In this document: positions 1 through 64,000 of the stretch, one piece after another
Layout of the letters: every line of letters begins with the position of its first letter
Position numbering within the stretch: the stretch's first letter is position 1
DNA from: Amphiscolops sp. MND2022
Lineage: Eukaryota
Direction of reading: 5' to 3'
DNA length: 64,000 nucleotides
Assembly (NCBI GenBank): GCA_964187785.1
Contig: OZ076409.1
Location: 52,392,001 to 52,456,000 of the forward strand
The notes under the pieces: model-generated
Database searches by the model: none
Seen by the model: only the letters and a program-made list of their open reading frames with translations
Told to the model about the DNA's origin: nothing
Made by a program: the position numbers and the translations under genes

Positions 1-99
1 GGGGCTTTGGTCACCTTTGGATACAGGTTTATAGATCAAGAAAAGACCTTTCGAAAAGCCACTACATTATTCTGGCTAAGAGCCAAAAAACGCTGTCTA

Positions 100-907
100 C
101 CCCGGTTGAAAAAAAATGCCTTCCTTGGAAGGATCTTGCAAGATTTTCTTTCAAGGTCTTGCAAGATAATGCATTTTTCTGCAAGACATCTTGCAAGAAT
201 CTTGCAAGGAAAAAATTTCCTTGCAAGATTCTTCCAAGGAGAAAAATTTCGTGGAATGTTCTCGACAATTTTTTTTATTTTTTATATTCATTGTTTGACT
301 TCAAGTTGACTACTGCATCGTGACCATTAGATTCTGCCACAGAACGGGGTTTATTTACTAGAGGATTCAACAACCAAAAAGATGCAAACTCTAGAAAATA
401 TCTCTAAAAGTGTGATCTTAGTGAAGTTATTTAAAAAGTAGTTGTACATTTCAGTGACGCAACATTTAAAATACAGTTTCAGAGTATTCTGAAAATTTTT
501 TCTATCCAATTGTGTTTTGTACCAGTTAATGATTTGAAATTAGACTGTGCATCATATTTCGATTGAAATTATTTTTCAATTTGTTAAATTACCCTTCTGA
601 AATAATAGTTATTAACGTTTTTGACTTTATACTCAAATCACGACTACGTTAACATAATTTCTCAGTATGAAGTACATTGAACTCAAGAATCTTGCAAGGA
701 AAGCATTTCCTTGCAAGATCTTTCAAGGAAAAAAATTTCTTGCAAGATCTTGCAAGGAAAAAATTACCTTGCAAGATCTTGCAAGGAAAAAATTTCCTTG
801 CAAGATCTTGCAAGGAACAAATTTCCTTGCAAGATCTTACAAGTAATTGCATTTTTACAAGGATCTTGCAAGATCCTTGCAAGGAACGCATTTTTTCTCA
901 ACCAGGG
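100..907. mobile_element. TA-flanked foldback/MITE with TIRs and internal CTTGCAAG sub-repeat arrays
   Basis: Left end CCCCGGTTGAAAAAAAATGC matches the reverse complement of the right end (CCCTGGTTGAGAAAAAATGC). TA lies at 98-99 and 908-909. Arrays of the palindrome CTTGCAAG occur at ~125-240 and ~685-885. Confidence 0.85.
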
Positions 908-1481
908 TAAAAACCTAACAACAAATCATTACTTTAGGAATCAGTGTACGCATCTTTTCACAGCCTCGACGTGAACTTTAGCGACACGAATGCGTGCAAT
1001 AATGGTTTTTCTTCCAAGAGACGAAGCTTTAAGTCACACAACCGTTTCTTTTTAAAATCCTTTATTTAAATGAAATGAACGATATTACTGTTACATTCGG
1101 GTTCATTCTGGTTCATGATCTTACCGAGATTCGGTTCTAAAACTACAAACTTTCATTTATATGTCTAGAGTACATGTTAGTGTTGACAAATACAGAATAC
1201 AACAATACTAAATTAGATACATCATTTATTATACTTTGGTATTTACAGTACAGACCTAGACAAAAGAGATTCTCTTTTATAAATCTCTCTCTTCTTAACC
1301 CTTGAGTTTGTTAGAATAGAACAATTTCATTGTTGTGAAAAAGATAAACATTACCCTTTACAAAGAAACAGCGGAAGACTATGAGAAACAACATTTCATT
1401 TAAACAATTTTTTTCAAATTATTTAAGCAAGGGTAACAAACCTAATTTTCAATATGGCTTTCCATTTTCCATTCATTTCAG

Positions 1482-1982
1482 AGATCAGAAACTTGCAAAA
1501 ACTCCAACTCCGATTCCTAACATCTGCAGGACTTGTTCTCAGATCACTAAATGTCTGTATTCTCAACACTTTCAACAAACTCATTGCGCAACCCGAATGT
1601 GACGTCATACTGAACACAACACAAACAGACAGTTTCGCAACTTTTGATCACCTGAAAGCTTTCCAGTTGTGCAATGAAAAATGGGAAGTACACCTAGGCT
1701 ATCACACACCTTGGCTACCCAATGATTGTAACCTAGCAACCATCAGTGCGCAGGTGAATGAAATCAACGTGGAGCAAAAGTCGTTCGACAATAACGATTT
1801 TATCGAGATCTTGATACAAAGTTCACGATCTTTAAGAGCACCAGTGGACATTTTGGAATTCATCGATGTCTCCCTGGTTGTGTTTTCGTGGATCACAGAT
1901 GATGTAGTTTCACACAAATTCTTCTTGAAAGGACTTAAGTTGAACGAAAACGGAATGGTGTCAATTCGATCGTTTGATGAAG
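1482..1982 (+). CDS. Exon of LTD-repeat membrane protein gene (VNEINV...DFIEI module start)
   Basis: tttcag acceptor at 1481 and G|gtaatt donor at 1983. The open frame carries an LTD-like INEI...xFIEL motif. Confidence 0.75.
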
Positions 1983-2380
1983 GTAATTTTTTCCATCATT
2001 TTTTTGGCTCAATGTTTTTAGGCTTTAGAAGTTTCAGACCAAATTGATGTGCTCATAACGATTATTCTAAAAAACGATTATCTTGTTTTTCGTACGTTTT
2101 TTTGGTATCAAAAAGACTTAAAGTTTCAACAGTTTGGAAAAACTTGATGCGGAAAGAGTTAATCAAGATGTTCCGAGCCCAAGCATGCTCTTAAACATAC
2201 TGGTTCATTGTTTATTGGGTAACAGAGTTTTCAATCGCAAGTTCAAGTTATTTGACGCTATAATTCAATCTAATATTGTGTAGAAGAAACACCAAAAATA
2301 CCGAAACATAAATCAAGTAAACTTTCGCAGTCTGAATATTTTGTTATAAAAACTTATCGAATTATCTGATTTTGTTCCAG

Positions 2381-2492
2381 ATGAAAAGTTCACGATACAC
2401 TTGCAAGAAAACTTACTGATGTGTTTGCAAGCTCGTGAAAACAGATTAGAATTCAGACCTCAGGGCTGCAACAACGAAACCACTCAATGGAG
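2381..2492 (+). CDS. Exon of the same gene (CL...C...QW, ricin-B/beta-trefoil-like)
   Basis: ttccag acceptor and AG|gtgagt donor; phase-compatible with neighbours. Translates (D)EKFTIHLQENLLMCLQARENRLEFRPQGCNNETTQW(R). Confidence 0.7.
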
Positions 2493-2555
2493 GTGAGTTT
2501 TAGACTAATTATAGACCGATTTCGGATTTAATTTTTAGCCAATAATTATTCCCCG

Positions 2556-3148
2556 TTTTTAAGTCGGCGCCTTTTCCTTTAAGGAAAAAAGCCCGACTAT
2601 TACAGTGGGTAGTTTTTTTCACTTGACAATCTCACTCTGAATGGTCCACTTTTTACAATTTTCATGATTCAAGAATTTTAGCAAGCAAATTTATAAATAA
2701 TTGCACAAAAGCTTGCAACGTATTTTTACATCATCTAAGAAACTCAACGGGACCAAAGGCTACTCGCTTACAGTATTTTCAGCTCTGTGAGACTTTTTTT
2801 CGAAAAAATTTAATTTTTAATTTCTCCTTAGGGTCGGGTCCCCTTTCAATTTTTTTTGAGTTTTCCGATAGAATGGATGTTGAAAAATTCCAAAGGGCCC
2901 CCCTCCTTCAGTTTTTTTGGTATTGTGAGACTTTTTCAATTTTTTTCACCAAAGGACCCTCTTCAGTTTTTTTGATGATTTGCAACAGAATGGATGAAAA
3001 ACCTCGAAGTCTCCCCCCTGGTGCGCCATTTCGGTCCAACTTTTGAGTTTTTCGGGTACTGCAAAAGAGAATACTTTGACACATTGAAGTCGTTTAGCTA
3101 TTTTTGAGCCTTAGATAGGGCGCCGACTTGGGCCATTCCCGGCTTGTT
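2556..3148 (+). mobile_element. Helentron-type non-autonomous element (HINE/DINE-1-like), family A
   Basis: 5' subterminal AAGTCGGCGC and 3' inverted GCGCCGACTT, followed by short hairpin GGCCATTCCCGGCT; T-run flanks. Same ends at 3901, 12709 and 61653. Confidence 0.75.
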
Positions 3149-3504
3149 CAATTTTGACAAGAGTCAAGATCGTACACTCTCTATAGGAATTATTTGCCGA
3201 TTAAGCTTATCAACGTGCTGTGCTTATCAAATCTACTGTAAAGAGCTAATTGAAGGCAGCATAAGTCCGACTGAGAGATTAATTTTTTCCCGTATGAAAT
3301 GCATCAAGAAGTACATCAAAACCTCTATACAAAAGTATACAGATCATACAATCTCATAATTGTAATGAAACATGTCAACTCGGGATGTCATAGTAAAGGT
3401 GGCACTACATTTGTAACTACATTTGTGCTACTTACAAGGAAACTTTCATACCTTAACGACTTCAGTGTCACCTTCTTGTGATTTTTTGTATTTTGTGAAT
3501 TTAG

Positions 3505-3752
3505 GTTCTCAAAACTGGGTTTATTGATCAATGATGCCACAAATACTTATGCAATTGTCACTAAAAATGGCTTCGTTAGAAGTGAAAGTTTGCACGAAAC
3601 AATCGAACCTGCATCTGAGACCCAATTGGACAATTTATGGTCGGTAGAGGGCCACTTGCTCGAACACAAATCATCTAGATGCAAACTTCAAGTTTCAGCC
3701 AGTGGAGAAACGAAATGCTCCCCAAAATTGGGATCATTTTTGTCTTTCAGAA
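3505..3752 (+). CDS. Exon of the same gene (ricin-B-like continuation)
   Basis: tttag acceptor and A|gtaagt donor; in phase; overlaps ORF 3524..3835. Confidence 0.7.
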
Positions 3753-3900
3753 GTAAGTTGCACTTCAGACGTAGTTTTATATGGTTAATTTTTGCTAAGA
3801 TTAGAATAAATTTCTCTGTTATTTCACCGAAATGAAGTATACAAAAGACATTCCTCAGAAATAACATCATTTCAGACCTTGCCCGTGTCATAAGCTGGTG

Positions 3901-4983
3901 TTTTTATTCGGCGTTTTCGGACAAAAAGCACGACTCTTACAATCGTTTGTTTTTTCGTTTTGTTTTATAACGCCCAGCCAGCGCGCTATATTCGAAGTAT
4001 TGACGTTATATCCGAAGTCAGTTGCGTTTCACTGGAGGTGGGAGAATATTGCGCTGTATCAAACTTTTTGACGTTATATCCGGACTATTTTTTCTAAGGA
4101 GGAGGCGGAGGTTCGAAAAAAAGACCTCACATTTGTCGCAGCACGCTATATCGGAATTTTTGACGTTATATACGAAGTAAATTGCCGAGGAAGCCGAGTT
4201 AAAAACCACTTTTCCTAATTTTTTAACCGAAACCCAAAACCTTAATTTCGAGCAGAAACTAATCGTTTTGGAAGCATAGAGGGGCTCCTAGACTTACCGA
4301 GTCATTTTTTATTCAACATTTTTGAAAAAAGTGTTTTTAATTCAATTTTTTCATGTTTTTTAAGAAGAACCGTTTTCCAAGGCTCAAGGGGCTTGTGGTT
4401 ATTTTTAGGCCATGTGGAACTGATGAGATTTTTATCAATACATGTGGAAAAACCTACCGTTTTTTTGGCACTGCTAACTTTTTTCCGAAAAAAATCATTT
4501 GGTCAAATGGTATCCTCTTCACTTTTTAAAACGTTTTTGGCTCAGAAAAAATTGGAGGGTTTCTTTTTGGGTTTTTCGCCACTGTGAAATTTTTCCAGAA
4601 GGAAATAAATTTCGGCTTGTTTTTTTTTAAAAAATGAGCGTTTGATATTTCGAGATAGGTGCGACGTTTCAGGAAAAATCATTTTGTCAAAGGCTACCCC
4701 CTTGAGTTTTATGTTTTCGGCTTGAAAAAAGCGTTCAGCGAGCTCGAAGTTTTTTGTTCGGAACCATGACACTTTTTTTCAGGAAAAAATTGAAAAAAAA
4801 ATCATTTTGATGGTTCCAGTTGGGAAAAAGCGGTTTTCGAGTTTTATGGGTAGGGTGTAACTTCGGGTATTTTTTGGTGCTTTAAGGTCAGTAAAATCTT
4901 TCACAATGCTGTTCCTTGTCATATTCCAAAATTTGCTTTTGAAACTTGAGCGGTGCGCCGACGTTGGCCGTTCCCGGCTGGTT
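3901..4983 (+). mobile_element. HINE family A copy with internal GACGTTATATCCG repeats
   Basis: 5' TTCGGCG..CGACT; 3' GCGCCGAC..GGCCGTTCCCGGCTGGTT. Confidence 0.65.
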
Positions 4984-5089
4984 ATACATGAAATTATCAA
5001 AGTACACATACCGTAACATGAATTCATCTTGATTTCTAAACATCTGTAACAGCATGCCAATTTTTTATAACCTTGTGGTTTATTTTTAG

Positions 5090-5254
5090 GCATATCGAAA
5101 ACGTCCATTCTCATAAATGGCAACTTTCTCAGTAACTATGGAGGGATGATTGGTCTGTACAACTTGCCGACCTACAACTTCCCTATGGGGTCTCCTTTCC
5201 ATGAAAACGGACTGCTTGATCTAGTTGCATTCACGGCGCGAGCACATACTACTG
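5090..5254 (+). CDS. Exon of the same gene (second half of an LTD-like module)
   Basis: tttttag acceptor. Translates ...NYGGMIGLYNLPTYNFPMGSPFHENGLLDLVAF..., echoing GIALIY...IIDGLVY in the large exon. Phase 1/1. Confidence 0.65.
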
Positions 5255-5689
5255 GTAGCTGTTAAATTGACATCGCAGTATTACTCATCATGAGTTTTAA
5301 ATCCAAAAAAAAGTCGGGCACAATTTTTTCAAATCGCACCGACTAAAATTAAGAAAAAACCCTTCGAGTATGGAGGTACTTAAGAATGAACTTTACTATA
5401 ATCTTCACCACCCAATTATTTAATCAAAGTACGTACTTCGAGAAGTGCAAGGTTTAAAATAGACTCAATAGGTCATTCTGCAAAATAGGGTTGACCATAA
5501 GTCTTGTTATCGCAGTACAAAGTTCGTGGTCATGTCTCTGAGAAAAGATGTTGCGGATATTCGTACGTAAAAACGGAGAGATTCTCTTGCTGATTATTTA
5601 GATGACGTTCCAAATATTTCCATGCAAATTTTTATTGTAGAAACGTTTGATGTTCAAATTGACCAACTGTCACGGTTCGAGATTGTTTA

Positions 5690-6578
5690 CCCGGGTTTCC
5701 CGACCAGGCCAATCATAATCTGACCATATTATGGCACGATACAAATCATACAAATTTCCTTACTATGATCTTGCCATGATCGGCCTGGAATCATATATGG
5801 TCCAGAGTATGATTGGCCTGAAATCATATATGGTCCAGAGCATGATCAGCCTGGAATCATAATTTTTTGTTCCAAACGCGGGATGACGTGACATGCAACC
5901 CAAACAAAAATTTTCAAATATTGAGAACAGCCAGCTTTATAGGCTGAGGGTAATAGAGCCACATTTGACCTTTTGTATCTGCGAACGATACATTGCAGGT
6001 CAGAACTCCCTTAAGCTCTAAGCGGCTAAGTGGAGTTAAATACAAACTATAGTCGCTCAATTTGTTCTGCGCCACTCCTTAGTTAATAACTAACTCTTTT
6101 GTCATAGCAGTACCCACTTTGCCGTGTGATTTTCGATTATTTCGAGAAAAATTACCAATAATTCAGCACAAGCTGCCAAAAATTGACGATTGCTACCTTG
6201 TTTTCAATTTGGTGATTGTATTGGACCTTTGGTTGAGGAATATCTTGTAATTTCATCAGTGTATGCGTTAATTGACTACATTATCCTAATTTTCTTTTTA
6301 AGGCTCCAGGCTGATCATACTCTGGGCCATAAAGGTTTATGGTTCCAGGCTGATCATAGACTGAACCATATATGGCCCAGAATATGGTCAGGCTGGAACC
6401 ATAAACTTTGCTTTTTTATGGAACATGGCGTATCATAGACTGGACCATATATGTCCAGAGTATGGTCAGCCTGGAACCCTAAACCTTTATGGTTCAGAGT
6501 ATGATCAGCCTGGAATCATATTGTGAGTATGATGGCAGAGTATGATTGACCTGTTTTCGTATGGGAGGGAAACCCGGG
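5690..6578. mobile_element. TA-flanked MITE with CCCGGGTTTCCC TIRs and inverted ~33-39 bp sub-repeats
   Basis: TA|CCCGGGTTTCCC ... GGGAAACCCGGG|TA. Repeats of type TGATCAGCCTGGAATCATATATGGTCCAGAG occur in both orientations. Confidence 0.85.
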
Positions 6579-6680
6579 TACATTTAAGAAGTTAACGTAC
6601 TTAGTTGAAATTCACTTGTTGAAACGATTCACTTGTTGAAATTGCTTCACTTTGTCACAAGTATTATAAAGCTCCCAGCA

Positions 6681-7038
6681 TTTTTTAAGCGTCGGAAAAT
6701 TTCAAATTTTTCAAAAACTGTCCATAAAGATTTCATAAAATTGTGCACAGTCATTCTACACCCAAAAAGTGCTCCGGCGTATGCAATGGCATCAAAATCT
6801 TATGATGATTGGAATGTGGGAACATAGCCAAAATTAGCTCAATAATGACCAAAAAACGGCCATTTTTGGACTTTTCTCAATATTCTCAACAACTGTCCAT
6901 ACGATTCGAACGAAATTTTTTACAGTCATTCTAAACCAAATTAGGGTCCTATGTGTGCAATGGCATGAAAAGCGTATGACTAAGCCAAAATTACTTAACA
7001 AATAATCCGACTCTTTTACCGCACATGCGGTTGTGGTT
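6681..7038 (+). mobile_element. HINE family B copy (degenerate)
   Basis: Ends GTCGG... and CCGACTCTTTTACCGCACATGCGGT; internal unit shared with 32264-32826. Confidence 0.6.
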
Positions 7039-8457
7039 ATCATGTTTTTCGAAAACTTTTTCATGGGAAAAATGATTCCCAGTTGTATTCAAATTATATC
7101 AAGCAGCATTAAAGGTTCATGAGAAACGCATCAAATCCACTATTGAGTCTGAAATCGAAAAATATTCCGCTTTGTTATCCACAAGGTCAGCTTTGTTTCT
7201 CATCTATGCATCTGCCGTAGCACGAATCAGATAGCACGCTGATGATAGCACTGGTTAATATAACGCGTCTGAATATATTTTGCATCAAAAACTTCTGCAC
7301 CAATGGTAAAATTAGGGAGGTTTCAGCCGCATGTAAAAATAGTCAAAGTATTTTTAAACCCGCAAAGTTTGACGGTTTCAAATTACTGCCAAATTTTTGA
7401 TGATTTTCCAAAGCAGCTTTACAGCAGCAGCATAAATGTCAAATACCGCAGGGAATCACTATTGCATGAAAGTTTCTGCAAGAGTTTTTGAAAATAGAAG
7501 TCGTTGGAAATCTTAAGAACGTGTAAAAAACTGAAAAAATTTCAATAAAAGATTCTAAATTCGTTGACTTATTTAATGCAGATAAAATAGTTCATCATAA
7601 GGGAAAAGGTGAAAAGAGGAAACCAATTTTACATTAATAAAAGTTACACGTTTTCGGTTCAAATTTTTTAAAATTGGTTGAAATTGAACGACAACTAAAG
7701 CAAAGAAGGAGTGATTTCAATGTCTGCACCGTTTCTTGTAGTTTCCATTTTGACATAGTATGAATTTGACACAAAACGTTCCGTTGAAGCACGCAAAAAA
7801 TGGCAGAAATGATCGAAAGGAAAAGTCAAAAATTTTGATGTGACTAGTTTTTAGGAAATGTAATTCTCTGAAAATATATTTGTGCGTTTTTGTGAACTGT
7901 CGATAAAGTGGACAAACTCGTTTAAATAGATTACACGTATTATATAGACACCTCTAGGTGATTGTTTGACCTTAATTTCCCCGGACTAAGCACCCACATA
8001 GAACCGGAAAGTTAAAAAATATAGCATTTCTATGGCTATAAAATGAATATAATGTGTTATTTTGGTCGTTGAGAAAGAATTTTCGAAAAATATTTTATTG
8101 CAGGGTATTGAAAAGACAACCTGTTCCTTCACAACACTGCCGCCAGGCAGCTCAGTATTTCCAAAAATGTGCTTCCAACCTATAATTTTTTGAAAAAATT
8201 CTGATTATTAATTTGGAATTTTCTGAAGTTCAGGAATTTATTCATTTTTCATCTGAGGACTATAGTCGGGTGCTTATGAATACATGAGCATTCAAAAACT
8301 TAGCTAAAAATTTCATCATTCAACAGTTATTATAATTCACTGTAGTGAAGCATTTCGAACAAGTTAAGCGTCTAGATCTTCTCGATCAATGTGTTTTTCT
8401 TTAAAATTTAACTTTTATGAAAAGATCTAAACGTCAATTTAACACTTTTCAAAGCAG

Positions 8458-10171
8458 ATCGAAATATTCATTTGTTGCGTCATCAACATGTGAACGAAAT
8501 CTTGATTGATCGACCGTATTCCTATCATGACCATTCAATAAACAGATGTCGAAACGGGAAACTTCAAATCTTACCAACAACAAAAGAACTCCCAAACTAT
8601 CCATGTTATTTCGACAACCGACCGAAGGTTTTAAATCTTCTATCATCGTCTGACTCTGACATCAAATTCCAAGAATTCCGGTTCGTTTTGAACCAAGTCG
8701 TGATTACACTAGCAAATTTTGGGCCAATCAGATTGTTGCATCTCAACATGGGTTTACTGTTGTTTGGGTATTCCGCTAACAACGTTTTTGTGGCAAAAGA
8801 TTTTACCGAGACCCCATTCAGCTTCGAGGAAGAAGAAATCAAAATCAAGCTACAGCAACCTTGGGACAATATTTACTTTCTTATTTTTCCAGGAAAAATG
8901 TCTGATTTCGCATACTTTAATTTTTCGTGGGACATCCTGCAGAAAGTCTCAATTGACTTAGTCAGCTTTACAAAACGTGATTACGTCAGTCGGTTTCCGG
9001 GTGACAGCGCAGTCATTAGTTATGAGAATTTGGACGAAGCTCGTTTCTTACGAAACGATAAAGCCATTTGCCAGCCCTGGTTTGTAGACACCTCTTTCGG
9101 CCGATTGGGTCTTCACAGTGGACTGTGGGATAAACCTGCAAAGTTATCAATAAACGAAATCGACATTAATCACCTTGTTATTGAGTTCAAAAAACAAGGA
9201 ATGGATACGTTTTCTCCTTTTTATTCCCTGGCAATTCTTGACTACAGGAAAAAGTTGGTTGGTTGGTTCAATATTGATGTTTCATCAAACTTAGACTCAT
9301 TCGTTCAGCTGAACTTATCTTCCGCATTTAACCTTGCCAATTATGACAAAGTCACGTTTGCGAAACATCCGTCTGAAATATTTAATTCAGCCTGCCAGGC
9401 TTTGATTTTGCTGCCCTACCAGTATAGCTATTACCACACGTGCGGCCATATTTTAGATGAATACGAAGAAATGATAGTTTTCGGGGACTACTGCCATGGT
9501 AATTCTTTGACCTATTTCCCAAAGGTCATTTATATTCATACATCCATGAAAAACATACAAAGAAACAAACTGGCTATATCCCGATGTCCAAAAGTTGAAT
9601 GCCCTGTAGCTTTCCAGATGACAGCCCCTTCGCTTGGTTCTGAGAATTTCTGCATCAAGAGCGAAAAATGTCCGAAAGATCAACAGTTAACAGATAACTC
9701 TGTAGACGACACAATAAACAGGGTCACCCTGGATCAGTATACAAAAAACCTGGTCGTTAATGAAGTTGGCGGGTATATATCTTACAATGGGTACCCGAGT
9801 TTTGTGGAACTGGCAGGTTACCCGAAACTCGACCTTCATTTTTTGATGTTAACTGTTGCCTGTTCAAACAATGGTTTAGATTTCATTGAAAGCTCCTCGC
9901 TTTCTGATGAAACTCTCAATTCCAATGGGTTGTTTTTGATCAACTTGCGAGACTGGAAGCATAAAACATACAATTGCTCTTGTGTCGGTATAGCTCTGAT
10001 TTACAACGCACAGGGTGTCATGTTTTATGAGGTTGATGACTTCCATAATGCAGAGATCATTGATGGTCTGGTCTATGAGACTGGATATGAATGGGAGGTT
10101 GACCGGCAGAAGTGCCAGAAGCTGATTTACTTAATCACACCCGGGTCAGTACCTACTACTACCGTATCCAG
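8458..10171 (+). CDS. Large exon of LTD-repeat protein gene (about 3 further modules)
   Basis: ORF 8472..10283 has INEID and VVNEVG..FVEL motifs plus xRC...N.C end motifs. aagcag acceptor at 8457; AG|gttag donor at 10172. Confidence 0.8.
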
Positions 10172-10280
10172 GTTAGAATTCGAAACTGCAACTAAACCCA
10201 AAATCAGAGTAAATGAAGACCTGATAACATTTGTGGGAAGCACTTTAAAACTTGAACTAATAGCGATGAAGATTGAAGCA

Positions 10281-12321
10281 TAGCGACATCTTATATCAGG
10301 CGACAACTCATATCAATATGAAAAAGCGATAACTCATATCAGATAGGAAAAGACGAAAACTCATATCAAGTTTGCCAATAAGTTCCAAACATCTAAGTTT
10401 AACGTATTTATAATAACTGCAATTAGAATTTCCAAAATTTATTTGGCATTATTTTGAATTTTATGCGTTCTACTGACAATTATTCTCTCTGTGACCATTT
10501 TGGATCAACCATGTCGGCTGGATCGTAAAACCACTTTAGTAGTTGTTGTATTTCATTTTTAGCCCTTTTATTAGTCGGTGTATTTCATTTTCTGGTCATC
10601 CTGCACATTGTATGGTATCGGTTGTGCGTTCTGTTGTATCGGGTAATATCCCGGTTTTATTTGCATTTTTCCTTCGGCGTTTTTGATTGTATGGTTCGTT
10701 TTAAAAAAATTATTGAATTTTGTGTAGATTGTCTCTGATTGATTGGTTTCTTTGTCCAGTGAGATCTTGTTTTTTGTAACTGGTAATTGTTTCAGCCAAT
10801 TCACACCCGTTAATGTGTTATGCCGTTTCTCTTTGTGATTGGTAACGGCAGTTTCAATGATGTATTGTTGTATTCTATGTCCACCGACACTTTTCCCAAA
10901 AAATATATTTCGTTTTTGTTTCCATCTGGAATCTTTCCTTCATCGGTTGGATATCTTCCAACCATGTTGAACACTTTTGGGTTATTCGGCATGATGGTGA
11001 CCGGAGAGCCGGTGTCATTGGTCAAATTTTGTTCACTTCCGTATATCTTTGTTTCGAAACTGTAGTAGTCGTTGCCGTCCGGTATTGTCTTATTTATTTG
11101 TGTAATTCGGGGGACTTCTTCTTCGTATTTTTGGAAGTCATGTCTTCTGAATAGTTTATTCTTTTTGTATTGCTGTTGGTGTTGCTGCGGCATATCCGTG
11201 GGAAGTGCCGTAACTTTGACAGTTGTCTCATTTTACCATTTTTCTTCAAGCACTTGAATGGAGCGTCCACTTTTGTTGTCCGCTAAATCCGCAATCGTTT
11301 TTTATTGTTGTTTCCGCGTGCTTTTTTGTCTGTAATTTCTGGTTTGACTGTATTAGTTCTCGTTGTTTTTCTTTGTCTTTGGCTAATACGGGTAGTATGG
11401 TAGATTGTTTGTGCCGTCGGGCGTAGCTGTTATAGGTGACGATGTTTTGAGTTGTTTTCAAGTTGAATGTTTCTTCACGGATTTCTTTTTCCCGGAGTTT
11501 TTTTGTCTGTTTTGCAGGTAATATTATTTGAAATGGGTATTTCGTCTTGTTTTATGTCTTTGAAACACAATTCTTTTCCAGAGTTAATTTTTTTAGCCAG
11601 TGTTTTTCGGGTGTTCCGTCATCTTCTTGTTTTGCCCTGAAGAAATCTTCGCGGGTACGACAGGTATTTCGTTTCGGCAAGAAATGTTCCCGCAACGTTG
11701 TACTAATTTGTCGATTTGGATGTTCTCTGGGTCCATTCTTGCGGTGTGTATGGTTTCTTATCGTCTTCTCCGGCGTCTTCCAGTTCCGGTAAAGTGATAT
11801 TGGCTGCAGTCGCCTTGAATGGTCACTTTTTTGGTAAGCTTTTTAGGAAACTTGTGTAATTTTAAAACCAGATCTTGCTTAGTGCACCTTGTTAAAATCT
11901 TTAAACCTAGGGTTAAAACGATGTAATAATATGTTCATCTGAAGTATCTCGAATCTATCTCAGCAATACAACGATCAATTAGTAGCATATACCAAATGAC
12001 AGAAAGTAAGACAGCAATCTAATTAGAGTTTGTAAGACAGCAACTTTCTGTCTGAGGTTGTTCAGTTTGCATTTGGCAGTTTGACCTCTTCATTCCACAA
12101 TATGACAAGGAAGTTGATTATCGAACTGAATAGTTTTCTCTATTCACCTTAGAATTATCGATGTAATATTCAGAAGGTTTTTTGGGAACATTTTAATTCT
12201 GTGATGCGAGTTTTGATTGAAAAGAGTTATCGCTTGATATGAGTTGTCGCTTGATATGCGTCGTCGATTGATTTGAGTCGTCGCCTGATATGAGTTGTCG
12301 CTTGATTTGAGTCGTCGCCGT
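10281..12321. repeat. Element bounded by inverted GCGACAACTCATATCA sub-repeat arrays
   Basis: Arrays at 10281-10370 (+) and 12225-12321 (reverse complement, TGATATGAGTTGTCGC). Confidence 0.65.
10500..11830 (-). pseudogene. Degenerate Gypsy gag-protease-RT N-terminal relic
   Basis: DTGSPVTIMP aspartic-protease motif (ORF 10810..11193) and PIQQNAQPIPY pre-RT motif (ORF 10571..10804); many stops and frameshifts. Confidence 0.75.
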
Positions 12322-12708
12322 AGGGAATATTCCGGCATATTCTGATAAAAATTCAATAAAAAAAGGCAGTCGAAAAAACAATTTCGGAATCGTTTTAGCG
12401 ACGAAGCGTACCCAATAAACTAAAACTTGAAGTTTTTCACTTTTTTGTGTTATTGAAGCCATTTTTCTGGAAAAATTCAAATTTCCAAAAAAAGACAGAA
12501 ATTGTTGTTCGGTGAACCCTGTGGATACTTAAATTCGCAGAAAAACTCAAAAACCGAACGCACATTTGCGCCAAACGAGCAAAAGCTAGGAATTTTGACA
12601 TTTCGGTTGTTCAGTGCAATTTTGTATTTCGAAATGTTCAATAAAAATCAAATTTTGTTATTTTCCGCCCACTAATGATGGGGGAGGAGAATCATAATCT
12701 GTGTTGCG

Positions 12709-13203
12709 TTTTTAGTCGGCGCTTTTCGAAGAAAAACGCAGACTATAGTAGTGACTTTTTTTAAGACCAACGAACTGACAGATTTTATAAATTTTATAAG
12801 TAAGCACTAACACTGCTGTCTGGCACTAACACTAAACCACACTGGCATAGAGGTTACGGCTTTTTGAGGTCTGCCAAGCGGAAGGACATGGGTTCGAGTC
12901 CCGCCCGTGACCAAATTGTTTTTGTGTAGATTTTTTTCGGCTTTGTGAGACTTTTTTTTGCAATTTTTTTAATGTCTCCGAAGGGTCCACCCTTCATTTT
13001 TTTCCTATTTTGCAAAAGAATGGATGTTGAAAAACAGCCAAAGGGCCCCTTTTACATTTTTCGGTACAATGCGACTTACCAGAAACTTCAAAAAAATTCA
13101 AAAAATTTTGGGTACTGTAGAGGAGAGTACTTGACACTTTGAAGTCCTTTTGCTATTTTTGAGCCTCAGATATGGCGCCGACTTGGGCCGTTCCCGGCTT
13201 GTT
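12709..13203 (+). mobile_element. HINE family A copy carrying a tRNA-like Pol III cassette
   Basis: AGTCGGCGC...GCGCCGACT subterminal inverted repeats plus 3' hairpin GGCCGTTCCCGGCT. Confidence 0.75.
12843..12913 (+). ncRNA. tRNA-derived SINE head / pseudo-tRNA
   Basis: A-box TGGCATAGAGG (12843), B-box GGTTCGAGTCC (12891), ends in CCA. An internal T5 run and no clean cloverleaf argue against a true tRNA. Confidence 0.6.
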
Positions 13204-13239
13204 TTTCCAAATTTTACCAAATCTCCACGATGTCTATCC

Positions 13240-13378
13240 ACTACTTGATTATTTTAGTTACTAGTAACTAAAATAGTCAAGTATTCAAAAAAGTCAAGTA
13301 CTTTCTAGTAGTTTAGTACTAGTAACTTAAATAGTTAAGTAACTAAAGTAGTCAAGTAACTAAAATAGTCAACTAATA
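13240..13378. repeat. AGTAACTAAAATAGTCA minisatellite with local inversions
   Basis: Repeated ~17-bp unit, with reverse-complement copies at the left edge. Confidence 0.7.
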
Positions 13379-14408
13379 AGAAGGCGGAAAATATCCCGGT
13401 GGTTAGCTGGCGTCTTGTTTTTAATTGTATACTGAGTAGCTAACTGTTTAGCTATTGAACTCTGAATATTCAACCCCAGGAAAGCATCCAAAATTTTTCA
13501 CAAAATTGTTTGAAACATTTCCGAGTTTTCTTCTCAGCTTAAAACAGACTGAACATAGTCTAGCCTAGCATATTAAGTTCGGTTTCAGTTCAGGCGAATT
13601 ATGGCCTGCCATAAAAGAAACGATATGATCCCGGCTGATCGTAGCTTGGTATAAATTTATAATTCAAGTCTTCAACTCTGCTCATTAATCTATTTTAAAC
13701 CGGGAGAGATTTTTGGTTCATAAGGTCCAATGTGGCTGAATTGCTTGTTGCATCTGTAGCTTCAAAAATTGTCGGCTCGTTTCCTCTTGAAAGGTCTTGT
13801 GAGATTCCTTGCATAGAAAAGATCGTGTAAGTTTTTGAATCCAGGCGGAAAATAGCCTGGACCGTGTATGATCCCAGCTTAATACTAGTAAGACCATAGA
13901 AGTAACGGAGAAAAAGGAATTTTCTTTTATTTAGATGCATTATTTAGACACAGAAAAGTTCATACTCAGCAAAACGTTCGAAAATTGTACAAAATTTGCA
14001 CTGAATGTCACAATTTGACAAGTTGGCTTTTTGGCGAACTTTTTTTCAAAATAAATCTTTCAATCATTTTCACAGGTCTCTCCTGCATGAAATTTGAGGA
14101 CGGGCCTATCGATGAATAGGAAATTTATCCCCCAGAAGATCCACCTGTGGCAACCTTAAAAACTTTCATTGCCACCAGCAGGAGAAAATTTTAGTCAGTG
14201 GAATTTTGGAACGTTATTTTGATCATAAAAACGAACTTCTCCATCATCTTGCAAATTCATAAATATATACATTTTACCCATGTTGCATTTTGCAAGGGTG
14301 AAAAATTACTTTTAAAAAGTTTCAAAAACTTCATTTCAATTTCAGTAACCAGTTATTCAAGAAATTCGAGAAGAACAATCTGCAAGGAGTCACTTTATCA
14401 CTGAGCAG

Positions 14409-14665
14409 GTGCTCCATGTTTCATCCCACTCGCAACAACGGGGCTTTCTCTACAACATATTCATCGCCCGAATCCGAAAACTTGTGTCCCTCGTTCAAAT
14501 TTTCAGCGGAGAAAATGATGCTGAAAGTTTTCACTGCCGACTATTGCTCAAAAAGTTGGCAAGAAAACGAGTCTATTCTTCGTGCAGCTCGCGAAGAGAT
14601 CGAAGTGATGACTTTCAACACTTGCGCGCAGAACTCAACGCTAATGACGTTACAAAATATTCAGG
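14409..14665 (+). CDS. Exon of LTD-repeat gene completing the last SRC...ENLC module
   Basis: Splicing 10171 to 14409 rebuilds S-R-C (TCC AG|G TGC) followed by ...FSTTYSSPESENLCP, matching AISRCP...SLGSENFC upstream. Confidence 0.75.
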
Positions 14666-15412
14666 GTTCGTTCGCACTTTTTTCATGGAAATACATGTTT
14701 TTCGAATTTAATTTAGATTTTGAAATTTAAGAGTGTCAGTATTGCCATGGTCTTGTTATTAGAGTTGCGGTAGCCTTTCTTGGACCTGTTCTTTTGATTA
14801 GTCGGATGCTTCTCTTTTAAATACGGTAGTAGCAAAAAATATTCCTGATAATTGTTGCATGAACATTCATCTAATACTACAAAACTTGACTTGTATAACT
14901 TGATTTATATTGCAATACAGTGAGCCAGCTGAGCACCGGATTCGTTTTTAGCATCTAAATTATTTCACTATTTACAAAATTTCAAGACTGGAGCGTAGCC
15001 ATCAAGTTTCCCAGTTAATGCTACGCTTAGGTCAGGGCCTCAGGCCCCCCTGAAGGGCCACATGAACAATCATGAAAGTAGTTGCTACATCTATATGCGT
15101 GCATATATATATACGTGTGTGAATGAATTACGTCATGGCAGTTACTATTTTTAGAAACATGTTATTACGTTTGAAAAGACACGTAGTCATACATGTCTAT
15201 TTATAGAATGTTTGTTACTAAAATTAGACTGATGACTCTCAATATTATGCAGGTCATGCAAGGTCAATTATAAATAACCGGGACCCGTGGTCCCGGGGAC
15301 ATAATTTTCCTATGACAAGTCACAGTCAGTTCGTTGTTGAATAACCGAATAAAAGACTGTTTGCAAGCTCAAAGATTCCAATTCAAATTCTTTACTCTTG
15401 CAACAATCTCTT

Positions 15413-17100
15413 ATGCCTTCTACCACACGCCAGAAAGCAAAGGCTAGAAAATCTAGAGAGATGGACATGTTGTCCGATATAGAAACTATGCACGTGATGT
15501 TAGGAAATGGGGGTAGCAATCCCATAGAAAGAGAATTAACTGATGCTATCGAACAATCATCAGTGCAGGGAGACATAGAGTCGAATGAGCACTTGGGAAA
15601 TCAGTATACTAGCTTTGCTTATGAAAATAACCTTCCTAGGCAAGATGATATTAGACAATCCCTTGAGACCTTTTCAAATGAATTCAATCTCAGATTATCA
15701 CAAGAAATGGATTCAATGATGTCCATGATGCATAGCCAAATAAATAGGGCTATCAGTAATGCTATCGCAGAAAGGGTTATTCCCGAAATCCAGAACATTG
15801 TGAGTTCTATGTCCTCTTCAGGAAACAGGGACACTGAGGCCAGTGTATCGCCAAATAGCCAGGAAAACAGGGAATGTTCATCCGGGTTTAAATCAAAATT
15901 TGCAAAGAAGGACTCACAGTCTGCATGTGATTTAAGAGACATAGCAGGTCGTAGTCATTACATGGTGACAAGAGCTAACGAAGCCCAACAGCCAATTCCC
16001 GAATTCCTGTCCGGACGAATCCACTCAATCCCAAACCTGGAGAGACAACAATCTAACCACAATGTCTCTCTGGATACGACTCTGCCAGCTCAGACCCTGA
16101 GGTCCCAGAGTCAACCCAGGACCCGCTCAACAGATTGGCTGACGTATTAGTCAATCTGCAAAACAAACCCCAAACGATGACCATCCGACCAGTCCAAACC
16201 ACACCAATGACATTTGACGGGAAAAGTGAAAAATTTGAACTTTTTGAGGACCTGTTCCACACAATGATCAAAATGCAACCAGCCATGACAGAGCAAATGA
16301 AAGTTAACCATTTTCACTCCTTGCTCAGGAAAGGGGCCCTACAAACTTTCAGGAACATAAACTCAATTAACCGTCAATCACTTGAGGACGTACTGGTCAT
16401 ATTCCGGAGGAAATACGTCAAACCGGAATCCCAAGCAACGGCAAAACATAAATGGCATCGGCTCACTTTTGACCCGCACACCATGAAATTGCCAGATTTC
16501 TTGGAAGAACTGAACCAGGGGGCAGAAAAAGCATTTGGCGAAAATGCAAAGAGCATGATTGACAGCTTATTGTACGCAAAATTGCCTCCAGAACTCAAAC
16601 GATCTGTCAACATGGCCCGCCTGGAGAACGGTACATACGAAGAAATTGTCGCTCATCTTGAAAGAGAGCTTGAACTCAATGCATTGGAAGAGTCTGATGA
16701 CTTACCAATGGCCACCATGGCCTCTGCGTCTACCAGCAACAACAATTTGCTGTCGAACGGCATAAATACCAATAAAGACGCACAATGCTCTTAATGCAAA
16801 GCCACTGGCCACTTTTATAAGAGCTGCCCCAAACTGAAAAAGAAGAAGGAATTGGAGGACAAAAATGGCAAAAAGCCCCAACGCCCTACATACCCAGAAT
16901 GCCCTACTTGCGGAAAGAAAAATCACCACGTTGAAAGATGCTGGAAAGGGGCTGGAGCACATTTACGCCCCAAAAGGACACGTCCTGAAGATAAGGCTGA
17001 TGACACCTCTGGAGTTGAAAAATCATCCAAGAAGTCAACTAGCCCCGAAACCACATCTTCAAGTCATTCATCTTCTCGAAAAACCGATTCAAAAAACTAA
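15413..17100 (+). pseudogene. gag: Gypsy gag with two CCHC knuckles, disrupted by one frameshift and one stop
   Basis: ORFs 15398..16150, 16135..16794 and 16852..17100 join after a 1-nt fix at ~16091. TAA at 16792-16794 sits inside knuckle CS*CKATGHFYKSC. Second knuckle CPTCGKKNHHVERC. Capsid-like FDGKSEKFELFE motif. Confidence 0.85.
17091..17097 (+). promoter_or_regulatory. -1 ribosomal frameshift slippery heptamer A AAA AAC
   Basis: Immediately before the gag stop. The -1 frame is open from here into pol (AAA AAA CTA ATT TCG ... CAG ATG at 17130). Confidence 0.8.
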
Positions 17101-17129
17101 TTTCGCCACGACTCCAAGTTTCCAACCAG

Positions 17130-20100
17130 ATGTCAGTGCGACAATATGTCATATCTGACCCACCAAACATTATTTATAAACAAACTCAAAACGATACCAC
17201 AGGAATGCCATCGACTGTCTGGCAGCAGCAGATGGCCAACGCCCGCATGGAAACTCAACATATTATCCATAGCGACCACCCATACTTATATAGACGTACT
17301 AGCCACGACAATGACTCGGAAACTCCTTTTCGCCCCTTACAAACTGTCGAAGATTATAACCCTCAATACTATGACCCCGAGTATGGCAAAGACCCGTACT
17401 GGGATGAAGAACTATATGACAAAACCAATTTACAATTTCGAAACGAAGATTACCCTCCAACTGACGACGAGGACGACCCAGACATTGAAGACAACACACT
17501 GTCTCGGGCCCTCATTGATCTTTGGCAGCCAAATTTTGATGCAATGATACAAGGAGTAGACGCCACTCAACAACAGGAAGGCCACAAAGCCTCTAACAGC
17601 CTTTTAGATGAAACGGCCTTCCTGCATCTCTTAGTGGCCAAGGAAGGAGAGCCGTCCTACGTTCCCCTTTCAACAAACCTTGGGCTCAAATTTAAAAGAC
17701 GAATGCTCTATTTCCCAATGGATTTTGGAGAGTTAACCCTAGACGGCCTAATCGATACTGGAGCCCACTCCAGTGCAATACCGGAAGCAGACCTTAGAAA
17801 GATACGCCTATTGGCCCCCCAGTCGATAGTAAAAGAAGGACCTGCTCCATCTTTCCAAATAATGGTCGCAAATGGTGATTTAGAAACCCCAAAGAGCACA
17901 GTCGAACTAAAATTTGAGGTGGGAGACATAGAATTTCATGAAATCTTCATTGTAATGGAAAAACTGTCTAGACCCATAATTGGACTGATGTTCCTGCAGA
18001 GGAACCACACCGTCCTGGACATGCGCCAAGGTATACTCAATTTCCCTTACTTCTCGATGCAATTAAAAACGGCCGACCACAAGTATTCCAATGTAATGGA
18101 GCCAGTTCTCAACCCTGAAGACATCACCATTCCCCCGAATGACCTTGCAGTCATCTCCATACAGTCCCAGATCTATGCCGAAAATGCAGTCACGGGGATA
18201 TTACAACCCAGTGACCTCCTCCATGAGGAAGGCGACGTCACATTTTGCGCCGCCATAGTCACATTGCACGAAGGGACTATGAACATACATGTCAATAATT
18301 TCACTGATCAACCCTACAAACTTAAGAAAGGGTTACATATTGCGAACTTTTCAGTAATGACTCCTGAACAAATGAAACATTTCCGACCAATAGACCCGGT
18401 GTCCACCTGGCATCTATTGAACGAAAATGAGGAAGACGCCATTTACTATATTAGCAGCCTTCTTAAGGCCAATAAAAACAACGACCAATATGAACAGTAT
18501 TGGTTCCCGACACCTGAGAACCCAGGGGACGAAACAACACATACGCCCATCCAGCAAAGAATTCTCAGAGAATTGCGAAATCTAAAAGATATAGAAAATC
18601 TTAACCCGCAAGACAATGCTGAATCTAGACGAAAATTTCTTAGCAATTTTTACTGGAAGGATTCAATGCTACAACAGCATGAAATCAAACAAATAGAAGC
18701 TCTTTTAATAGAATTTCATGACATTTTCGCCCGACACAGATTTGATATCGGCGTCAACGAGGAATTTACGGTCAAATTGACCCCGAAGGACGATTCACCA
18801 GCTTATAGCCAGAGCTTACCTACCCCGGTCAATCTCAAAGAGGATATATTGGTGGAACTGGCTTTACTTCATAAATATGGTATTATAACGACACTACCAT
18901 TCTCAAAGTATGCCAGCCCCATATTCGCCCAGAAAAAAACCAATGGCAAATTAAGACTACTGGTTGACTTGAGGAAAATTAATAATCTCATATCTGACGA
19001 TTATATCAATAACAATCACCCAGTCAGCACCTTAACGGATGCCGCGCAGCATATGGCCGGGAAAAAGCTTTTCTGCAAACTTGATTGCTCGCAGGCCTAT
19101 CATTGTCTCCCAATGGCCGACCAGAGGTCTATTGAAATGCTCGCTTTCAATTTTGCTAGCAGGACCTTTGCCTACCGCAGATTAGCGCAAGGCCTCAGCA
19201 GAGCCTTATCGGCTTTCTCCAGTTTTATGCGAGAGTATTTAGACCGGGTGATCAAAGCAGATCAATGCGGACAATATGTGGACGACATTGGCATCGCAGC
19301 CAAGTATGCCGAACATCTCATTACGAACCTCAGGGCTAATTTTGAATGTATCAGACAAGCCGGACTCAAACTGTCCATGCACAAGTGCCACTTTGGCACT
19401 ACCGAAATTGACTTTCTAGGGAGAACCATTACCCCTGAAGGTGTAAAACCCCAAAAAGAAAGAATCACTAACTTCTTGGAAAAGACGAAATTCCCAAAGT
19501 CCAAGAAGGCCTTACAACGCTATCTTGGTTTCCTCAATTACTACAGGAATTATATTCCAAGGCTATCCGAAAAACTAGTTCCCTTCTTCCAATTGCTCAA
19601 AAAGGATGAGAAGGTACTAGTGACGCAAGAGCTGGTTGAACAATTTAATGAGATCAACCGCGATTTAGACCGATGTAGTCAATTGGCGTTGAAACAACTT
19701 CTGCCGATTAAACAACTGGTCCTCATGACTGACGCAAGTTTTACAGCAGCCGGTTACCCCATATTGACCGAAGATGACCCAAATCAAAAACATACTTCCG
19801 TTAAAAAGTCCTATGCGCCGATTGCATACGGATCCAAAACTTTCACGCCTTCTCAGCTCAAAATGTCGATATATGCAAAGGAATTCCTAGCTATATATTA
19901 TGCATTTAAAGAGTTTGGACATATATTCTGGGGAACACCTCAACCTGTGATTATTCTCACAGATAACAAATCGGTTACGAGGTTCTTCCAAACCAAGATA
20001 ATTCCACCGCCACTTTGGAATGCTTGTGATTTTGTAATTCAGTTCAACTTCATCATAGCTCACATTCCAGGCAAGAAAAACACAGCGGCAGACTACCTGT

Positions 20101-22199
20101 CCCGCATGAAAATGGACCCCACTGAAAAGTTGGTCCTGAAAATACGAGAGGACGTAGAAACTAGACCGATCGAGGTCAATGTCCAATCGGCCGGCGTGTC
20201 AGAGGAAGAGCAAATTTTCTTCACTGAGGAGGACAACGAAACAGAAGAACAGATTTGGGAACGGAAAAAACAAACCAAAAAAGGACTCATGGTCCCTGAG
20301 ACAGTCATCCACATCGATGCCATATCGGAAAATACAATAGAAGAAATTACCAATTTCACACAAAAATTACGACGAACTAACCAGATACTGCTTGAACAGT
20401 CTAAAGACCCGATTTTGCTCCAATTGAAAGCAAAACTTCAAAAGGAAGAATACTCTGAAGAAATCTTACAACAAGATATTCGGTATAAGTACTATTTGAA
20501 CAATATAGATCGAATAGTCCTTAAAGACGAAATTATGACAAGACAGTACTATGACGAAATTGGCCAGATCAAATTTCATCAAATTCTGTTACCGAAGCAC
20601 TTAGTTCAAGAACTATTACAAGCAATACATGGTACAGCACATCGCCATCCAGGCATTTCTAAAATGCTACAGGAAATTCGCCAAAAATATTACTACCCAG
20701 GAATTGCAAAACATGTCAAAAAATGGGTAAAAGGATGCGAAACATGTGCCAAGGACAAAAGGGTTCCCAACACGGTAATTACCCCAGAATTACTAAATTT
20801 GCCCGAATGGGACCTAGGGCCAGAAGATGCCATGCAAATTGACTTATTACCAAATTTACCAACCAGCGGCGAATACCAAACAGTGATGACTGCAATAGAC
20901 GTATTTTCAAGATATCTTTTTGCCTACCCACTCACTGAGGCAACAGCCGCAAATGTAGCTAAAGTCATTATCGATATAATGACAAAACACTCGTATTTGC
21001 CAACAACACTCATCACGGACAACTGGTCCGCATTTACCTCAAAGATTTTAGAAGAAATTACTGAGATTTCGGGAATCACACTGAAATGCGCCACTACTAA
21101 ACACCCGCAAACTATTGGCAAACTTGAAAGGACTCACGCCTCTTTAAAAACCAACCTGAAGATGGCCTCAGGGGAATATCGTCGTCAATGGCACAAATAT
21201 TTACCATTAGCAGTGCTCAAATATAACACTACTTATCACGCTAGTTTTGGTTGCGAGCCTAGCAAAGTCTTTCATGGCCGAATCCCCTACAATGTCCTTG
21301 ATCATAAATTAGGAAATAACCCTAATAAAAATTTCCTACCGACAACTGAATTTGCGGAAGAACTACAGCAGAGGACGCATATCCTCATTGATCAGACAAA
21401 AAAGAATATTATGCAGTCGTATTTAAAGTACAAGCAGTACTACGACCGCAAGGCCAAAGCGGCTCCGCTACAAGAGAAAGACTACTGTTTTCTTCTTCAA
21501 CCGAAAGCGGATAGTCAAGGCTCTAAAATACCATTTAGGGACTTCCGATGGATTGGTCCCTTTGTCGTCCAAAAAACCTTACCAAATAACAATTATATAG
21601 TGCGTCGTTTAAATACGAATAAGACGCAGATCTTGCACCGGATCAGGCTCAAAAAACTTGTTCCAAACACCCCATTAGAGGACAAGTATAAAGAAGAGAA
21701 ATTACAGCCTGATGAGGAGATAGTAATACCGCAAGATGATTTGTATACCATTTCATGGGAAGCGGACTTTGAGTACGAGCTATTCGAGCCGAAGACAAAT
21801 GATTGGCCACATACGGCCACGCGTCTGCCACAGGACGCCGCGAACGGAGAAGTCGACTATTACGTCACCGAGAATGAAAGCAGCAGCGTAAACGAAAGTG
21901 AGCGCAGCAGCGAGAGAATGAATGACAATGACGCCAACGAGAATGAAGTACGGCCGAGATCGGCCAGCAACCGTGACGCGTCGTCCCCTCCGAGCGAATC
22001 GCCTAGTGGGACGGAAAATGAAAATGACGTCAGAAATGATTTAGAAAATGAGAAAATTGCTTCAAAAGGAGGCCTAGATATTACCGTGCCCGGAATATCG
22101 GAAAATGAAAGAAATGAGGAAAATCCTATCCCTAGAGGAGGGAAATATAATCTTCGACCTAACCCCAACCCCAACTTTACTGATGAATACAGATACTAA
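17130..22199 (+). CDS. pol: Gypsy pol polyprotein: protease, dUTPase-like segment, RT, RNase H, integrase
   Basis: LIDTGAHSS (PR); LAQG and YVDD (RT); TDAS / KEFLAI / TDNKS / ADYLSR (RNase H); H..H..CETC and D-D-E (IN); C-terminal YNLRP. Confidence 0.96.
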   Translation: MSVRQYVISDPPNIIYKQTQNDTTGMPSTVWQQQMANARMETQHIIHSDHPYLYRRTSHDNDSETPFRPLQTVEDYNPQYYDPEYGKDPYWDEELYDKTNLQFRNEDYPPTDDEDDPDIEDNTLSRALIDLWQPNFDAMIQGVDATQQQEGHKASNSLLDETAFLHLLVAKEGEPSYVPLSTNLGLKFKRRMLYFPMDFGELTLDGLIDTGAHSSAIPEADLRKIRLLAPQSIVKEGPAPSFQIMVANGDLETPKSTVELKFEVGDIEFHEIFIVMEKLSRPIIGLMFLQRNHTVLDMRQGILNFPYFSMQLKTADHKYSNVMEPVLNPEDITIPPNDLAVISIQSQIYAENAVTGILQPSDLLHEEGDVTFCAAIVTLHEGTMNIHVNNFTDQPYKLKKGLHIANFSVMTPEQMKHFRPIDPVSTWHLLNENEEDAIYYISSLLKANKNNDQYEQYWFPTPENPGDETTHTPIQQRILRELRNLKDIENLNPQDNAESRRKFLSNFYWKDSMLQQHEIKQIEALLIEFHDIFARHRFDIGVNEEFTVKLTPKDDSPAYSQSLPTPVNLKEDILVELALLHKYGIITTLPFSKYASPIFAQKKTNGKLRLLVDLRKINNLISDDYINNNHPVSTLTDAAQHMAGKKLFCKLDCSQAYHCLPMADQRSIEMLAFNFASRTFAYRRLAQGLSRALSAFSSFMREYLDRVIKADQCGQYVDDIGIAAKYAEHLITNLRANFECIRQAGLKLSMHKCHFGTTEIDFLGRTITPEGVKPQKERITNFLEKTKFPKSKKALQRYLGFLNYYRNYIPRLSEKLVPFFQLLKKDEKVLVTQELVEQFNEINRDLDRCSQLALKQLLPIKQLVLMTDASFTAAGYPILTEDDPNQKHTSVKKSYAPIAYGSKTFTPSQLKMSIYAKEFLAIYYAFKEFGHIFWGTPQPVIILTDNKSVTRFFQTKIIPPPLWNACDFVIQFNFIIAHIPGKKNTAADYLSRMKMDPTEKLVLKIREDVETRPIEVNVQSAGVSEEEQIFFTEEDNETEEQIWERKKQTKKGLMVPETVIHIDAISENTIEEITNFTQKLRRTNQILLEQSKDPILLQLKAKLQKEEYSEEILQQDIRYKYYLNNIDRIVLKDEIMTRQYYDEIGQIKFHQILLPKHLVQELLQAIHGTAHRHPGISKMLQEIRQKYYYPGIAKHVKKWVKGCETCAKDKRVPNTVITPELLNLPEWDLGPEDAMQIDLLPNLPTSGEYQTVMTAIDVFSRYLFAYPLTEATAANVAKVIIDIMTKHSYLPTTLITDNWSAFTSKILEEITEISGITLKCATTKHPQTIGKLERTHASLKTNLKMASGEYRRQWHKYLPLAVLKYNTTYHASFGCEPSKVFHGRIPYNVLDHKLGNNPNKNFLPTTEFAEELQQRTHILIDQTKKNIMQSYLKYKQYYDRKAKAAPLQEKDYCFLLQPKADSQGSKIPFRDFRWIGPFVVQKTLPNNNYIVRRLNTNKTQILHRIRLKKLVPNTPLEDKYKEEKLQPDEEIVIPQDDLYTISWEADFEYELFEPKTNDWPHTATRLPQDAANGEVDYYVTENESSSVNESERSSERMNDNDANENEVRPRSASNRDASSPPSESPSGTENENDVRNDLENEKIASKGGLDITVPGISENERNEENPIPRGGKYNLRPNPNPNFTDEYRY

Positions 22200-22427
22200 A
22201 AGACATGTAAATTAACGTCCCAAAGGTCCGTGGACCAAATGATGAATTTCAAACTGGGACTTTTCAGTATCTTTAGAAACATACACGTCGACAAAACGAC
22301 TTGATGGCGCACTATGCAAAGGCCAAAGACACTAATTAGAACAATTACTCAACACTAAAGATAAATAAATACAAAAAACAGAATTACAGAAGGCCAACAG
22401 TTTGAAACAGATGTACACTATGTACAT

Positions 22428-25400
22428 TTAAGGTTTAGTAGAACCTCCTCGCAACTCTTTCACAGTTTTGGCAACTTCGGCAGCAGGAATCACACTCTCA
22501 GGGGCCAGCGTAACTGTTTTCCCTGGGGAACGGAAAGATGTCCCAGCCCCCTCACTGACTAAAGAGGAAGAACGGCTGCGAACAACTTTAACGGGACTGA
22601 CATCATGACCTTGAGTCTGGTAAGCTGACATCAGAGCCTTGTAAAACTTGCTCTGCCCAAAAATGTCAACGTGGGACCATGGGTCCCCGGGCACATTCCC
22701 AGAATCAAAACGGGTTTCAAGCTCGTGAAATTTATTCAGGGCAGATTCAGACACGCAAGAAACCACTGAGTTCGGACCGGTAGCCAAATAAGACTGAGCA
22801 GGCAATAATACACTTGATAATCGGCAATTGGGGTCGGATGAATCGGCTCCTTCAAAACGAATAGTCGGCAAGTTAGGACTGCTCTCGGTCAAACATAAAC
22901 AGCCCAATCTAAACAGATGGAATAGTCGTGGCCTGCCCCGGAAAGATGGCAAGGAAACGAGTAAGTCGACAATGTCGGGGACAGGGTCAGCCATCCTGAG
23001 ATGCCCATGAGAGTTGCGAAATTGATCAAGGAATTCGACATATTCCTCACGATGATCAGCCTCGTCGGCCTCCTGGACCCATCCACGCAGTTGGAAGCTG
23101 TAATATAATGCCCGGAAACAGAACAAGGCTTGATCCATAGGCTGTGACAGTAGGACGTTGGGGTCGAAACTAGCCATCCCTCGAACTATGCCAGCAGTGA
23201 CCCGGATGTCCTTCAACAAAGAGTCAAGGACGAACCCGACATAACGACGGGCCTGGGTTGCGAAAGAGTCTCTCACAGTTTCTGTGAGACTTTCAATGAC
23301 AGAGCTCAAGTTCTTCCGTCCTGCATTGTCCTTCTTGGCCTTAGAACGCGATGCTTCTTCCAAATCGAATTTTAAATTAAGTCGGGAAAGGAAATCTCGG
23401 CAAGACAGTTCCCGGCAGTCACTTAGAGAGAGCTGCAGAAGTCCAGACCAGTCACTGTCCGCAGGAGTGTGCTTGGGAAGGATGGAGCGGCCACACAGCT
23501 TGCGGAGGAACCGACACAATTCGCCAAATGTAAAGAAGCCGGAATCTCGCCGTTTAGTCAAACTATGACTGAAGCACTTGGTGTCTAAACAAAACAAACA
23601 AGGATCTGAATGAAATAAAATGGAAAGAGATAGGCGACAGGACGGATTCAACTCTAATCTTGCAAAATTAATGCGCAGTTAAGAAACTATGAAACGGAAA
23701 AGAGTGGGACTTTTTAGTCATCAGAATTACTTACAATCACGAACTAAACGTCCAAAGAATTCCAACTTGGCTGGGTACAGTTCATCCGACATGATCGTCC
23801 ACTCAAGACTCTGCGGCTATAACAAAAGGGCACAGCATAAATAAGACCTCAAACTGCCTCTACTCAAGAAATTGCATGTATTACGATATAATGAATCTCA
23901 AGATCATGAAAGTCGATATACTAACCATATCCTTCACTCCCTGCATGGCGTTTTTGGGGCTATTTTGGTAAGGAAGTCCAGAACCAGGCTCCAATTGAGA
24001 ATAAGTTCGGAGCAAATCGCAGGAATTTTCTGAATCTCAAAACTGCTAGCGTCAATAGCCTACAATACAAATCCTAGGATGACTACCAGCTTACTTTCCC
24101 AAAGCAGAAAATAATGGAGAAAACATACCCTGGTAAGTTCAGGAGCATCCACGGTCCAGGACTGGATCAAGATTCAACTAAGGGTGACGATGAGAAATTT
24201 CAACTGGGAGAAGATGTCGACTGTCCCGAAAACATTGGTATCTGACTGATGCATGATAGAGGAGAGGGAGAAAGCATCGAATCGGAATGGATACTGGACG
24301 TTGTAAGTGAATTCCTCACTGTCATCAATAGCCTGAACCACGGAAACAGAGCAACCGGACACACTCACTAACTTGGGCTTCGTGGAAGTAATTGACAAAA
24401 GTCGCGAAATCCCAGAGAAGTAACTAGTGGGAACTCCGTGGGCTAAAGGGCAACGATATATTTGGACCCTCACCAGACTGTCATCCTTCCAGAAACGGAC
24501 GGACATCATCCGGCTTCGTCCGGAAATCTCGAATTCCAGAGAGTACATGTCACTGGACGTAATTTGGTGGGAGATATCTTCGATCCCACAGATGAAGATG
24601 TGGTGGAAAATTGCCTAAATGGGAAAAGACTGAAACTTACGGAATTACGTGACTTCACTGTACAGATTATGACTCTCAACTTACCGTTAGTTTAGCGGAC
24701 CCCCAGTCGAAAGGCAGGAAAGCTTCCTGGTAATTCATGTGGATCCCGACCTGAGTCCAGAGGGCCTGGAGCATCCTGATATCTCCAGAGAAGGGGACCA
24801 TTGTTCCGATCAAAGCGATTTGGGTGCAATCCCTAGAGTCTCCAGTGGTTTGTCTCCCTTCTTGTCGAGCAAGGTATTCCTCGTAAAAGGGGAACTCTTC
24901 TCCTATGTCGACCAATTGGGCATTTTCGAAGAAGGGTTCTCTTTTTCCAATTCTAGTGGAGTAAGGAGCAATCCGTTTCTTCCTCGGACTTGGTGGGTCA
25001 CTACCTTGGTAATCTCATTCACCTTTTTGAGGTAGGTAAAACGCCAAAGCTGGTCCTTCCTCAAATGGGACTCTGATTGATAGTGACGGATGATCTCTCT
25101 AGCGCCCTTGGAGTAGATTGAGACATTGCTCTTACAGATTCTGCAGTAAAATTTGTACTGGTTGTGGGCAGGGTCCAATGGTCCAGTCACAAAGATTTTA
25201 GTCCAACGGATGCCTTTGAAATACGCTTCCTTCATCACTTTTCCTGGGCGTCCAGCTAGCCTTCTCCGTTTGCGGGGAGGACCCTTTGGAGCAGATTTAC
25301 TTGTGGTAGTTGCCCTGAGACTTGACAGAGGGGCATAGTCGCCTAGGCTATATCCACTTCCGGGGCTAAGAGGGACCTCAAGGAGAGCTTCCTTATCAGC

Positions 25401-26429
25401 GTTCAGCGCTTCTGAAACCGTGTTGACGCTAGGTCCAGCTTCCTTGTCATCGATACAAAAGGACAAGCTACCCGGTTCATCGTCGGTGTTGATAGCTCCA
25501 CTGGTGTAACCTTCATTTGGAGAGTCAATGTCAGTAGTCTCATATTCGGAACTGCTTGGCTCTTGTCTACCAGAGGCTGTGAAACTGCTCATGTGCCTGC
25601 ATCGTTCCTTACTCAAAATTTTGCCTGAAGTAGCTTGCAGCAAGAGTGACTTCATTAAGTGGAACGAAGACAATATAGTCTCATCAGACATGGTCTTGAG
25701 GACGGTGTGCATTTGTCCCTCTGTGAGTGCAATCACGGGCTGGTTACGTGGAAGGACTATGGGGTCCTTGGAAGCAAAATGTTTCCGCAATAGTGTTCGT
25801 CCACTTGCGGACAGTTGCCGCGGAGGCTGTTCTCGGCCCTGACTAGTTCCGGGCAAATCTTCATTGGACTCGTCGCAACTTGTGGAATCGGTTCTCGGTC
25901 GAGGAACCTTAATGAGTGTGGGGGTGCTCTTGGCTTGCGGGGTAACTGGTCCTCCAACTCCAGAACTATCCAGGAGATCCTCGACATCGGTGGTGTCAGT
26001 GAAATATTTGTCTGGGTCAAGTGTGCGTTGTTTAGATGAGCGACTAATCTCCCCCACTCGGCAACTTTCCACATGGGTCGTTGTGGCGTCACCTGCACCA
26101 TCGCGTGGAATGATAGACGTGGCTGCTCGTGGGGTAATGGAGATTTCTTCGGACATTGAAGCTTTAGCCTGTTCGGCCTTTTCTTGTTTTTGTGCTAATG
26201 GAGGAAGCAGGGAAGCAATCCCAGGAGTATCTCGGGCAATGATAGCTTCGACAGTTCTTTCTGCATAAGTAGAGAGACTCTCTTCAGTAGCCTCAGTGGA
26301 AGTAGACAGCCCTGAAGGAGGTCTGGTTTCGATTGGTTGAGTGTTAGCAGGCGTTTCCTGGCGTTGGAAATCTTCGTTAGCACGTCCTTCGAGTACAACG
26401 TTCACCGGGTTAGGGTTTTGAGTCGTCAT
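22428..26429 (-). pseudogene. Spliced antisense gene for a ~1200-aa BED-finger, hAT-transposase-like protein (2 frameshifts and 1 stop in this copy)
   Basis: Exons 26429-24685, 24614-24129, 24059-23926, 23816-23735 and 23584-22428, joined by GT-AG introns of 70, 69, 109 and 150 bp. Zinc finger FYCRICKSNVSIYSKGAREIIRHYQSESH. Lesions at ~24940, 24174 and ~23965. Confidence 0.7.
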
Positions 26430-27631
26430 TCCTAAATAAAAGGAAATGAAGTCAAGCGGGAACCTTCCTGAATATGAATCCATTTACCGCATTTAAAAAT
26501 CTTCCGGAAGTTAATATTTCGAACATGCGTGGAAACACGTGTTATTGGACAGGAAGTACTGAAGTGTGAATAGAGCCCTGATCAAGCCCATCACAGTTCA
26601 AATCTAAAGAAAACTACTTATATGAAATCGGTGACGCGGAGACTCGATAGTAACAACAGGAGTCGGCCAGAGAGGGATTGTAAAAAGCTGCTGAAGGGGA
26701 GACAGGATGTCGATTTTCCGCAGTGATCCAGAAGAATCCACACGGATGAGGACGAGTGGACACTGAGTCCGGGGATGAAGCCGGAATATAATGAGATGAA
26801 AAATTAAATAGAAGTGACTTAAAGACTAACTATCGACTAAATTAGAAATGGATAAATACGATGATGGTTAAATACTGGATAATAGAAGAACAAAATGTGG
26901 AATTGAAAGTAAAGAATTGAAAAGATGAATAGGCGATGTGACAAGATGTCAAGATTGGAGTTCGTGGCTATACACTTTGGTGTCAAATTCATTGCTATTT
27001 ACAACTTATGGCATTATGTGGATAGAGTCTGCCAGCGATATCTACATTTTCCTTATTTATTTCGAAAACTTTGTTATTTCGCAAAATTATTTCATGATTT
27101 TATTTTATTTCATTCTACTTTATTTTGTTTTCAAGGTCATATTATTTTATTCCTTATAAGGATTTACAACCTTGGATCGCCATTTTATCAATGGAATCAT
27201 ATTTACGAAATCTGGTTGGCTACCACCAGGAAGGTGAGACAGCGTGGCCTCCGACCGAATTCTCACCCTCTTAAAACTTTCAAGTGGACTATGAGTGTTA
27301 ATAAACACTCATCTCGGTGCTTAAGAAGTGAAGGTGGTGATGAGGGCCATGAGTGTCAATAATGCCGCTGTTGGCAATTTCAAAGTGATTATAATAACTA
27401 GTTAAAAGAAAGTTACCCGGGAAATTTTGTTATTGAAAAATAACTCGAAAACGAAAAGGGAAAACCCGGGGAATAGCAAACCGAGAGGCAACAAGACTCA
27501 GCGGACTGATAAGAGAAACGATCGCCATTATTAATCTTTCAATCAATCAGATCAGTCGCTCTAGAAAAGCCACCTCGACTTGAAACTCTTACATTATCAA
27601 AATTGCCAAGAAAATATTAAAAACCAGATCC

Positions 27632-28453
27632 ATGTCTGATTTTCCTGAATTGTTCCCTATGGACTTCCCGGGTGCTGCTCAATCTGAGAGGGTTCCTGCA
27701 ATAATTTATATCTCAAGTGATGAAGACGAGAGAATGGACTCCTTCGACGGAGACTCGGTGGATGATGTTAACGTTTCATCTGAAGAAGAAGTGTCAGACA
27801 TCGAAATTATGGCGAGATGTGTAGAAAGACAAATGACTGAACCCATTGCTATTCCTGACTCTGAAAAATCTGAGGCTCAAGTTAGGTGTGGAACGCCCAG
27901 GCCGGACTTACCGCCCTTCCCCGTCTTCACTCAACAATTTTTCAACCTGGGTATGGGCAATGGGCCTATTGGGAGAGACGACCGTGTAAGACCTAACCAC
28001 CCTATCAATATCTGCAGGGACTTACGACCTAACGTAGATAGTCCAATGTCACCACCGCCAGAAGACAGAGGGCCGAATTGTGGACAAGAAACACCAGGCT
28101 GTTCCTACTCTACGGATCCTACCCCGGTTGAAAGCGTGGCTAACCACTTCAATGACATGACAGTGTCTGGGAACGCTGGCTTGCTGGGCTGCTCAGACTG
28201 TGTGGTCTGCAGGAAACCAGTCCAGCAAATACAAGACGAGACAGTCAACGACTACCTCAGCAAAACAGTTGTCCCAGGAGAAACACTGGCTGAGACTGAG
28301 AGAAGAAAGAGAGCTTTCCTGGACGGCATGGCAGCTGGGACATTTTTATTAATGCCAGGGGGAGTGTCGCAGACGGCCGCCTGCGATGGAAATTGGTATA
28401 CAATTGCATATGGATACTGCAGGGCTTTACCCGGAACAATCCCATTAGATTGA
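27632..28453 (+). CDS. 273-aa acidic hypothetical protein with SIM-like motif and CxxCxxC
   Basis: Intact ATG-TGA ORF. IIYISSDEDE (hydrophobic core plus acidic tract); CSDCVVC. Confidence 0.7.
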   Translation: MSDFPELFPMDFPGAAQSERVPAIIYISSDEDERMDSFDGDSVDDVNVSSEEEVSDIEIMARCVERQMTEPIAIPDSEKSEAQVRCGTPRPDLPPFPVFTQQFFNLGMGNGPIGRDDRVRPNHPINICRDLRPNVDSPMSPPPEDRGPNCGQETPGCSYSTDPTPVESVANHFNDMTVSGNAGLLGCSDCVVCRKPVQQIQDETVNDYLSKTVVPGETLAETERRKRAFLDGMAAGTFLLMPGGVSQTAACDGNWYTIAYGYCRALPGTIPLD

Positions 28454-28556
28454 GAAGGCAGAGAGATTTGAGCCAGGAAGTCCGAAGAAACTATTATTAG
28501 AACTTTTGTGATGAAAACTGGGATGAAAAACTTTGTGATATATAAATATATATATA

Positions 28557-28821
28557 TATAAGGTTTGTTGCTATTTTTTATACATTTTTTGACCCAGCAA
28601 CCGTCACAGTAAAAAAAGCGAAAAAATGAGAAACTCTCATTGATTTGTTTACGAACAAGACGCACCGTTGAGCACCGCGATATTTTAGGCTAAAATATCG
28701 CGGTGCTCAACGGTGCGTCTTGTTCGTAAACAAATCAATGAGAGTTTCTCATTTTTTCGCTTTTTTTACTGTGACGGTTGCTGGGTCAAAAAATGTATAA
28801 AAAATAGCAACAAACCTTATA
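28557..28821. repeat. Perfect 265-bp palindrome (132-bp arms, 1-nt loop), probably a foldback MITE at a TA tract
   Basis: 28557-28688 is the reverse complement of 28690-28821; the left end abuts (TA)n. Confidence 0.92.
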
Positions 28822-28902
28822 ATAAGCGTTGTGAAAGTCACTTTGAAACCATGTCTCCAAGACAAAGAATTGAACTGGTTGGAAAAATCGTAGCATAACG
28901 AG

Positions 28903-29214
28903 ATGAATGATAATAATCAAACAATTTTTCAATTGACAACCTTCTTGATTATGAGCTTTCACTTCATACTCAAACTCAATGCAATTGTTTTAGAAATGGA
29001 GATCGACTGTGACTCGGAGTCTTTCACCTTCACTTTAATTGGTTCATCGGCAAGCGAGATTTCCAATTTGCAGTCTTGCTACGCCGAATCGGTCAAGGGA
29101 ACGAAAGAAATCAGCCTCAAAGGTCGAACATTCTCCATCGACAACCATTGCTACAGAAACTGTTACTCACTTGAGCCCCAGACTATCTTTTTTAATCATG
29201 AAGGTTGGATATAA
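28903..29214 (+). CDS. Small hypothetical ORF (103 aa), possibly element-borne
   Basis: Open frame only; no recognised motif. Confidence 0.3.
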   Translation: MNDNNQTIFQLTTFLIMSFHFILKLNAIVLEMEIDCDSESFTFTLIGSSASEISNLQSCYAESVKGTKEISLKGRTFSIDNHCYRNCYSLEPQTIFFNHEGWI

Positions 29215-30502
29215 GCTCATTATACTTTTTTTCAGCACTGCAGTATAATTCTACAAGATTCACCACCGGAAGCTTACCGAATTTCCTGCTTTATAGACAA
29301 AATTGCCTGCATGCAGAGGCCTGCAGCAAGTAAAAACTTCCAACAGTCTCGACTTTGTATACAGGCTCAAAATCACTCAAAAGTTAAGAGGCTCAAATTA
29401 ACTTCAAAACATGAAATTATATGATCAATGTGACTTCAAGCAATTTCATGAATATCTCGAGCAGAACTGAGATGAATAAGTAACAAGAGGCGCAGTGGCA
29501 CAATGCGTCTTTAGATAAAATCCAACCCTTTAAAACCTCATTGTTCGAAAAAGAGTAACGGAATAATCTCAACTGAAAATACCTCTACAGATCTGAAAAC
29601 CAAATCATGTTCTAAAAACATTTTGTTCTAAAATGGTATTGTCATAATGAGTTTTTCACCAGTTTTTCACGTCAGTAATTTGGTGTTATAAGAGTCCAAT
29701 TTGAAAATCAATTTTGTGAATGTTGGTGTCCTTGGTAAAAAGGCAAAATTTTTGAACATATTTTCGAGAACAATTATTGAAAAACCTGTCATCAGCCTCA
29801 CAGCACCGACAATTTACCTATAAAAGCATTACTGAGAGTCGGAAAGCGCATTTCCTTAACTGAAAACAGCAAAAAACCCAAATTTCAGGGGAAAATTTTT
29901 CTCGAACTTTAGTTGAAAATTATTTTGGAAAAAAAGTTGCACAGTGGTGCAAAACCAAATATGGTTCGCTAAACCATTTGTTCTTTTCAAATTCGAAACC
30001 ACGTTCACCTTCCCAGCCCCACTCGCCACGCGAAGAAGCACGCATTAACCTCTAGGCTAAGCGGAAAGTTAGGACACAAGGTTGATAACCTTCAAAAACA
30101 TGTAGAAATACAATGGAAATTTCATACAACGTTGTGGAAATACAATACTCTGAAATTAATACTTAAATGTATTGAAAAGATTTTTTTTCATTGGAACAAA
30201 ACGGAAGATAAGCGATAGCCGAAGGTAATCGCTAGCTCTACTCTGCTTTGCTTGAATCAAGAAATATTTGGTGGTGAAAAGTTCAAACCGTTCCTATTAC
30301 GTCTCGTTTGGAATGGGGCAAGCTGCCGGGGTTGCTTACGCCTTGTGGTTGCAATTACGAAACGATGTTCAGTAACAAATAAAAAATCATAAAGGTGTTC
30401 ACCGTAAAAAATGCACAAACAACAAAAATATTCCTAGACTTTTTCATCGCTTGGAGTGATCATTTTCGTAATGTCCATATAATAATGTTGGGTGTGTTTC
30501 AG

Positions 30503-30602
30503 AGTTGCTGCTGATGATAGTTGGAATACTTTTGGGCAGCATCCTCATTCTCTCAATTTCTTCTGTTCTCCTTTGGTTCATCCGAAGAAAAAAGCGTCTT
30601 GC
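30503..30602 (+). CDS. Transmembrane-helix exon, probably of the LTD-repeat gene
   Basis: gtttcag acceptor, gttagt donor. Translates (E)LLLMIVGILLGSILILSISSVLLWFIRRKKRL: hydrophobic helix plus basic stop-transfer. Phase 1 fits the exon ending at 14665; intervening exons are possible. Confidence 0.7.
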
Positions 30603-30854
30603 GTTAGTTATTAAGTTTATAATAATCTATCCCTCCCCACAGGCGTTTCCCTTTTAGTCCATATATGTCATTATAATGACAGAACATGAAAAATTGGAAA
30701 TTTCAGCGCGTAAGTGGTTACTTTCAGATAATTTCACTGTGATCGCATTCAATGACCTTTAGAAGATTACGCAATGATATAACCATCAAGATATCATAAG
30801 TTGTGGAAAAAATCAACATGTTTTGATTGGGTGATTCAATTTCACTAGTTTTAG

Positions 30855-31014
30855 TCGCCTGGGGTACAAAATCCAGAGAAATGACATCAGCGTCACAAGT
30901 TTCCAGGCAATTGTGGCAACAACTTCACACCTTTCGGACCAACAAGTTTTCACAATTGAACAGCCCAAAATGCCATCGACACAGTCGCAAACGACTGATC
31001 AGCTGAACGATTAA
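30855..31014 (+). CDS. Terminal exon (cytoplasmic tail) of the membrane protein
   Basis: ttttag acceptor, phase 2 compatible with the TM exon, open to TAA at 31012-31014. Confidence 0.6.
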
Positions 31015-32263
31015 CCCTCAATTAGGTATATCAGCAACTGGGAAAATTATAAATTCTTTTTCGTATATAAATTATACTGAACAAACTAGAGATGATAATT
31101 TTTAGAATAACCTGCATTTTATGTAATACCTGCAGAAGATAGTAGTTAGTCGCTTATTCCATTAACTGAGGCGGATCAACCTGCAGAATGGGAATATCGC
31201 CTGGGACTGGCATCAATCGCCGCAAGTCTTCTTTTGTCTCCAGGGTGAATTATGTCCCGTAAGGCCGTGTGAATACTTACCGACCGGTCCCAGTCTTTGC
31301 CATAAGTAACGGGCATCGTTCTGCAGTTCTAAGGACTACCGCTCAAACAGCTCATAAAAGCTGAACCAAGAACACGGTAATAAATAGCAATCACATGCCC
31401 AGTGCAACGTCAAAGGTCGGATTATAATTTTTCACAAACTTCTGCAACATGTTCCAATCGCATCGTTGACTGTATATTAGAGGGTGACGTTACAACTGAT
31501 TGCGTGTTGCTGTCTGGATAGCCTAAGCATCCACTCAGTTCTTTATAGTGCTCCTTTAGGGGCATGTTACACCCGGTTCGTACTTTGCACTCATTTTACA
31601 AACGAGTTACATTTTTTCCAGTTGTTTGTTATTTGTTTTTTTCCTATTTCAGAAGCGAAAACGCACAAGCAAGTTCTATGGCTTCTCTATTGGAATGACT
31701 TCGGTCACCAAGACCACTTTTGGCAACCAAATTTGTGAGCGCGCGCTGAAATTGGTACAATGCTTTCCCATGAATCCGCTTGCTCAAAAAAGTATGGATT
31801 GGTTCATTCCGAGGCTGCGTCTTTTTCCAATGTTTCATCGCAACTTTGTGTATTTTAATAAAATGAGCGCTACTGTTACAGTGGCAAGTTTTCTTTGTCA
31901 GATAACAGAATGTATACGTAGAGGACACTTTTTACAGAAACTAATAAACTACTGAACAGGCCACCAAGAATGCATCCCCGTTTCATTCATTTCATTTTTA
32001 ACGTAACATACAATTTTTTTTCAATACTATCCGAGTTTTTAACGTTATACTCTACGTAAGTTGCGTTCCACAAAAGAAGAGGTTTTAATGTTTTTTTTTA
32101 CAATTTTTAAAGGCTATATCCGAACTATATTGCGTTTACCGAGGAGGATGCGGAGGTTCGGAAAAAGCGCTTCCATGTGGCCAAGCACGCAATATTCTAA
32201 TTTTTGAAGCGTTTTCCGAGCACGAAAGACACCTTTTGGGTGTTTTGACACTTTTGTTGTGAG

Positions 32264-32826
32264 TTTTTAGGAGTCGGAAAAAATTTTCGGCTACTTATGC
32301 ATTCGTGTCGTTTTTTCTTTCGTTTTTTCTTCCGACATTTCAAAGAAAAGTTCGAATTTCTCATAAACAGTCTCAAAATTTTGCAGTCATTCTAGACCCT
32401 TAGGGGTCCGTGCGTGCGCAATGGCATCAAAATCGTATGATTGGGATGTGAGAAACGTAGCCAAAATTAGCCCAAAAATTGCTAAAAGACAGCAATTTTT
32501 CGACTTTTTTGATTTTCTCAAAAACTCTCCATACGATTCAAACGAAATTTTCTACAGTCATTCTACGTCATATTAGAGTCCTATATGTGCAATGGCATCA
32601 AAATCGTATGGCTGGGATGTGAGAAACAAAGCCAAAAATAGTTCAAAAATTACCAAAAAACGGCCAAAAACTGTCCATACGATTCCAACGAAATTTCGTA
32701 CAGTCATTCTACACCATATTATGGTCCTATGTGTGTAATTTCATCAAATTCGTATGACTAGGATTGGAGCGAGTCAGAAGGAAAAAGATCTAAGCCGACT
32801 CCTTTACCGCATATGCGGCTCTGGTT
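32264..32826 (+). mobile_element. HINE family B with internal tandem repeats
   Basis: Subterminal AGGAGTCGG / CCGACTCCT, 3' hairpin CCGCATATGCGG. Three copies of a CAGTCATTCTA...CATCAAAATCGTATG unit. Confidence 0.75.
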
Positions 32827-34530
32827 CATAAAAAAGTCCTGAGCATATTTTTAAAACTTTGCGCTTTTGAGCCTTAAGCATAGAGCCGATTTTAGTTCCC
32901 GCTTTGTTATTAAATAAAGCTTGATTTTGTCCAGAAGAAACTTCCAGCCAGTTGCTCTCAAAAATCGAAAAAGAACCTTCTGCTTTCCCCTGAGCTGCTT
33001 CTTCAATTAATAAATCGTTCATTACAGCTACCACTTTGGGTCTCCAGTTGGTCTCACGATTTTCAATTTTTCACTGATATCTTCGCATTAAAAACGTCAA
33101 AACACATCTGCCATTTTGTTCAGGGAGATGGCTTTGAACTCGATTCATTTTCAACACTCATTTTTTACTCCTTCGAAGTCTGAAAATCAGTTTCCCGGTC
33201 GGGCCAAAATTAAAATGCAGCTGCATTTTGATTTTGACCCGACATGAAATTTGATTTCCAGCCTTCGAATGAGTTTATCATATTTTGGAATGAGTTTTTT
33301 TGAGAGTTTAGTGCTAAGCATCGCTGAAGATTGTTACCAAAACTTTTTTCTTTAGCAATCATCAAAAATCTCTGGATCAAATTTTTTTCATCCACAGTTA
33401 AGTGATTGACACAGTTTCTTACAATCAGAAGGTCTTACAATGCATTAGGTTATTGACCACTTTCTCAATGGCTCGCAAAAAATTCAAAAGCAATAGCTTA
33501 AACATTCATAAATATAGGTGCTTTCAGAATATTAAAAGTAATTATTAGTTTGTGAAAACAGATGAAATATAATATTGAAGTTGATTATTGTTTGGATGAT
33601 AGAATTCAAGCTGATTCAAGGAAGCTGCCAGCTTTTTCTAACGAATTACTTTTCACGATATTCGCTCGGCCTGTGCTTTTCAAGAGGAATTTGATGACAC
33701 TTTCGGCGAACTTCATAAGGGCACCCGATTTCAGATCGTAACTGGTTCTCTCTTTGTAATACTTGTTCAAACTTTCTTCAATTCTGAAACAAGAAAGTTC
33801 ATGTAACAATTCGAAACATCTTTTAAAATGATTCACTTTCGAATCTTGGAAGTGCTATTTTCACACCAAACATATGCAATCTTCTTAGAGCCAAAAATTG
33901 GCGTTGCATTTGTATGATCAGTTTAGTTTGTTCCATAAGTTTTCAAGTCTGACACTCGGAAAAGGATTCAATCAAGAATTGAAAAACTACTTAGAAAAAG
34001 TCAACAAATACATATTGAAGGTTATGTTATTCAATGTTGAAAAACACTTCTCTAAGCATTTATTCTTCGATGTCATGTGCTAAATATGCATAATTTTTCT
34101 CACGACCGTCGCAAAAACACGTATTCACTGAAATTTTTGAGCGGAATTGCTTTCCGCTTGACTGCGTGAAAACTGTCCAGGTATGCAAATTTTTGACAAA
34201 CTCCAAGGATTTTGTTTTTACTACATTTTTTTCGAATTTTATGATTTATGCAGATTTCAAACAACTGATTGTATGATGGATTTTATTCACTGCGGTTTTT
34301 GATCCTTGAGTAATTGTTGATCGTTGTGCATCCTACTCAGATTTTGTTTTACGGCCCCAGAAGACGAAAGTTTTTAAGGATGCGAAGAGTTGAAGAAATT
34401 AAACAGGCGCCCTTTTCGCTTGTCTGGATTATTGGGTGGCGTTCAATTGTGCAAGTCTCGTTAAAAAATGTTCGCCCACAAAGTGTGAAAAAATCAACTG
34501 GTAAAAACTTAATCATCTTTGATAACTAAC

Positions 34531-36718
34531 GATGCATCCGGATTAAGGGAATCTGGATCGTTGATGTGAACAAGGATGAATTCGTTCAGATTTAGCATCA
34601 AATTTTCTTTTTTGGCATCAGCCAGTTCTTCGAGCTGTTCTTTCAAACGGTCTTTCAACGGGTCTTGAAACTTGGGAGAAATTCCGAGAAACGGTTCTTC
34701 TCCACTGTGCTCCAACATCAAGCATGTTTTCTGCAAAGCCAAATGTTGCCACAGGGAAACGATCTGAGAGGTTTCCACTCCATGTATGCCTGCAAATTAT
34801 ACATACATGTATTTCACTGCGAAGGGGAGTTCATATTTGAAGCCTATGAATGTCTTTTTATTTGTTTTTATAAAACAAAGCCCATTTACAAAAGGCCCAT
34901 TGAAATTTGAACGAATGTCAAAAACTGAAGATCTTGAGAAATTATTTTGAATAAAAATTTTCCCAAAACTGCCTTTTTAAATTATGCCTTTGTATGAAGT
35001 TTCTTGAGAGCCTATAGGTAGAGCCCATAATTAAAAAAGGCCGTTTTGGGAAAATTTTTATTAAAAATAATTTCTCAAGATCTTCAGTTTTTGACATTCG
35101 TTCAAATTTCAATGGGCTTTTTTGGACAAAGCTTACCTCAGTCAGAGTTTTTCATGAAGTTTTTATACAATGTTAGTAAACGTTGTTCATGAATTAAAAA
35201 GTTATTTTTCCCATGTGGCTCTGAATCCAAACTGAATAAGAAATTTTGTGATTGAACAGTTGACTCAACAGACAATAGCAAACATTAATTTTGAATATTG
35301 ATTGTTTCTCATTTTGTTGATGGAAACGTTATACTAATCTCATCCACTTCTGACAATTCTTCCATTTTCAAATAATTTACTTGAAGAAACAAATGAAAAG
35401 TCCTGTTTTATTTGGGTATGAAATTCGAAAAACTGCTCGAAACAAATTGAAGCTTTTTGGATTGAAGTTAACCTAAGTTGCTTTTTCTTCTGAGTTTTGT
35501 TTGCATGAAGTCTCCCAGGGAAGTTGTATCGTTTTCTCCGGAGCTGTTTTTGTCCAAATATTTCATCAGAAGCTCCACTTGCTTCAGCATCTGGCAGACA
35601 TCCGGCATTCTCGTGAAAGACTGTTTGATCTTTTCAACGAACGACGTGGACAATGGCTGTGAAAGAAAAACTAAGTTTTTTTTTCAAAATGAGTGTCTCT
35701 AGTGAATTGAAATACGGTATTTATATAGAATACTTGCAAAGCAGCTGGAAAGAATCAGTAGTTGGGGCTTATAACTGATAGGTTCATGTAAAAAATACCG
35801 TCAAAAATATAATTAAAAACTGAAAATCTGTATCATCATACTGTACAATGATTAATTTTTGGTGGAATTTTTTGCACCCGTGTCTGTTCTTCAGTTTTGA
35901 CCCCTATATATGACTATTTAAAGTCGACTTGTTTTCATGTTTTCAAACGGCTAGATAGGCAAATGGAAGAAGTTATGCACAATTCTTGTGTCAAGTTGGA
36001 CGCTCTGCAGGAATTTCTTTTTCGAGAAAATGTGTTTGTTAACTGTCACTTTCGGGCGTACGCTTTGAACGGGCTTCAAATGGATTGAAAACAATGTAGG
36101 AATGAATGGGTGTTTACTTTGGCGTGAATGGTGTATATTGACACTAACCTTGATTTTGCCTAAACTTCGAGCATCTGACAGAGCATCGCTCAATTTGGAT
36201 TCTTCACTGAATTTGAGTATCTGCGAAAGAAAAAATAATGAGCGTTAGCTGACATCACGTTGCATTCTTCTTAAGCTGGTCATTTCTTCAAAACATTACA
36301 AAATCATTTCAAGACATTCTATGTTTTAACCTAAAAACCATAAGCAAGCGTTGAACTCAGAGAGCGCAGAGAAAGTTTTCTCGCGCAGGGACACGCAATT
36401 TATTTATACCCTGGGATAAAATTTTAACTTTTTTGTTCGGAATCTTATCATGATTTTCCCATTTTGATACTCGTAACATGATTATCTTTTTAAAATCTAG
36501 ACTCGTAATTCGGTACCTTGGGATTGATGAGGGGCTTAAAAGCACAGAATTTGTAACAGAACATTCGCTGAATGGTTTCGAAATCGTGAACTAGGTGAGT
36601 GGGTTTTTCATTATTGGTGAAAGTAAAAAAACTGATGAGCGTCTGTAATTCTTTCGCCACGTCATCAATGGCTACCACGTGTTCCTTCGTCACAGCATTT
36701 TCATCCAAGTAAAGTGGG
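34531..36718 (-). CDS. RNF213: C-terminal exons of RNF213-like gene (36718-36517, 36220-36149, 35656-35473, 34789-34531)
   Basis: Phase-compatible GT-AG exons. Motifs VTKEHVV...HDFETIQ...KPLI, QIVSLWQHL and EEPF..ISPKFQDPL resemble the RNF213 C-terminal region. A last exon possibly lies at 33606-33854. Confidence 0.7.
34890..35122. repeat. Hairpin MITE (~105-bp imperfect inverted arms) in an RNF213 intron
   Basis: GCCCATTGAAATTTGAACG... and ...CGTTCAAATTTCAATGGGC are reverse complements. Confidence 0.85.
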
Positions 36719-39700
36719 CTGAAACATGGTAAAATTTTATACTCTAGGATACCGGAAAATTAGGTAACGTTTATTTTCAGCTTTTTCTTGGATATGATTG
36801 TGACTAAGTAACAAAGTGTTCCAAATTTCGGCCAAAGTTTTCCAATGGTGTCTTTCATTATGGAATTGAGTTAAAACTACTAAAGCTGCCGTGTTCCTCT
36901 TTAATGCTCACTCCAATATACGACAGATGTAAGTGAAGACTGCACATTGTGAAAAATTGGCTACAACAAGTATCGAAATTTAATTCCTCATTTTGGAGGA
37001 TCAATTTATGTCAAAACAGTTTTGGAAAGTTACTCCTGATAAAGACGATAACTTGAACAAAGCTTATTGTCTTAATGACACGTTGCGCTCAATGTAGCGT
37101 TCATATCTTTTCTCAAATGACCAAACAAGCCAAGTTTGAAAAAATGGAAAGACAGAACTTACTCTAGCATGAATAGAAGAAACTCTGTTTTGCTTTTTAC
37201 CAGCTAAATTCACTTGACAAAGAAGTTCATTTTTGGTTCTAGATAATAGTTTGACTGAAAATAACGGAACACTAACAAAAGAATCTGTATATTTCTGAAA
37301 ATTATTCCTTAGAGACCTTATGAAAAAAAATACCAAGTAGATTATGTTTTTGTTGTTGGAATCCATTGATACTCATATTCTGAAAAACCACCAGAAAATT
37401 ACACCATTTGCAGAAACAAATATAGAAAAGTAGAAAAGCTGGAAAAATTTTTGTTACAAATAAATTCTCCTTTTTCATAAAACTCTATTTTTTCAACACC
37501 AAGGAAGCCAAGTAACGTTTTGTTGAATGTTTAAAGTCTTTGGATCTCACTAGCTACTAAAACTCCCAACAATTGAGCAAAAAAGGCCTAAAATGTTAGA
37601 AAATTAGAATTTGGGAACATTTTGATCACTTTTGAGCTTGTTTTTCGTTTAAAATATGTTTCAGTGCAGAAGAAACATTGAAGTTGCGTATTACTGTGTT
37701 TTTGAAGTCTATTGATACCCATACGAACAAAACATCTGGAAACATGCCGAATAATTCAACCACCGCCTCGAGTTCCCTTAATATTAAGATTTTTGACAAC
37801 TGTCGATTCATTTTTCGTTTTTGGGACAAAATGGCGCAATTTTACAAACAAAGCAATGCTAAAAGTTTTGCTATGCTTTCTGGTTCCTCATATGAAGTTG
37901 GAATGGATAAAAATTTCCACAAAAGCATGTACAAGAAGTTCTACGGACATAAACCCGGCTGGCAAAGATAACGAAGGTTTGCTTTTTCTGAATGAAAATT
38001 CTATTCTACTAGAATAGTAGTACAAATGAATTGTAGTACAAAAACTTCGTGATTTAAACAAAAATTGAGTTTTTTTGTCAAAAAACGAGCTTTTATATCA
38101 TTTTTTGGTTTTTGGTTATTTTCGAGGCCAGTTCTAAAAAAATTGCGTTTTGATTTACTAAAACGCCTGCTGGATTTTGGGTTCAGCTGTTGCTGAGTTT
38201 TTAAACGATTTTATGCAACGAAAAAGCCCAAAAAGTTTTGAAAAACTGGATATAAACCCAAAAACTTGCCTTTTTTTGGTTATTCTGAGTCAATTTTCTA
38301 CCATAAAACTGCTAATTTCTCGATCAAAAGCGTGCTGCAAACCTAGTTATGTCATCTGGAGCTTTTTGAAAGTTTTACTTTTCTAATTTCAAGACATCAC
38401 AAAAGCTGTCAAACATTTGATTTTCAAATAACTCCGGGGTTACTTTGAGACTTTTTTTAAACAAAAAAACGGCCATTTTTTCCTCAAAAAAGTACCCACT
38501 GATTACAATTACTCTCGGGTAGGATTTTTGGATTCTAATTAGCAAAAATTCCCAAAAAGTACATATAAAAAGAACCAACATTTGTAGTTTTTATAATTCT
38601 AGACATATTTGGAGTCATTCTGATGACTTTTGTGGCAACAAATTAGAATCGGAAAACCTAACTGCAGAGGTATTCATTTAGTTGAAAATTCTAAACCACG
38701 AATTTTTTCAAATAAGACTTAGAAGTCGAAAAATGTGAAAGATAGTTCATTTTGAAACACTTTTTGGGCAACAATCGACAATTTCATTCAAAACGCCCAA
38801 TCGGAAACTCGTTTGTTTGTTTTGTTGAATGTTTTTCTATGAATTTATGTACATCATTTGCCTAAAGTTTTGCCAAATTTGCAAAAAATACGTCAATCTT
38901 TGAAATTTTCCCATTTTGGTCAATCTGGGGCATTGTCCTACCTAAACGGCTCTCAATGTTTCCTTTCACAAGCGTACGGCCTAGCTAGCTACTTAGTTTG
39001 GAGCTTTTCGAATCTGCTAATGTTTGAAAGTGTTTTTTAAAAAATGATAAGATAGTCAAAGTTTTGCAAATTTTGATAATTTCGAATTTTTGCCACCAAT
39101 TCGAAGCATGTTCTGACTGAAGTCTGCAGATATGTGTTGAAAAAAGTGTAATGCATAACGCCTTCAATAGTAATTAAAGTTGCATGAAAGTTGCGTGAAA
39201 ATTAATCTTAGAAGTTGCGTGAAAATGTTTTAAATTCAATTGAAGTTATACTGACGTGTTTTTGAAACAAAACGCTGCAACTGTCTCTTCCAAAAAGCCT
39301 ACTGCGTAGCTATTGTTTTCGTTTTTGAACGGCCTTGATCTTCTAATCCATGAAATGTCTCAAAGAATACACAGAATTACTAGAATAACGACAAATACTG
39401 GAAAATTTTGGCTTTTTCGATATTTTCTGTGTCAATTTGAAGCATTTTTTGTTTACTTCATAAAAGCCTCCTGGACAACGAATTCTTTCTTTGTTGAACG
39501 TTTTTAACCTTCCAATTCACGAATTTTATCGAAAATGTGGCAAAAATTGCAAAAATTGCAAAAATCCAAAAGCTTGGAACTATTTGTCTTTTTTGGGTCA
39601 TTCTGGGGTCATTTTGGTCATACCCAAAACATCCAAAAATCTCTACAAAAACATTTTGCGTAGAACTAAATTTATGTCAGTTGAACTCTATGGGTTACAC

Positions 39701-39951
39701 ATGTCAATTTGGATAGAAAATTGGAATATGACAAATTTTTCGAAAAAACACGACGGATCTAATTATTTTCTTTTCTCATATGGAATTTGGGCAGAAAGGC
39801 TGCAATTGTGTGGAATGTTTTTTTATCTAATGCAAAAGTTTTTTCTAAAGTACTTTAAGGTGGAAAATTTTCTGGTGCTTAGCGGCGTAGTTTATCAGGT
39901 GAGTATCCTTCAAAATGGTGTAAATTTGAAAAAGATTTTAAAAATACTAAC

Positions 39952-42900
39952 GGTGTTTCTATTTTGAAACAAGATCTATGCTTCTGGATGAGCTCGTTGT
40001 TCTTCGACACCAAGAAAAACAACGTAGCATACGCACAACAGTCGTTGGTTTTACCTTTCGATGGGAGAAAATTCCTTAAAGTCGAAGAAATAGAGAGTAG
40101 ATCTTCGAATCTGCACTTCACATCCGGTTCCAGTAGACGCAGACGGTCTTTCACTATATTATTCCAAAGCTGCACATAAACACCGCACCCAGTAGCTAAT
40201 TGGGTTTTTAGAGCGATGGGAAAGCCTGATTGACAAACGAACTGGTCGAATTCTCTGTTGAGGTCACCGTCTTGAACAACTTCAGCAAGGTTTCTGAAGA
40301 AATTGAGAAGTGTGGGAATTTCTTTGATGCAGTTGATAACTTCAAAATCATCGTCAAATAATGTTTGGAGTACAGATAGCTGGCTGTTTTGCTGTATCTC
40401 TGTTCGAAAATTATCGAGACAAATTTTAGGCAGAGGATTCCAAAAGTCAGCATCCGTTTTCAAACGCATCCCCGAAATGTCCCTCGGAAACGGAAGGTCG
40501 GCATAAGGGGTCTCCATTTCGGGAAACATTCGAGACAATGAATGATTGCGCTTCATTCTAGTTTGCAAGGCCTTTCCTCCTTGAAGAAAAATCAGTTGAG
40601 AGAATAGTCGTTTCACATTTTCGGCTACTTCGTGCTCTTGTTCGTGTATTTCTTTTTCGATGTCATGCGGGATAAAAAACTGTTTGGGTACTGCGATGGT
40701 ATATCGGGGCATTGTTTGAACAACAGACGCTGTGAAAGTGTCGAGACTTTTCTTGATTTGAGCAATTGAAAGCATATCGCTTATGAATGTTGCACATCCT
40801 TTAAGAATTAGGGCTGCGATAGCGTCATAGAAACCTCCAAACAGAGAAACTTCGAGGATCGTTTGAAAAAGAAGTAGTGTTTGTTTGATATCCACTGACG
40901 CAATTTCTTTTTCATTATCACTATTGATAACGTTCTCTAAACTTCTCACGAAAGCAGGAGGAACTTCTTTGACAAGCATGGTAGTCAAAGTATACCTAGT
41001 ATCTTTGTCCATGAAATATGGCTCACAACTTTCGGACTTTTTGATGATGCAATAGTCTGTCAAAAATTTGATAGACGTTTCATCTTGTTTGGGAATAACA
41101 TAGTCCTTCATCAACCCCAAGAAAACTTTTCTCACATTTTTGAGACTTTGGTTCCAAAGGTTTGAAAGGTGGTTGTCGAGAAATTTCAGAGTTGGAATTT
41201 TACAAGCTTTGAATTCATAGTCGTCTACGTCAGTCTGGCACAACAGACATCTAATCAATCCGCTTTGTTGGCTTTCTGAAGCCTGTATCTCTTCACGTTT
41301 CATCTTCCAGCATTCCGGGTGAACAGGATGACTGCCTCTACAGGGAAGAGAAAAAGGGAAACCCTGTTTTCTTGTTGTTTCCACCACATCTTGGCGACAA
41401 AATGCACACTCACAAGTTAAACAGCTTTTCATAAGACAGTAGGTCAGAACCGCTTCCGACGTTTTCCTCAGTGAAACTATCAACCTCTTAATGAACGTAA
41501 TAGAAGAAATTTCTTCTCTCTTCATTGAGCTCATCGAAGTCCACAACATTTTAGCTCCTTTGCCTGCTTCTGTCATCGATTCGTCTTCCATTAGATAACA
41601 AGCTTCTGTTACGCAATATGAAAAAATTTGTAATTTTTCTAGTTTCCCCTGAAAATCTTCGTCATTCTGAAAATTTTTGCTGCAACTCTTGAGCAAGTTC
41701 ACGTTTTCCACAAAAAAATCCAGTTCTTGTTTTTTGAACTCCAAAATTTTGATATCAACTTCCACTTTGAGTGGAGGGCTGATCTGATGCATCAGAGATT
41801 CGACAGTGTTCTTCACTATGAAAACAGTCAATGACTCAAACTTGTGTTTGCTGATTCTGGCACTGAACATTCTTATCAAAGGTTGGATAAACTTCAACTC
41901 TGACTTCATCTTGCCAAAAACAAGAAACGCCAATCCAAAGCTGGGATTTGATTCAGGCATTTCTCTCATTCTTTGATTTACAACTAATCGTATGAACTTG
42001 AGGAGATCTCTTTTTTCTTTTTCTGCCGTAACGTTCAGCTCATGAATTATTAGGTCATTTATAAAAGCATCGCGAATTTTCTTTTCATCGGGAATGGAAC
42101 TGTTCCTGAGAATTTTCCACAGATCGTGAGATTCATCATTTTGCAAAGTTTCGAGAAACATTTCTTGGATGTTCAAATCCGGCTGGTTTTGAACAGCATC
42201 TTTCGATTCTTTGAGTAAATCATCCATCTCGTGAATTATGTACGTGCTAAAAGGGAACTCAATAGCCAGCTGCATGGAATGGCCTTCAACTTGATATTTG
42301 GTTCCAATCGTGTCTATGAGCGAAAATAAGTTAATCCATAATTCTTTGCACCACTTTTGTTCGAAGAGCAGACGCAAATTGTTATCGAAGTTGATCGTGT
42401 TGAGAAACTTGCTCATGTTTGGTTTTGCTCTCTGTTTAAACTCGTTATAAATCACTTCCTTCAGCGATCCCATTGCAATCAGGTCCTGCAAACTTGCTGC
42501 CTTATCAAGAACCCAAGCTCCAAGTTCGGTGTCTTGGCCCAGTTCCATGTATAAAAAAGATGCCAGCTGCTTCATAAACATTTCTTCTACTCCCGCATAG
42601 ACCTCTGGGCCGTCAAATAACTGTAAGACGTTTGAAATTCTTACAACTTTGCTCGATGACGTTTCTGTGCTTGAACTTGCTATTGTTTCATAAATCACAT
42701 CTCGAATGAACCGCTTTTGAAAAGCCGAACAACTAGAGCATTCGACATGAAACAAGTCTTTCAAAGTAACCTTCTCTCCGTAGAGCAGTTTGAGGAGACT
42801 CTCGCTTCCTTCGTCTACCAACAGTGAATCTACGTGAAAACAGTCCCATTGGCCCATGCAGAAACTGCGGTAATTGGATATGTACCAATTTCTAGGAAGA

Positions 42901-45900
42901 TCAATTATCAGGACAACGCATAGTTTGCTTATTTTTGCACGGCCCATAATATTCTCGAGACAGTATTTAGCACATGCTATCAGAGACACGTGTTTTTGAC
43001 CTTTCAAACAAGTGACAAACAAGCATTTGGTTGCATTTATGTCCTTTTCATTGTCGCACTGAAGCAGGAACTCGTTGACTTTACTTGTAAACTCTTGCTC
43101 CGTCTTCATCCAATTAAGGTTGATCACAAATTGTCTATTCTCATTTTCAGTCTCACTGTCCAACTTCATGAGTTTTCTGTTTCTTAGCTTGATTTCATTG
43201 GCTGATGGGATTCCACAGAAAGTTGTGACTTCAATGAAGCGACATTTAGTCCCCTCTTCCCACGTGGAATAGCATTGTTTCAAGAGGAGATCCGACAAGT
43301 GTTTGCGTCCTTGTTTGTTGTACAGCTCCTTAAAATCAGGCGGAGAATTGAATAGTTTAGCTAATTCGGGAACTGGCGGTTTTTTTGAGATTCGCATAAC
43401 TGCTTCCTCAGTGCAAGTTTGAAAAGCTTTTTCAAAAGATTTCAACAAGAGAATTCCCGGATTGTCTTTTTCGTGGTGTTGTAAGCTATTGTGAGCTTGT
43501 AAGACAATGCATGCCGCTGTATCCGCTTCTACAAAGCCAATGAAAACATCTCTGGTTTTGAAGCGCTCCGTTGGTATATCGGTTCTTTCAAAGTCTGACA
43601 GAATGGCCATAAGCTGCTTCAGTTTCTGCACGACTTCCGCCTGTTGCGAAGTCAGGATTGATTGCATGTCGACATAGTGTTTTTCTAGTCGATTCAACAA
43701 AGGAATCGGATAATGCTTCGCAGTTTTTTCTTCCTCGATGATGATCAATCTGAAGTTTTCCGAAACACTGCATTTGACTCGATTGCTCCCTAAGCCCATA
43801 TCCACAAGACGCTTCTCGCCATAATAAACGTATTGCTGGTTTAAAGCATCATACAAGGACTCGTAAACAGAGCCAATGTTTAGTAGAACGACAGGAATTC
43901 CGCTCTCCATACACATTTTGATGCGATTGATGTTTCTACATACGTTGACGTATTCGCGATCCTGAGGAAATGAAGATCCGAATATGATTTCACAGTTTTC
44001 CACGTTCAAGACATTCGGTAGAAGCTGAAGAGCGGCAAAGTTTTCAGTGAGTAGAAGGAGGTAACGACTCTCGTTGTTCATTCTGCGCTGTTCCTCGGGC
44101 ATGGCTAGTCGTTTTCTAACTTCTTCAATGTTTTCGCGCACCAAATTAAGCGTACTCATTCTACCCAACACTTCTAACATCATACTTCGTTCGAACAGAT
44201 GATCACAGTGATCTATGAAGACTTTAGCAACTGATCTATCTTTCCCGCCAAAATTTCTGCAAATTGCTCTACAGACTTTCAAGAAACTCAATCCCTGGCA
44301 ATTTGACTGCAAGTACTGGCAGTAAAGCATTTTCAGAAGTCCATAGAAGTCTCGTAACCCAAAGTATTCTTTGCTTTGTTTAGCAAACTGCATCTTGTAG
44401 ATTTGCTCGTATGCCTTGGACAGGGGTTCTACAAGACTCTCAAGTCCGGAGCCTTCATTGTCCACTCTGCAAATAGCCCTGGCGCTTTCTAAGAGTTCAC
44501 CGTGTTTTGGAACAGTCCTACTGACAAGAATACCGCGGCTCATTTTAGCCGGATCCAAAGCCCAGTTAGATATGCCTATGAAGGCAACTTTAGAATACTC
44601 GGCAGGTATTAATCTTCCTTGTTCTACGTAACCTTCTTCCAAAAGTGGGTGTAAAGCTTTTAAAGGCATTTTAGCAGATGCTTCAGCTAACCCTATTTCA
44701 TCTAGCACAACAACACTCACGAAAGATTCCAAGTTTTTTTGTTTTTGATACTGGGATGCTTGTTTGAATTCGTTAACGATCCCTTCGGCGGTTGTGTGGG
44801 GCGAGCATTGAAACGATCGCACATGAGCTTGCTTGAAGTTTCGGAAGAACTTACTGTTTGAGTATTTTCCCTGCATAGCATCCATAACTATGGTTTTGGC
44901 CAGTGACTTGGAACTACCTGGTTTTCCAACGAGAAACAAAGGAATCTTCGTCTGAATGCAAATAAACATCATGAAAACGTTCTCCGACAATGCTTTATTT
45001 TTGGCGACTGTTGTTTTGAAACCCAGCTGGATATTGTTGACAAAAACTTGTTGGCATAGTTCCAGCTCTCGCTTTATTGACTCACCTTTTCGTGGTAAAG
45101 TATTGTCGCCTGTGAATCCAAGAGATATTTCTTCACAGTATTTGTCTCTTTCTTCACTCAGCGAAAAATAGTAACAAACGCCCAGTGTCAAAATAATCAA
45201 ACAAGACAATTGATTTGGTTCTGCGGGTACCACTCCACAATGTTTTTCTTTCTTTTTAAGATCATAAATTTCAGAGAGCACGACCTTCGCTTTTTGACGA
45301 AAAAATGTGAAAACTTTCATAGCTCTGTCGATATGGCGCAAACTAACCGATAAACTAAGTTCTTCGTTCTGACGGAGAAATATCTGGGATAAGTTGAGAA
45401 CGTGACTTATGAAGTCAACATCTGCTGAGCTCAGTCTGAGGAATCTGGCCTGTCTTTGTACAATTTGCCGAGTATACTTGTATTCGTTTTCTTCCGTCAG
45501 ACGCCCAAAATCCCAAGCAAGAGGCAACAAGCTTGGGGGCAAGGGGTTCACGCGGTAAACAAGGTGCCTCATGGGAACGTCATCTTCTAATTTATCATCG
45601 TTCATTTTGGGACTCAAATGGAATCCCAGTCCGGCAGTTTCCAATTTTTCAATCATCTTCGGATGATGTCGTTTGTAAGGATTGCAAGCTGCAACAATCT
45701 TCAAGCCGCAATCAGGATCTAAAACTTCGCCGCGTATTGTGAAATCGCATACAACTTCTTTGATGACGTGAATTGCTTCGGTTGTATTGGCTTCATCGAA
45801 GAACAAAACAGTGAAGGCACCTTTGTTCTTTTTGGAGTTTTCTTTAGCCTGTTTTTCAGCCTCCTTCACGTGTCGCACGATGTCTTCTGCTGTTACACCA

Positions 45901-46682
45901 CCATGCACTTTGACAACTTTTTTATTGGGGAAGTCTGGCCACGGCGCCAGAAGTTCACATAGATATTCAACCAATCTTGTTTTGCCACAACCTGTTTCAC
46001 CAATTATAATAACAGGTATGTTGCATTTGAATCTCATGTAGATCGCTAACAATTTCATGACATTGTCCTGTGTCAGCTCGTAGTTAGGGTCAACGTCTCT
46101 ATCAATAGACTGAACATCAGCTGATAAGACTCTATTGAGTTTTTTCAATTTGCAAGATTTACTCAGTTGATCGAAGTTTTCCCCTAGAATGTTTTCCCGC
46201 TGATCGTATGCTTGATTTCTGATCAGCACTTCAAGACTGGAAGGCATTGCATTTTCTGCAATTTTGTTGCCTTTGCTATCGATTAGGTTTGTATTTTCGA
46301 CTTTCACGCCCAAGAAAGTAAACGTAGTGTTGTCAGCATTGAAAAATACATAAGGGTGTGCATTGTTTTCCCATCTTCGGCGAATTTGGTGACACTTCAG
46401 CACAGAATGATCGTCAAGTCCAAACGAAGGCGAGTTGTCGGATACGGATAATGATGGCAACGCAAAATCTTGACCCATTTTCACAATGCAGTGTTTAACA
46501 AGAAAATTTTTGAAACCTACGAACTGTTCATCGTTGACAAAGATGTTACACTCGCAAAGTTCTAGCTGTTCATTCAAAAACTGTGTGAAATAGGTTAGTT
46601 GAGCCCACGTTGGGTTTTGTAAACCACTCCATTTAGTCAGAGTTTCAATAATCTCTTTGCACATTTCTCGTTGATTGTCGAC
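39952..46682 (-). CDS. RNF213: Giant 6.7-kb exon of RNF213/mysterin-like AAA+ ATPase / RING E3
   Basis: Walker A GETGCGKT and GKPGSSKS; Walker B FFDEAN and VLDEIGLAE; ACNPY, NWALDPAKMSR, GSSFP, LYDALNQ and PLLNRLEKH motifs; RING-like CAFC...C...H..H..C...CLLC. Confidence 0.95.
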
Positions 46683-47129
46683 CTTAGCCAGGGGTGATAT
46701 TTTTTTATTCATACATGACAGAATATCTAGTCAAAGCAGTCAGCAAAAACAGTGAAAGCGGCAAGAAAAATTAGCGGTTCAAAAAACTATGCTGACTAAA
46801 ATAACCCTTTCAATTAGTTTGATCTTTTTGAGTATTTGAGTACGATTACTTTAAAAAAGAACACCGAAAGAGCAAAAAAGCAAGAAGCCAATATATATTT
46901 GTAACCTCCACGCAAAATTTCTTTGGAAAATTGATCCTCTCTCATCGGCCAGCCCACAATAACGCTCGTTTCAAATTGATATTGAATTACAGCTGAGAAA
47001 ACCTACTCAAAACTTGTATCACGCACAATTTGGATTACAGTTCATTCCATATTCCATGTGGGGAAGGAAAATATTCAAATCAGACAGTTTTTTTTTTTAC
47101 AAAATTTGCCAAGCATCAAGATTATAATT

Positions 47130-48700
47130 AACCTTAAGGGTGTTACCCATAGAATTCAACTCACATAAAATTAGCTTCGTGCGATTTGTATCTTTGAAGA
47201 TTTCTGGATTTTTTTTAGTTGACCCCAAGTACCCCCGATTGACCCAAAAATGACCCCGAAAATGAGAAAATCAGCAAAAATTTCTATGTTTTAATGCAAT
47301 TTTTGTCAATTTTTCGATAAATATCGGTAATTAGAATGTTGAAAACGTTCAACAAGGCACGAACTTGTTGTCCAATAGTTTTCTATGAGAGATAAATGCG
47401 GTTTTCCAAAAAAAGACAACAAAATTGACAAAATTTTCAAAGGTGCCCGATTTTTAATTTGGTCAAAATGTTGACAAAACTTTTGTTGATTGGAATAATG
47501 AAAACGTTCATCAAGGAAAAACTTCATTGTCCAATAGGTTTTTATGAAGATATAATTGCTTTTTTTCCTAAGGAGAAAGTCTCAAATTAACACCGAATAT
47601 GACAAAAAGTCCATACTTTTCCAATTTTAGAGTTTTTTTGCAACTTCTGTCGAGTTTTCGACAGACATAGTGGATGGAATCGTGAAATGGGTCAACAAGA
47701 AAAAAGAGGTTGTTGTCCAGTAGTCTGTTATGGAGAGATAATTGCAGTTTTCTGAATTATCTCAAATTGACACCGAAAATGACAAAAACCCAAAGATTTC
47801 CTTACTTCAATTTTTTTTGCAAGTTTTGTCAAACTTTTGACAGACCTCATGGATAAGAATGTTGGAAAGGTTAACAAGGGAAAAATGTGTTGTCAAATAA
47901 GCTTAGTGAAGAGATAAATGTAGTTTTTAAATGAAAAATGTCTGGGGAATTGACATTGAAAACGTGTAAATTTCGAAATTTTCTGATTTTCAACACTTTT
48001 CAATTTTTGTCAAATTATTTACAGACTTATTGGACAATAATTTCAATCAACCCTCATTAAGCAAAGAAACCAAAAAAATGGTTTCAAAGCTTCAACAAAG
48101 ACTAATCCCGCTATCCATTAGGCGTTTTGGAAGATTTAACTGCATTTTGTTGATGGGATTGTCCTCAAAAACACTCCAAACTTCAAAGAACGGCAAAGAA
48201 GCACGTATTAGCGACAAATTAAGCCCATATCTCGTTCAAACCACGAAAATTTTTGTGTAATAGAATTTCCATTGACCTGAACGTTGGAACTAATCGGTAG
48301 GTAAAAAGTGGTATGAACAAAGGTGTCGAATATTCTAAATTACTTCACTTTTCCACAACAAAGTCCCAATCTTGGAACCTTTCCAAAAAATGACTTCAAT
48401 AGAAAAAACCTTAGGCTCACAATTGAAACGTGTAGCTACCGGTTTCGACAAGATGTCAGAATGTTTGTTTGCACAAGGAAGAAAACGTAAAAACGACACA
48501 AAAATCAAAACTTTGTTTACTTCTTCAAATTTTTTTGTAAATTTTCTAGCTAATTTGTGGACTAGAATGGTTAAAACATTCAACAACAACCGAACTCAGT
48601 GTCCAGTAGGCTTTTTTGGAAGAGATATCTAAAGTTTCATGCGAACAAAGTTTCTCAAATTGACCCCCAAATTGTCGAAAGTTTCAAAATTTTCCAATTT
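47130..48700 (+). repeat. Dispersed repeat with ~170-180-bp sub-units; inverted relative at ~39300-39760
   Basis: Recurrent GTTGTCCAATAG...GAGATAA..GC...CTCAAATTGACA units. 47140 GTGTTACCCATAGAATTCAACT resembles the reverse complement of the sequence at ~39678-39700. Confidence 0.65.
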
Positions 48701-51700
48701 TGGACATTTCTGACGGGACTATATGCAAATAACAAGCTTGGACCAGCCTGATTTGGCCCCCAACTCAATTTTCTGAAAATTGCAAAGGACCTCAGTTTCA
48801 AACTTTTACAAATTTTTCAACAAAATATACCCCAAGAATTACGCCTGAGACTCGGAAGCGTCTTCTCAATTTCTCCCTAACAGGAATCACAAATAATCCA
48901 ATCAAGTTTGCTTCGGAAAATTTACTTGTTTGCGAGAAAAATTTTCAGCTTGCATAACTACTTTTCTCAAGCTGAAATCAGCTCTGAAAGCAAGGCGGTA
49001 CCCTGCGATCAAATGAAAGTTTTGGAACAATGCACAGAAGTGCAAAAAACTAAAAAGAGATATTTTCCTCAATGACAAAGAATGTTCATCAAATCCAGCG
49101 GCTCAAACGTTACAAAGAGATCACCCTCAAGTCGCGGGAAAATTATTTCTTTTTAGAGAAACCCTCAGAAACTAAAAATTGAAAAAAATGTCTTTCGAAG
49201 AATGTCTTGAAAAATATTTCTTTCGCCACAAAATGTTTTTGAAAAATGTCAAAAAAAGTGGCCAGCTATCGCATCATCATAAATTAGAGGTCTCCGTCGA
49301 AAATGTGCTAAAATGAATCAAAGCTTTCGTTTTCTGAACTTCTGTGAGTTTTCATAATGCATTGACTATTCTCGATTCATAAATTTATGTAGTTGTAGAA
49401 CAGTTTGGGCAGGATTAGATCTCGCTGCTCAGCGGGCGTCGTCTTGATATTGCTTCAGTTGATCCTGTTTGTTCCATAATATACCTGGCGATACTTCCGT
49501 GTTCGGAAATTTGGCCGTATGGCAAAAAAGTATTTCACAAAATTATTCGTGTAGAAAATCGAAAGTTTTGGTGATCTACTGTTTCTATCTTTTGACGAGT
49601 CCGACTTGTTGTCCAAAACGAAATCTGCGTTGAATCAAAGCTGAAACCAAAAAGTAACAAGAAGCGCAGAGTTTACCCAGCATCACTATTGCGTTTACCT
49701 AAAGTGGCATGGCACTATATAAGAGGTTATCTCTTTAAATAACCCTCTAACTTTAATGCCTACTTTGTTCAACGTACCTGCTAATACTGTTGACTAAAAT
49801 TCGTCATATTTACTCTAGAAACAAGATAGAATACCGTCGTCGTAACACATTCAACTTGAAATTGTTATTGAGTGACATTGATCATGGTGCAGTCAAAATG
49901 ACATCGATTAGCAGAAAAAACTTTTATAACAGACCTGACAGGCAGAAAATTTTCGAGTTACGAGTGAGGAAGAAAAGGAAAAAAAGAGAGCTAAAAGACA
50001 CAAACTTACAATTTCAAATTTAAAAAAAGACCATTCAAGATGCGAAAACTACTTCAGGGAAGGTTCATCCAATACTTCAAGATGACGCACAACAAAGGAC
50101 CTAATCACAATGACAACTGATTAAGAAATTATACCCGAATTCAGAAAAGATCAGGAAGCGAGAGAAGGACATGCTCATCTGGGCGTAAGGAGAAGCCGCT
50201 CTAACGGAGATGACGAAGACAATGAGGGAGAGCGATCCGAACCAGATGAAACTAAACCAATTATTCTTGTTTGTCCGACTTCATTTCACACCTGGAAGAA
50301 ACCAACTTTCCAGAAAAGCTGACTTTTTTGAAATGGTGTGAGAATCCAAAAAAAGCTGAAAATGTGTAAATCAGATTGTTTCAAGTGGAGCAGATTATCG
50401 AATGCGACAACGTTACACCACCAGAGCTAAAAGTTTCAATATTCCAATCATTATTCGAAAGATCCACCAGAGATTACGGGCTGAGCAAGAAGAAATCTGA
50501 TGACTGAAACGAAAACAGATAATTGATGAAGGACCGGCTAAAAGATACCAATAATTCAATTGACAGGAGAAATGTAGAGCACGTCCAGGAAAGACCTCAG
50601 AGAAAAAATTGTCTAAAAAATTCGGTTGACAGAAGCAAAAGACGACGGGAATAACAAAGAGTAGATTACAAAGATAATTGGTGCGGACAATGTGGGGGAC
50701 AGAACTGGACCTGAAAGCATAACTGCACAGCAAGAAGTGTCGAATGCAGAAATTCTGAAAAGAAAGAAAGGGCATCATGAAAAGATGTGCAGACTCCCCA
50801 AGATGAAGCAACACGTAGATAAGAGGTTGTTGTCCAGTAGTCTGTTATGGAGAGATAATTGCAGTTTTCTGAATTATCTCAAATTGACACCGAAAATGAC
50901 AAAAACCCAAAGATTTCCTTACTTCAATTTTTTTTGCAAGTTTTGTCAAACTTTTGACAGACCTCATGGATAAGAATGTTGGAAAGGTTAACAAGGGAAA
51001 AATGTGTTGTCAAATAAGCTTAGTGAAGAGATAAATGTAGTTTTTTAAATGAAAAATGTCTGGGGAATTGACATTGAAAAAGTGTAAATTTCGAAATTTT
51101 CTGATTTTCAACACTTTTCAATTTTTGTCAAACTATTTACAGACTTATTGGACAATAATTTCAATCAACCCTCATTAAGCAAAGAAACCAAAAAAATGGT
51201 TTCAAAGCTTCAACAAAGACTAATCCCGGTATCCATTAGGCGTTCTGGAAGATTTAACTGCATTTTGTTGATGGGATTGTCCTCAAAAACACTCCAAACT
51301 TCAAAGAACGGCAAAGAAGCACGTATTAGCGACAAATTAAGCCCATATCTCGTTCAAACCACGAAAATTTTTGTGTAATAGAATTTCCATTGACCTGAAC
51401 GTTGGAACTAATCGGTAGGTAAAAAGTGGTATGAACAAAGGTGTCGAATATTCTAAATTACTTCACTTTTCCACAACAAAGTCCCAATTTTGGAACCTTT
51501 CCAAAAAATGACTTCAATAGAAAAAACCTTAGGCTCACAATTGAAACGTGTAGCTACCGGTTTCGACAAGATGTCAGAATGTTTGTTTGCACAAGGAAGA
51601 AAACGTAAAAACGACACAAAAATCAAAACTTTGTTTACTTCTTCAAATTTTTTTGTAAATTTTCTAGCTAATTTGTGGACTAGAATGGTTAAAACATTCA

Positions 51701-53942
51701 ACAACAACCGAACTCAGTGTCCAGTAGGCTTTTTTGGAAGAGATATCTAAAGTTTCATGCGAACAAAGTTTCTCAAATTGACCCCCAAATTGTCGAAAGT
51801 TTCAAAATTTTCCAATTTTGGACATTTCTGACGGGACTATATGCAAATAACAAGCTTGGACCAGCCTGATTTGGCCCCCAACTCAACTTTCTGAAAATTG
51901 CAAAGGACCTCAGTTTCAAACTTTTACAAATTTTTCAACAAAATATACCCCAAGAATTACGCCTGAGACTCGGAAGCGTCTTCTCAATTTCTCCCTAACA
52001 GGAATCACAAATAATCCAATCAAGTTTGCTTCGGAAAATTTACTTGTTTGCGAGAAAAATTTTCAGCTTGCATAACTACTTTTCTCAAGCTGAAATCAGC
52101 TCTGAAAGCAAGGCGGTACCCTGCGATCAAATGAAAGTTTTGGAACAATGCACAGAAGTGCAAAAAACTAAAAAGAGATATTTTTCTCAATGACAAAGAA
52201 TGTTCATCAAATCCAGCGGCTCAAACGTTACAAAGAGATCACCCTCAAGTCGCGGGAAAATTATTTCTTTTTAGAGAAACCCTCAGAAACTAAAAATTGA
52301 AAAAAATGTCTTTCGAAGAATGTCTTGAAAAATATTTCTTTCGCCAAAAAATGTTTTTGAAAAATGTCAAAAAAAGTGGCCAGCTATCGCATCATCATAA
52401 ATTAGAGGTCTCCGTCGAAAATGTGCTAAAATGAATCAAAGCTTTCGTTTTCTGAACTTCTGTGAGTTTTCATAATGCATTGACTATTCTCGATTCATAA
52501 ATTTATGTAGTTGTAGAACAGTTTGGGCAGGATTAGATCTCGCTGCTCAGCGGGCGTCGTCTTGATATTGCTTCAGTTGATCCTGTTTGTTCCATAATAT
52601 ACCTGGAGATACTTCCGTGTTCGGAAATTTGGCCGTATGGCAAAAAAGTATTTCACAAAATTATTCGTGTAGAAAATCGAAAGTTTTGGTGATCTACTGT
52701 TTCTATCTTTTGACGTGTCCGACTTGTTGTCCAAAACGAAATCTGCGTTGAATCAAAGCAGAAACCAAAAAGTAACAAGAAGCGCAGAGTTTACCCAGCA
52801 TCACTATTGCGTTTACCTAAAGTGGCATGGCACTATATAAGAGGTTATCTCTTTAAATAACCCTCTAACTTTAATGCCTACTTTGTTCAACGTACCTGCT
52901 AATACTGTTGACTAAAATTCGTCATATTTACTCTAGAAACAAGATAGAATACCGTCGTCGTAACACATTCAACTTGAAATTGTTATTGAGTGACATTGAT
53001 CATGGTGCAGTCAAAATGACATCGATTAGCAGAAAAAACTTTTATGACAGACCTGACAGGCAGAAAATTTTCGAGTTACGAGTGAGGAAGAAAAGGAAAA
53101 AAAGAGAGCTAAAAGACACAAACTTACAATTTCAAATTGAAAAAAAAGACCATTCAAGATGCGAAAACTATTTCAGGGAAGGTTCATCCAATACTTCAAG
53201 TTGACGCACAACAAAGGACCTAATCACAATGACAACTGATTAAGAAATTATACCCGAATTCAGAAAAGATCAGGAAGCGAGAGAAGGACATGCTCATCTG
53301 GGCGTAAGGAGAAGCCGCTCTAACGGAGATGACGAAGACAATGAGGGAGAGCGATCCGAACCAGATGAAACTAAACCAATTATTCTTGTTTGTCCGACTT
53401 CATTTCACACCTGGAAGAAACCAACTTTCCAGAAAAGCTGACTTTTTTGAAATGGTGTGAGAATCCAAAAAAAGCTGAAAATGTGTAAATCAGATTGTTT
53501 CAAGTGGAGCAGATTATCGAATGCGACAACGTTACACCACCAGAGCTAAAAGTTTCAATATTCCAATCATTATTCAAAAGATCCACCAGAGATTACGGGC
53601 TGAGCAAGAAGAAATCTGATGACTGAAACGAAAACAGATAATTGATGAAGGACCGGCTAAAAGATACCAATAATTCAATTGACAGGAGAAATGTAGAGCA
53701 CGTCCAGGAAAGACCTCAGAGAAAAAATTGTCTAAAAAATTCGGTTGACAGAAGCAAAAGACGACGGGAATAACAAAGAGTAGATTACAAAGATAATTGG
53801 TGCGGACAATGTGGGGGACAGAACTGGACCTGAAAGCATAACTGCACAGCAAGAAGTGTCGAATGCAGAAATTCTGAAAAGAAAGAAAGGGCATCATGAA
53901 AAGATGTGCAGACTCCCCAAGATGAAGCAACACGTAGATAAA
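47704..53942 (+). repeat. Tandem duplication, 2 x ~3118 bp, near-identical
   Basis: Matching ORFs are offset by 3118 (48030/51148, 48372/51490, 49790/52908). Junction at ~50821. Confidence 0.95.
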
Positions 53943-55480
53943 GCAACATCATCAGTCAACGAAGCAAACATAACACCGTTGAAGCGACTAGATTGGATGA
54001 AACGGCTTGGAATAGCATAGTGGTAAACTCTACAACCCACAACAGCAAAATACACAATATTTGAATTTACGCGGAGGAAATGACTATTCCTAAACTGAAA
54101 AGCGAATTCAAAAACCTGTTTCAACTCAAATAATCAACCCAAAAGAAGACACAAAAAGCATACAACAAAAAACGCCCAATACTTTATCATTTACCAGATA
54201 AATGAGCAGTACAATTAAAAAGACGGGTACCAATAGAGGGCAACTAAAATAACAGAACGTTGATTTGTAAGCCCCACAGTAAAAGTAGTTAAGAAAGTCA
54301 AATCGATACAGACCGTGCCGGACTTAAGTAAACTAAACGGAGCAACAATCAAAAGAATGGCCTAGTCGGCGCCCCGCTCGAGGCACAAATTTGTACCCGG
54401 GGACGGATGTTAGTATCTTTTGTTGGATAAAGATTTGTTTGGAAGTTTTTAGTTCCTTTTTGACTGGACATGTTCCAAAGATAAGCGTTATGAGGAAGCG
54501 AGTCACAGCATGTAATAAAAAAGTCTGTGTCATCAATCTTTACTAAAACAATGATTCGTTAATTCGACTGGTAAAAAGCGTCGCAGAAATATTGCCATTT
54601 AATTGCGAAGAAAACGTCAAGTAATCTTGTCATAAACTTAGTTTATTGACAAATCTGAGTACATTTTTGAAAGCAATTGAAAAACGAAACCGAGAAAGCA
54701 ACAATGAAAAATCCAACAAGGAAAACAAGATAACAAAGTACAAAAGAAACTCGAAAACGAAAAGAATGGACAAACAATTGGTGGCCGTTGTACCTCTTGA
54801 CTAGGAGAGTGAAGACAATTTCAACAAGATGAAATTGTTAAAAAGCCTGGTTTGACATGGAAAGAATAAGACGGCATCGTCCAAAGTCGGCACCCGGCTC
54901 AAGAGATCGACGCTCGCTGGCAACGCTTGCTAGCCAATAATCCCCGTAAACACAAGAGAAGAGAGATACAGTCTCAAATTTTTCTAGACTAGAGCTCTTT
55001 GCGTCTCTTTTGTGAGCGTACCACCTTCGAGAACCAAACATTTTCAAATCTCGAAACCTTTGCTTGGATTGATTCAACCATCACTTTAGTTTAGAGTCAC
55101 CTACAGCAAAATGCGGTAGCAGAAGTAAGTCGCCTTAAAAATCTACAAAATCACCAACTTCGTTGGCCGCTACAACAGACAGGAAAGTCAACCGGTGTAA
55201 GGAGATCTATCTAAAGAACGCATCTCTCCATTCCGAATTTAACAACCGTGATGTTAAATCTATGACTAGATTTCCTCTGGTTTCAAATTAAATCGGATGC
55301 GAGGATGGTTGTTTTAAATTGTTTTCAGCTAGTTTGCTTTTCTTTTGTAGTTCTAGGATTGCTCAAGTTGAAAACCTCTTTGTCTTTTAGGAAAGAATTT
55401 AAATTTAAGCTGAGAAAGTACAAGTTAGCAACTTCCATTATTTTATCGTTTTGCACAACTGGAATTGAACATAGCTGGTG
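49550..55480 (+). pseudogene. Heavily decayed LTR-retrotransposon relic, amplified by the tandem duplications
   Basis: TATATAA box; ...CA|TGGTGCAGTC LTR-end/PBS-like junction (~49884, copy ~53002); LDWMKRLGI protease-end-like motif. Confidence 0.5.
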
Positions 55481-58400
55481 AGGTTTGTTTGACCTCATTC
55501 TTGTTTGTCCGACTTCATTTCACACCTGGAAGAAACCAACTTTCCAGAAAAGCTGACTTTTTTGAAATGGTGTGAGAATCCAAAAAAAGCTGAAAATGTG
55601 TAAATCAGATTGTTTCAAGTGGAGCAGATTATCGAATGCGACAACGTTACACCACCAGAGCTAAAAGTTTCAATATTCCAATCATTATTCGAAAGATCCA
55701 CCAGAGATTACGGGCTGAGCAAGAAGAAATCTGATGACTGAAACGAAAACAGATAATTGATGAAGGACCGGCTAAAAGATTCCAATAATTCAATTGACAG
55801 GAGAAATGTAGAGCACGTCCAGGAAAACCTCAGAGAAAAAATTGTCTAAAAAATTCGGTTGACAGAAGCAAAAGACGACGGGAATAACAAAGAGTAGATT
55901 ACAAAGATAATTGGTGCGGACAATGTGGGGGACAGAACTGGACCAGAAAACATAACTGCACAACAAGAAGTGTCGAATGCAGAAATTCTGAAAAGAAAGA
56001 AAGGGCATCATGAAAAGATGTGCAGACTCCCCAAGATGAAGCAACACGTAGATAAAGCAACATCATCAGTCAACGAAGCAAACATAACACCGTTGAAGCG
56101 ACTAGATTGGATGAAACGGCTTGGAATAGCATAGTGGTAAACTCTACAACCCACAACAGCAAAATACACAATATTTGAATTTACGCGGAGGAAAAGACTA
56201 TTCCTAAACTGAAAAGCGAATTCAAAAACCTGTTTCAACCCAAAAAATCAACCCAAAAGAAGACACAAAAAGCATACAACAAAAAACGCCCAATACTTTA
56301 TCATTTACCAGATAAATGAGCAGTACAATTAAAAAGACGGGTACCAGTAGAGGGCAACTAAAATAACAGAAGGTTGATTTGTAAGCCCCACAGTAAAAGT
56401 AGTTAAGAAAGTCAAATCGATACAGACCGTGCCGGATTTAAGTAAACTAAACGAAGCAACAATCAAAAGAATGGCCTAGTCGGCGCCTCGCTCAAGGCAC
56501 AAATTTGTACCCGGGGACGGATGTTAGTATCACTTGTTGGATAAAGATTTGTTTGGAAGTTTTTAGTTCCTTTTTGACTGGACATGTTCCAAAGATAAGC
56601 GTTATGAGGAAGCGAGTCACAGCATGTAATAAAGAAGTCTGTGTCATCAATCTTTACTACAACAATGATTCGTTAATTCGACTGGTAAAAAGCGTCGCAG
56701 AAATATTGCCATTTAATTGCGAAGAAAACGTCAAGTAATCTTGTCATAAACTTAGTTTATTGACAAATCTGAGTACATTTTTGAAAGCAATTGAAAAACG
56801 AAACCGAGAAAGCAACAATGAAAAATCCAACAAGGAAAACAAGATAACAAAGTACAAAAGAAACTCGAAAACGAAAAGAATGGACAAACAATTGGTGGCC
56901 GTTGTACCTCTTGACTAGGAGAGTGAAGACAATTTCAACAAGATGAAATTGTTAAAAAGCCTGGTTTGACATGGAAAGAATAAGACGGTATCGTCCAAAG
57001 TCGGCACCCGGCTGAAGAGATCGACGCTCGCTTGCAACGCACGCTAGCCAATAATCCCCGTAAACACAAGAGAAGAGAGATACAGTCTCAAATTTTTCTA
57101 GACTAGAGCTCTTTGCGTCTCTTTTGTGAGCGTACCACCTTCGAGAACCAAACATTTTCAAATCTCGAAACCTTTGCTTGGATTGATTCAACCATCACTT
57201 TAGTTTAGAGTCACCTACAGCAAAATGCGGTAGCAGAAGTAAGTCGCCTTAAAAATCTACAAAATCACCAACTTCGTTGGCCGCTACAACAGACAGGAAA
57301 GTCAACCGGTGTAAGGAGATCTATCTAAAGAACGCATCTCTCCATTCCGAATTTAACAACCGTGACTAGATGTTAAATCTATGACTAGATTTCCTCTGGT
57401 TTCAAATTAAATCGGATGCGAGGATGGTTGTTTCAAATTGTTTTCAGCTAGTTTGCTTTTCTTTTGTAGTTCTAGGATTGCTCAAGTTGAAAACCTCTTT
57501 GTCTTTTAGGAAAGAATTTAAATTTAAGCTGAGAAAGTACAAGTTAGCAACTTCCATTATTTTATCATTTTGCACAACTGGAATTGAACATAGCTGGTGA
57601 GGTTTGTTTGACCTCATTCTTGTTTGTCCGACTTCATTTCACACCTGGAAGAAACCAACTTTCCAGAAAAGCTGACTTTTTTGAAATGGTGTGAGAATCC
57701 AAAAAAAGGTGAAAATGTGTAAATCAGATTGTTTCAAGTGGAGCAGATTATCGAATGCGACAACGTTACACCACCAGAGCTAAAAGTTTCAATATTCCAA
57801 TCATTATTCGAAAGATCCACCAGAGATTACGGGCTGAGCAAGAAGAAATCTGATGACTGAAACGAAAACAGATAATTGATGAAGGACCGGCTAAAAGATT
57901 CCAATAATTCAATTGACAGGAGAAATGTAGAGCACGTCCAGGAAAGACCTCAGAGAAAAAATTGTCTAAAAAATTCGGTTGACAGAAGCAAAAGACGACG
58001 GGAATAACAAAGAGTAGATTACAAAGATAATTGGTGCGGACAATGTGGGGGACAGAACTGGACCTGAAAGCATAACTGCACAACAAGAAGTGTCGAATGC
58101 AGAAATTCTGAAAAGAAAGAAAGGGCATCATGAAAAGTTGTGCAGACTCCCCAAGATGAAGCAACACGTAGATAAAGCAACATCATCAGTCAACGAAGCA
58201 AACATAACACCGTTGAAGCGACTAGATTGGATGAAACGGCTTGGAATAGCATAGTGGTAAACTCTACAACCCACAACAGCAAAATACACAATATTTGAAT
58301 TTACGCGGAGGAAAAGACTATTCCTAAACTGAAAAGCGAATTCAAAAACCTGTTTCAACCCAAAAAATCAACCCAAAAGAAGACACAAAAAGCATACAAC

Positions 58401-59724
58401 AAAAAACGCCCAATACTTTATCATTTACCAGATAAATGAGTAGTACAATTAAAAAGACGGGTACCAGTAGAGGGCAACTAAAATAACAGAAGGTTGATTT
58501 GTAAGCCCCACAGTAAAAGTAGTTAAGAAAGTCAAATCGATACAGACCGTGCCGGATTTAAGTAAACTAAACGAAGCAACAATCAAAAGAATGGCCTAGT
58601 CGGCGCCCCGCTCAAGGCACAAATTTGTACCCGGGGACGGATGTTAGTATCACTTGTTGGATAAAGATTTGTTTGGAAGTTTTTAGTTCCTTTTTGACTG
58701 GACATGTTCCAAAGATAAGCGTTATGAGGAAGCGAGTCACAGCATGTAATAAAGAAGTCTGTGTCATCAATCTTTACTACAACAATGATTCGTTAATTCG
58801 ACTGGTAAAAAGCGCCGCAGAAATATTGCCATTTAATTGCGAAGAAAACGTCAAGTAATCTTGTCATAAACTTAGTTTATTGACAAATCTGAGTACATTT
58901 TTGAAAGCAATTGAAAAACGAAACCGAGAAAGCAACAATGAAAAATTCAACAAGGAAAACAAGATAACAAAGTACAAAAGAAACTCGAAAACGAAAAGAA
59001 TGGACAAACAATTGGTGGCCGTTGTACCTCTTGACTAGGAGAGTGAAGACAATTTCAACAAGATGAAATTGTTAAAAAGCCTGGTTTGACATGGAAAGAA
59101 TAAGGCGGTATCGTCCAAAGTCGGCACCCGGCTGAAGAGATCGACGCTCGCTTGCAACGCACGCTAGCCAATAATCCCCGTAAACACAAGAGAAGAGAGA
59201 TACAGTCTCAAATTTTTCTAGACTAGAGCTCTTTGCGTCTCTTTTGTGAGCGTACCACCTTCGAGAACCAAACATTTTCAAATCTCGAAACCTTTGCTTG
59301 GATTGATTCAACCATCACTTTGGTTTAGAGTCACCTACAGCAAAATGCGGTAGCAGAAGTAAGTCGCCTTAAAAGTCTACAAAATCACCAACTTCGTTGG
59401 CCGCTACAACAGACAGGAAAGTCAACCGGTGTAAGGAGATCTATCTAAAGAACGCATCTCTCCATTCCGAATTTAACAACCGTGACTAGATGTTAAATCT
59501 ATGACTAGAGTTCCTCTGGTTTCAAATTAAATCGGATGCGAGGATGGTTGTTTTAAATTGTTTTCAGCTAGTTTGCTTTTCTTTTGTAGTTCTAGGATTG
59601 CTCAAGTTGAAAACCTCTTTGTCTTTTAGGAAAGAATTTAAATTTAAGCTGAGAAAGTACAAGTTAGCAACTTCCATTATTTTATCATTTTGCACAACTG
59701 GAATTGAACATAGCTGGTGAGGTT
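53382..59724 (+). repeat. Tandem triplication, 3 x ~2115-2120 bp
   Basis: ORFs 53811/55925/58045 and 54838/56952/59072 repeat. Junctions at ~55497 and ~57616. Confidence 0.95.
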
Positions 59725-60026
59725 CCGAAGCAAAGTTGAAATTTGAAGGATGAAGTTGAGACAAAAGCCATAACTGCTTTCTTCTTCGGAGTTAGTTTGT
59801 TGAATGATGAAGAATAATTTTTCTTTCGCTTTTCGAAAGGTTCAACAAGTTTTTTTCATGAATATTGCCAAGAGTTAAATAATTGAGCAGCTTCGAGAGT
59901 AAAATCATAACATGAAATTTAGAATTAATTGTAATTAACAAGGGATGTTTCGAGCAGGTTAAAACAGGGGTTAGATGATTGAACGAGATATAGCACTTTT
60001 GTTTTAAGAGTACAGATATAGTTCAT

Positions 60027-60485
60027 TTTATAAACACCCCTACTAAAGCATAGCAATTTACAACCTTTTGCACATTGAGATATACGCCAGAAAACTATTG
60101 CGGTCACTCTCTACACATTTGTTCGACTCTGTAATTTGTATAGTGACTCATAGCGTTTGTTTCTACAAGTTGGAAAGTAGAGACTCTGCATAATATCTCA
60201 AAAGGCAATTATACCAAAATGCCTATCATATGCATTAAGTTAGCCTATACAAGATTTGGCATTTTGCTATTATTGCCTTTTGAGATATAATACAGAGTCT
60301 GTACTTTCCAACTTGTAGAAACAAACGCTATGAGTCACTATACAAATTACAGAGTCGAACAAATGTGTAGAGAGTGACCGCAATAGTTTTCTGACGTATA
60401 TCTCAATGTGTAAAAGACTGTAAATTGTTATGCTTTAGTAGGGGTGTTTATAAACACCCCTACTAAAGCATAACATTTTACAGTC
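60027..60485. repeat. Long foldback hairpin (~195-bp arms) plus an extra partial arm
   Basis: 60027-~60222 is inverted at ~60258-60454. The terminus TTTATAAACACCCCTACTAAAGCA recurs at 60447, forming a second palindrome. Confidence 0.88.
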
Positions 60486-61652
60486 GTTTGTTGTCTGATT
60501 GAGATTATAGCACAAATTATAACTTCAAGTGTTGGTAAAAGAAAGGTGTTGATGAAAGTAATCTATACATTGATATTAAACAAATTAGCAGTTTTACTTT
60601 GTAAGTATGAACGGTTTCTCAATTGCGTAGCTCCGGCCTCTCATCGGACACCCTACAAGAGTAGGGCTGAGCTACTTGCCTGATAGGTAACCTTGCTGCA
60701 CTTATTTTCCTTCTATATGAGTAAGGGTCTCTTCTCCTTGGGCTGTCTCTAGTTCCATTGGTTGGACTACACTTGCTAACTTTCCCGAAATCGAGTTCAG
60801 TAAACATTTCGTTTTACTGAAACATATTTTTGATTCTTTACAAACGCTCATTTGTCTCGTTTGTTTAGCGGAAGCTGGGATAGAGGGTCGGGAAGTGTTC
60901 ATGCCGTGGAGTCAAAACACTCCCGTTGACTTCCATTTTTGACTTTGTTCGCTTTTCTTCAATTATACGTTACTGTAAAGTCACCTTTTACCAAATTAAT
61001 TTTTTCCAGCAAAGTCGCGCAGTTGCAAAAAACCCCAAAAGTAAAAGGAGAACCCTGTAACAATTTTGAAAGTAAAGCCCTAAATAAAAACATGAAAAAG
61101 TTTGAACGAGAGTTTAATGGTAAAGTTTCGAAAAAAACCTCCTTGTTCCAAAAAGATAACAAGAAGGGGGAGCCTTTGGTCTCAAATGTTTTTGAGAAAA
61201 CGGTAAACTATATTAAAAATTCAAAAGAAGTACTTTTTAGCCTCTATGAGTTCCTAAAATACTTTTTAAAACTGAGGCGTGAAGTCTTTAAAAGGTGGAC
61301 CATTCAGTTTGAGGTCTGTGATCTCACAAAAAACTTGCCTCTGTTTGCAAAAAGGGCCATCTTTTCGCTGTAACTTTCTTATTTCTGTAACTTTGTATTT
61401 CTATAAAAAACGTATGTGTAAAAAGTCCATTTTACAAGTTCTTTATTCACAACAAGTAGTCTAGTGTTCTGCTGGATGGATTAGGATTAATAGGAATCAA
61501 TGTTAAAACAAAGAAATCAAAGGAGTCAAAAAGTTAGTGAAAGAACAACGTGGCATCAATCTATAGAAATTCAGAACGTTAACGTTCGCTTGTTCCGTTT
61601 GGATTGCTGGAATGCGTTCTTCACTTTCCACACAAACATTATTTGAAAATAG

Positions 61653-62075
61653 AAAAGCCGGGACCTAGAAAATGGCTCCATATCAAATGCTCAAAATTAA
61701 CAAAAGGACTTCAAAATAACAAAGTATTGGTGAATTGGGGACCCTTTTACAAAAAAATTGAAAAAAAGTCTCCTAATGCCGAAAAAACTGAGAGGGATTT
61801 TTCAACATCCATTCTGTCGATGAAAATTGAAGGGGGACCCTTTGGGGGAAAAATGTTCCCGAAAAAAGTTTCGCAATGCCGAAAAAGACAGAGAAAGGTA
61901 CCCTTTGGCCCCGTCCGGTATTGTATGTTACGCGGGAAACATTTTTGGTTTAGTTCATTGGGCCAACGGGTACAATTTGGCGTCTTCTATTTTGGTCACT
62001 TCAGGTTTATCGAAAAAAACTGACGAAAAGCCGTGACTATAGTCGACTTTTTTCTCTAAAAAGCGCCGACTAAAA
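61653..62075 (-). mobile_element. HINE family A copy, reverse orientation
   Basis: GCGCCGACTAAAA at 62063-62075. The reverse complement of the 3' ...GAGCATTTGATATGG...TCCCGGCTTTT end lies at 61653-61697. Confidence 0.65.
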
Positions 62076-62824
62076 GCGCATAGCCTGATTTTCCCGCAAT
62101 TTATCCCATTTAAGAAGCTGTAGATTGCATCTGAAGAAAATAAATACAATGAAAGTGACCGAATCTGCAAATACGAACATCCGCTTTAGCTAGGCCCTAA
62201 GACCCCGCAGCCCAGCAAGAAACAAGAAAAAACAAGAAAAGGGCAAAATTCAAATCATTTTTTCGTTATTTTCTTTTTTAAGCTATACATTTGTTTTTCC
62301 GGAACAAGCATGTACATTTAGTAGTATTGGATTTCAAAAAATGGGCCTATTGGCATTATCTGGGCCCTAAATCCCAACTTCTGCTCGCTTTCAGACAAAA
62401 ACCGGAAAAATGTTGTTTTTGACCTTAAAAAAAGGAATACATCACTTTATATCACACGTTATATTTGAAAACGCTGTTTCTATGAGTTCGATATGAAAAC
62501 AAAATTATTGTACCTTCGCAAGATTCAAACTCAAATCCTCCTCCTGCTTCACAGTGTTACGCTCTAATCACTCTGCAATCGGGCTTGAAATTTGAAGCAG
62601 TTTAGTATAACTTGTAGAAATACTTTTGGAATGAAACCACTAGTGACCGTTTGAGAAAAAACTTCCCAATAAAAGAGTCTATCGTTTTTCTAGCAAGCGA
62701 CGACTTAAGAAGGATGTTTGGGTTTTGAAAAATGTTTTTTTTTTAGAATCACTCGTCTTTCATCAAGTTTTTCGGATCTGAAAGAAAAACGGTTGGCCAC
62801 AAAATTTGAAATATCGCCCCTGAC

Positions 62825-63706
62825 TTGAGTTTCAGCTGAGTTGAATTGATGGGAAGTAATATCCTCATCTTTTTCAAGTAAAGTTAAGTATTGATATGGT
62901 CTTTGGAAGGAAGCTTTCGCAATAAAAGTTTCACAGACGAATATCGAAAAACGAGCACTTTCAGTGTCGTTCTCACTCTTGTTCTGGATATACTGTTTCG
63001 GTGAAAGGCAATGGCAGTTTGGCAGACACAGCAAAAATGTACTTTTTGCGAAACGGCCCTATAACAGCCAAATTTCCTTTTGCGAACATGTGTGATGCAT
63101 TTTTTCATCATCAATAAAAGCTACAATAAATGTATTGTTGAAGACTATAGTCGACAAGAATGACTTTTAACAGTTTTTGTGACATTGGAGAAAAGCTCTT
63201 TTTAGAAAAGAAGTGAGTTTTCAAATCATCTCAGTTTTAATCACTATCTTTTTTTGCAAAGAATGAACTTTTTCCCAAATACTTCAGTCTGTGACTATAG
63301 ATCTGAAAACGAGGCTCTACTTACTTGCTTAGCGGGGTCGAGCATCTCTACGCAGACTAAAAAATTTTTCCTGGTCACAAAAAGCTGCCCCCTGTTGTCT
63401 TGAATTCCGCCCAAAATGCACAAACTGAAAATGAACTCCTCCACATTCTCTTTTACCTAAAAACCATATACTTTATACAAGAAAAAATTTTTAAAGAAAA
63501 ATTTTTATATTAATTTTTGTTTCTTACATTGTTGGACACATCAATATGAATGATTGTGGGTTTTGTTTGAAGGCGAAGCTTCCACAGGACATCCAGGCAC
63601 TTTTTCTGGTCAATCTTCGTCTCGCAAAGTCTCATTATGATTCGTTTGAAGGTTTTGTCTTCTTGCTGTAGTTTGGATTCCAACTCCGAAACGAATAGAG
63701 ATTTTC
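62825..63706 (-). CDS. RNF213: Upstream exons of RNF213-like gene (63706-63528, 63456-63325, 63058-62825)
   Basis: In-phase GT-AG exons encoding GKSLFV...IIHIDV, FIFSLCILGGIQDNRG and LPNCHCLSP...FQRPYQYL. These are the RNF213-like motifs that precede the NPTW motif of the giant exon. Confidence 0.85.
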
Positions 63707-64000
63707 CTGGTTCAAAGTCACATTTTTCCAATAGGCGTAAAACCAAACCAGGTTGAAATGCATTTAAAAACATAAAATTCAAAAAACTTTTTCTTGAATC
63801 GTGCTTGAATCTTGATCGTTTCTTGAATCTCACTTGAAAAAGTGCCAAAATACCTACTTGATTTCAATTGAAAAATGAATATTTAAAAGACATACCTCAA
63901 TACATACAAAAACATGTTTCATTTGTTTAAAAAATTGTAACTGGAAACGTTATATCCAAACATTTTCAAGGGAGTATGGTATAACTTACCACGATACAAC

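Follow-up and report, generated by a model that had tools for sequence, protein, structure and literature searches.

An Antisense, Intron-Split Accessory Gene of Possible Transposase Ancestry Is Exchanged as a Block between Ty3/Gypsy Retrotransposons

The window analyzed here is a 64,000-nucleotide stretch of DNA from Amphiscolops sp. MND2022. Positions 15049 to 28520 hold one member of a large Ty3/Gypsy LTR superfamily, a copy that is both truncated and broken, with most of both LTRs gone. On the forward strand, the 3' part of the 5' LTR (15049 to 15961, ending in CA; 94 to 98% match to a relative's LTR in its 3' part) is followed by the primer-binding site position (15962 to 15975, TGGTGACA..), and the first ~155 nt of the 3' LTR, with its TG start (28365 to 28520), is preceded by the polypurine tract position (28354 to 28364, ..CAGGGGGAG). 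Both sites adjoin the LTRs in this copy and in relatives, whose whole LTRs span 1.4 to 1.85 kb from TG to CA; in the F lineage, CCCGCAG takes the place of the purine run. The forward-strand gag frame (15413 to 17100) starts ~550 nt inside the LTR and runs through the LTR end and the primer-binding site; it is a single open frame of ~550 to 600 codons in relatives and carries a frameshift and a stop here. Pfam searches matched gag to DUF1759 (E 4e-6) and weakly to Retrotrans_gag and a zinc knuckle. The pol gene (17043 to 22199, forward) encodes, in Pfam order, protease, a weak dUTPase-like region, reverse transcriptase (RT), RNase H, and integrase, and the order protease-RT-RNase H-integrase is that of Ty3/Gypsy elements. 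Relatives have direct LTRs (TG..CA), and 5-bp target duplications were found in 16 of 27 fetched elements, the pattern being indecisive for the other 11. LTR pairs are 97 to 100% identical, indicating recently active elements, and copies are spread over all 13 large contigs.

A reverse-strand gene is situated between pol and the 3' LTR; neither its place nor its orientation differed among the whole elements inspected, which came from different lineages. The earlier note had described an intron-containing antisense gene belonging to the retroelement, and the fixed position and the comparison of 13 copies (including the window copy and some near-duplicates) bear this out. The large exon (26431 to 24685) is followed by intron 1 (24684 to 24615; 70 nt, phase 0), exon 2 (24614 to 24129), intron 2 (24128 to 24060; 69 nt), exon 3 (24059 to 23926), intron 3 (23925 to 23817; 109 nt), exon 4 (23816 to 23735; 82 nt), intron 4 (23734 to 23585; 150 nt, phase 1), and the last exon, exon 5 (23584 to 22428), which is helical and contains RPRLFHLFRLGCLCL near 22890 to 22935. 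These introns are bounded by GT and AG exactly where the earlier note had placed them, and GT-AG was present at aligned positions in 52 of 52 cases (13/13 for introns 1 and 4). The count of five exons and four introns held for the four introns and missed a fifth, upstream intron (26621 to 26432, reverse strand). Its TTTAG acceptor (AG at 26433-26432) was found in 23/23 anchored copies and its donor, by pattern, in 20/23; the donor consensus is lost in the window copy. This intron contains conserved motifs (the CTTCCGGAAG palindrome, CAGGAAG, and CCTGATCAAG).

The exon-intron structure is conserved well beyond close copies. Exon lengths of 486, 135, 82, and 1157 nt were kept in 12, 12, 13, and 12 of the 13 copies, respectively, and the spliced frame was open over 1196 to 1228 aa in 9 of them. 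Across four distant copies, nucleotide identity was 0.35 to 0.48 in intron interiors and 0.63 to 0.68 in exons. Among 10 copies from lineages with no more than 32 to 48% identity in exon 5, five showed the same intron positions, three had no open exon chain, and two gave off-register chains. Natural intron-less homologues reproduce junctions 1 and 4: P0111 lacks intron 1 and keeps the 7-residue spacer, and P0302 and P0355 lack intron 4 and keep its spacing. The window copy is itself degenerate, with frameshifts near 24938 (large exon) and 23959 (exon 3). It had been thought in phase after two 1-nt repairs, but an in-frame stop at 24176-24174, in exon 2, means that these two changes do not open it.

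The large exon encodes an S/T/P-rich N terminus with one conserved helical island, a basic motif, a CCHH finger, and a helical region. The proposed S/T/P richness was confirmed (S+T+P 29 to 34% in all but one of 16 models, the exception being off-register). The NLS-like motif PPRKRRR (25280 to 25260), which may direct nuclear import, has a counterpart in 13/16 models. The finger is C-x2-C-x16-H-x5-H (25145 to 25065). Of 120 homologues in the collection, 102 retained the finger intact, 7 had none, and 11 gave no anchor. As for its proposed BED type, the CCHH pattern stands, and the likeness is one of pattern only: PF02892 (zf-BED) matched no family member while matching host hAT L122, and Pfam returned only sub-threshold C2H2 matches on the finger. 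No transmembrane stretch was detected in the antisense protein (maximum 19-residue hydropathy, 1.72).

The gene is under purifying selection. Substitutions fall mostly at third codon positions (differences by position in exon 2, 0.29/0.19/0.64; exons 3 to 5 similar), and dN/dS was 0.02 to 0.15 for all but one of the seven within-lineage pairs that could be measured, most distant pairs being dS saturated. Values were 0.13/0.09/0.15 for c3b-c6c, 0.05/0.05/0.09 for H1-H2, and 0.04/0.05 for F2-F3. We conclude that this is almost certainly a real, functional gene, and its predicted product is probably a nuclear DNA-binding regulator.

Upstream of the antisense gene is a divergent intergenic region (26622 to 27631), a predicted internal two-way promoter, in which the words GGAGTTCGTGGC and GTCTGCCAG were conserved in 21/22 and 19/22 elements. 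A conserved frame at 26950 (MSRLEFVA) was rejected as a gene on account of widely varying frame lengths. Beyond this region, the forward strand carries ORF4 (27632 to 28453; 273 aa), a sense accessory ORF that, like the other sense ORFs of the element, is intron-less; it overlaps the polypurine tract and ends ~90 nt inside the 3' LTR. A SIM-like IIYISSDE and SPMSPP were both present in 11/11 ORF4s. No Pfam family exceeded the cutoff for ORF4, and no env-like transmembrane anchor was found in any of the 11 (maximum 19-residue hydropathy, 1.03 to 1.44), in contrast to the anchored sense third ORF of env-bearing, errantivirus-like elements.

Comparison of element modules showed that the antisense cassette moves between backbones as one block, a finding that is new here. 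Of 29 rows, 7 (duplicates or rearranged) were removed, leaving 22 elements, all collected by cassette search; presence of the cassette in 22/22 is therefore by construction. RT can be 99% identical while exon 5 is only 48% identical, and integrase holds at 97 to 99% where the cassette falls to 48 to 73%. Elements c3b and H1 are 95.6% identical over 948 to 8894 and 93.8% over 13472 to 16684, with the intervening cassette not shared, whereas c3b and c6c share only the stretch from 8644 to 13191. ORF4 moves separately: it is 96% identical between c3b and H1 (exon 5, 48%), and the window copy and c2a match at 97% of nucleotides in exon 5 and 54% in ORF4. Approximately unbiased (AU) tests on 14 of the 22 elements, with groups picked after the identity tables were seen, rejected identical groupings for the different modules (p from 1e-12 to 1e-60, all <1e-11). 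The cassette also diverges far faster than capsid (c3b versus F3: capsid 91%, RT 86%, integrase 84%, and exon 5 37% amino acid identity). Many deeply diverged cassette types coexist on near-identical backbones, in free combination with LTR and ORF4 types. No short-repeat arrays were seen within the cassette.

The earlier note had likened the protein to hAT transposases, partly through a C-terminal segment reminiscent of the hAT dimerization helix. Statistical support for this was lacking: PF05699 (Dimer_Tnp_hAT) was detected in 0/46 and 0/64 members, with E values of 1e-11 and 4e-17 on host hAT controls. In hhalign comparisons, probabilities against host hAT profiles were at most 3.9%, like those of reversed or shuffled controls. 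In an anchored core test against hAT, 26 of 40 shuffles scored equally well or better; HMMs against host hAT frames and PDB profile searches gave no hAT support, and a PDB profile match to Taq polymerase (E 0.05 to 0.2) was attributed to chance and vanished in a later profile search. Foldseek returned no match at E ≤0.001 and listed no hAT, the models being of too low quality for such a search (pLDDT 39 and 45). These models rest on shallow alignments: exon 2 (8 rows) reached pLDDT 39.4 with a best Z of 3.8 to unrelated chains, and exon 5 (12 rows) reached pLDDT 44.6 with a best Z of 6.2 on one helix pair. No Tip100-type hAT relatives were found in viral contigs. A DUF4371 profile search of G000 gave no match and is uninformative, since it missed L125, which does carry the domain. 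With no support from Pfam, from PDB profiles, from hhalign, or from the low-confidence folds, the cassette was not classed as hAT.

What favors a hAT relationship is architecture. Exon 2 is predicted, with low confidence, as helix-beta-beta-beta-helix-beta-helix, a strand order compatible with an RNase H-like core (model pLDDT 39). The first strand had been described as having no Asp; the Asp is indeed absent, but a conserved Glu (24536) stands there, and the position is acidic in 9/9 models. By eye, the distance from this acid to the second-strand motif (SGC, near 24353) is 59 to 61 residues, compared with 63 in host hAT L119, and VVSVVTDNA of L119 falls opposite LVSVSGCPA of the cassette. 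In this by-eye register, strand 1 keeps only the Glu and Gly-Cys stands at the second Asp; a CxxH and an S-x-ER-x-FS-type third acid are absent from the same register, which has no statistical support. Of the catalytically dead transposase proposed earlier, the absence of a recognizable DDE triad is supported; hAT descent is statistically unsupported. Domain order and motif spacing make hAT ancestry plausible without an intact DDE, and, on balance, we lean toward a hAT-like ancestry of the antisense protein.

A less likely reading gives the accessory factor a source other than a transposase: a gene captured from a host or virus, whose product would act on RNA or particles of the element in the manner of Rev- or CERV-type exporters or of HBZ-type regulators. 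None of the formal hAT tests gave a signal, five spliceosomal introns suggest a host-type gene source, and antisense regulators and export factors are described in retroelements (PMC7264820, PMC10309623). However, the succession of finger, helices, three strands, helix, strand, and long helical region resembles that of host hATs in order and spacing, the homologues looked up were all unnamed element-like frames, and no single-copy host relative was among the best 150 of 775 matches.

Our working model for the cassette retains a probable transposase ancestor. Introns lying opposite the genomic RNA strand are not spliced from genomic RNA and so survive reverse transcription. What is observed is the arrangement of exons and introns, the purifying selection, the fixed position, and the exchange in blocks. 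In the model, the antisense gene would be transcribed from an internal two-way promoter that also serves ORF4, and cassettes may be swapped by template switching at their flanks. The finger would bind element DNA. Given that cassette types combine freely with LTR and ORF4 types, its sites would be located inside the cassette itself or would be words that every element has (e.g., the conserved palindromes). Fast divergence and many coexisting types may reflect conflict with the host. The whole picture, a block-exchanged, intron-split antisense gene for a likely nuclear zinc finger DNA-binding factor, probably a dead descendant of a cut-and-paste transposase, that would help the element escape or modulate host silencing, seems to us evenly poised between right and wrong; an anti-silencing role specifically is predicted with slightly less assurance. 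Only tentatively do we suggest the fullest version, that the superfamily domesticated a cut-and-paste transposase as an intron-bearing antisense anti-silencing cassette, dozens of deeply diverged versions of which are swapped, like alleles, among near-identical backbones in a host arms race, so that one class of transposon would have been domesticated by another.

Two other functions appear improbable, to a similar degree. As a targeting factor, the protein would anchor the integration complex on particular chromatin or DNA, as a predicted nuclear DNA-binding finger in recently active elements might suggest; but the 16 target duplications (from the 16/27 elements with resolved ends) comprise 15 different 5-mers with no sequence preference, copies lie on all 13 large contigs, and integrase stays constant as the cassette diverges. 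As a selfish or exclusion module, cassette types would block other elements or harm cassette-less cells and would be kept by frequency-dependent selection, as the many diverged types on near-identical backbones might suggest. ORF4, the sole candidate partner, reassorts independently, which argues against a cognate toxin-antidote pair, and Pfam searches revealed no toxin-like domain. A nested DNA transposon independent of the retroelement, or neutral cargo, to which possible transposase ancestry and the gene's own introns and predicted promoter might point, is largely refuted by fixed place and orientation across lineages, strong purifying selection, the missing DDE triad, and a search that found no terminal inverted repeat around the cassette in 4/4 copies (only 10- to 12-nt A/T-rich matches).

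The reading of the cassette as an anti-silencing factor invites comparison with VANC proteins, which have cognate target repeats. Such repeats were not found in the cassette element, the two are likened by description, and free reassortment with LTR types argues against strict cognate protein-LTR pairing as in VANC. The HBZ transcript is spliced. HBZ and APH-2 are likewise antisense nuclear regulatory genes inside retroelements, but they are small and 3' LTR driven (PMC11963269), whereas the present gene is large and multi-intron, with a predicted internal promoter. VANC (PMC13547354) is, like the cassette product, an element-encoded, fast-diverging accessory protein, but it belongs to VANDAL/MuDR plant DNA transposons and is reportedly derived from MAIN; a like function is proposed for the cassette product.

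The closest positional counterpart is the aORF-3R of plant Ty3/Gypsy elements, described in PMC7264820 and PMC11963269 for Retand (TRP28/PF04195), maize Grande (gene23, with its own internal promoter), and RIRE2. Both are family-conserved antisense ORFs between pol and the 3' LTR with a nuclear product, predicted or shown. The cassette differs in its apparent animal host, its ~1,200-aa product with a CCHH finger, its five spliceosomal introns, the block exchange, and a second sense ORF head to head with it. PF04195 found no match in the antisense protein in Pfam searches, and the word "intron" occurs nowhere in the text of the Retand paper. hAT/ZBED proteins (PMC10368747, PMC3606216) share by eye an N-terminal CCHH finger and, after it, helical and beta-rich regions in similar order and at similar spacing, but ZBEDs keep the DDE (PMC3606216), and the cassette protein, which lacks that triad and any Pfam, profile, or fold match, is retroelement-borne, without inverted ends, and has a 400-aa low-complexity N terminus. 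Bdelloid rotifer LTR elements also have exchangeable extra ORFs and a dUTPase region in an animal host; their ORF3s (PMC5408684) are env, GDSL esterase, or DEDDy nuclease, none matched by the cassette, and the abstract mentions no antisense multi-intron structure.

Where the antisense extra ORFs of LTR retrotransposons come from and what they do is stated to be an open question, and a search for antisense spliced transcripts has been called for (PMC7264820). The present family provides such an ORF that is large, strongly conserved, and split by five introns, and its natural swaps (the same backbone with another cassette, and the reverse) are built-in controls for the gene's role. If the transposase ancestry is true, a retroelement has domesticated a DNA transposon gene. 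Abundant as this repeat family is, its gene of 1,200 aa would escape standard annotation. Among homologues, a first search aimed at longer proteins found none; a metagenome match (L189) was dropped, its contig being GC-rich and bacterial-looking, with GDPWAHVD the sole common stretch. The most divergent homologue, P0422, found no placement in the genome, and of the ESM Atlas lookups, one was blank and one gave a match of 0.76.

The element around the antisense gene is, by its coding content, Ty3/Gypsy. On the plus strand, a broken gag (window 15413-17100) is followed by pol (17043-22199), which encodes, in the order typical of Gypsy elements, protease, RT, RNase H, and integrase. A weak dUTPase-like match (E 0.026, below the cut-off) lies between protease and RT at ~18110-18360. 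The two translations imply that pol overlaps gag in the -1 frame (17043-17100), at a run rich in A that is likely a frameshift site. No LTR pair was detected inside the 64-kb window because both LTRs are truncated. When the last exon of the antisense gene (exon 5, 22428-23584) was used to query the genome (1.07 Gb), 107 of 7,686 candidates were scored, and all 107 matched at 55-100% identity. Intact relatives are ~15.7 kb long with LTRs of 1.4-1.85 kb and TG..CA ends, and target duplications of 5 bp were resolved in 16 of 27 relatives. The gag frame starts ~550 nt within the 5' LTR and continues through the LTR end and PBS (15413-15975), so that each 3' LTR repeats ~190 gag codons; this embedded part diverges fast (42% at the amino acid level between deep lineages). 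A frame opening like the gag N terminus of this family was also seen in a more distant LTR family (L131, minus strand, ~2790-3400). Elements occur in head-to-tail arrays of three or four with ~14.1-kb spacing on contigs C5 (3.36-3.41 Mb), C9 (14.57-14.61 Mb), and C11 (38.66-38.69 Mb), and members of the C5 array have LTRs in common. The young elements of the F lineage (L169-L174) carry CCCGCAG at the PPT position and no purine run.

An intron that lies antisense to the genomic RNA is retained through reverse transcription. The four introns of the earlier note were borne out exactly where they had been placed, with GT..AG in 52 of 52 aligned cases (13 copies, some near-duplicates); the count was not, as a fifth intron lies upstream. 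Exon lengths are near-invariant among the 13 copies, nine of which retain an open spliced frame of 1196-1228 aa. Identity among four distant copies is 63-68% in exons and 35-48% in introns, and exon differences concentrate at third codon positions (0.60-0.64 versus 0.12-0.31). Of 10 copies from deeper lineages (exon 5 32-48% identical), five shared these intron positions; the chains from two were off register, and the remaining three yielded none that was open. Natural homologues without the intron reproduced predicted junctions 1 (P0111) and 4 (P0302 and P0355) with the same spacing. The window copy itself is, from its sequence, dead: the two frameshifts previously repaired are present, position 24176 carries a stop, and the donor of the upstream intron is lost. 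A palindrome, TGTACA-TAG-TGTACA, directly follows the antisense stop (22414-22430) and was found by strict pattern in 11 of 22 elements.

Young lineages are open, as judged from close matches to the homologue P0154, 78 of 86 of which lack a stop. In measurable within-lineage pairs dN/dS was 0.02-0.15, and the window element versus its relative c2a gave 0.35 at dS 0.05; most distant pairs were saturated. Collection homologues formed 179 clusters for exon 1 and 78 for exon 5 at 90% identity, and 775 at 50% (E≤0.001), the best 150 of these 775 all being ≤418 aa; all 18 homologues looked up were unnamed ENA entries. One homologue, P0307, lies on a 5-kb contig; none of the 104 candidates scored in the window's genome matched it at E≤1e-85, so other genomes probably also harbor the family.

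Across 22 elements, gag, RT, integrase, exon 5, and ORF4 gave discordant identity tables and trees. Between the relatives c3b and H1, identity is 99% for capsid, RT, and integrase, 96% for ORF4, and only 48% for exon 5; their DNA match stops just past the pol stop and restarts upstream of the antisense gene cassette; for c3b and c6c, the cassette is the sole shared DNA. In AU tests of 14 elements, with groups chosen after the identity tables were seen, exon 5 rejected c3b+H1 and c6c+I1, while RT and ORF4 rejected c3b+c6c and H1+H2 (P = 1e-12 to 1e-60 over all rejections); c3b+H1 was not rejected on RT (P = 0.19). Between the deepest lineages compared, capsid kept 91% and exon 5 37%. All elements were found via the cassette, so its presence among them is by construction and says nothing of loss. 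These comparisons demonstrate, at the level of sequence, that the cassette has been exchanged as a block between elements.

The sense ORF4 (27632-28453), head to head with the antisense gene, overlaps the PPT, ends inside the 3' LTR, and reassorts independently of the antisense gene. In each of the 11 copies compared it consists of one frame and keeps I/V-I-Y-I-S-S-D-E (which we take to be SIM-like), SPMSPP, and C-x2-C. Conserved words in 19 to 21 of 22 elements mark a putative internal two-way promoter from which the antisense gene would be transcribed. Structure, selection, position, and exchange of the gene are shown; its product is predicted to be a nuclear DNA-binding protein. Because cassette types reassort with LTRs, its binding sites would be cassette internal or universal. 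An anti-silencing role is suggested by fast divergence, many coexisting types, and the SIM-like motif in the partner ORF4.

The protein opens with ~400 S/T/P-rich residues that include a single conserved helical island. Next come a basic motif, present in 13 of 16 models, and a C-x2-C-x16-H-x5-H finger, intact in 102 of 120 homologues; the rest consists of helices, then a segment of three strands, and finally an extended helical stretch. No part of it scored as a membrane helix. It had been described as hAT transposase-like, and by eye its domain order and spacing agree with those of a host hAT, L119: from the strand 1 acid to the second motif there are 59-61 residues versus 63, with LVSVSGCPA opposite VVSVVTDNA. 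As the earlier note held, the first strand lacks the DDE Asp; one Glu is all that remains of the catalytic residues in this register. The likeness may be closer to ZNF862-like hAT proteins. Every formal test, however, was blank for hAT: Pfam searches (host hAT controls matched), PDB profile searches, HMMs against host hAT frames, hhalign against host hAT profiles, which are shallow, and fold searches with weak models. Thus, the protein may act as a dead transposase would, yet the gene is not classed as a hAT member, and hAT ancestry is unproven. The source genome contains hAT transposases of the Ac-like, DUF659-like, and DUF4371 types whose open frames are long (L107, L109, L119, L122, L123, and L125). 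Of the other roles envisaged, a sequence-level targeting factor is disfavored, since 15 different target duplications were found among 16. A nested transposon, which flanking hAT TIRs would have indicated, is likewise disfavored: no inverted ends surround the cassette in 4 of 4 copies.

Transposases of the hAT type have a BED finger (CCHH/CCHC) at the N terminus together with a dimerization domain (PMC10368747, in excerpt), and ZBEDs retain the DDE motif (PMC3606216, in excerpt). Rotifer LTR elements are known to carry additional modular ORFs (PMC5408684, abstract), and VANC has been described (PMC13547354, in excerpt). In the literature searched, mainly open-access papers, we found no account of an antisense gene with several introns or of a gene of transposase origin in an animal LTR element; a repeat-library entry may exist. 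On the comparisons made here, the antisense gene is a real, selected, exchangeable accessory gene, a form of antisense extra ORF of unproven ancestry and putative function.

Just past the truncated 3' LTR, a 132-nt perfect inverted repeat (28557-28821) beside a TA-rich run had no match in the fetched loci. The window also contains a MITE-like element (98-909) whose inverted ends are 47 nt long and which holds 29-nt repeats internally, a 620-aa plus-strand open frame with no Pfam family above the cut-off (8421-10283), and near-identical tandem units of ~3.1 and 2.1 kb (47700-59700). A 2283-aa minus-strand open frame (39879-46730), presumably RNF213-like and so pointing to an animal host, has AAA-ATPase domains by Pfam.

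Follow-up and report, generated by a model that had tools for sequence, protein, structure and literature searches.

An intron made by the maize element Dissociation (Ds), which is a hAT element, was reportedly described by Giroux et al. in 1994. A transposon-insertion model of intron gain at AGGT sites has been set out (PMC3443670), and hAT introner families have been tabulated for Panicum virgatum (fam14, 12 copies) and for Styela clava (fam1, 6 copies, Charlie-type; PMC12130899, supplementary file 8, rows 11 and 17). The intron-making mechanism considered here is already in the literature, and in these hAT families both splice sites come from an 8-bp duplication.

The window analyzed here is a stretch of 64,000 nucleotides of the acoel Amphiscolops sp. 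MND2022 (contig OZ076409.1, positions 52,392,001 to 52,456,000), in which an RNF213 gene on the minus strand is interrupted by 16 kb of other DNA. As judged from the sequence, this interruption is probably an old intron founded by a transposon of the hAT type, spliced by way of a duplicated AG|GT site, the interior of which was later replaced. The features at its two borders, in the order of the gene strand, are as follows.

62825 to 63058, minus strand: RNF213 exon of 78 codons that precedes the intron and ends ...FNSAETQ, with an acceptor position common to the paralogs
62823 to 62830, minus strand: left 8-bp flank ACTCAAGT, a putative target duplication that ends with the GT donor
62809 to 62822, minus strand: left terminal inverted repeat CAGGGGCGATATTT, 14 bp, supplying donor positions +3 to +6 (GT-CAGG)
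46689 to 46702, minus strand: terminal inverted repeat of the right end, which reads AAATATCACCCCTG on the gene strand and supplies a short pyrimidine stretch
46681 to 46688, minus strand: right 8-bp flank GCTAAGGT, a putative target duplication with the AG acceptor at bases 5 and 6
39952 to 46682, minus strand: large downstream RNF213 exon, 2,243 codons, stop-free, with AAA domains

The upstream exon ends ACT CAA|GT, with the donor at 62825/62824, and at the other border the right arm is followed by GCTAAG and then by the next exon, GTC GAC, with the acceptor AAG|GTC at 46683/46682. The interruption measures 16,134 bp from arm to arm, which with 8 bp added gives a 16,142-bp intron. Its removal from GT to AG takes out the element plus 8 bp and restores the reading frame, with the predicted join ...FNSAETQ|VDNQRE... 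lying between the YQYL and NPTW motifs. An earlier note on this DNA had described 14-bp inverted repeats starting CAGGGG and matching at 13 of 14 positions, together with a GT donor and an AG acceptor in the flanks that restore the frame, and we saw both: the repeats at 62822-62809 and 46702-46689, the right arm differing at one base from the complement of the left, and the junction as given above. Its statement that the acceptor lacks a polypyrimidine tract stands insofar as a U-rich tract is absent, but a short stretch is present, with pyrimidines at 9 of the 12 bases from -15 to -4, mostly the CCCCT of the arm; the acceptor ends AAG, not YAG. The flanks ACTCAAGT and GCTAAGGT are identical at 5 of 8 bases, the offsets sum to 8, and the site ACTCAGGT, proposed in the same note, is the putative ancestral 8-bp site.

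Under the proposed mechanism, the 8-bp site in which an element landed would have included AG|GT and would have been duplicated on insertion. Its left copy would have supplied the GT, with the first bases of the element finishing the donor as GT-CAGG, and the last bases of the element would have provided the short pyrimidine stretch, followed by the AG of the right copy. Splicing would then remove the element together with one copy of the site, and since the protein would be unaltered, the insertion could have been tolerated. Repeats and duplications would have come later, inflating a smaller founder to 16 kb until only its ends were left, and these ends may persist partly through their double role as splice signals.

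RNF213 matches in the 1.07-Gb genome numbered 9 from 13 candidates, namely the window gene and eight paralogs. The site is uninterrupted in 8 of 8 paralogs (L017 among them), and the 16-kb interruption is confined to one RNF213 copy of the genome; absence from the paralogs had been suggested beforehand as a check on the insertion. The site is likewise continuous in the nearest uninterrupted relative, protein P0013, which is sister to the clade of the window gene (100/99, in a homolog tree computed without P0124). The named homologs of the large exon are RNF213 proteins, and the window gene forms a group (100/100) with 17 unnamed proteins, among them one that clusters with a Convolutriloba macropyga RNF213.

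The inverted-arm pattern by itself is not rare, as shuffling of the window gave two hits at two mismatches in 14 of 100 shuffles. In 653 kb of other DNA from the same genome, with both strands counted, arms matching at 13 of 14 positions at any 8-bp split were found at a frequency of 1.2e-5 of GT..AG pairs, which fell to 1.6e-7 for arms with a YAG start and at least 6 G/C. It is the placement of the arms at the splice borders, not the pattern itself, that is rare. The four mismatches in the 22 end pairs correspond to about 10-15% change per copy, and under that decay a 5/8 match of the putative 8-bp duplication has a P of 0.15-0.32. Pairing of the intron ends was also considered as a special structure and was ruled out, because 44 of 500 random intron windows pair equally well.

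A real spliced intron that was gained otherwise, by break repair or by duplication of an AG|GT, with the inverted repeat as a coincidence of a large scan, is unlikely, but it is the alternative that survives best. A scan of many introns would meet such cases at 1.2e-5 per GT..AG pair, but the rate for arms with a YAG and GC-rich start is far lower, as given above, and the arms would have to coincide with the 8-bp offset, with a GT after the acceptor and with a copy-specific position. This alternative would agree with an intron that may be very old, with the lack of a family and of a transposase (see below), and with flanks that match at only 5 of 8 bases; against it, the intron ends match the local hAT ends.

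These local ends were taken from the same genome, in which hAT transposase matches are abundant (150 scored of 2,215 candidates). Seven arm pairs across 9 hAT loci start with TAG or CAG and have exact or near-exact 8-bp duplications, and a young hAT-type element of 360 bp, with the arm start CAGGGGTG and a perfect 8-bp duplication, shares its first 8 bases with the intron arm. The intron ends fit the hAT elements of the genome.

The earlier note had implied an introner family with these ends, and the genome search gave no second such element, an outcome that the note itself had named as speaking against its reading. Both intron ends are single-copy in the genome. The 14-mer arm had 8 hits compared to 7 in the control, and the 12-mer arm had 75 compared to 108, the sole inward pair within 20 kb being this intron. 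With one mismatch allowed, there was an excess (498 sites vs. 312 in the control); none of 20 sites examined among the first 100 of these 498 ends a related element, and these 20 are mostly internal to two other repeats. The pattern of AGGT plus a hAT end had 4 hits vs. 11 in the control, of which the two with a partner end come from one duplicated locus and are non-coding. Such searches can miss sequence, and the absence of a family with these ends is therefore not proven. The interruption appears to work as a hAT-made intron does, yet it is not assigned to a hAT or introner family because the tests for a transposase and for other copies were both negative.

Target duplications of 8 bp are also made by P, Merlin and MULE elements. 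A founder from one of these superfamilies, or splicing at nearby sites that adds a few residues, is quite improbable. The lack of a transposase that would fix the assignment leaves room for another superfamily, as does a small element whose inverted arms are similar (CAGTGGTGATATT) and which lies inside another repeat and is flanked by TA and not by an 8-bp duplication, but a YAG start combined with an 8-bp duplication is the local hAT pattern. In-frame alternative donors do occur at 62800, 62797 and 62752, but they match the consensus more poorly than the donor at 62825.

A gene sister to the window gene bears on the age of the intron. Protein P0002 is 62% identical to the window gene product, is its sister at 100/100, with P0013 sister to both, and was not found in the genome that carries the window gene. 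The upstream exon of this sister gene is represented by P0121, a 51% match that stops short of the NPTW motif, and P0121 and P0002 both come from a contig of 124,574 bp, taken from its length to be one and the same. The sister gene therefore also has an interruption in the loop that holds the window intron. A shared intron was not concluded from the short N terminus of P0002 by itself, as gene callers may start a model at the first Met.

Three readings of the sister gene were weighed by judgement, not by computation. The one to which we incline places its intron eight codons downstream, at a separate site: VKGVEVQI would then be exon, resembling the VKKVP of P0013, the VS that follows would fit GT(A/T/G)AGT (the form of 5 of the 9 other donors in the window gene), and the sister loop would have a length of 42 compared to 43 in the window gene. 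If this is true, the window intron is lineage-specific, and the decay of its ends agrees with that of the nested repeats. A sister intron at the same site as the window intron is possible but doubtful. The read-through starts VKG in the sister gene and VRG in the window gene; a paralog pair of similar protein identity shows about 1.4 synonymous changes per site, so that an intron at a shared site would predate a split of roughly that depth and selection would have had to keep the arms, and under neutrality a 13/14 match of the arms has a P of 0.001 at 0.4 changes per copy. A slid intron is improbable. A metagenome scan for sister-gene DNA gave two weak unrelated matches (38% over 40 aa), the upstream exon had no match when proteins were searched by words, and no full-length ortholog model was found among proteins of 3,928-5,000 aa.

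As to the transposon-founded intron in the window itself, the 16-kb interruption is probably a spliced GT-AG intron, because the ten of its gene's exons that were examined are stop-free although the nested repeats have diverged by 11-15%. If this copy had been dead for as long as the nested repeats have been diverging (11%), about 37 stops would be expected in its large exon, on the assumption that these repeats were inserted in place, and zero were seen. The intron donor agrees with the U1 consensus at 6 of 9 positions (range 5-8 among the nine other donors of the gene, of which 5 likewise carry a pyrimidine at +3), and on reading we judged it the strongest among 7 GT/GC candidates. No phase-0 AG other than this acceptor precedes the start of the conserved E-I-I-E-T-L stretch, and the 44 bases before the acceptor contain no further AG. 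The predicted spliced loop has 43 residues, compared to 36-39 in 176 of 178 homologs and 46 in P0013. A second copy-specific interruption, of about 0.9 kb, lies upstream and outside the window; it has no clear in-register splice sites, and the gene model is therefore not fully closed.

It is very unlikely that the insertion is unspliced and killed this RNF213 copy. The weak acceptor and the second interruption would suit a dead gene, and decay does occur in the RNF213 family, since 3 of the 8 paralogs have short frames, but neither the absence of stops from the ten exons, set against the number expected in the large exon alone, nor the 2,244-codon frame kept by the sister gene, which is interrupted in the same loop, is consistent with this.

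The interior of the 16 kb contains the following features.

62415 to 62618, minus strand: nested repeat, 69-84% to three other loci, which we take to resemble a tRNA-derived SINE head
61674 to 62075, minus strand: nested repeat B, of high copy number, with 11% divergence from the majority sequence of its best 10 matches
60027 to 60490, no strand: nested hairpin (MITE-like) element with 197-nt arms, 95% complementary
53382 to 59724, no strand: decayed LTR-retrotransposon remnant in three tandem copies of about 2.12 kb each, 98-99% alike, with a reverse-transcriptase fragment
47704 to 53941, no strand: 3.12-kb unit in two tandem copies, with 16 substitutions and 2 indels, overlapping repeat A and the LTR-remnant array
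47047 to 49450, minus strand: nested repeat A, of high copy number, with 15% divergence (over 47047-47750) from the majority sequence of its best 16 matches

The interior is thus a patchwork of unrelated nested repeats and two local tandem duplications, not one element. None of its 68 frames of at least 50 aa scored above any Pfam cut-off, and a tblastn comparison in which 38 long frames of hAT loci were the queries matched no hAT sequence, only the reverse-transcriptase fragment. The description of the whole as a 16.1-kb hAT insertion, given in the earlier note, is not supported by this content; both the size and the family implication were overstated, and a length of 16 kb is unremarkable, since an ordinary intron of the window gene spans about 15 kb. 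A recent insertion of the whole 16 kb as a single composite hAT element that carried its cargo along is very unlikely, because both ends are single-copy, the combination of cargo occurs nowhere else among the scored candidates and the flanks already differ at 3 of 8 bases, although the likeness of the internal tandem copies shows that parts are young and a recent arrival would cancel the argument from intact exons.

Outside the window, an RNF213 paralog has an interruption of 1,443 bp (G000:C12:6150675-6152117) of the same design as the window intron, with a different element. The arms of this insertion differ at 10 of 56 bases, and its flanks are CAGGAA and CAGGAT. The arms start AGTAGT, as in a family of 38 hits (0 in the control) that includes four paired copies of 15-31 kb with perfect 6-bp duplications; the coding content of one copy (A32 ATPase, double jelly-roll protein, fragment of a type B polymerase) marks it as a Polinton. 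Removal of CAG|GAAAGT...ACTCAG|GAT gives FEQ|DTPEM, colinear with the FEQEAPEM of the empty-site paralog on C13. Exact removal would need a GA-AG splice, and an alternative GT donor 63 nt inside the insertion would keep the frame with 21 extra residues. A U1 variant that pairs with the GA donor was found at 0 of 20 U1 loci examined, of 23 found. GA-AG introns have been reported in a copepod and a tunicate, according to the available part of PMC7072748.

We tentatively suggest that RNF213 introns of this acoel lineage have arisen repeatedly from DNA elements of several classes, among them an intron made from a virus-like element, a Polinton, and spliced GA-AG, the duplication giving both dinucleotides, the element ends completing the signals and selection keeping these ends after the interior is replaced. 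If this is true, old introns would be traceable to transposons from their ends alone. The Polinton-ended case would be more surprising than the window intron. Among the matches listed, no paper on Polinton-made introns appeared, the papers being concerned with Polintons that carry introners (e.g., PMC12166617), and one 5-copy Triparma family bears a Polinton label, with its final class unknown, in the available part of PMC12130899.

Three acoel genus names had no match in the 12 supplementary files of PMC12130899 that were searched, and among the matches listed for acoel intron gain and for Convolutriloba introns, titles and abstract openings held nothing on transposon-made introns. If the window intron is confirmed, an acoel joins the animals with hAT-made introns, and the paralogs together with the sister gene could date the gain and test whether the ends were kept as splice signals.

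The comparisons that follow concern the available parts of the sources. The nonconventional introns of euglenids (PMC11282704) resemble the window intron in having inverted CAG...CTG ends a few bases inside the borders, but they have non-canonical borders and depend on the pairing of their ends, whereas the window intron has GT-AG borders and its pairing is not exceptional. The introners of Florenciella belong to the same recruitment class as the window intron, both splice sites being co-opted, whereas the families in that study (PMC9860276) have median lengths of 30-654 nt and at least 5 copies, compared to a single intron of 16 kb here. In the model of gain at AGGT (PMC3443670), as proposed for the window intron, donor and acceptor both arise when AG|GT is duplicated, and splicing then keeps the coding sequence as it was; the window intron differs from these cases and from that of Ds in being an old insertion in an animal gene, the splicing of which we infer from intact exons and not from transcripts. 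The hAT families of PMC12130899, one of which is from an animal (Styela), are likewise similar in having hAT-type ends and an 8-bp duplication, putative in the window intron, from which both splice sites come, but they are multi-copy and share their sequence, whereas the window intron would be one old copy with no relatives and a replaced interior, recognizable only from 22 bp at each end. Introner surveys find young families of many copies, and the window intron, which is single, old and 16 kb long, looks like a late stage of such introns.

Besides the 16-kb interruption, copy-specific sequences were found at two further RNF213 sites in the source genome:

Contig C1, about 52459720-52460610 (about 4720-5610 of locus L023): another copy-specific interruption of the window's RNF213 gene, about 0.9 kb, between VVEVLER and QYKTEL.
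Contig C12, 6150675-6152117 (locus L171, 675-2117), minus strand: copy-specific insertion of 1,443 bp in a paralogous RNF213 exon.

The 0.9-kb interruption has a 3′ end of normal appearance, and neither inverted ends nor a clear donor site was found for it. The C12 insertion has Polinton-type ends with a 6-bp duplication at its flanks, and the paralog at 33.48 Mb of contig C13 provides the corresponding empty site. As judged from the sequence, precise excision of this insertion by putative splicing would require a GA-AG splice.

Among the nine other donor sites of the window's RNF213 gene, three are GTTAGT. It was found that 3 of the 20 U1 snRNA copies read (L265, L271, and L272) start with ATACTAACCTG, a start that would be predicted to pair with GTTAGT donors.

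The large exon of this gene (window 39952-46682) and that of its sister protein P0002 are shorter than those of the paralogs (2,534-2,661 aa), in which a precomputed PF20173 match is present that is absent from both shorter copies.

Other features were as follows:

Window 17043-26483: Gypsy-type pol frame, then two minus-strand frames.
Window 8421-10283, plus strand: 620-codon frame.
Loci L122-L130: inverted element of 220-237 bp, with arms CAGTGGTGATATT and TA flanks, within a young repeat.

The pol frame comprises 1,718 codons with reverse transcriptase, RNase H, and integrase matches in Pfam, and the two frames that follow it on the minus strand, 416 and 526 codons long, may be an antisense cargo gene. 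A Pfam search with the 620-codon frame gave zero matches above a cut-off. The CAGTGGTGATATT arms resemble the window's 14-bp arms at 12-13 of 14 bases.
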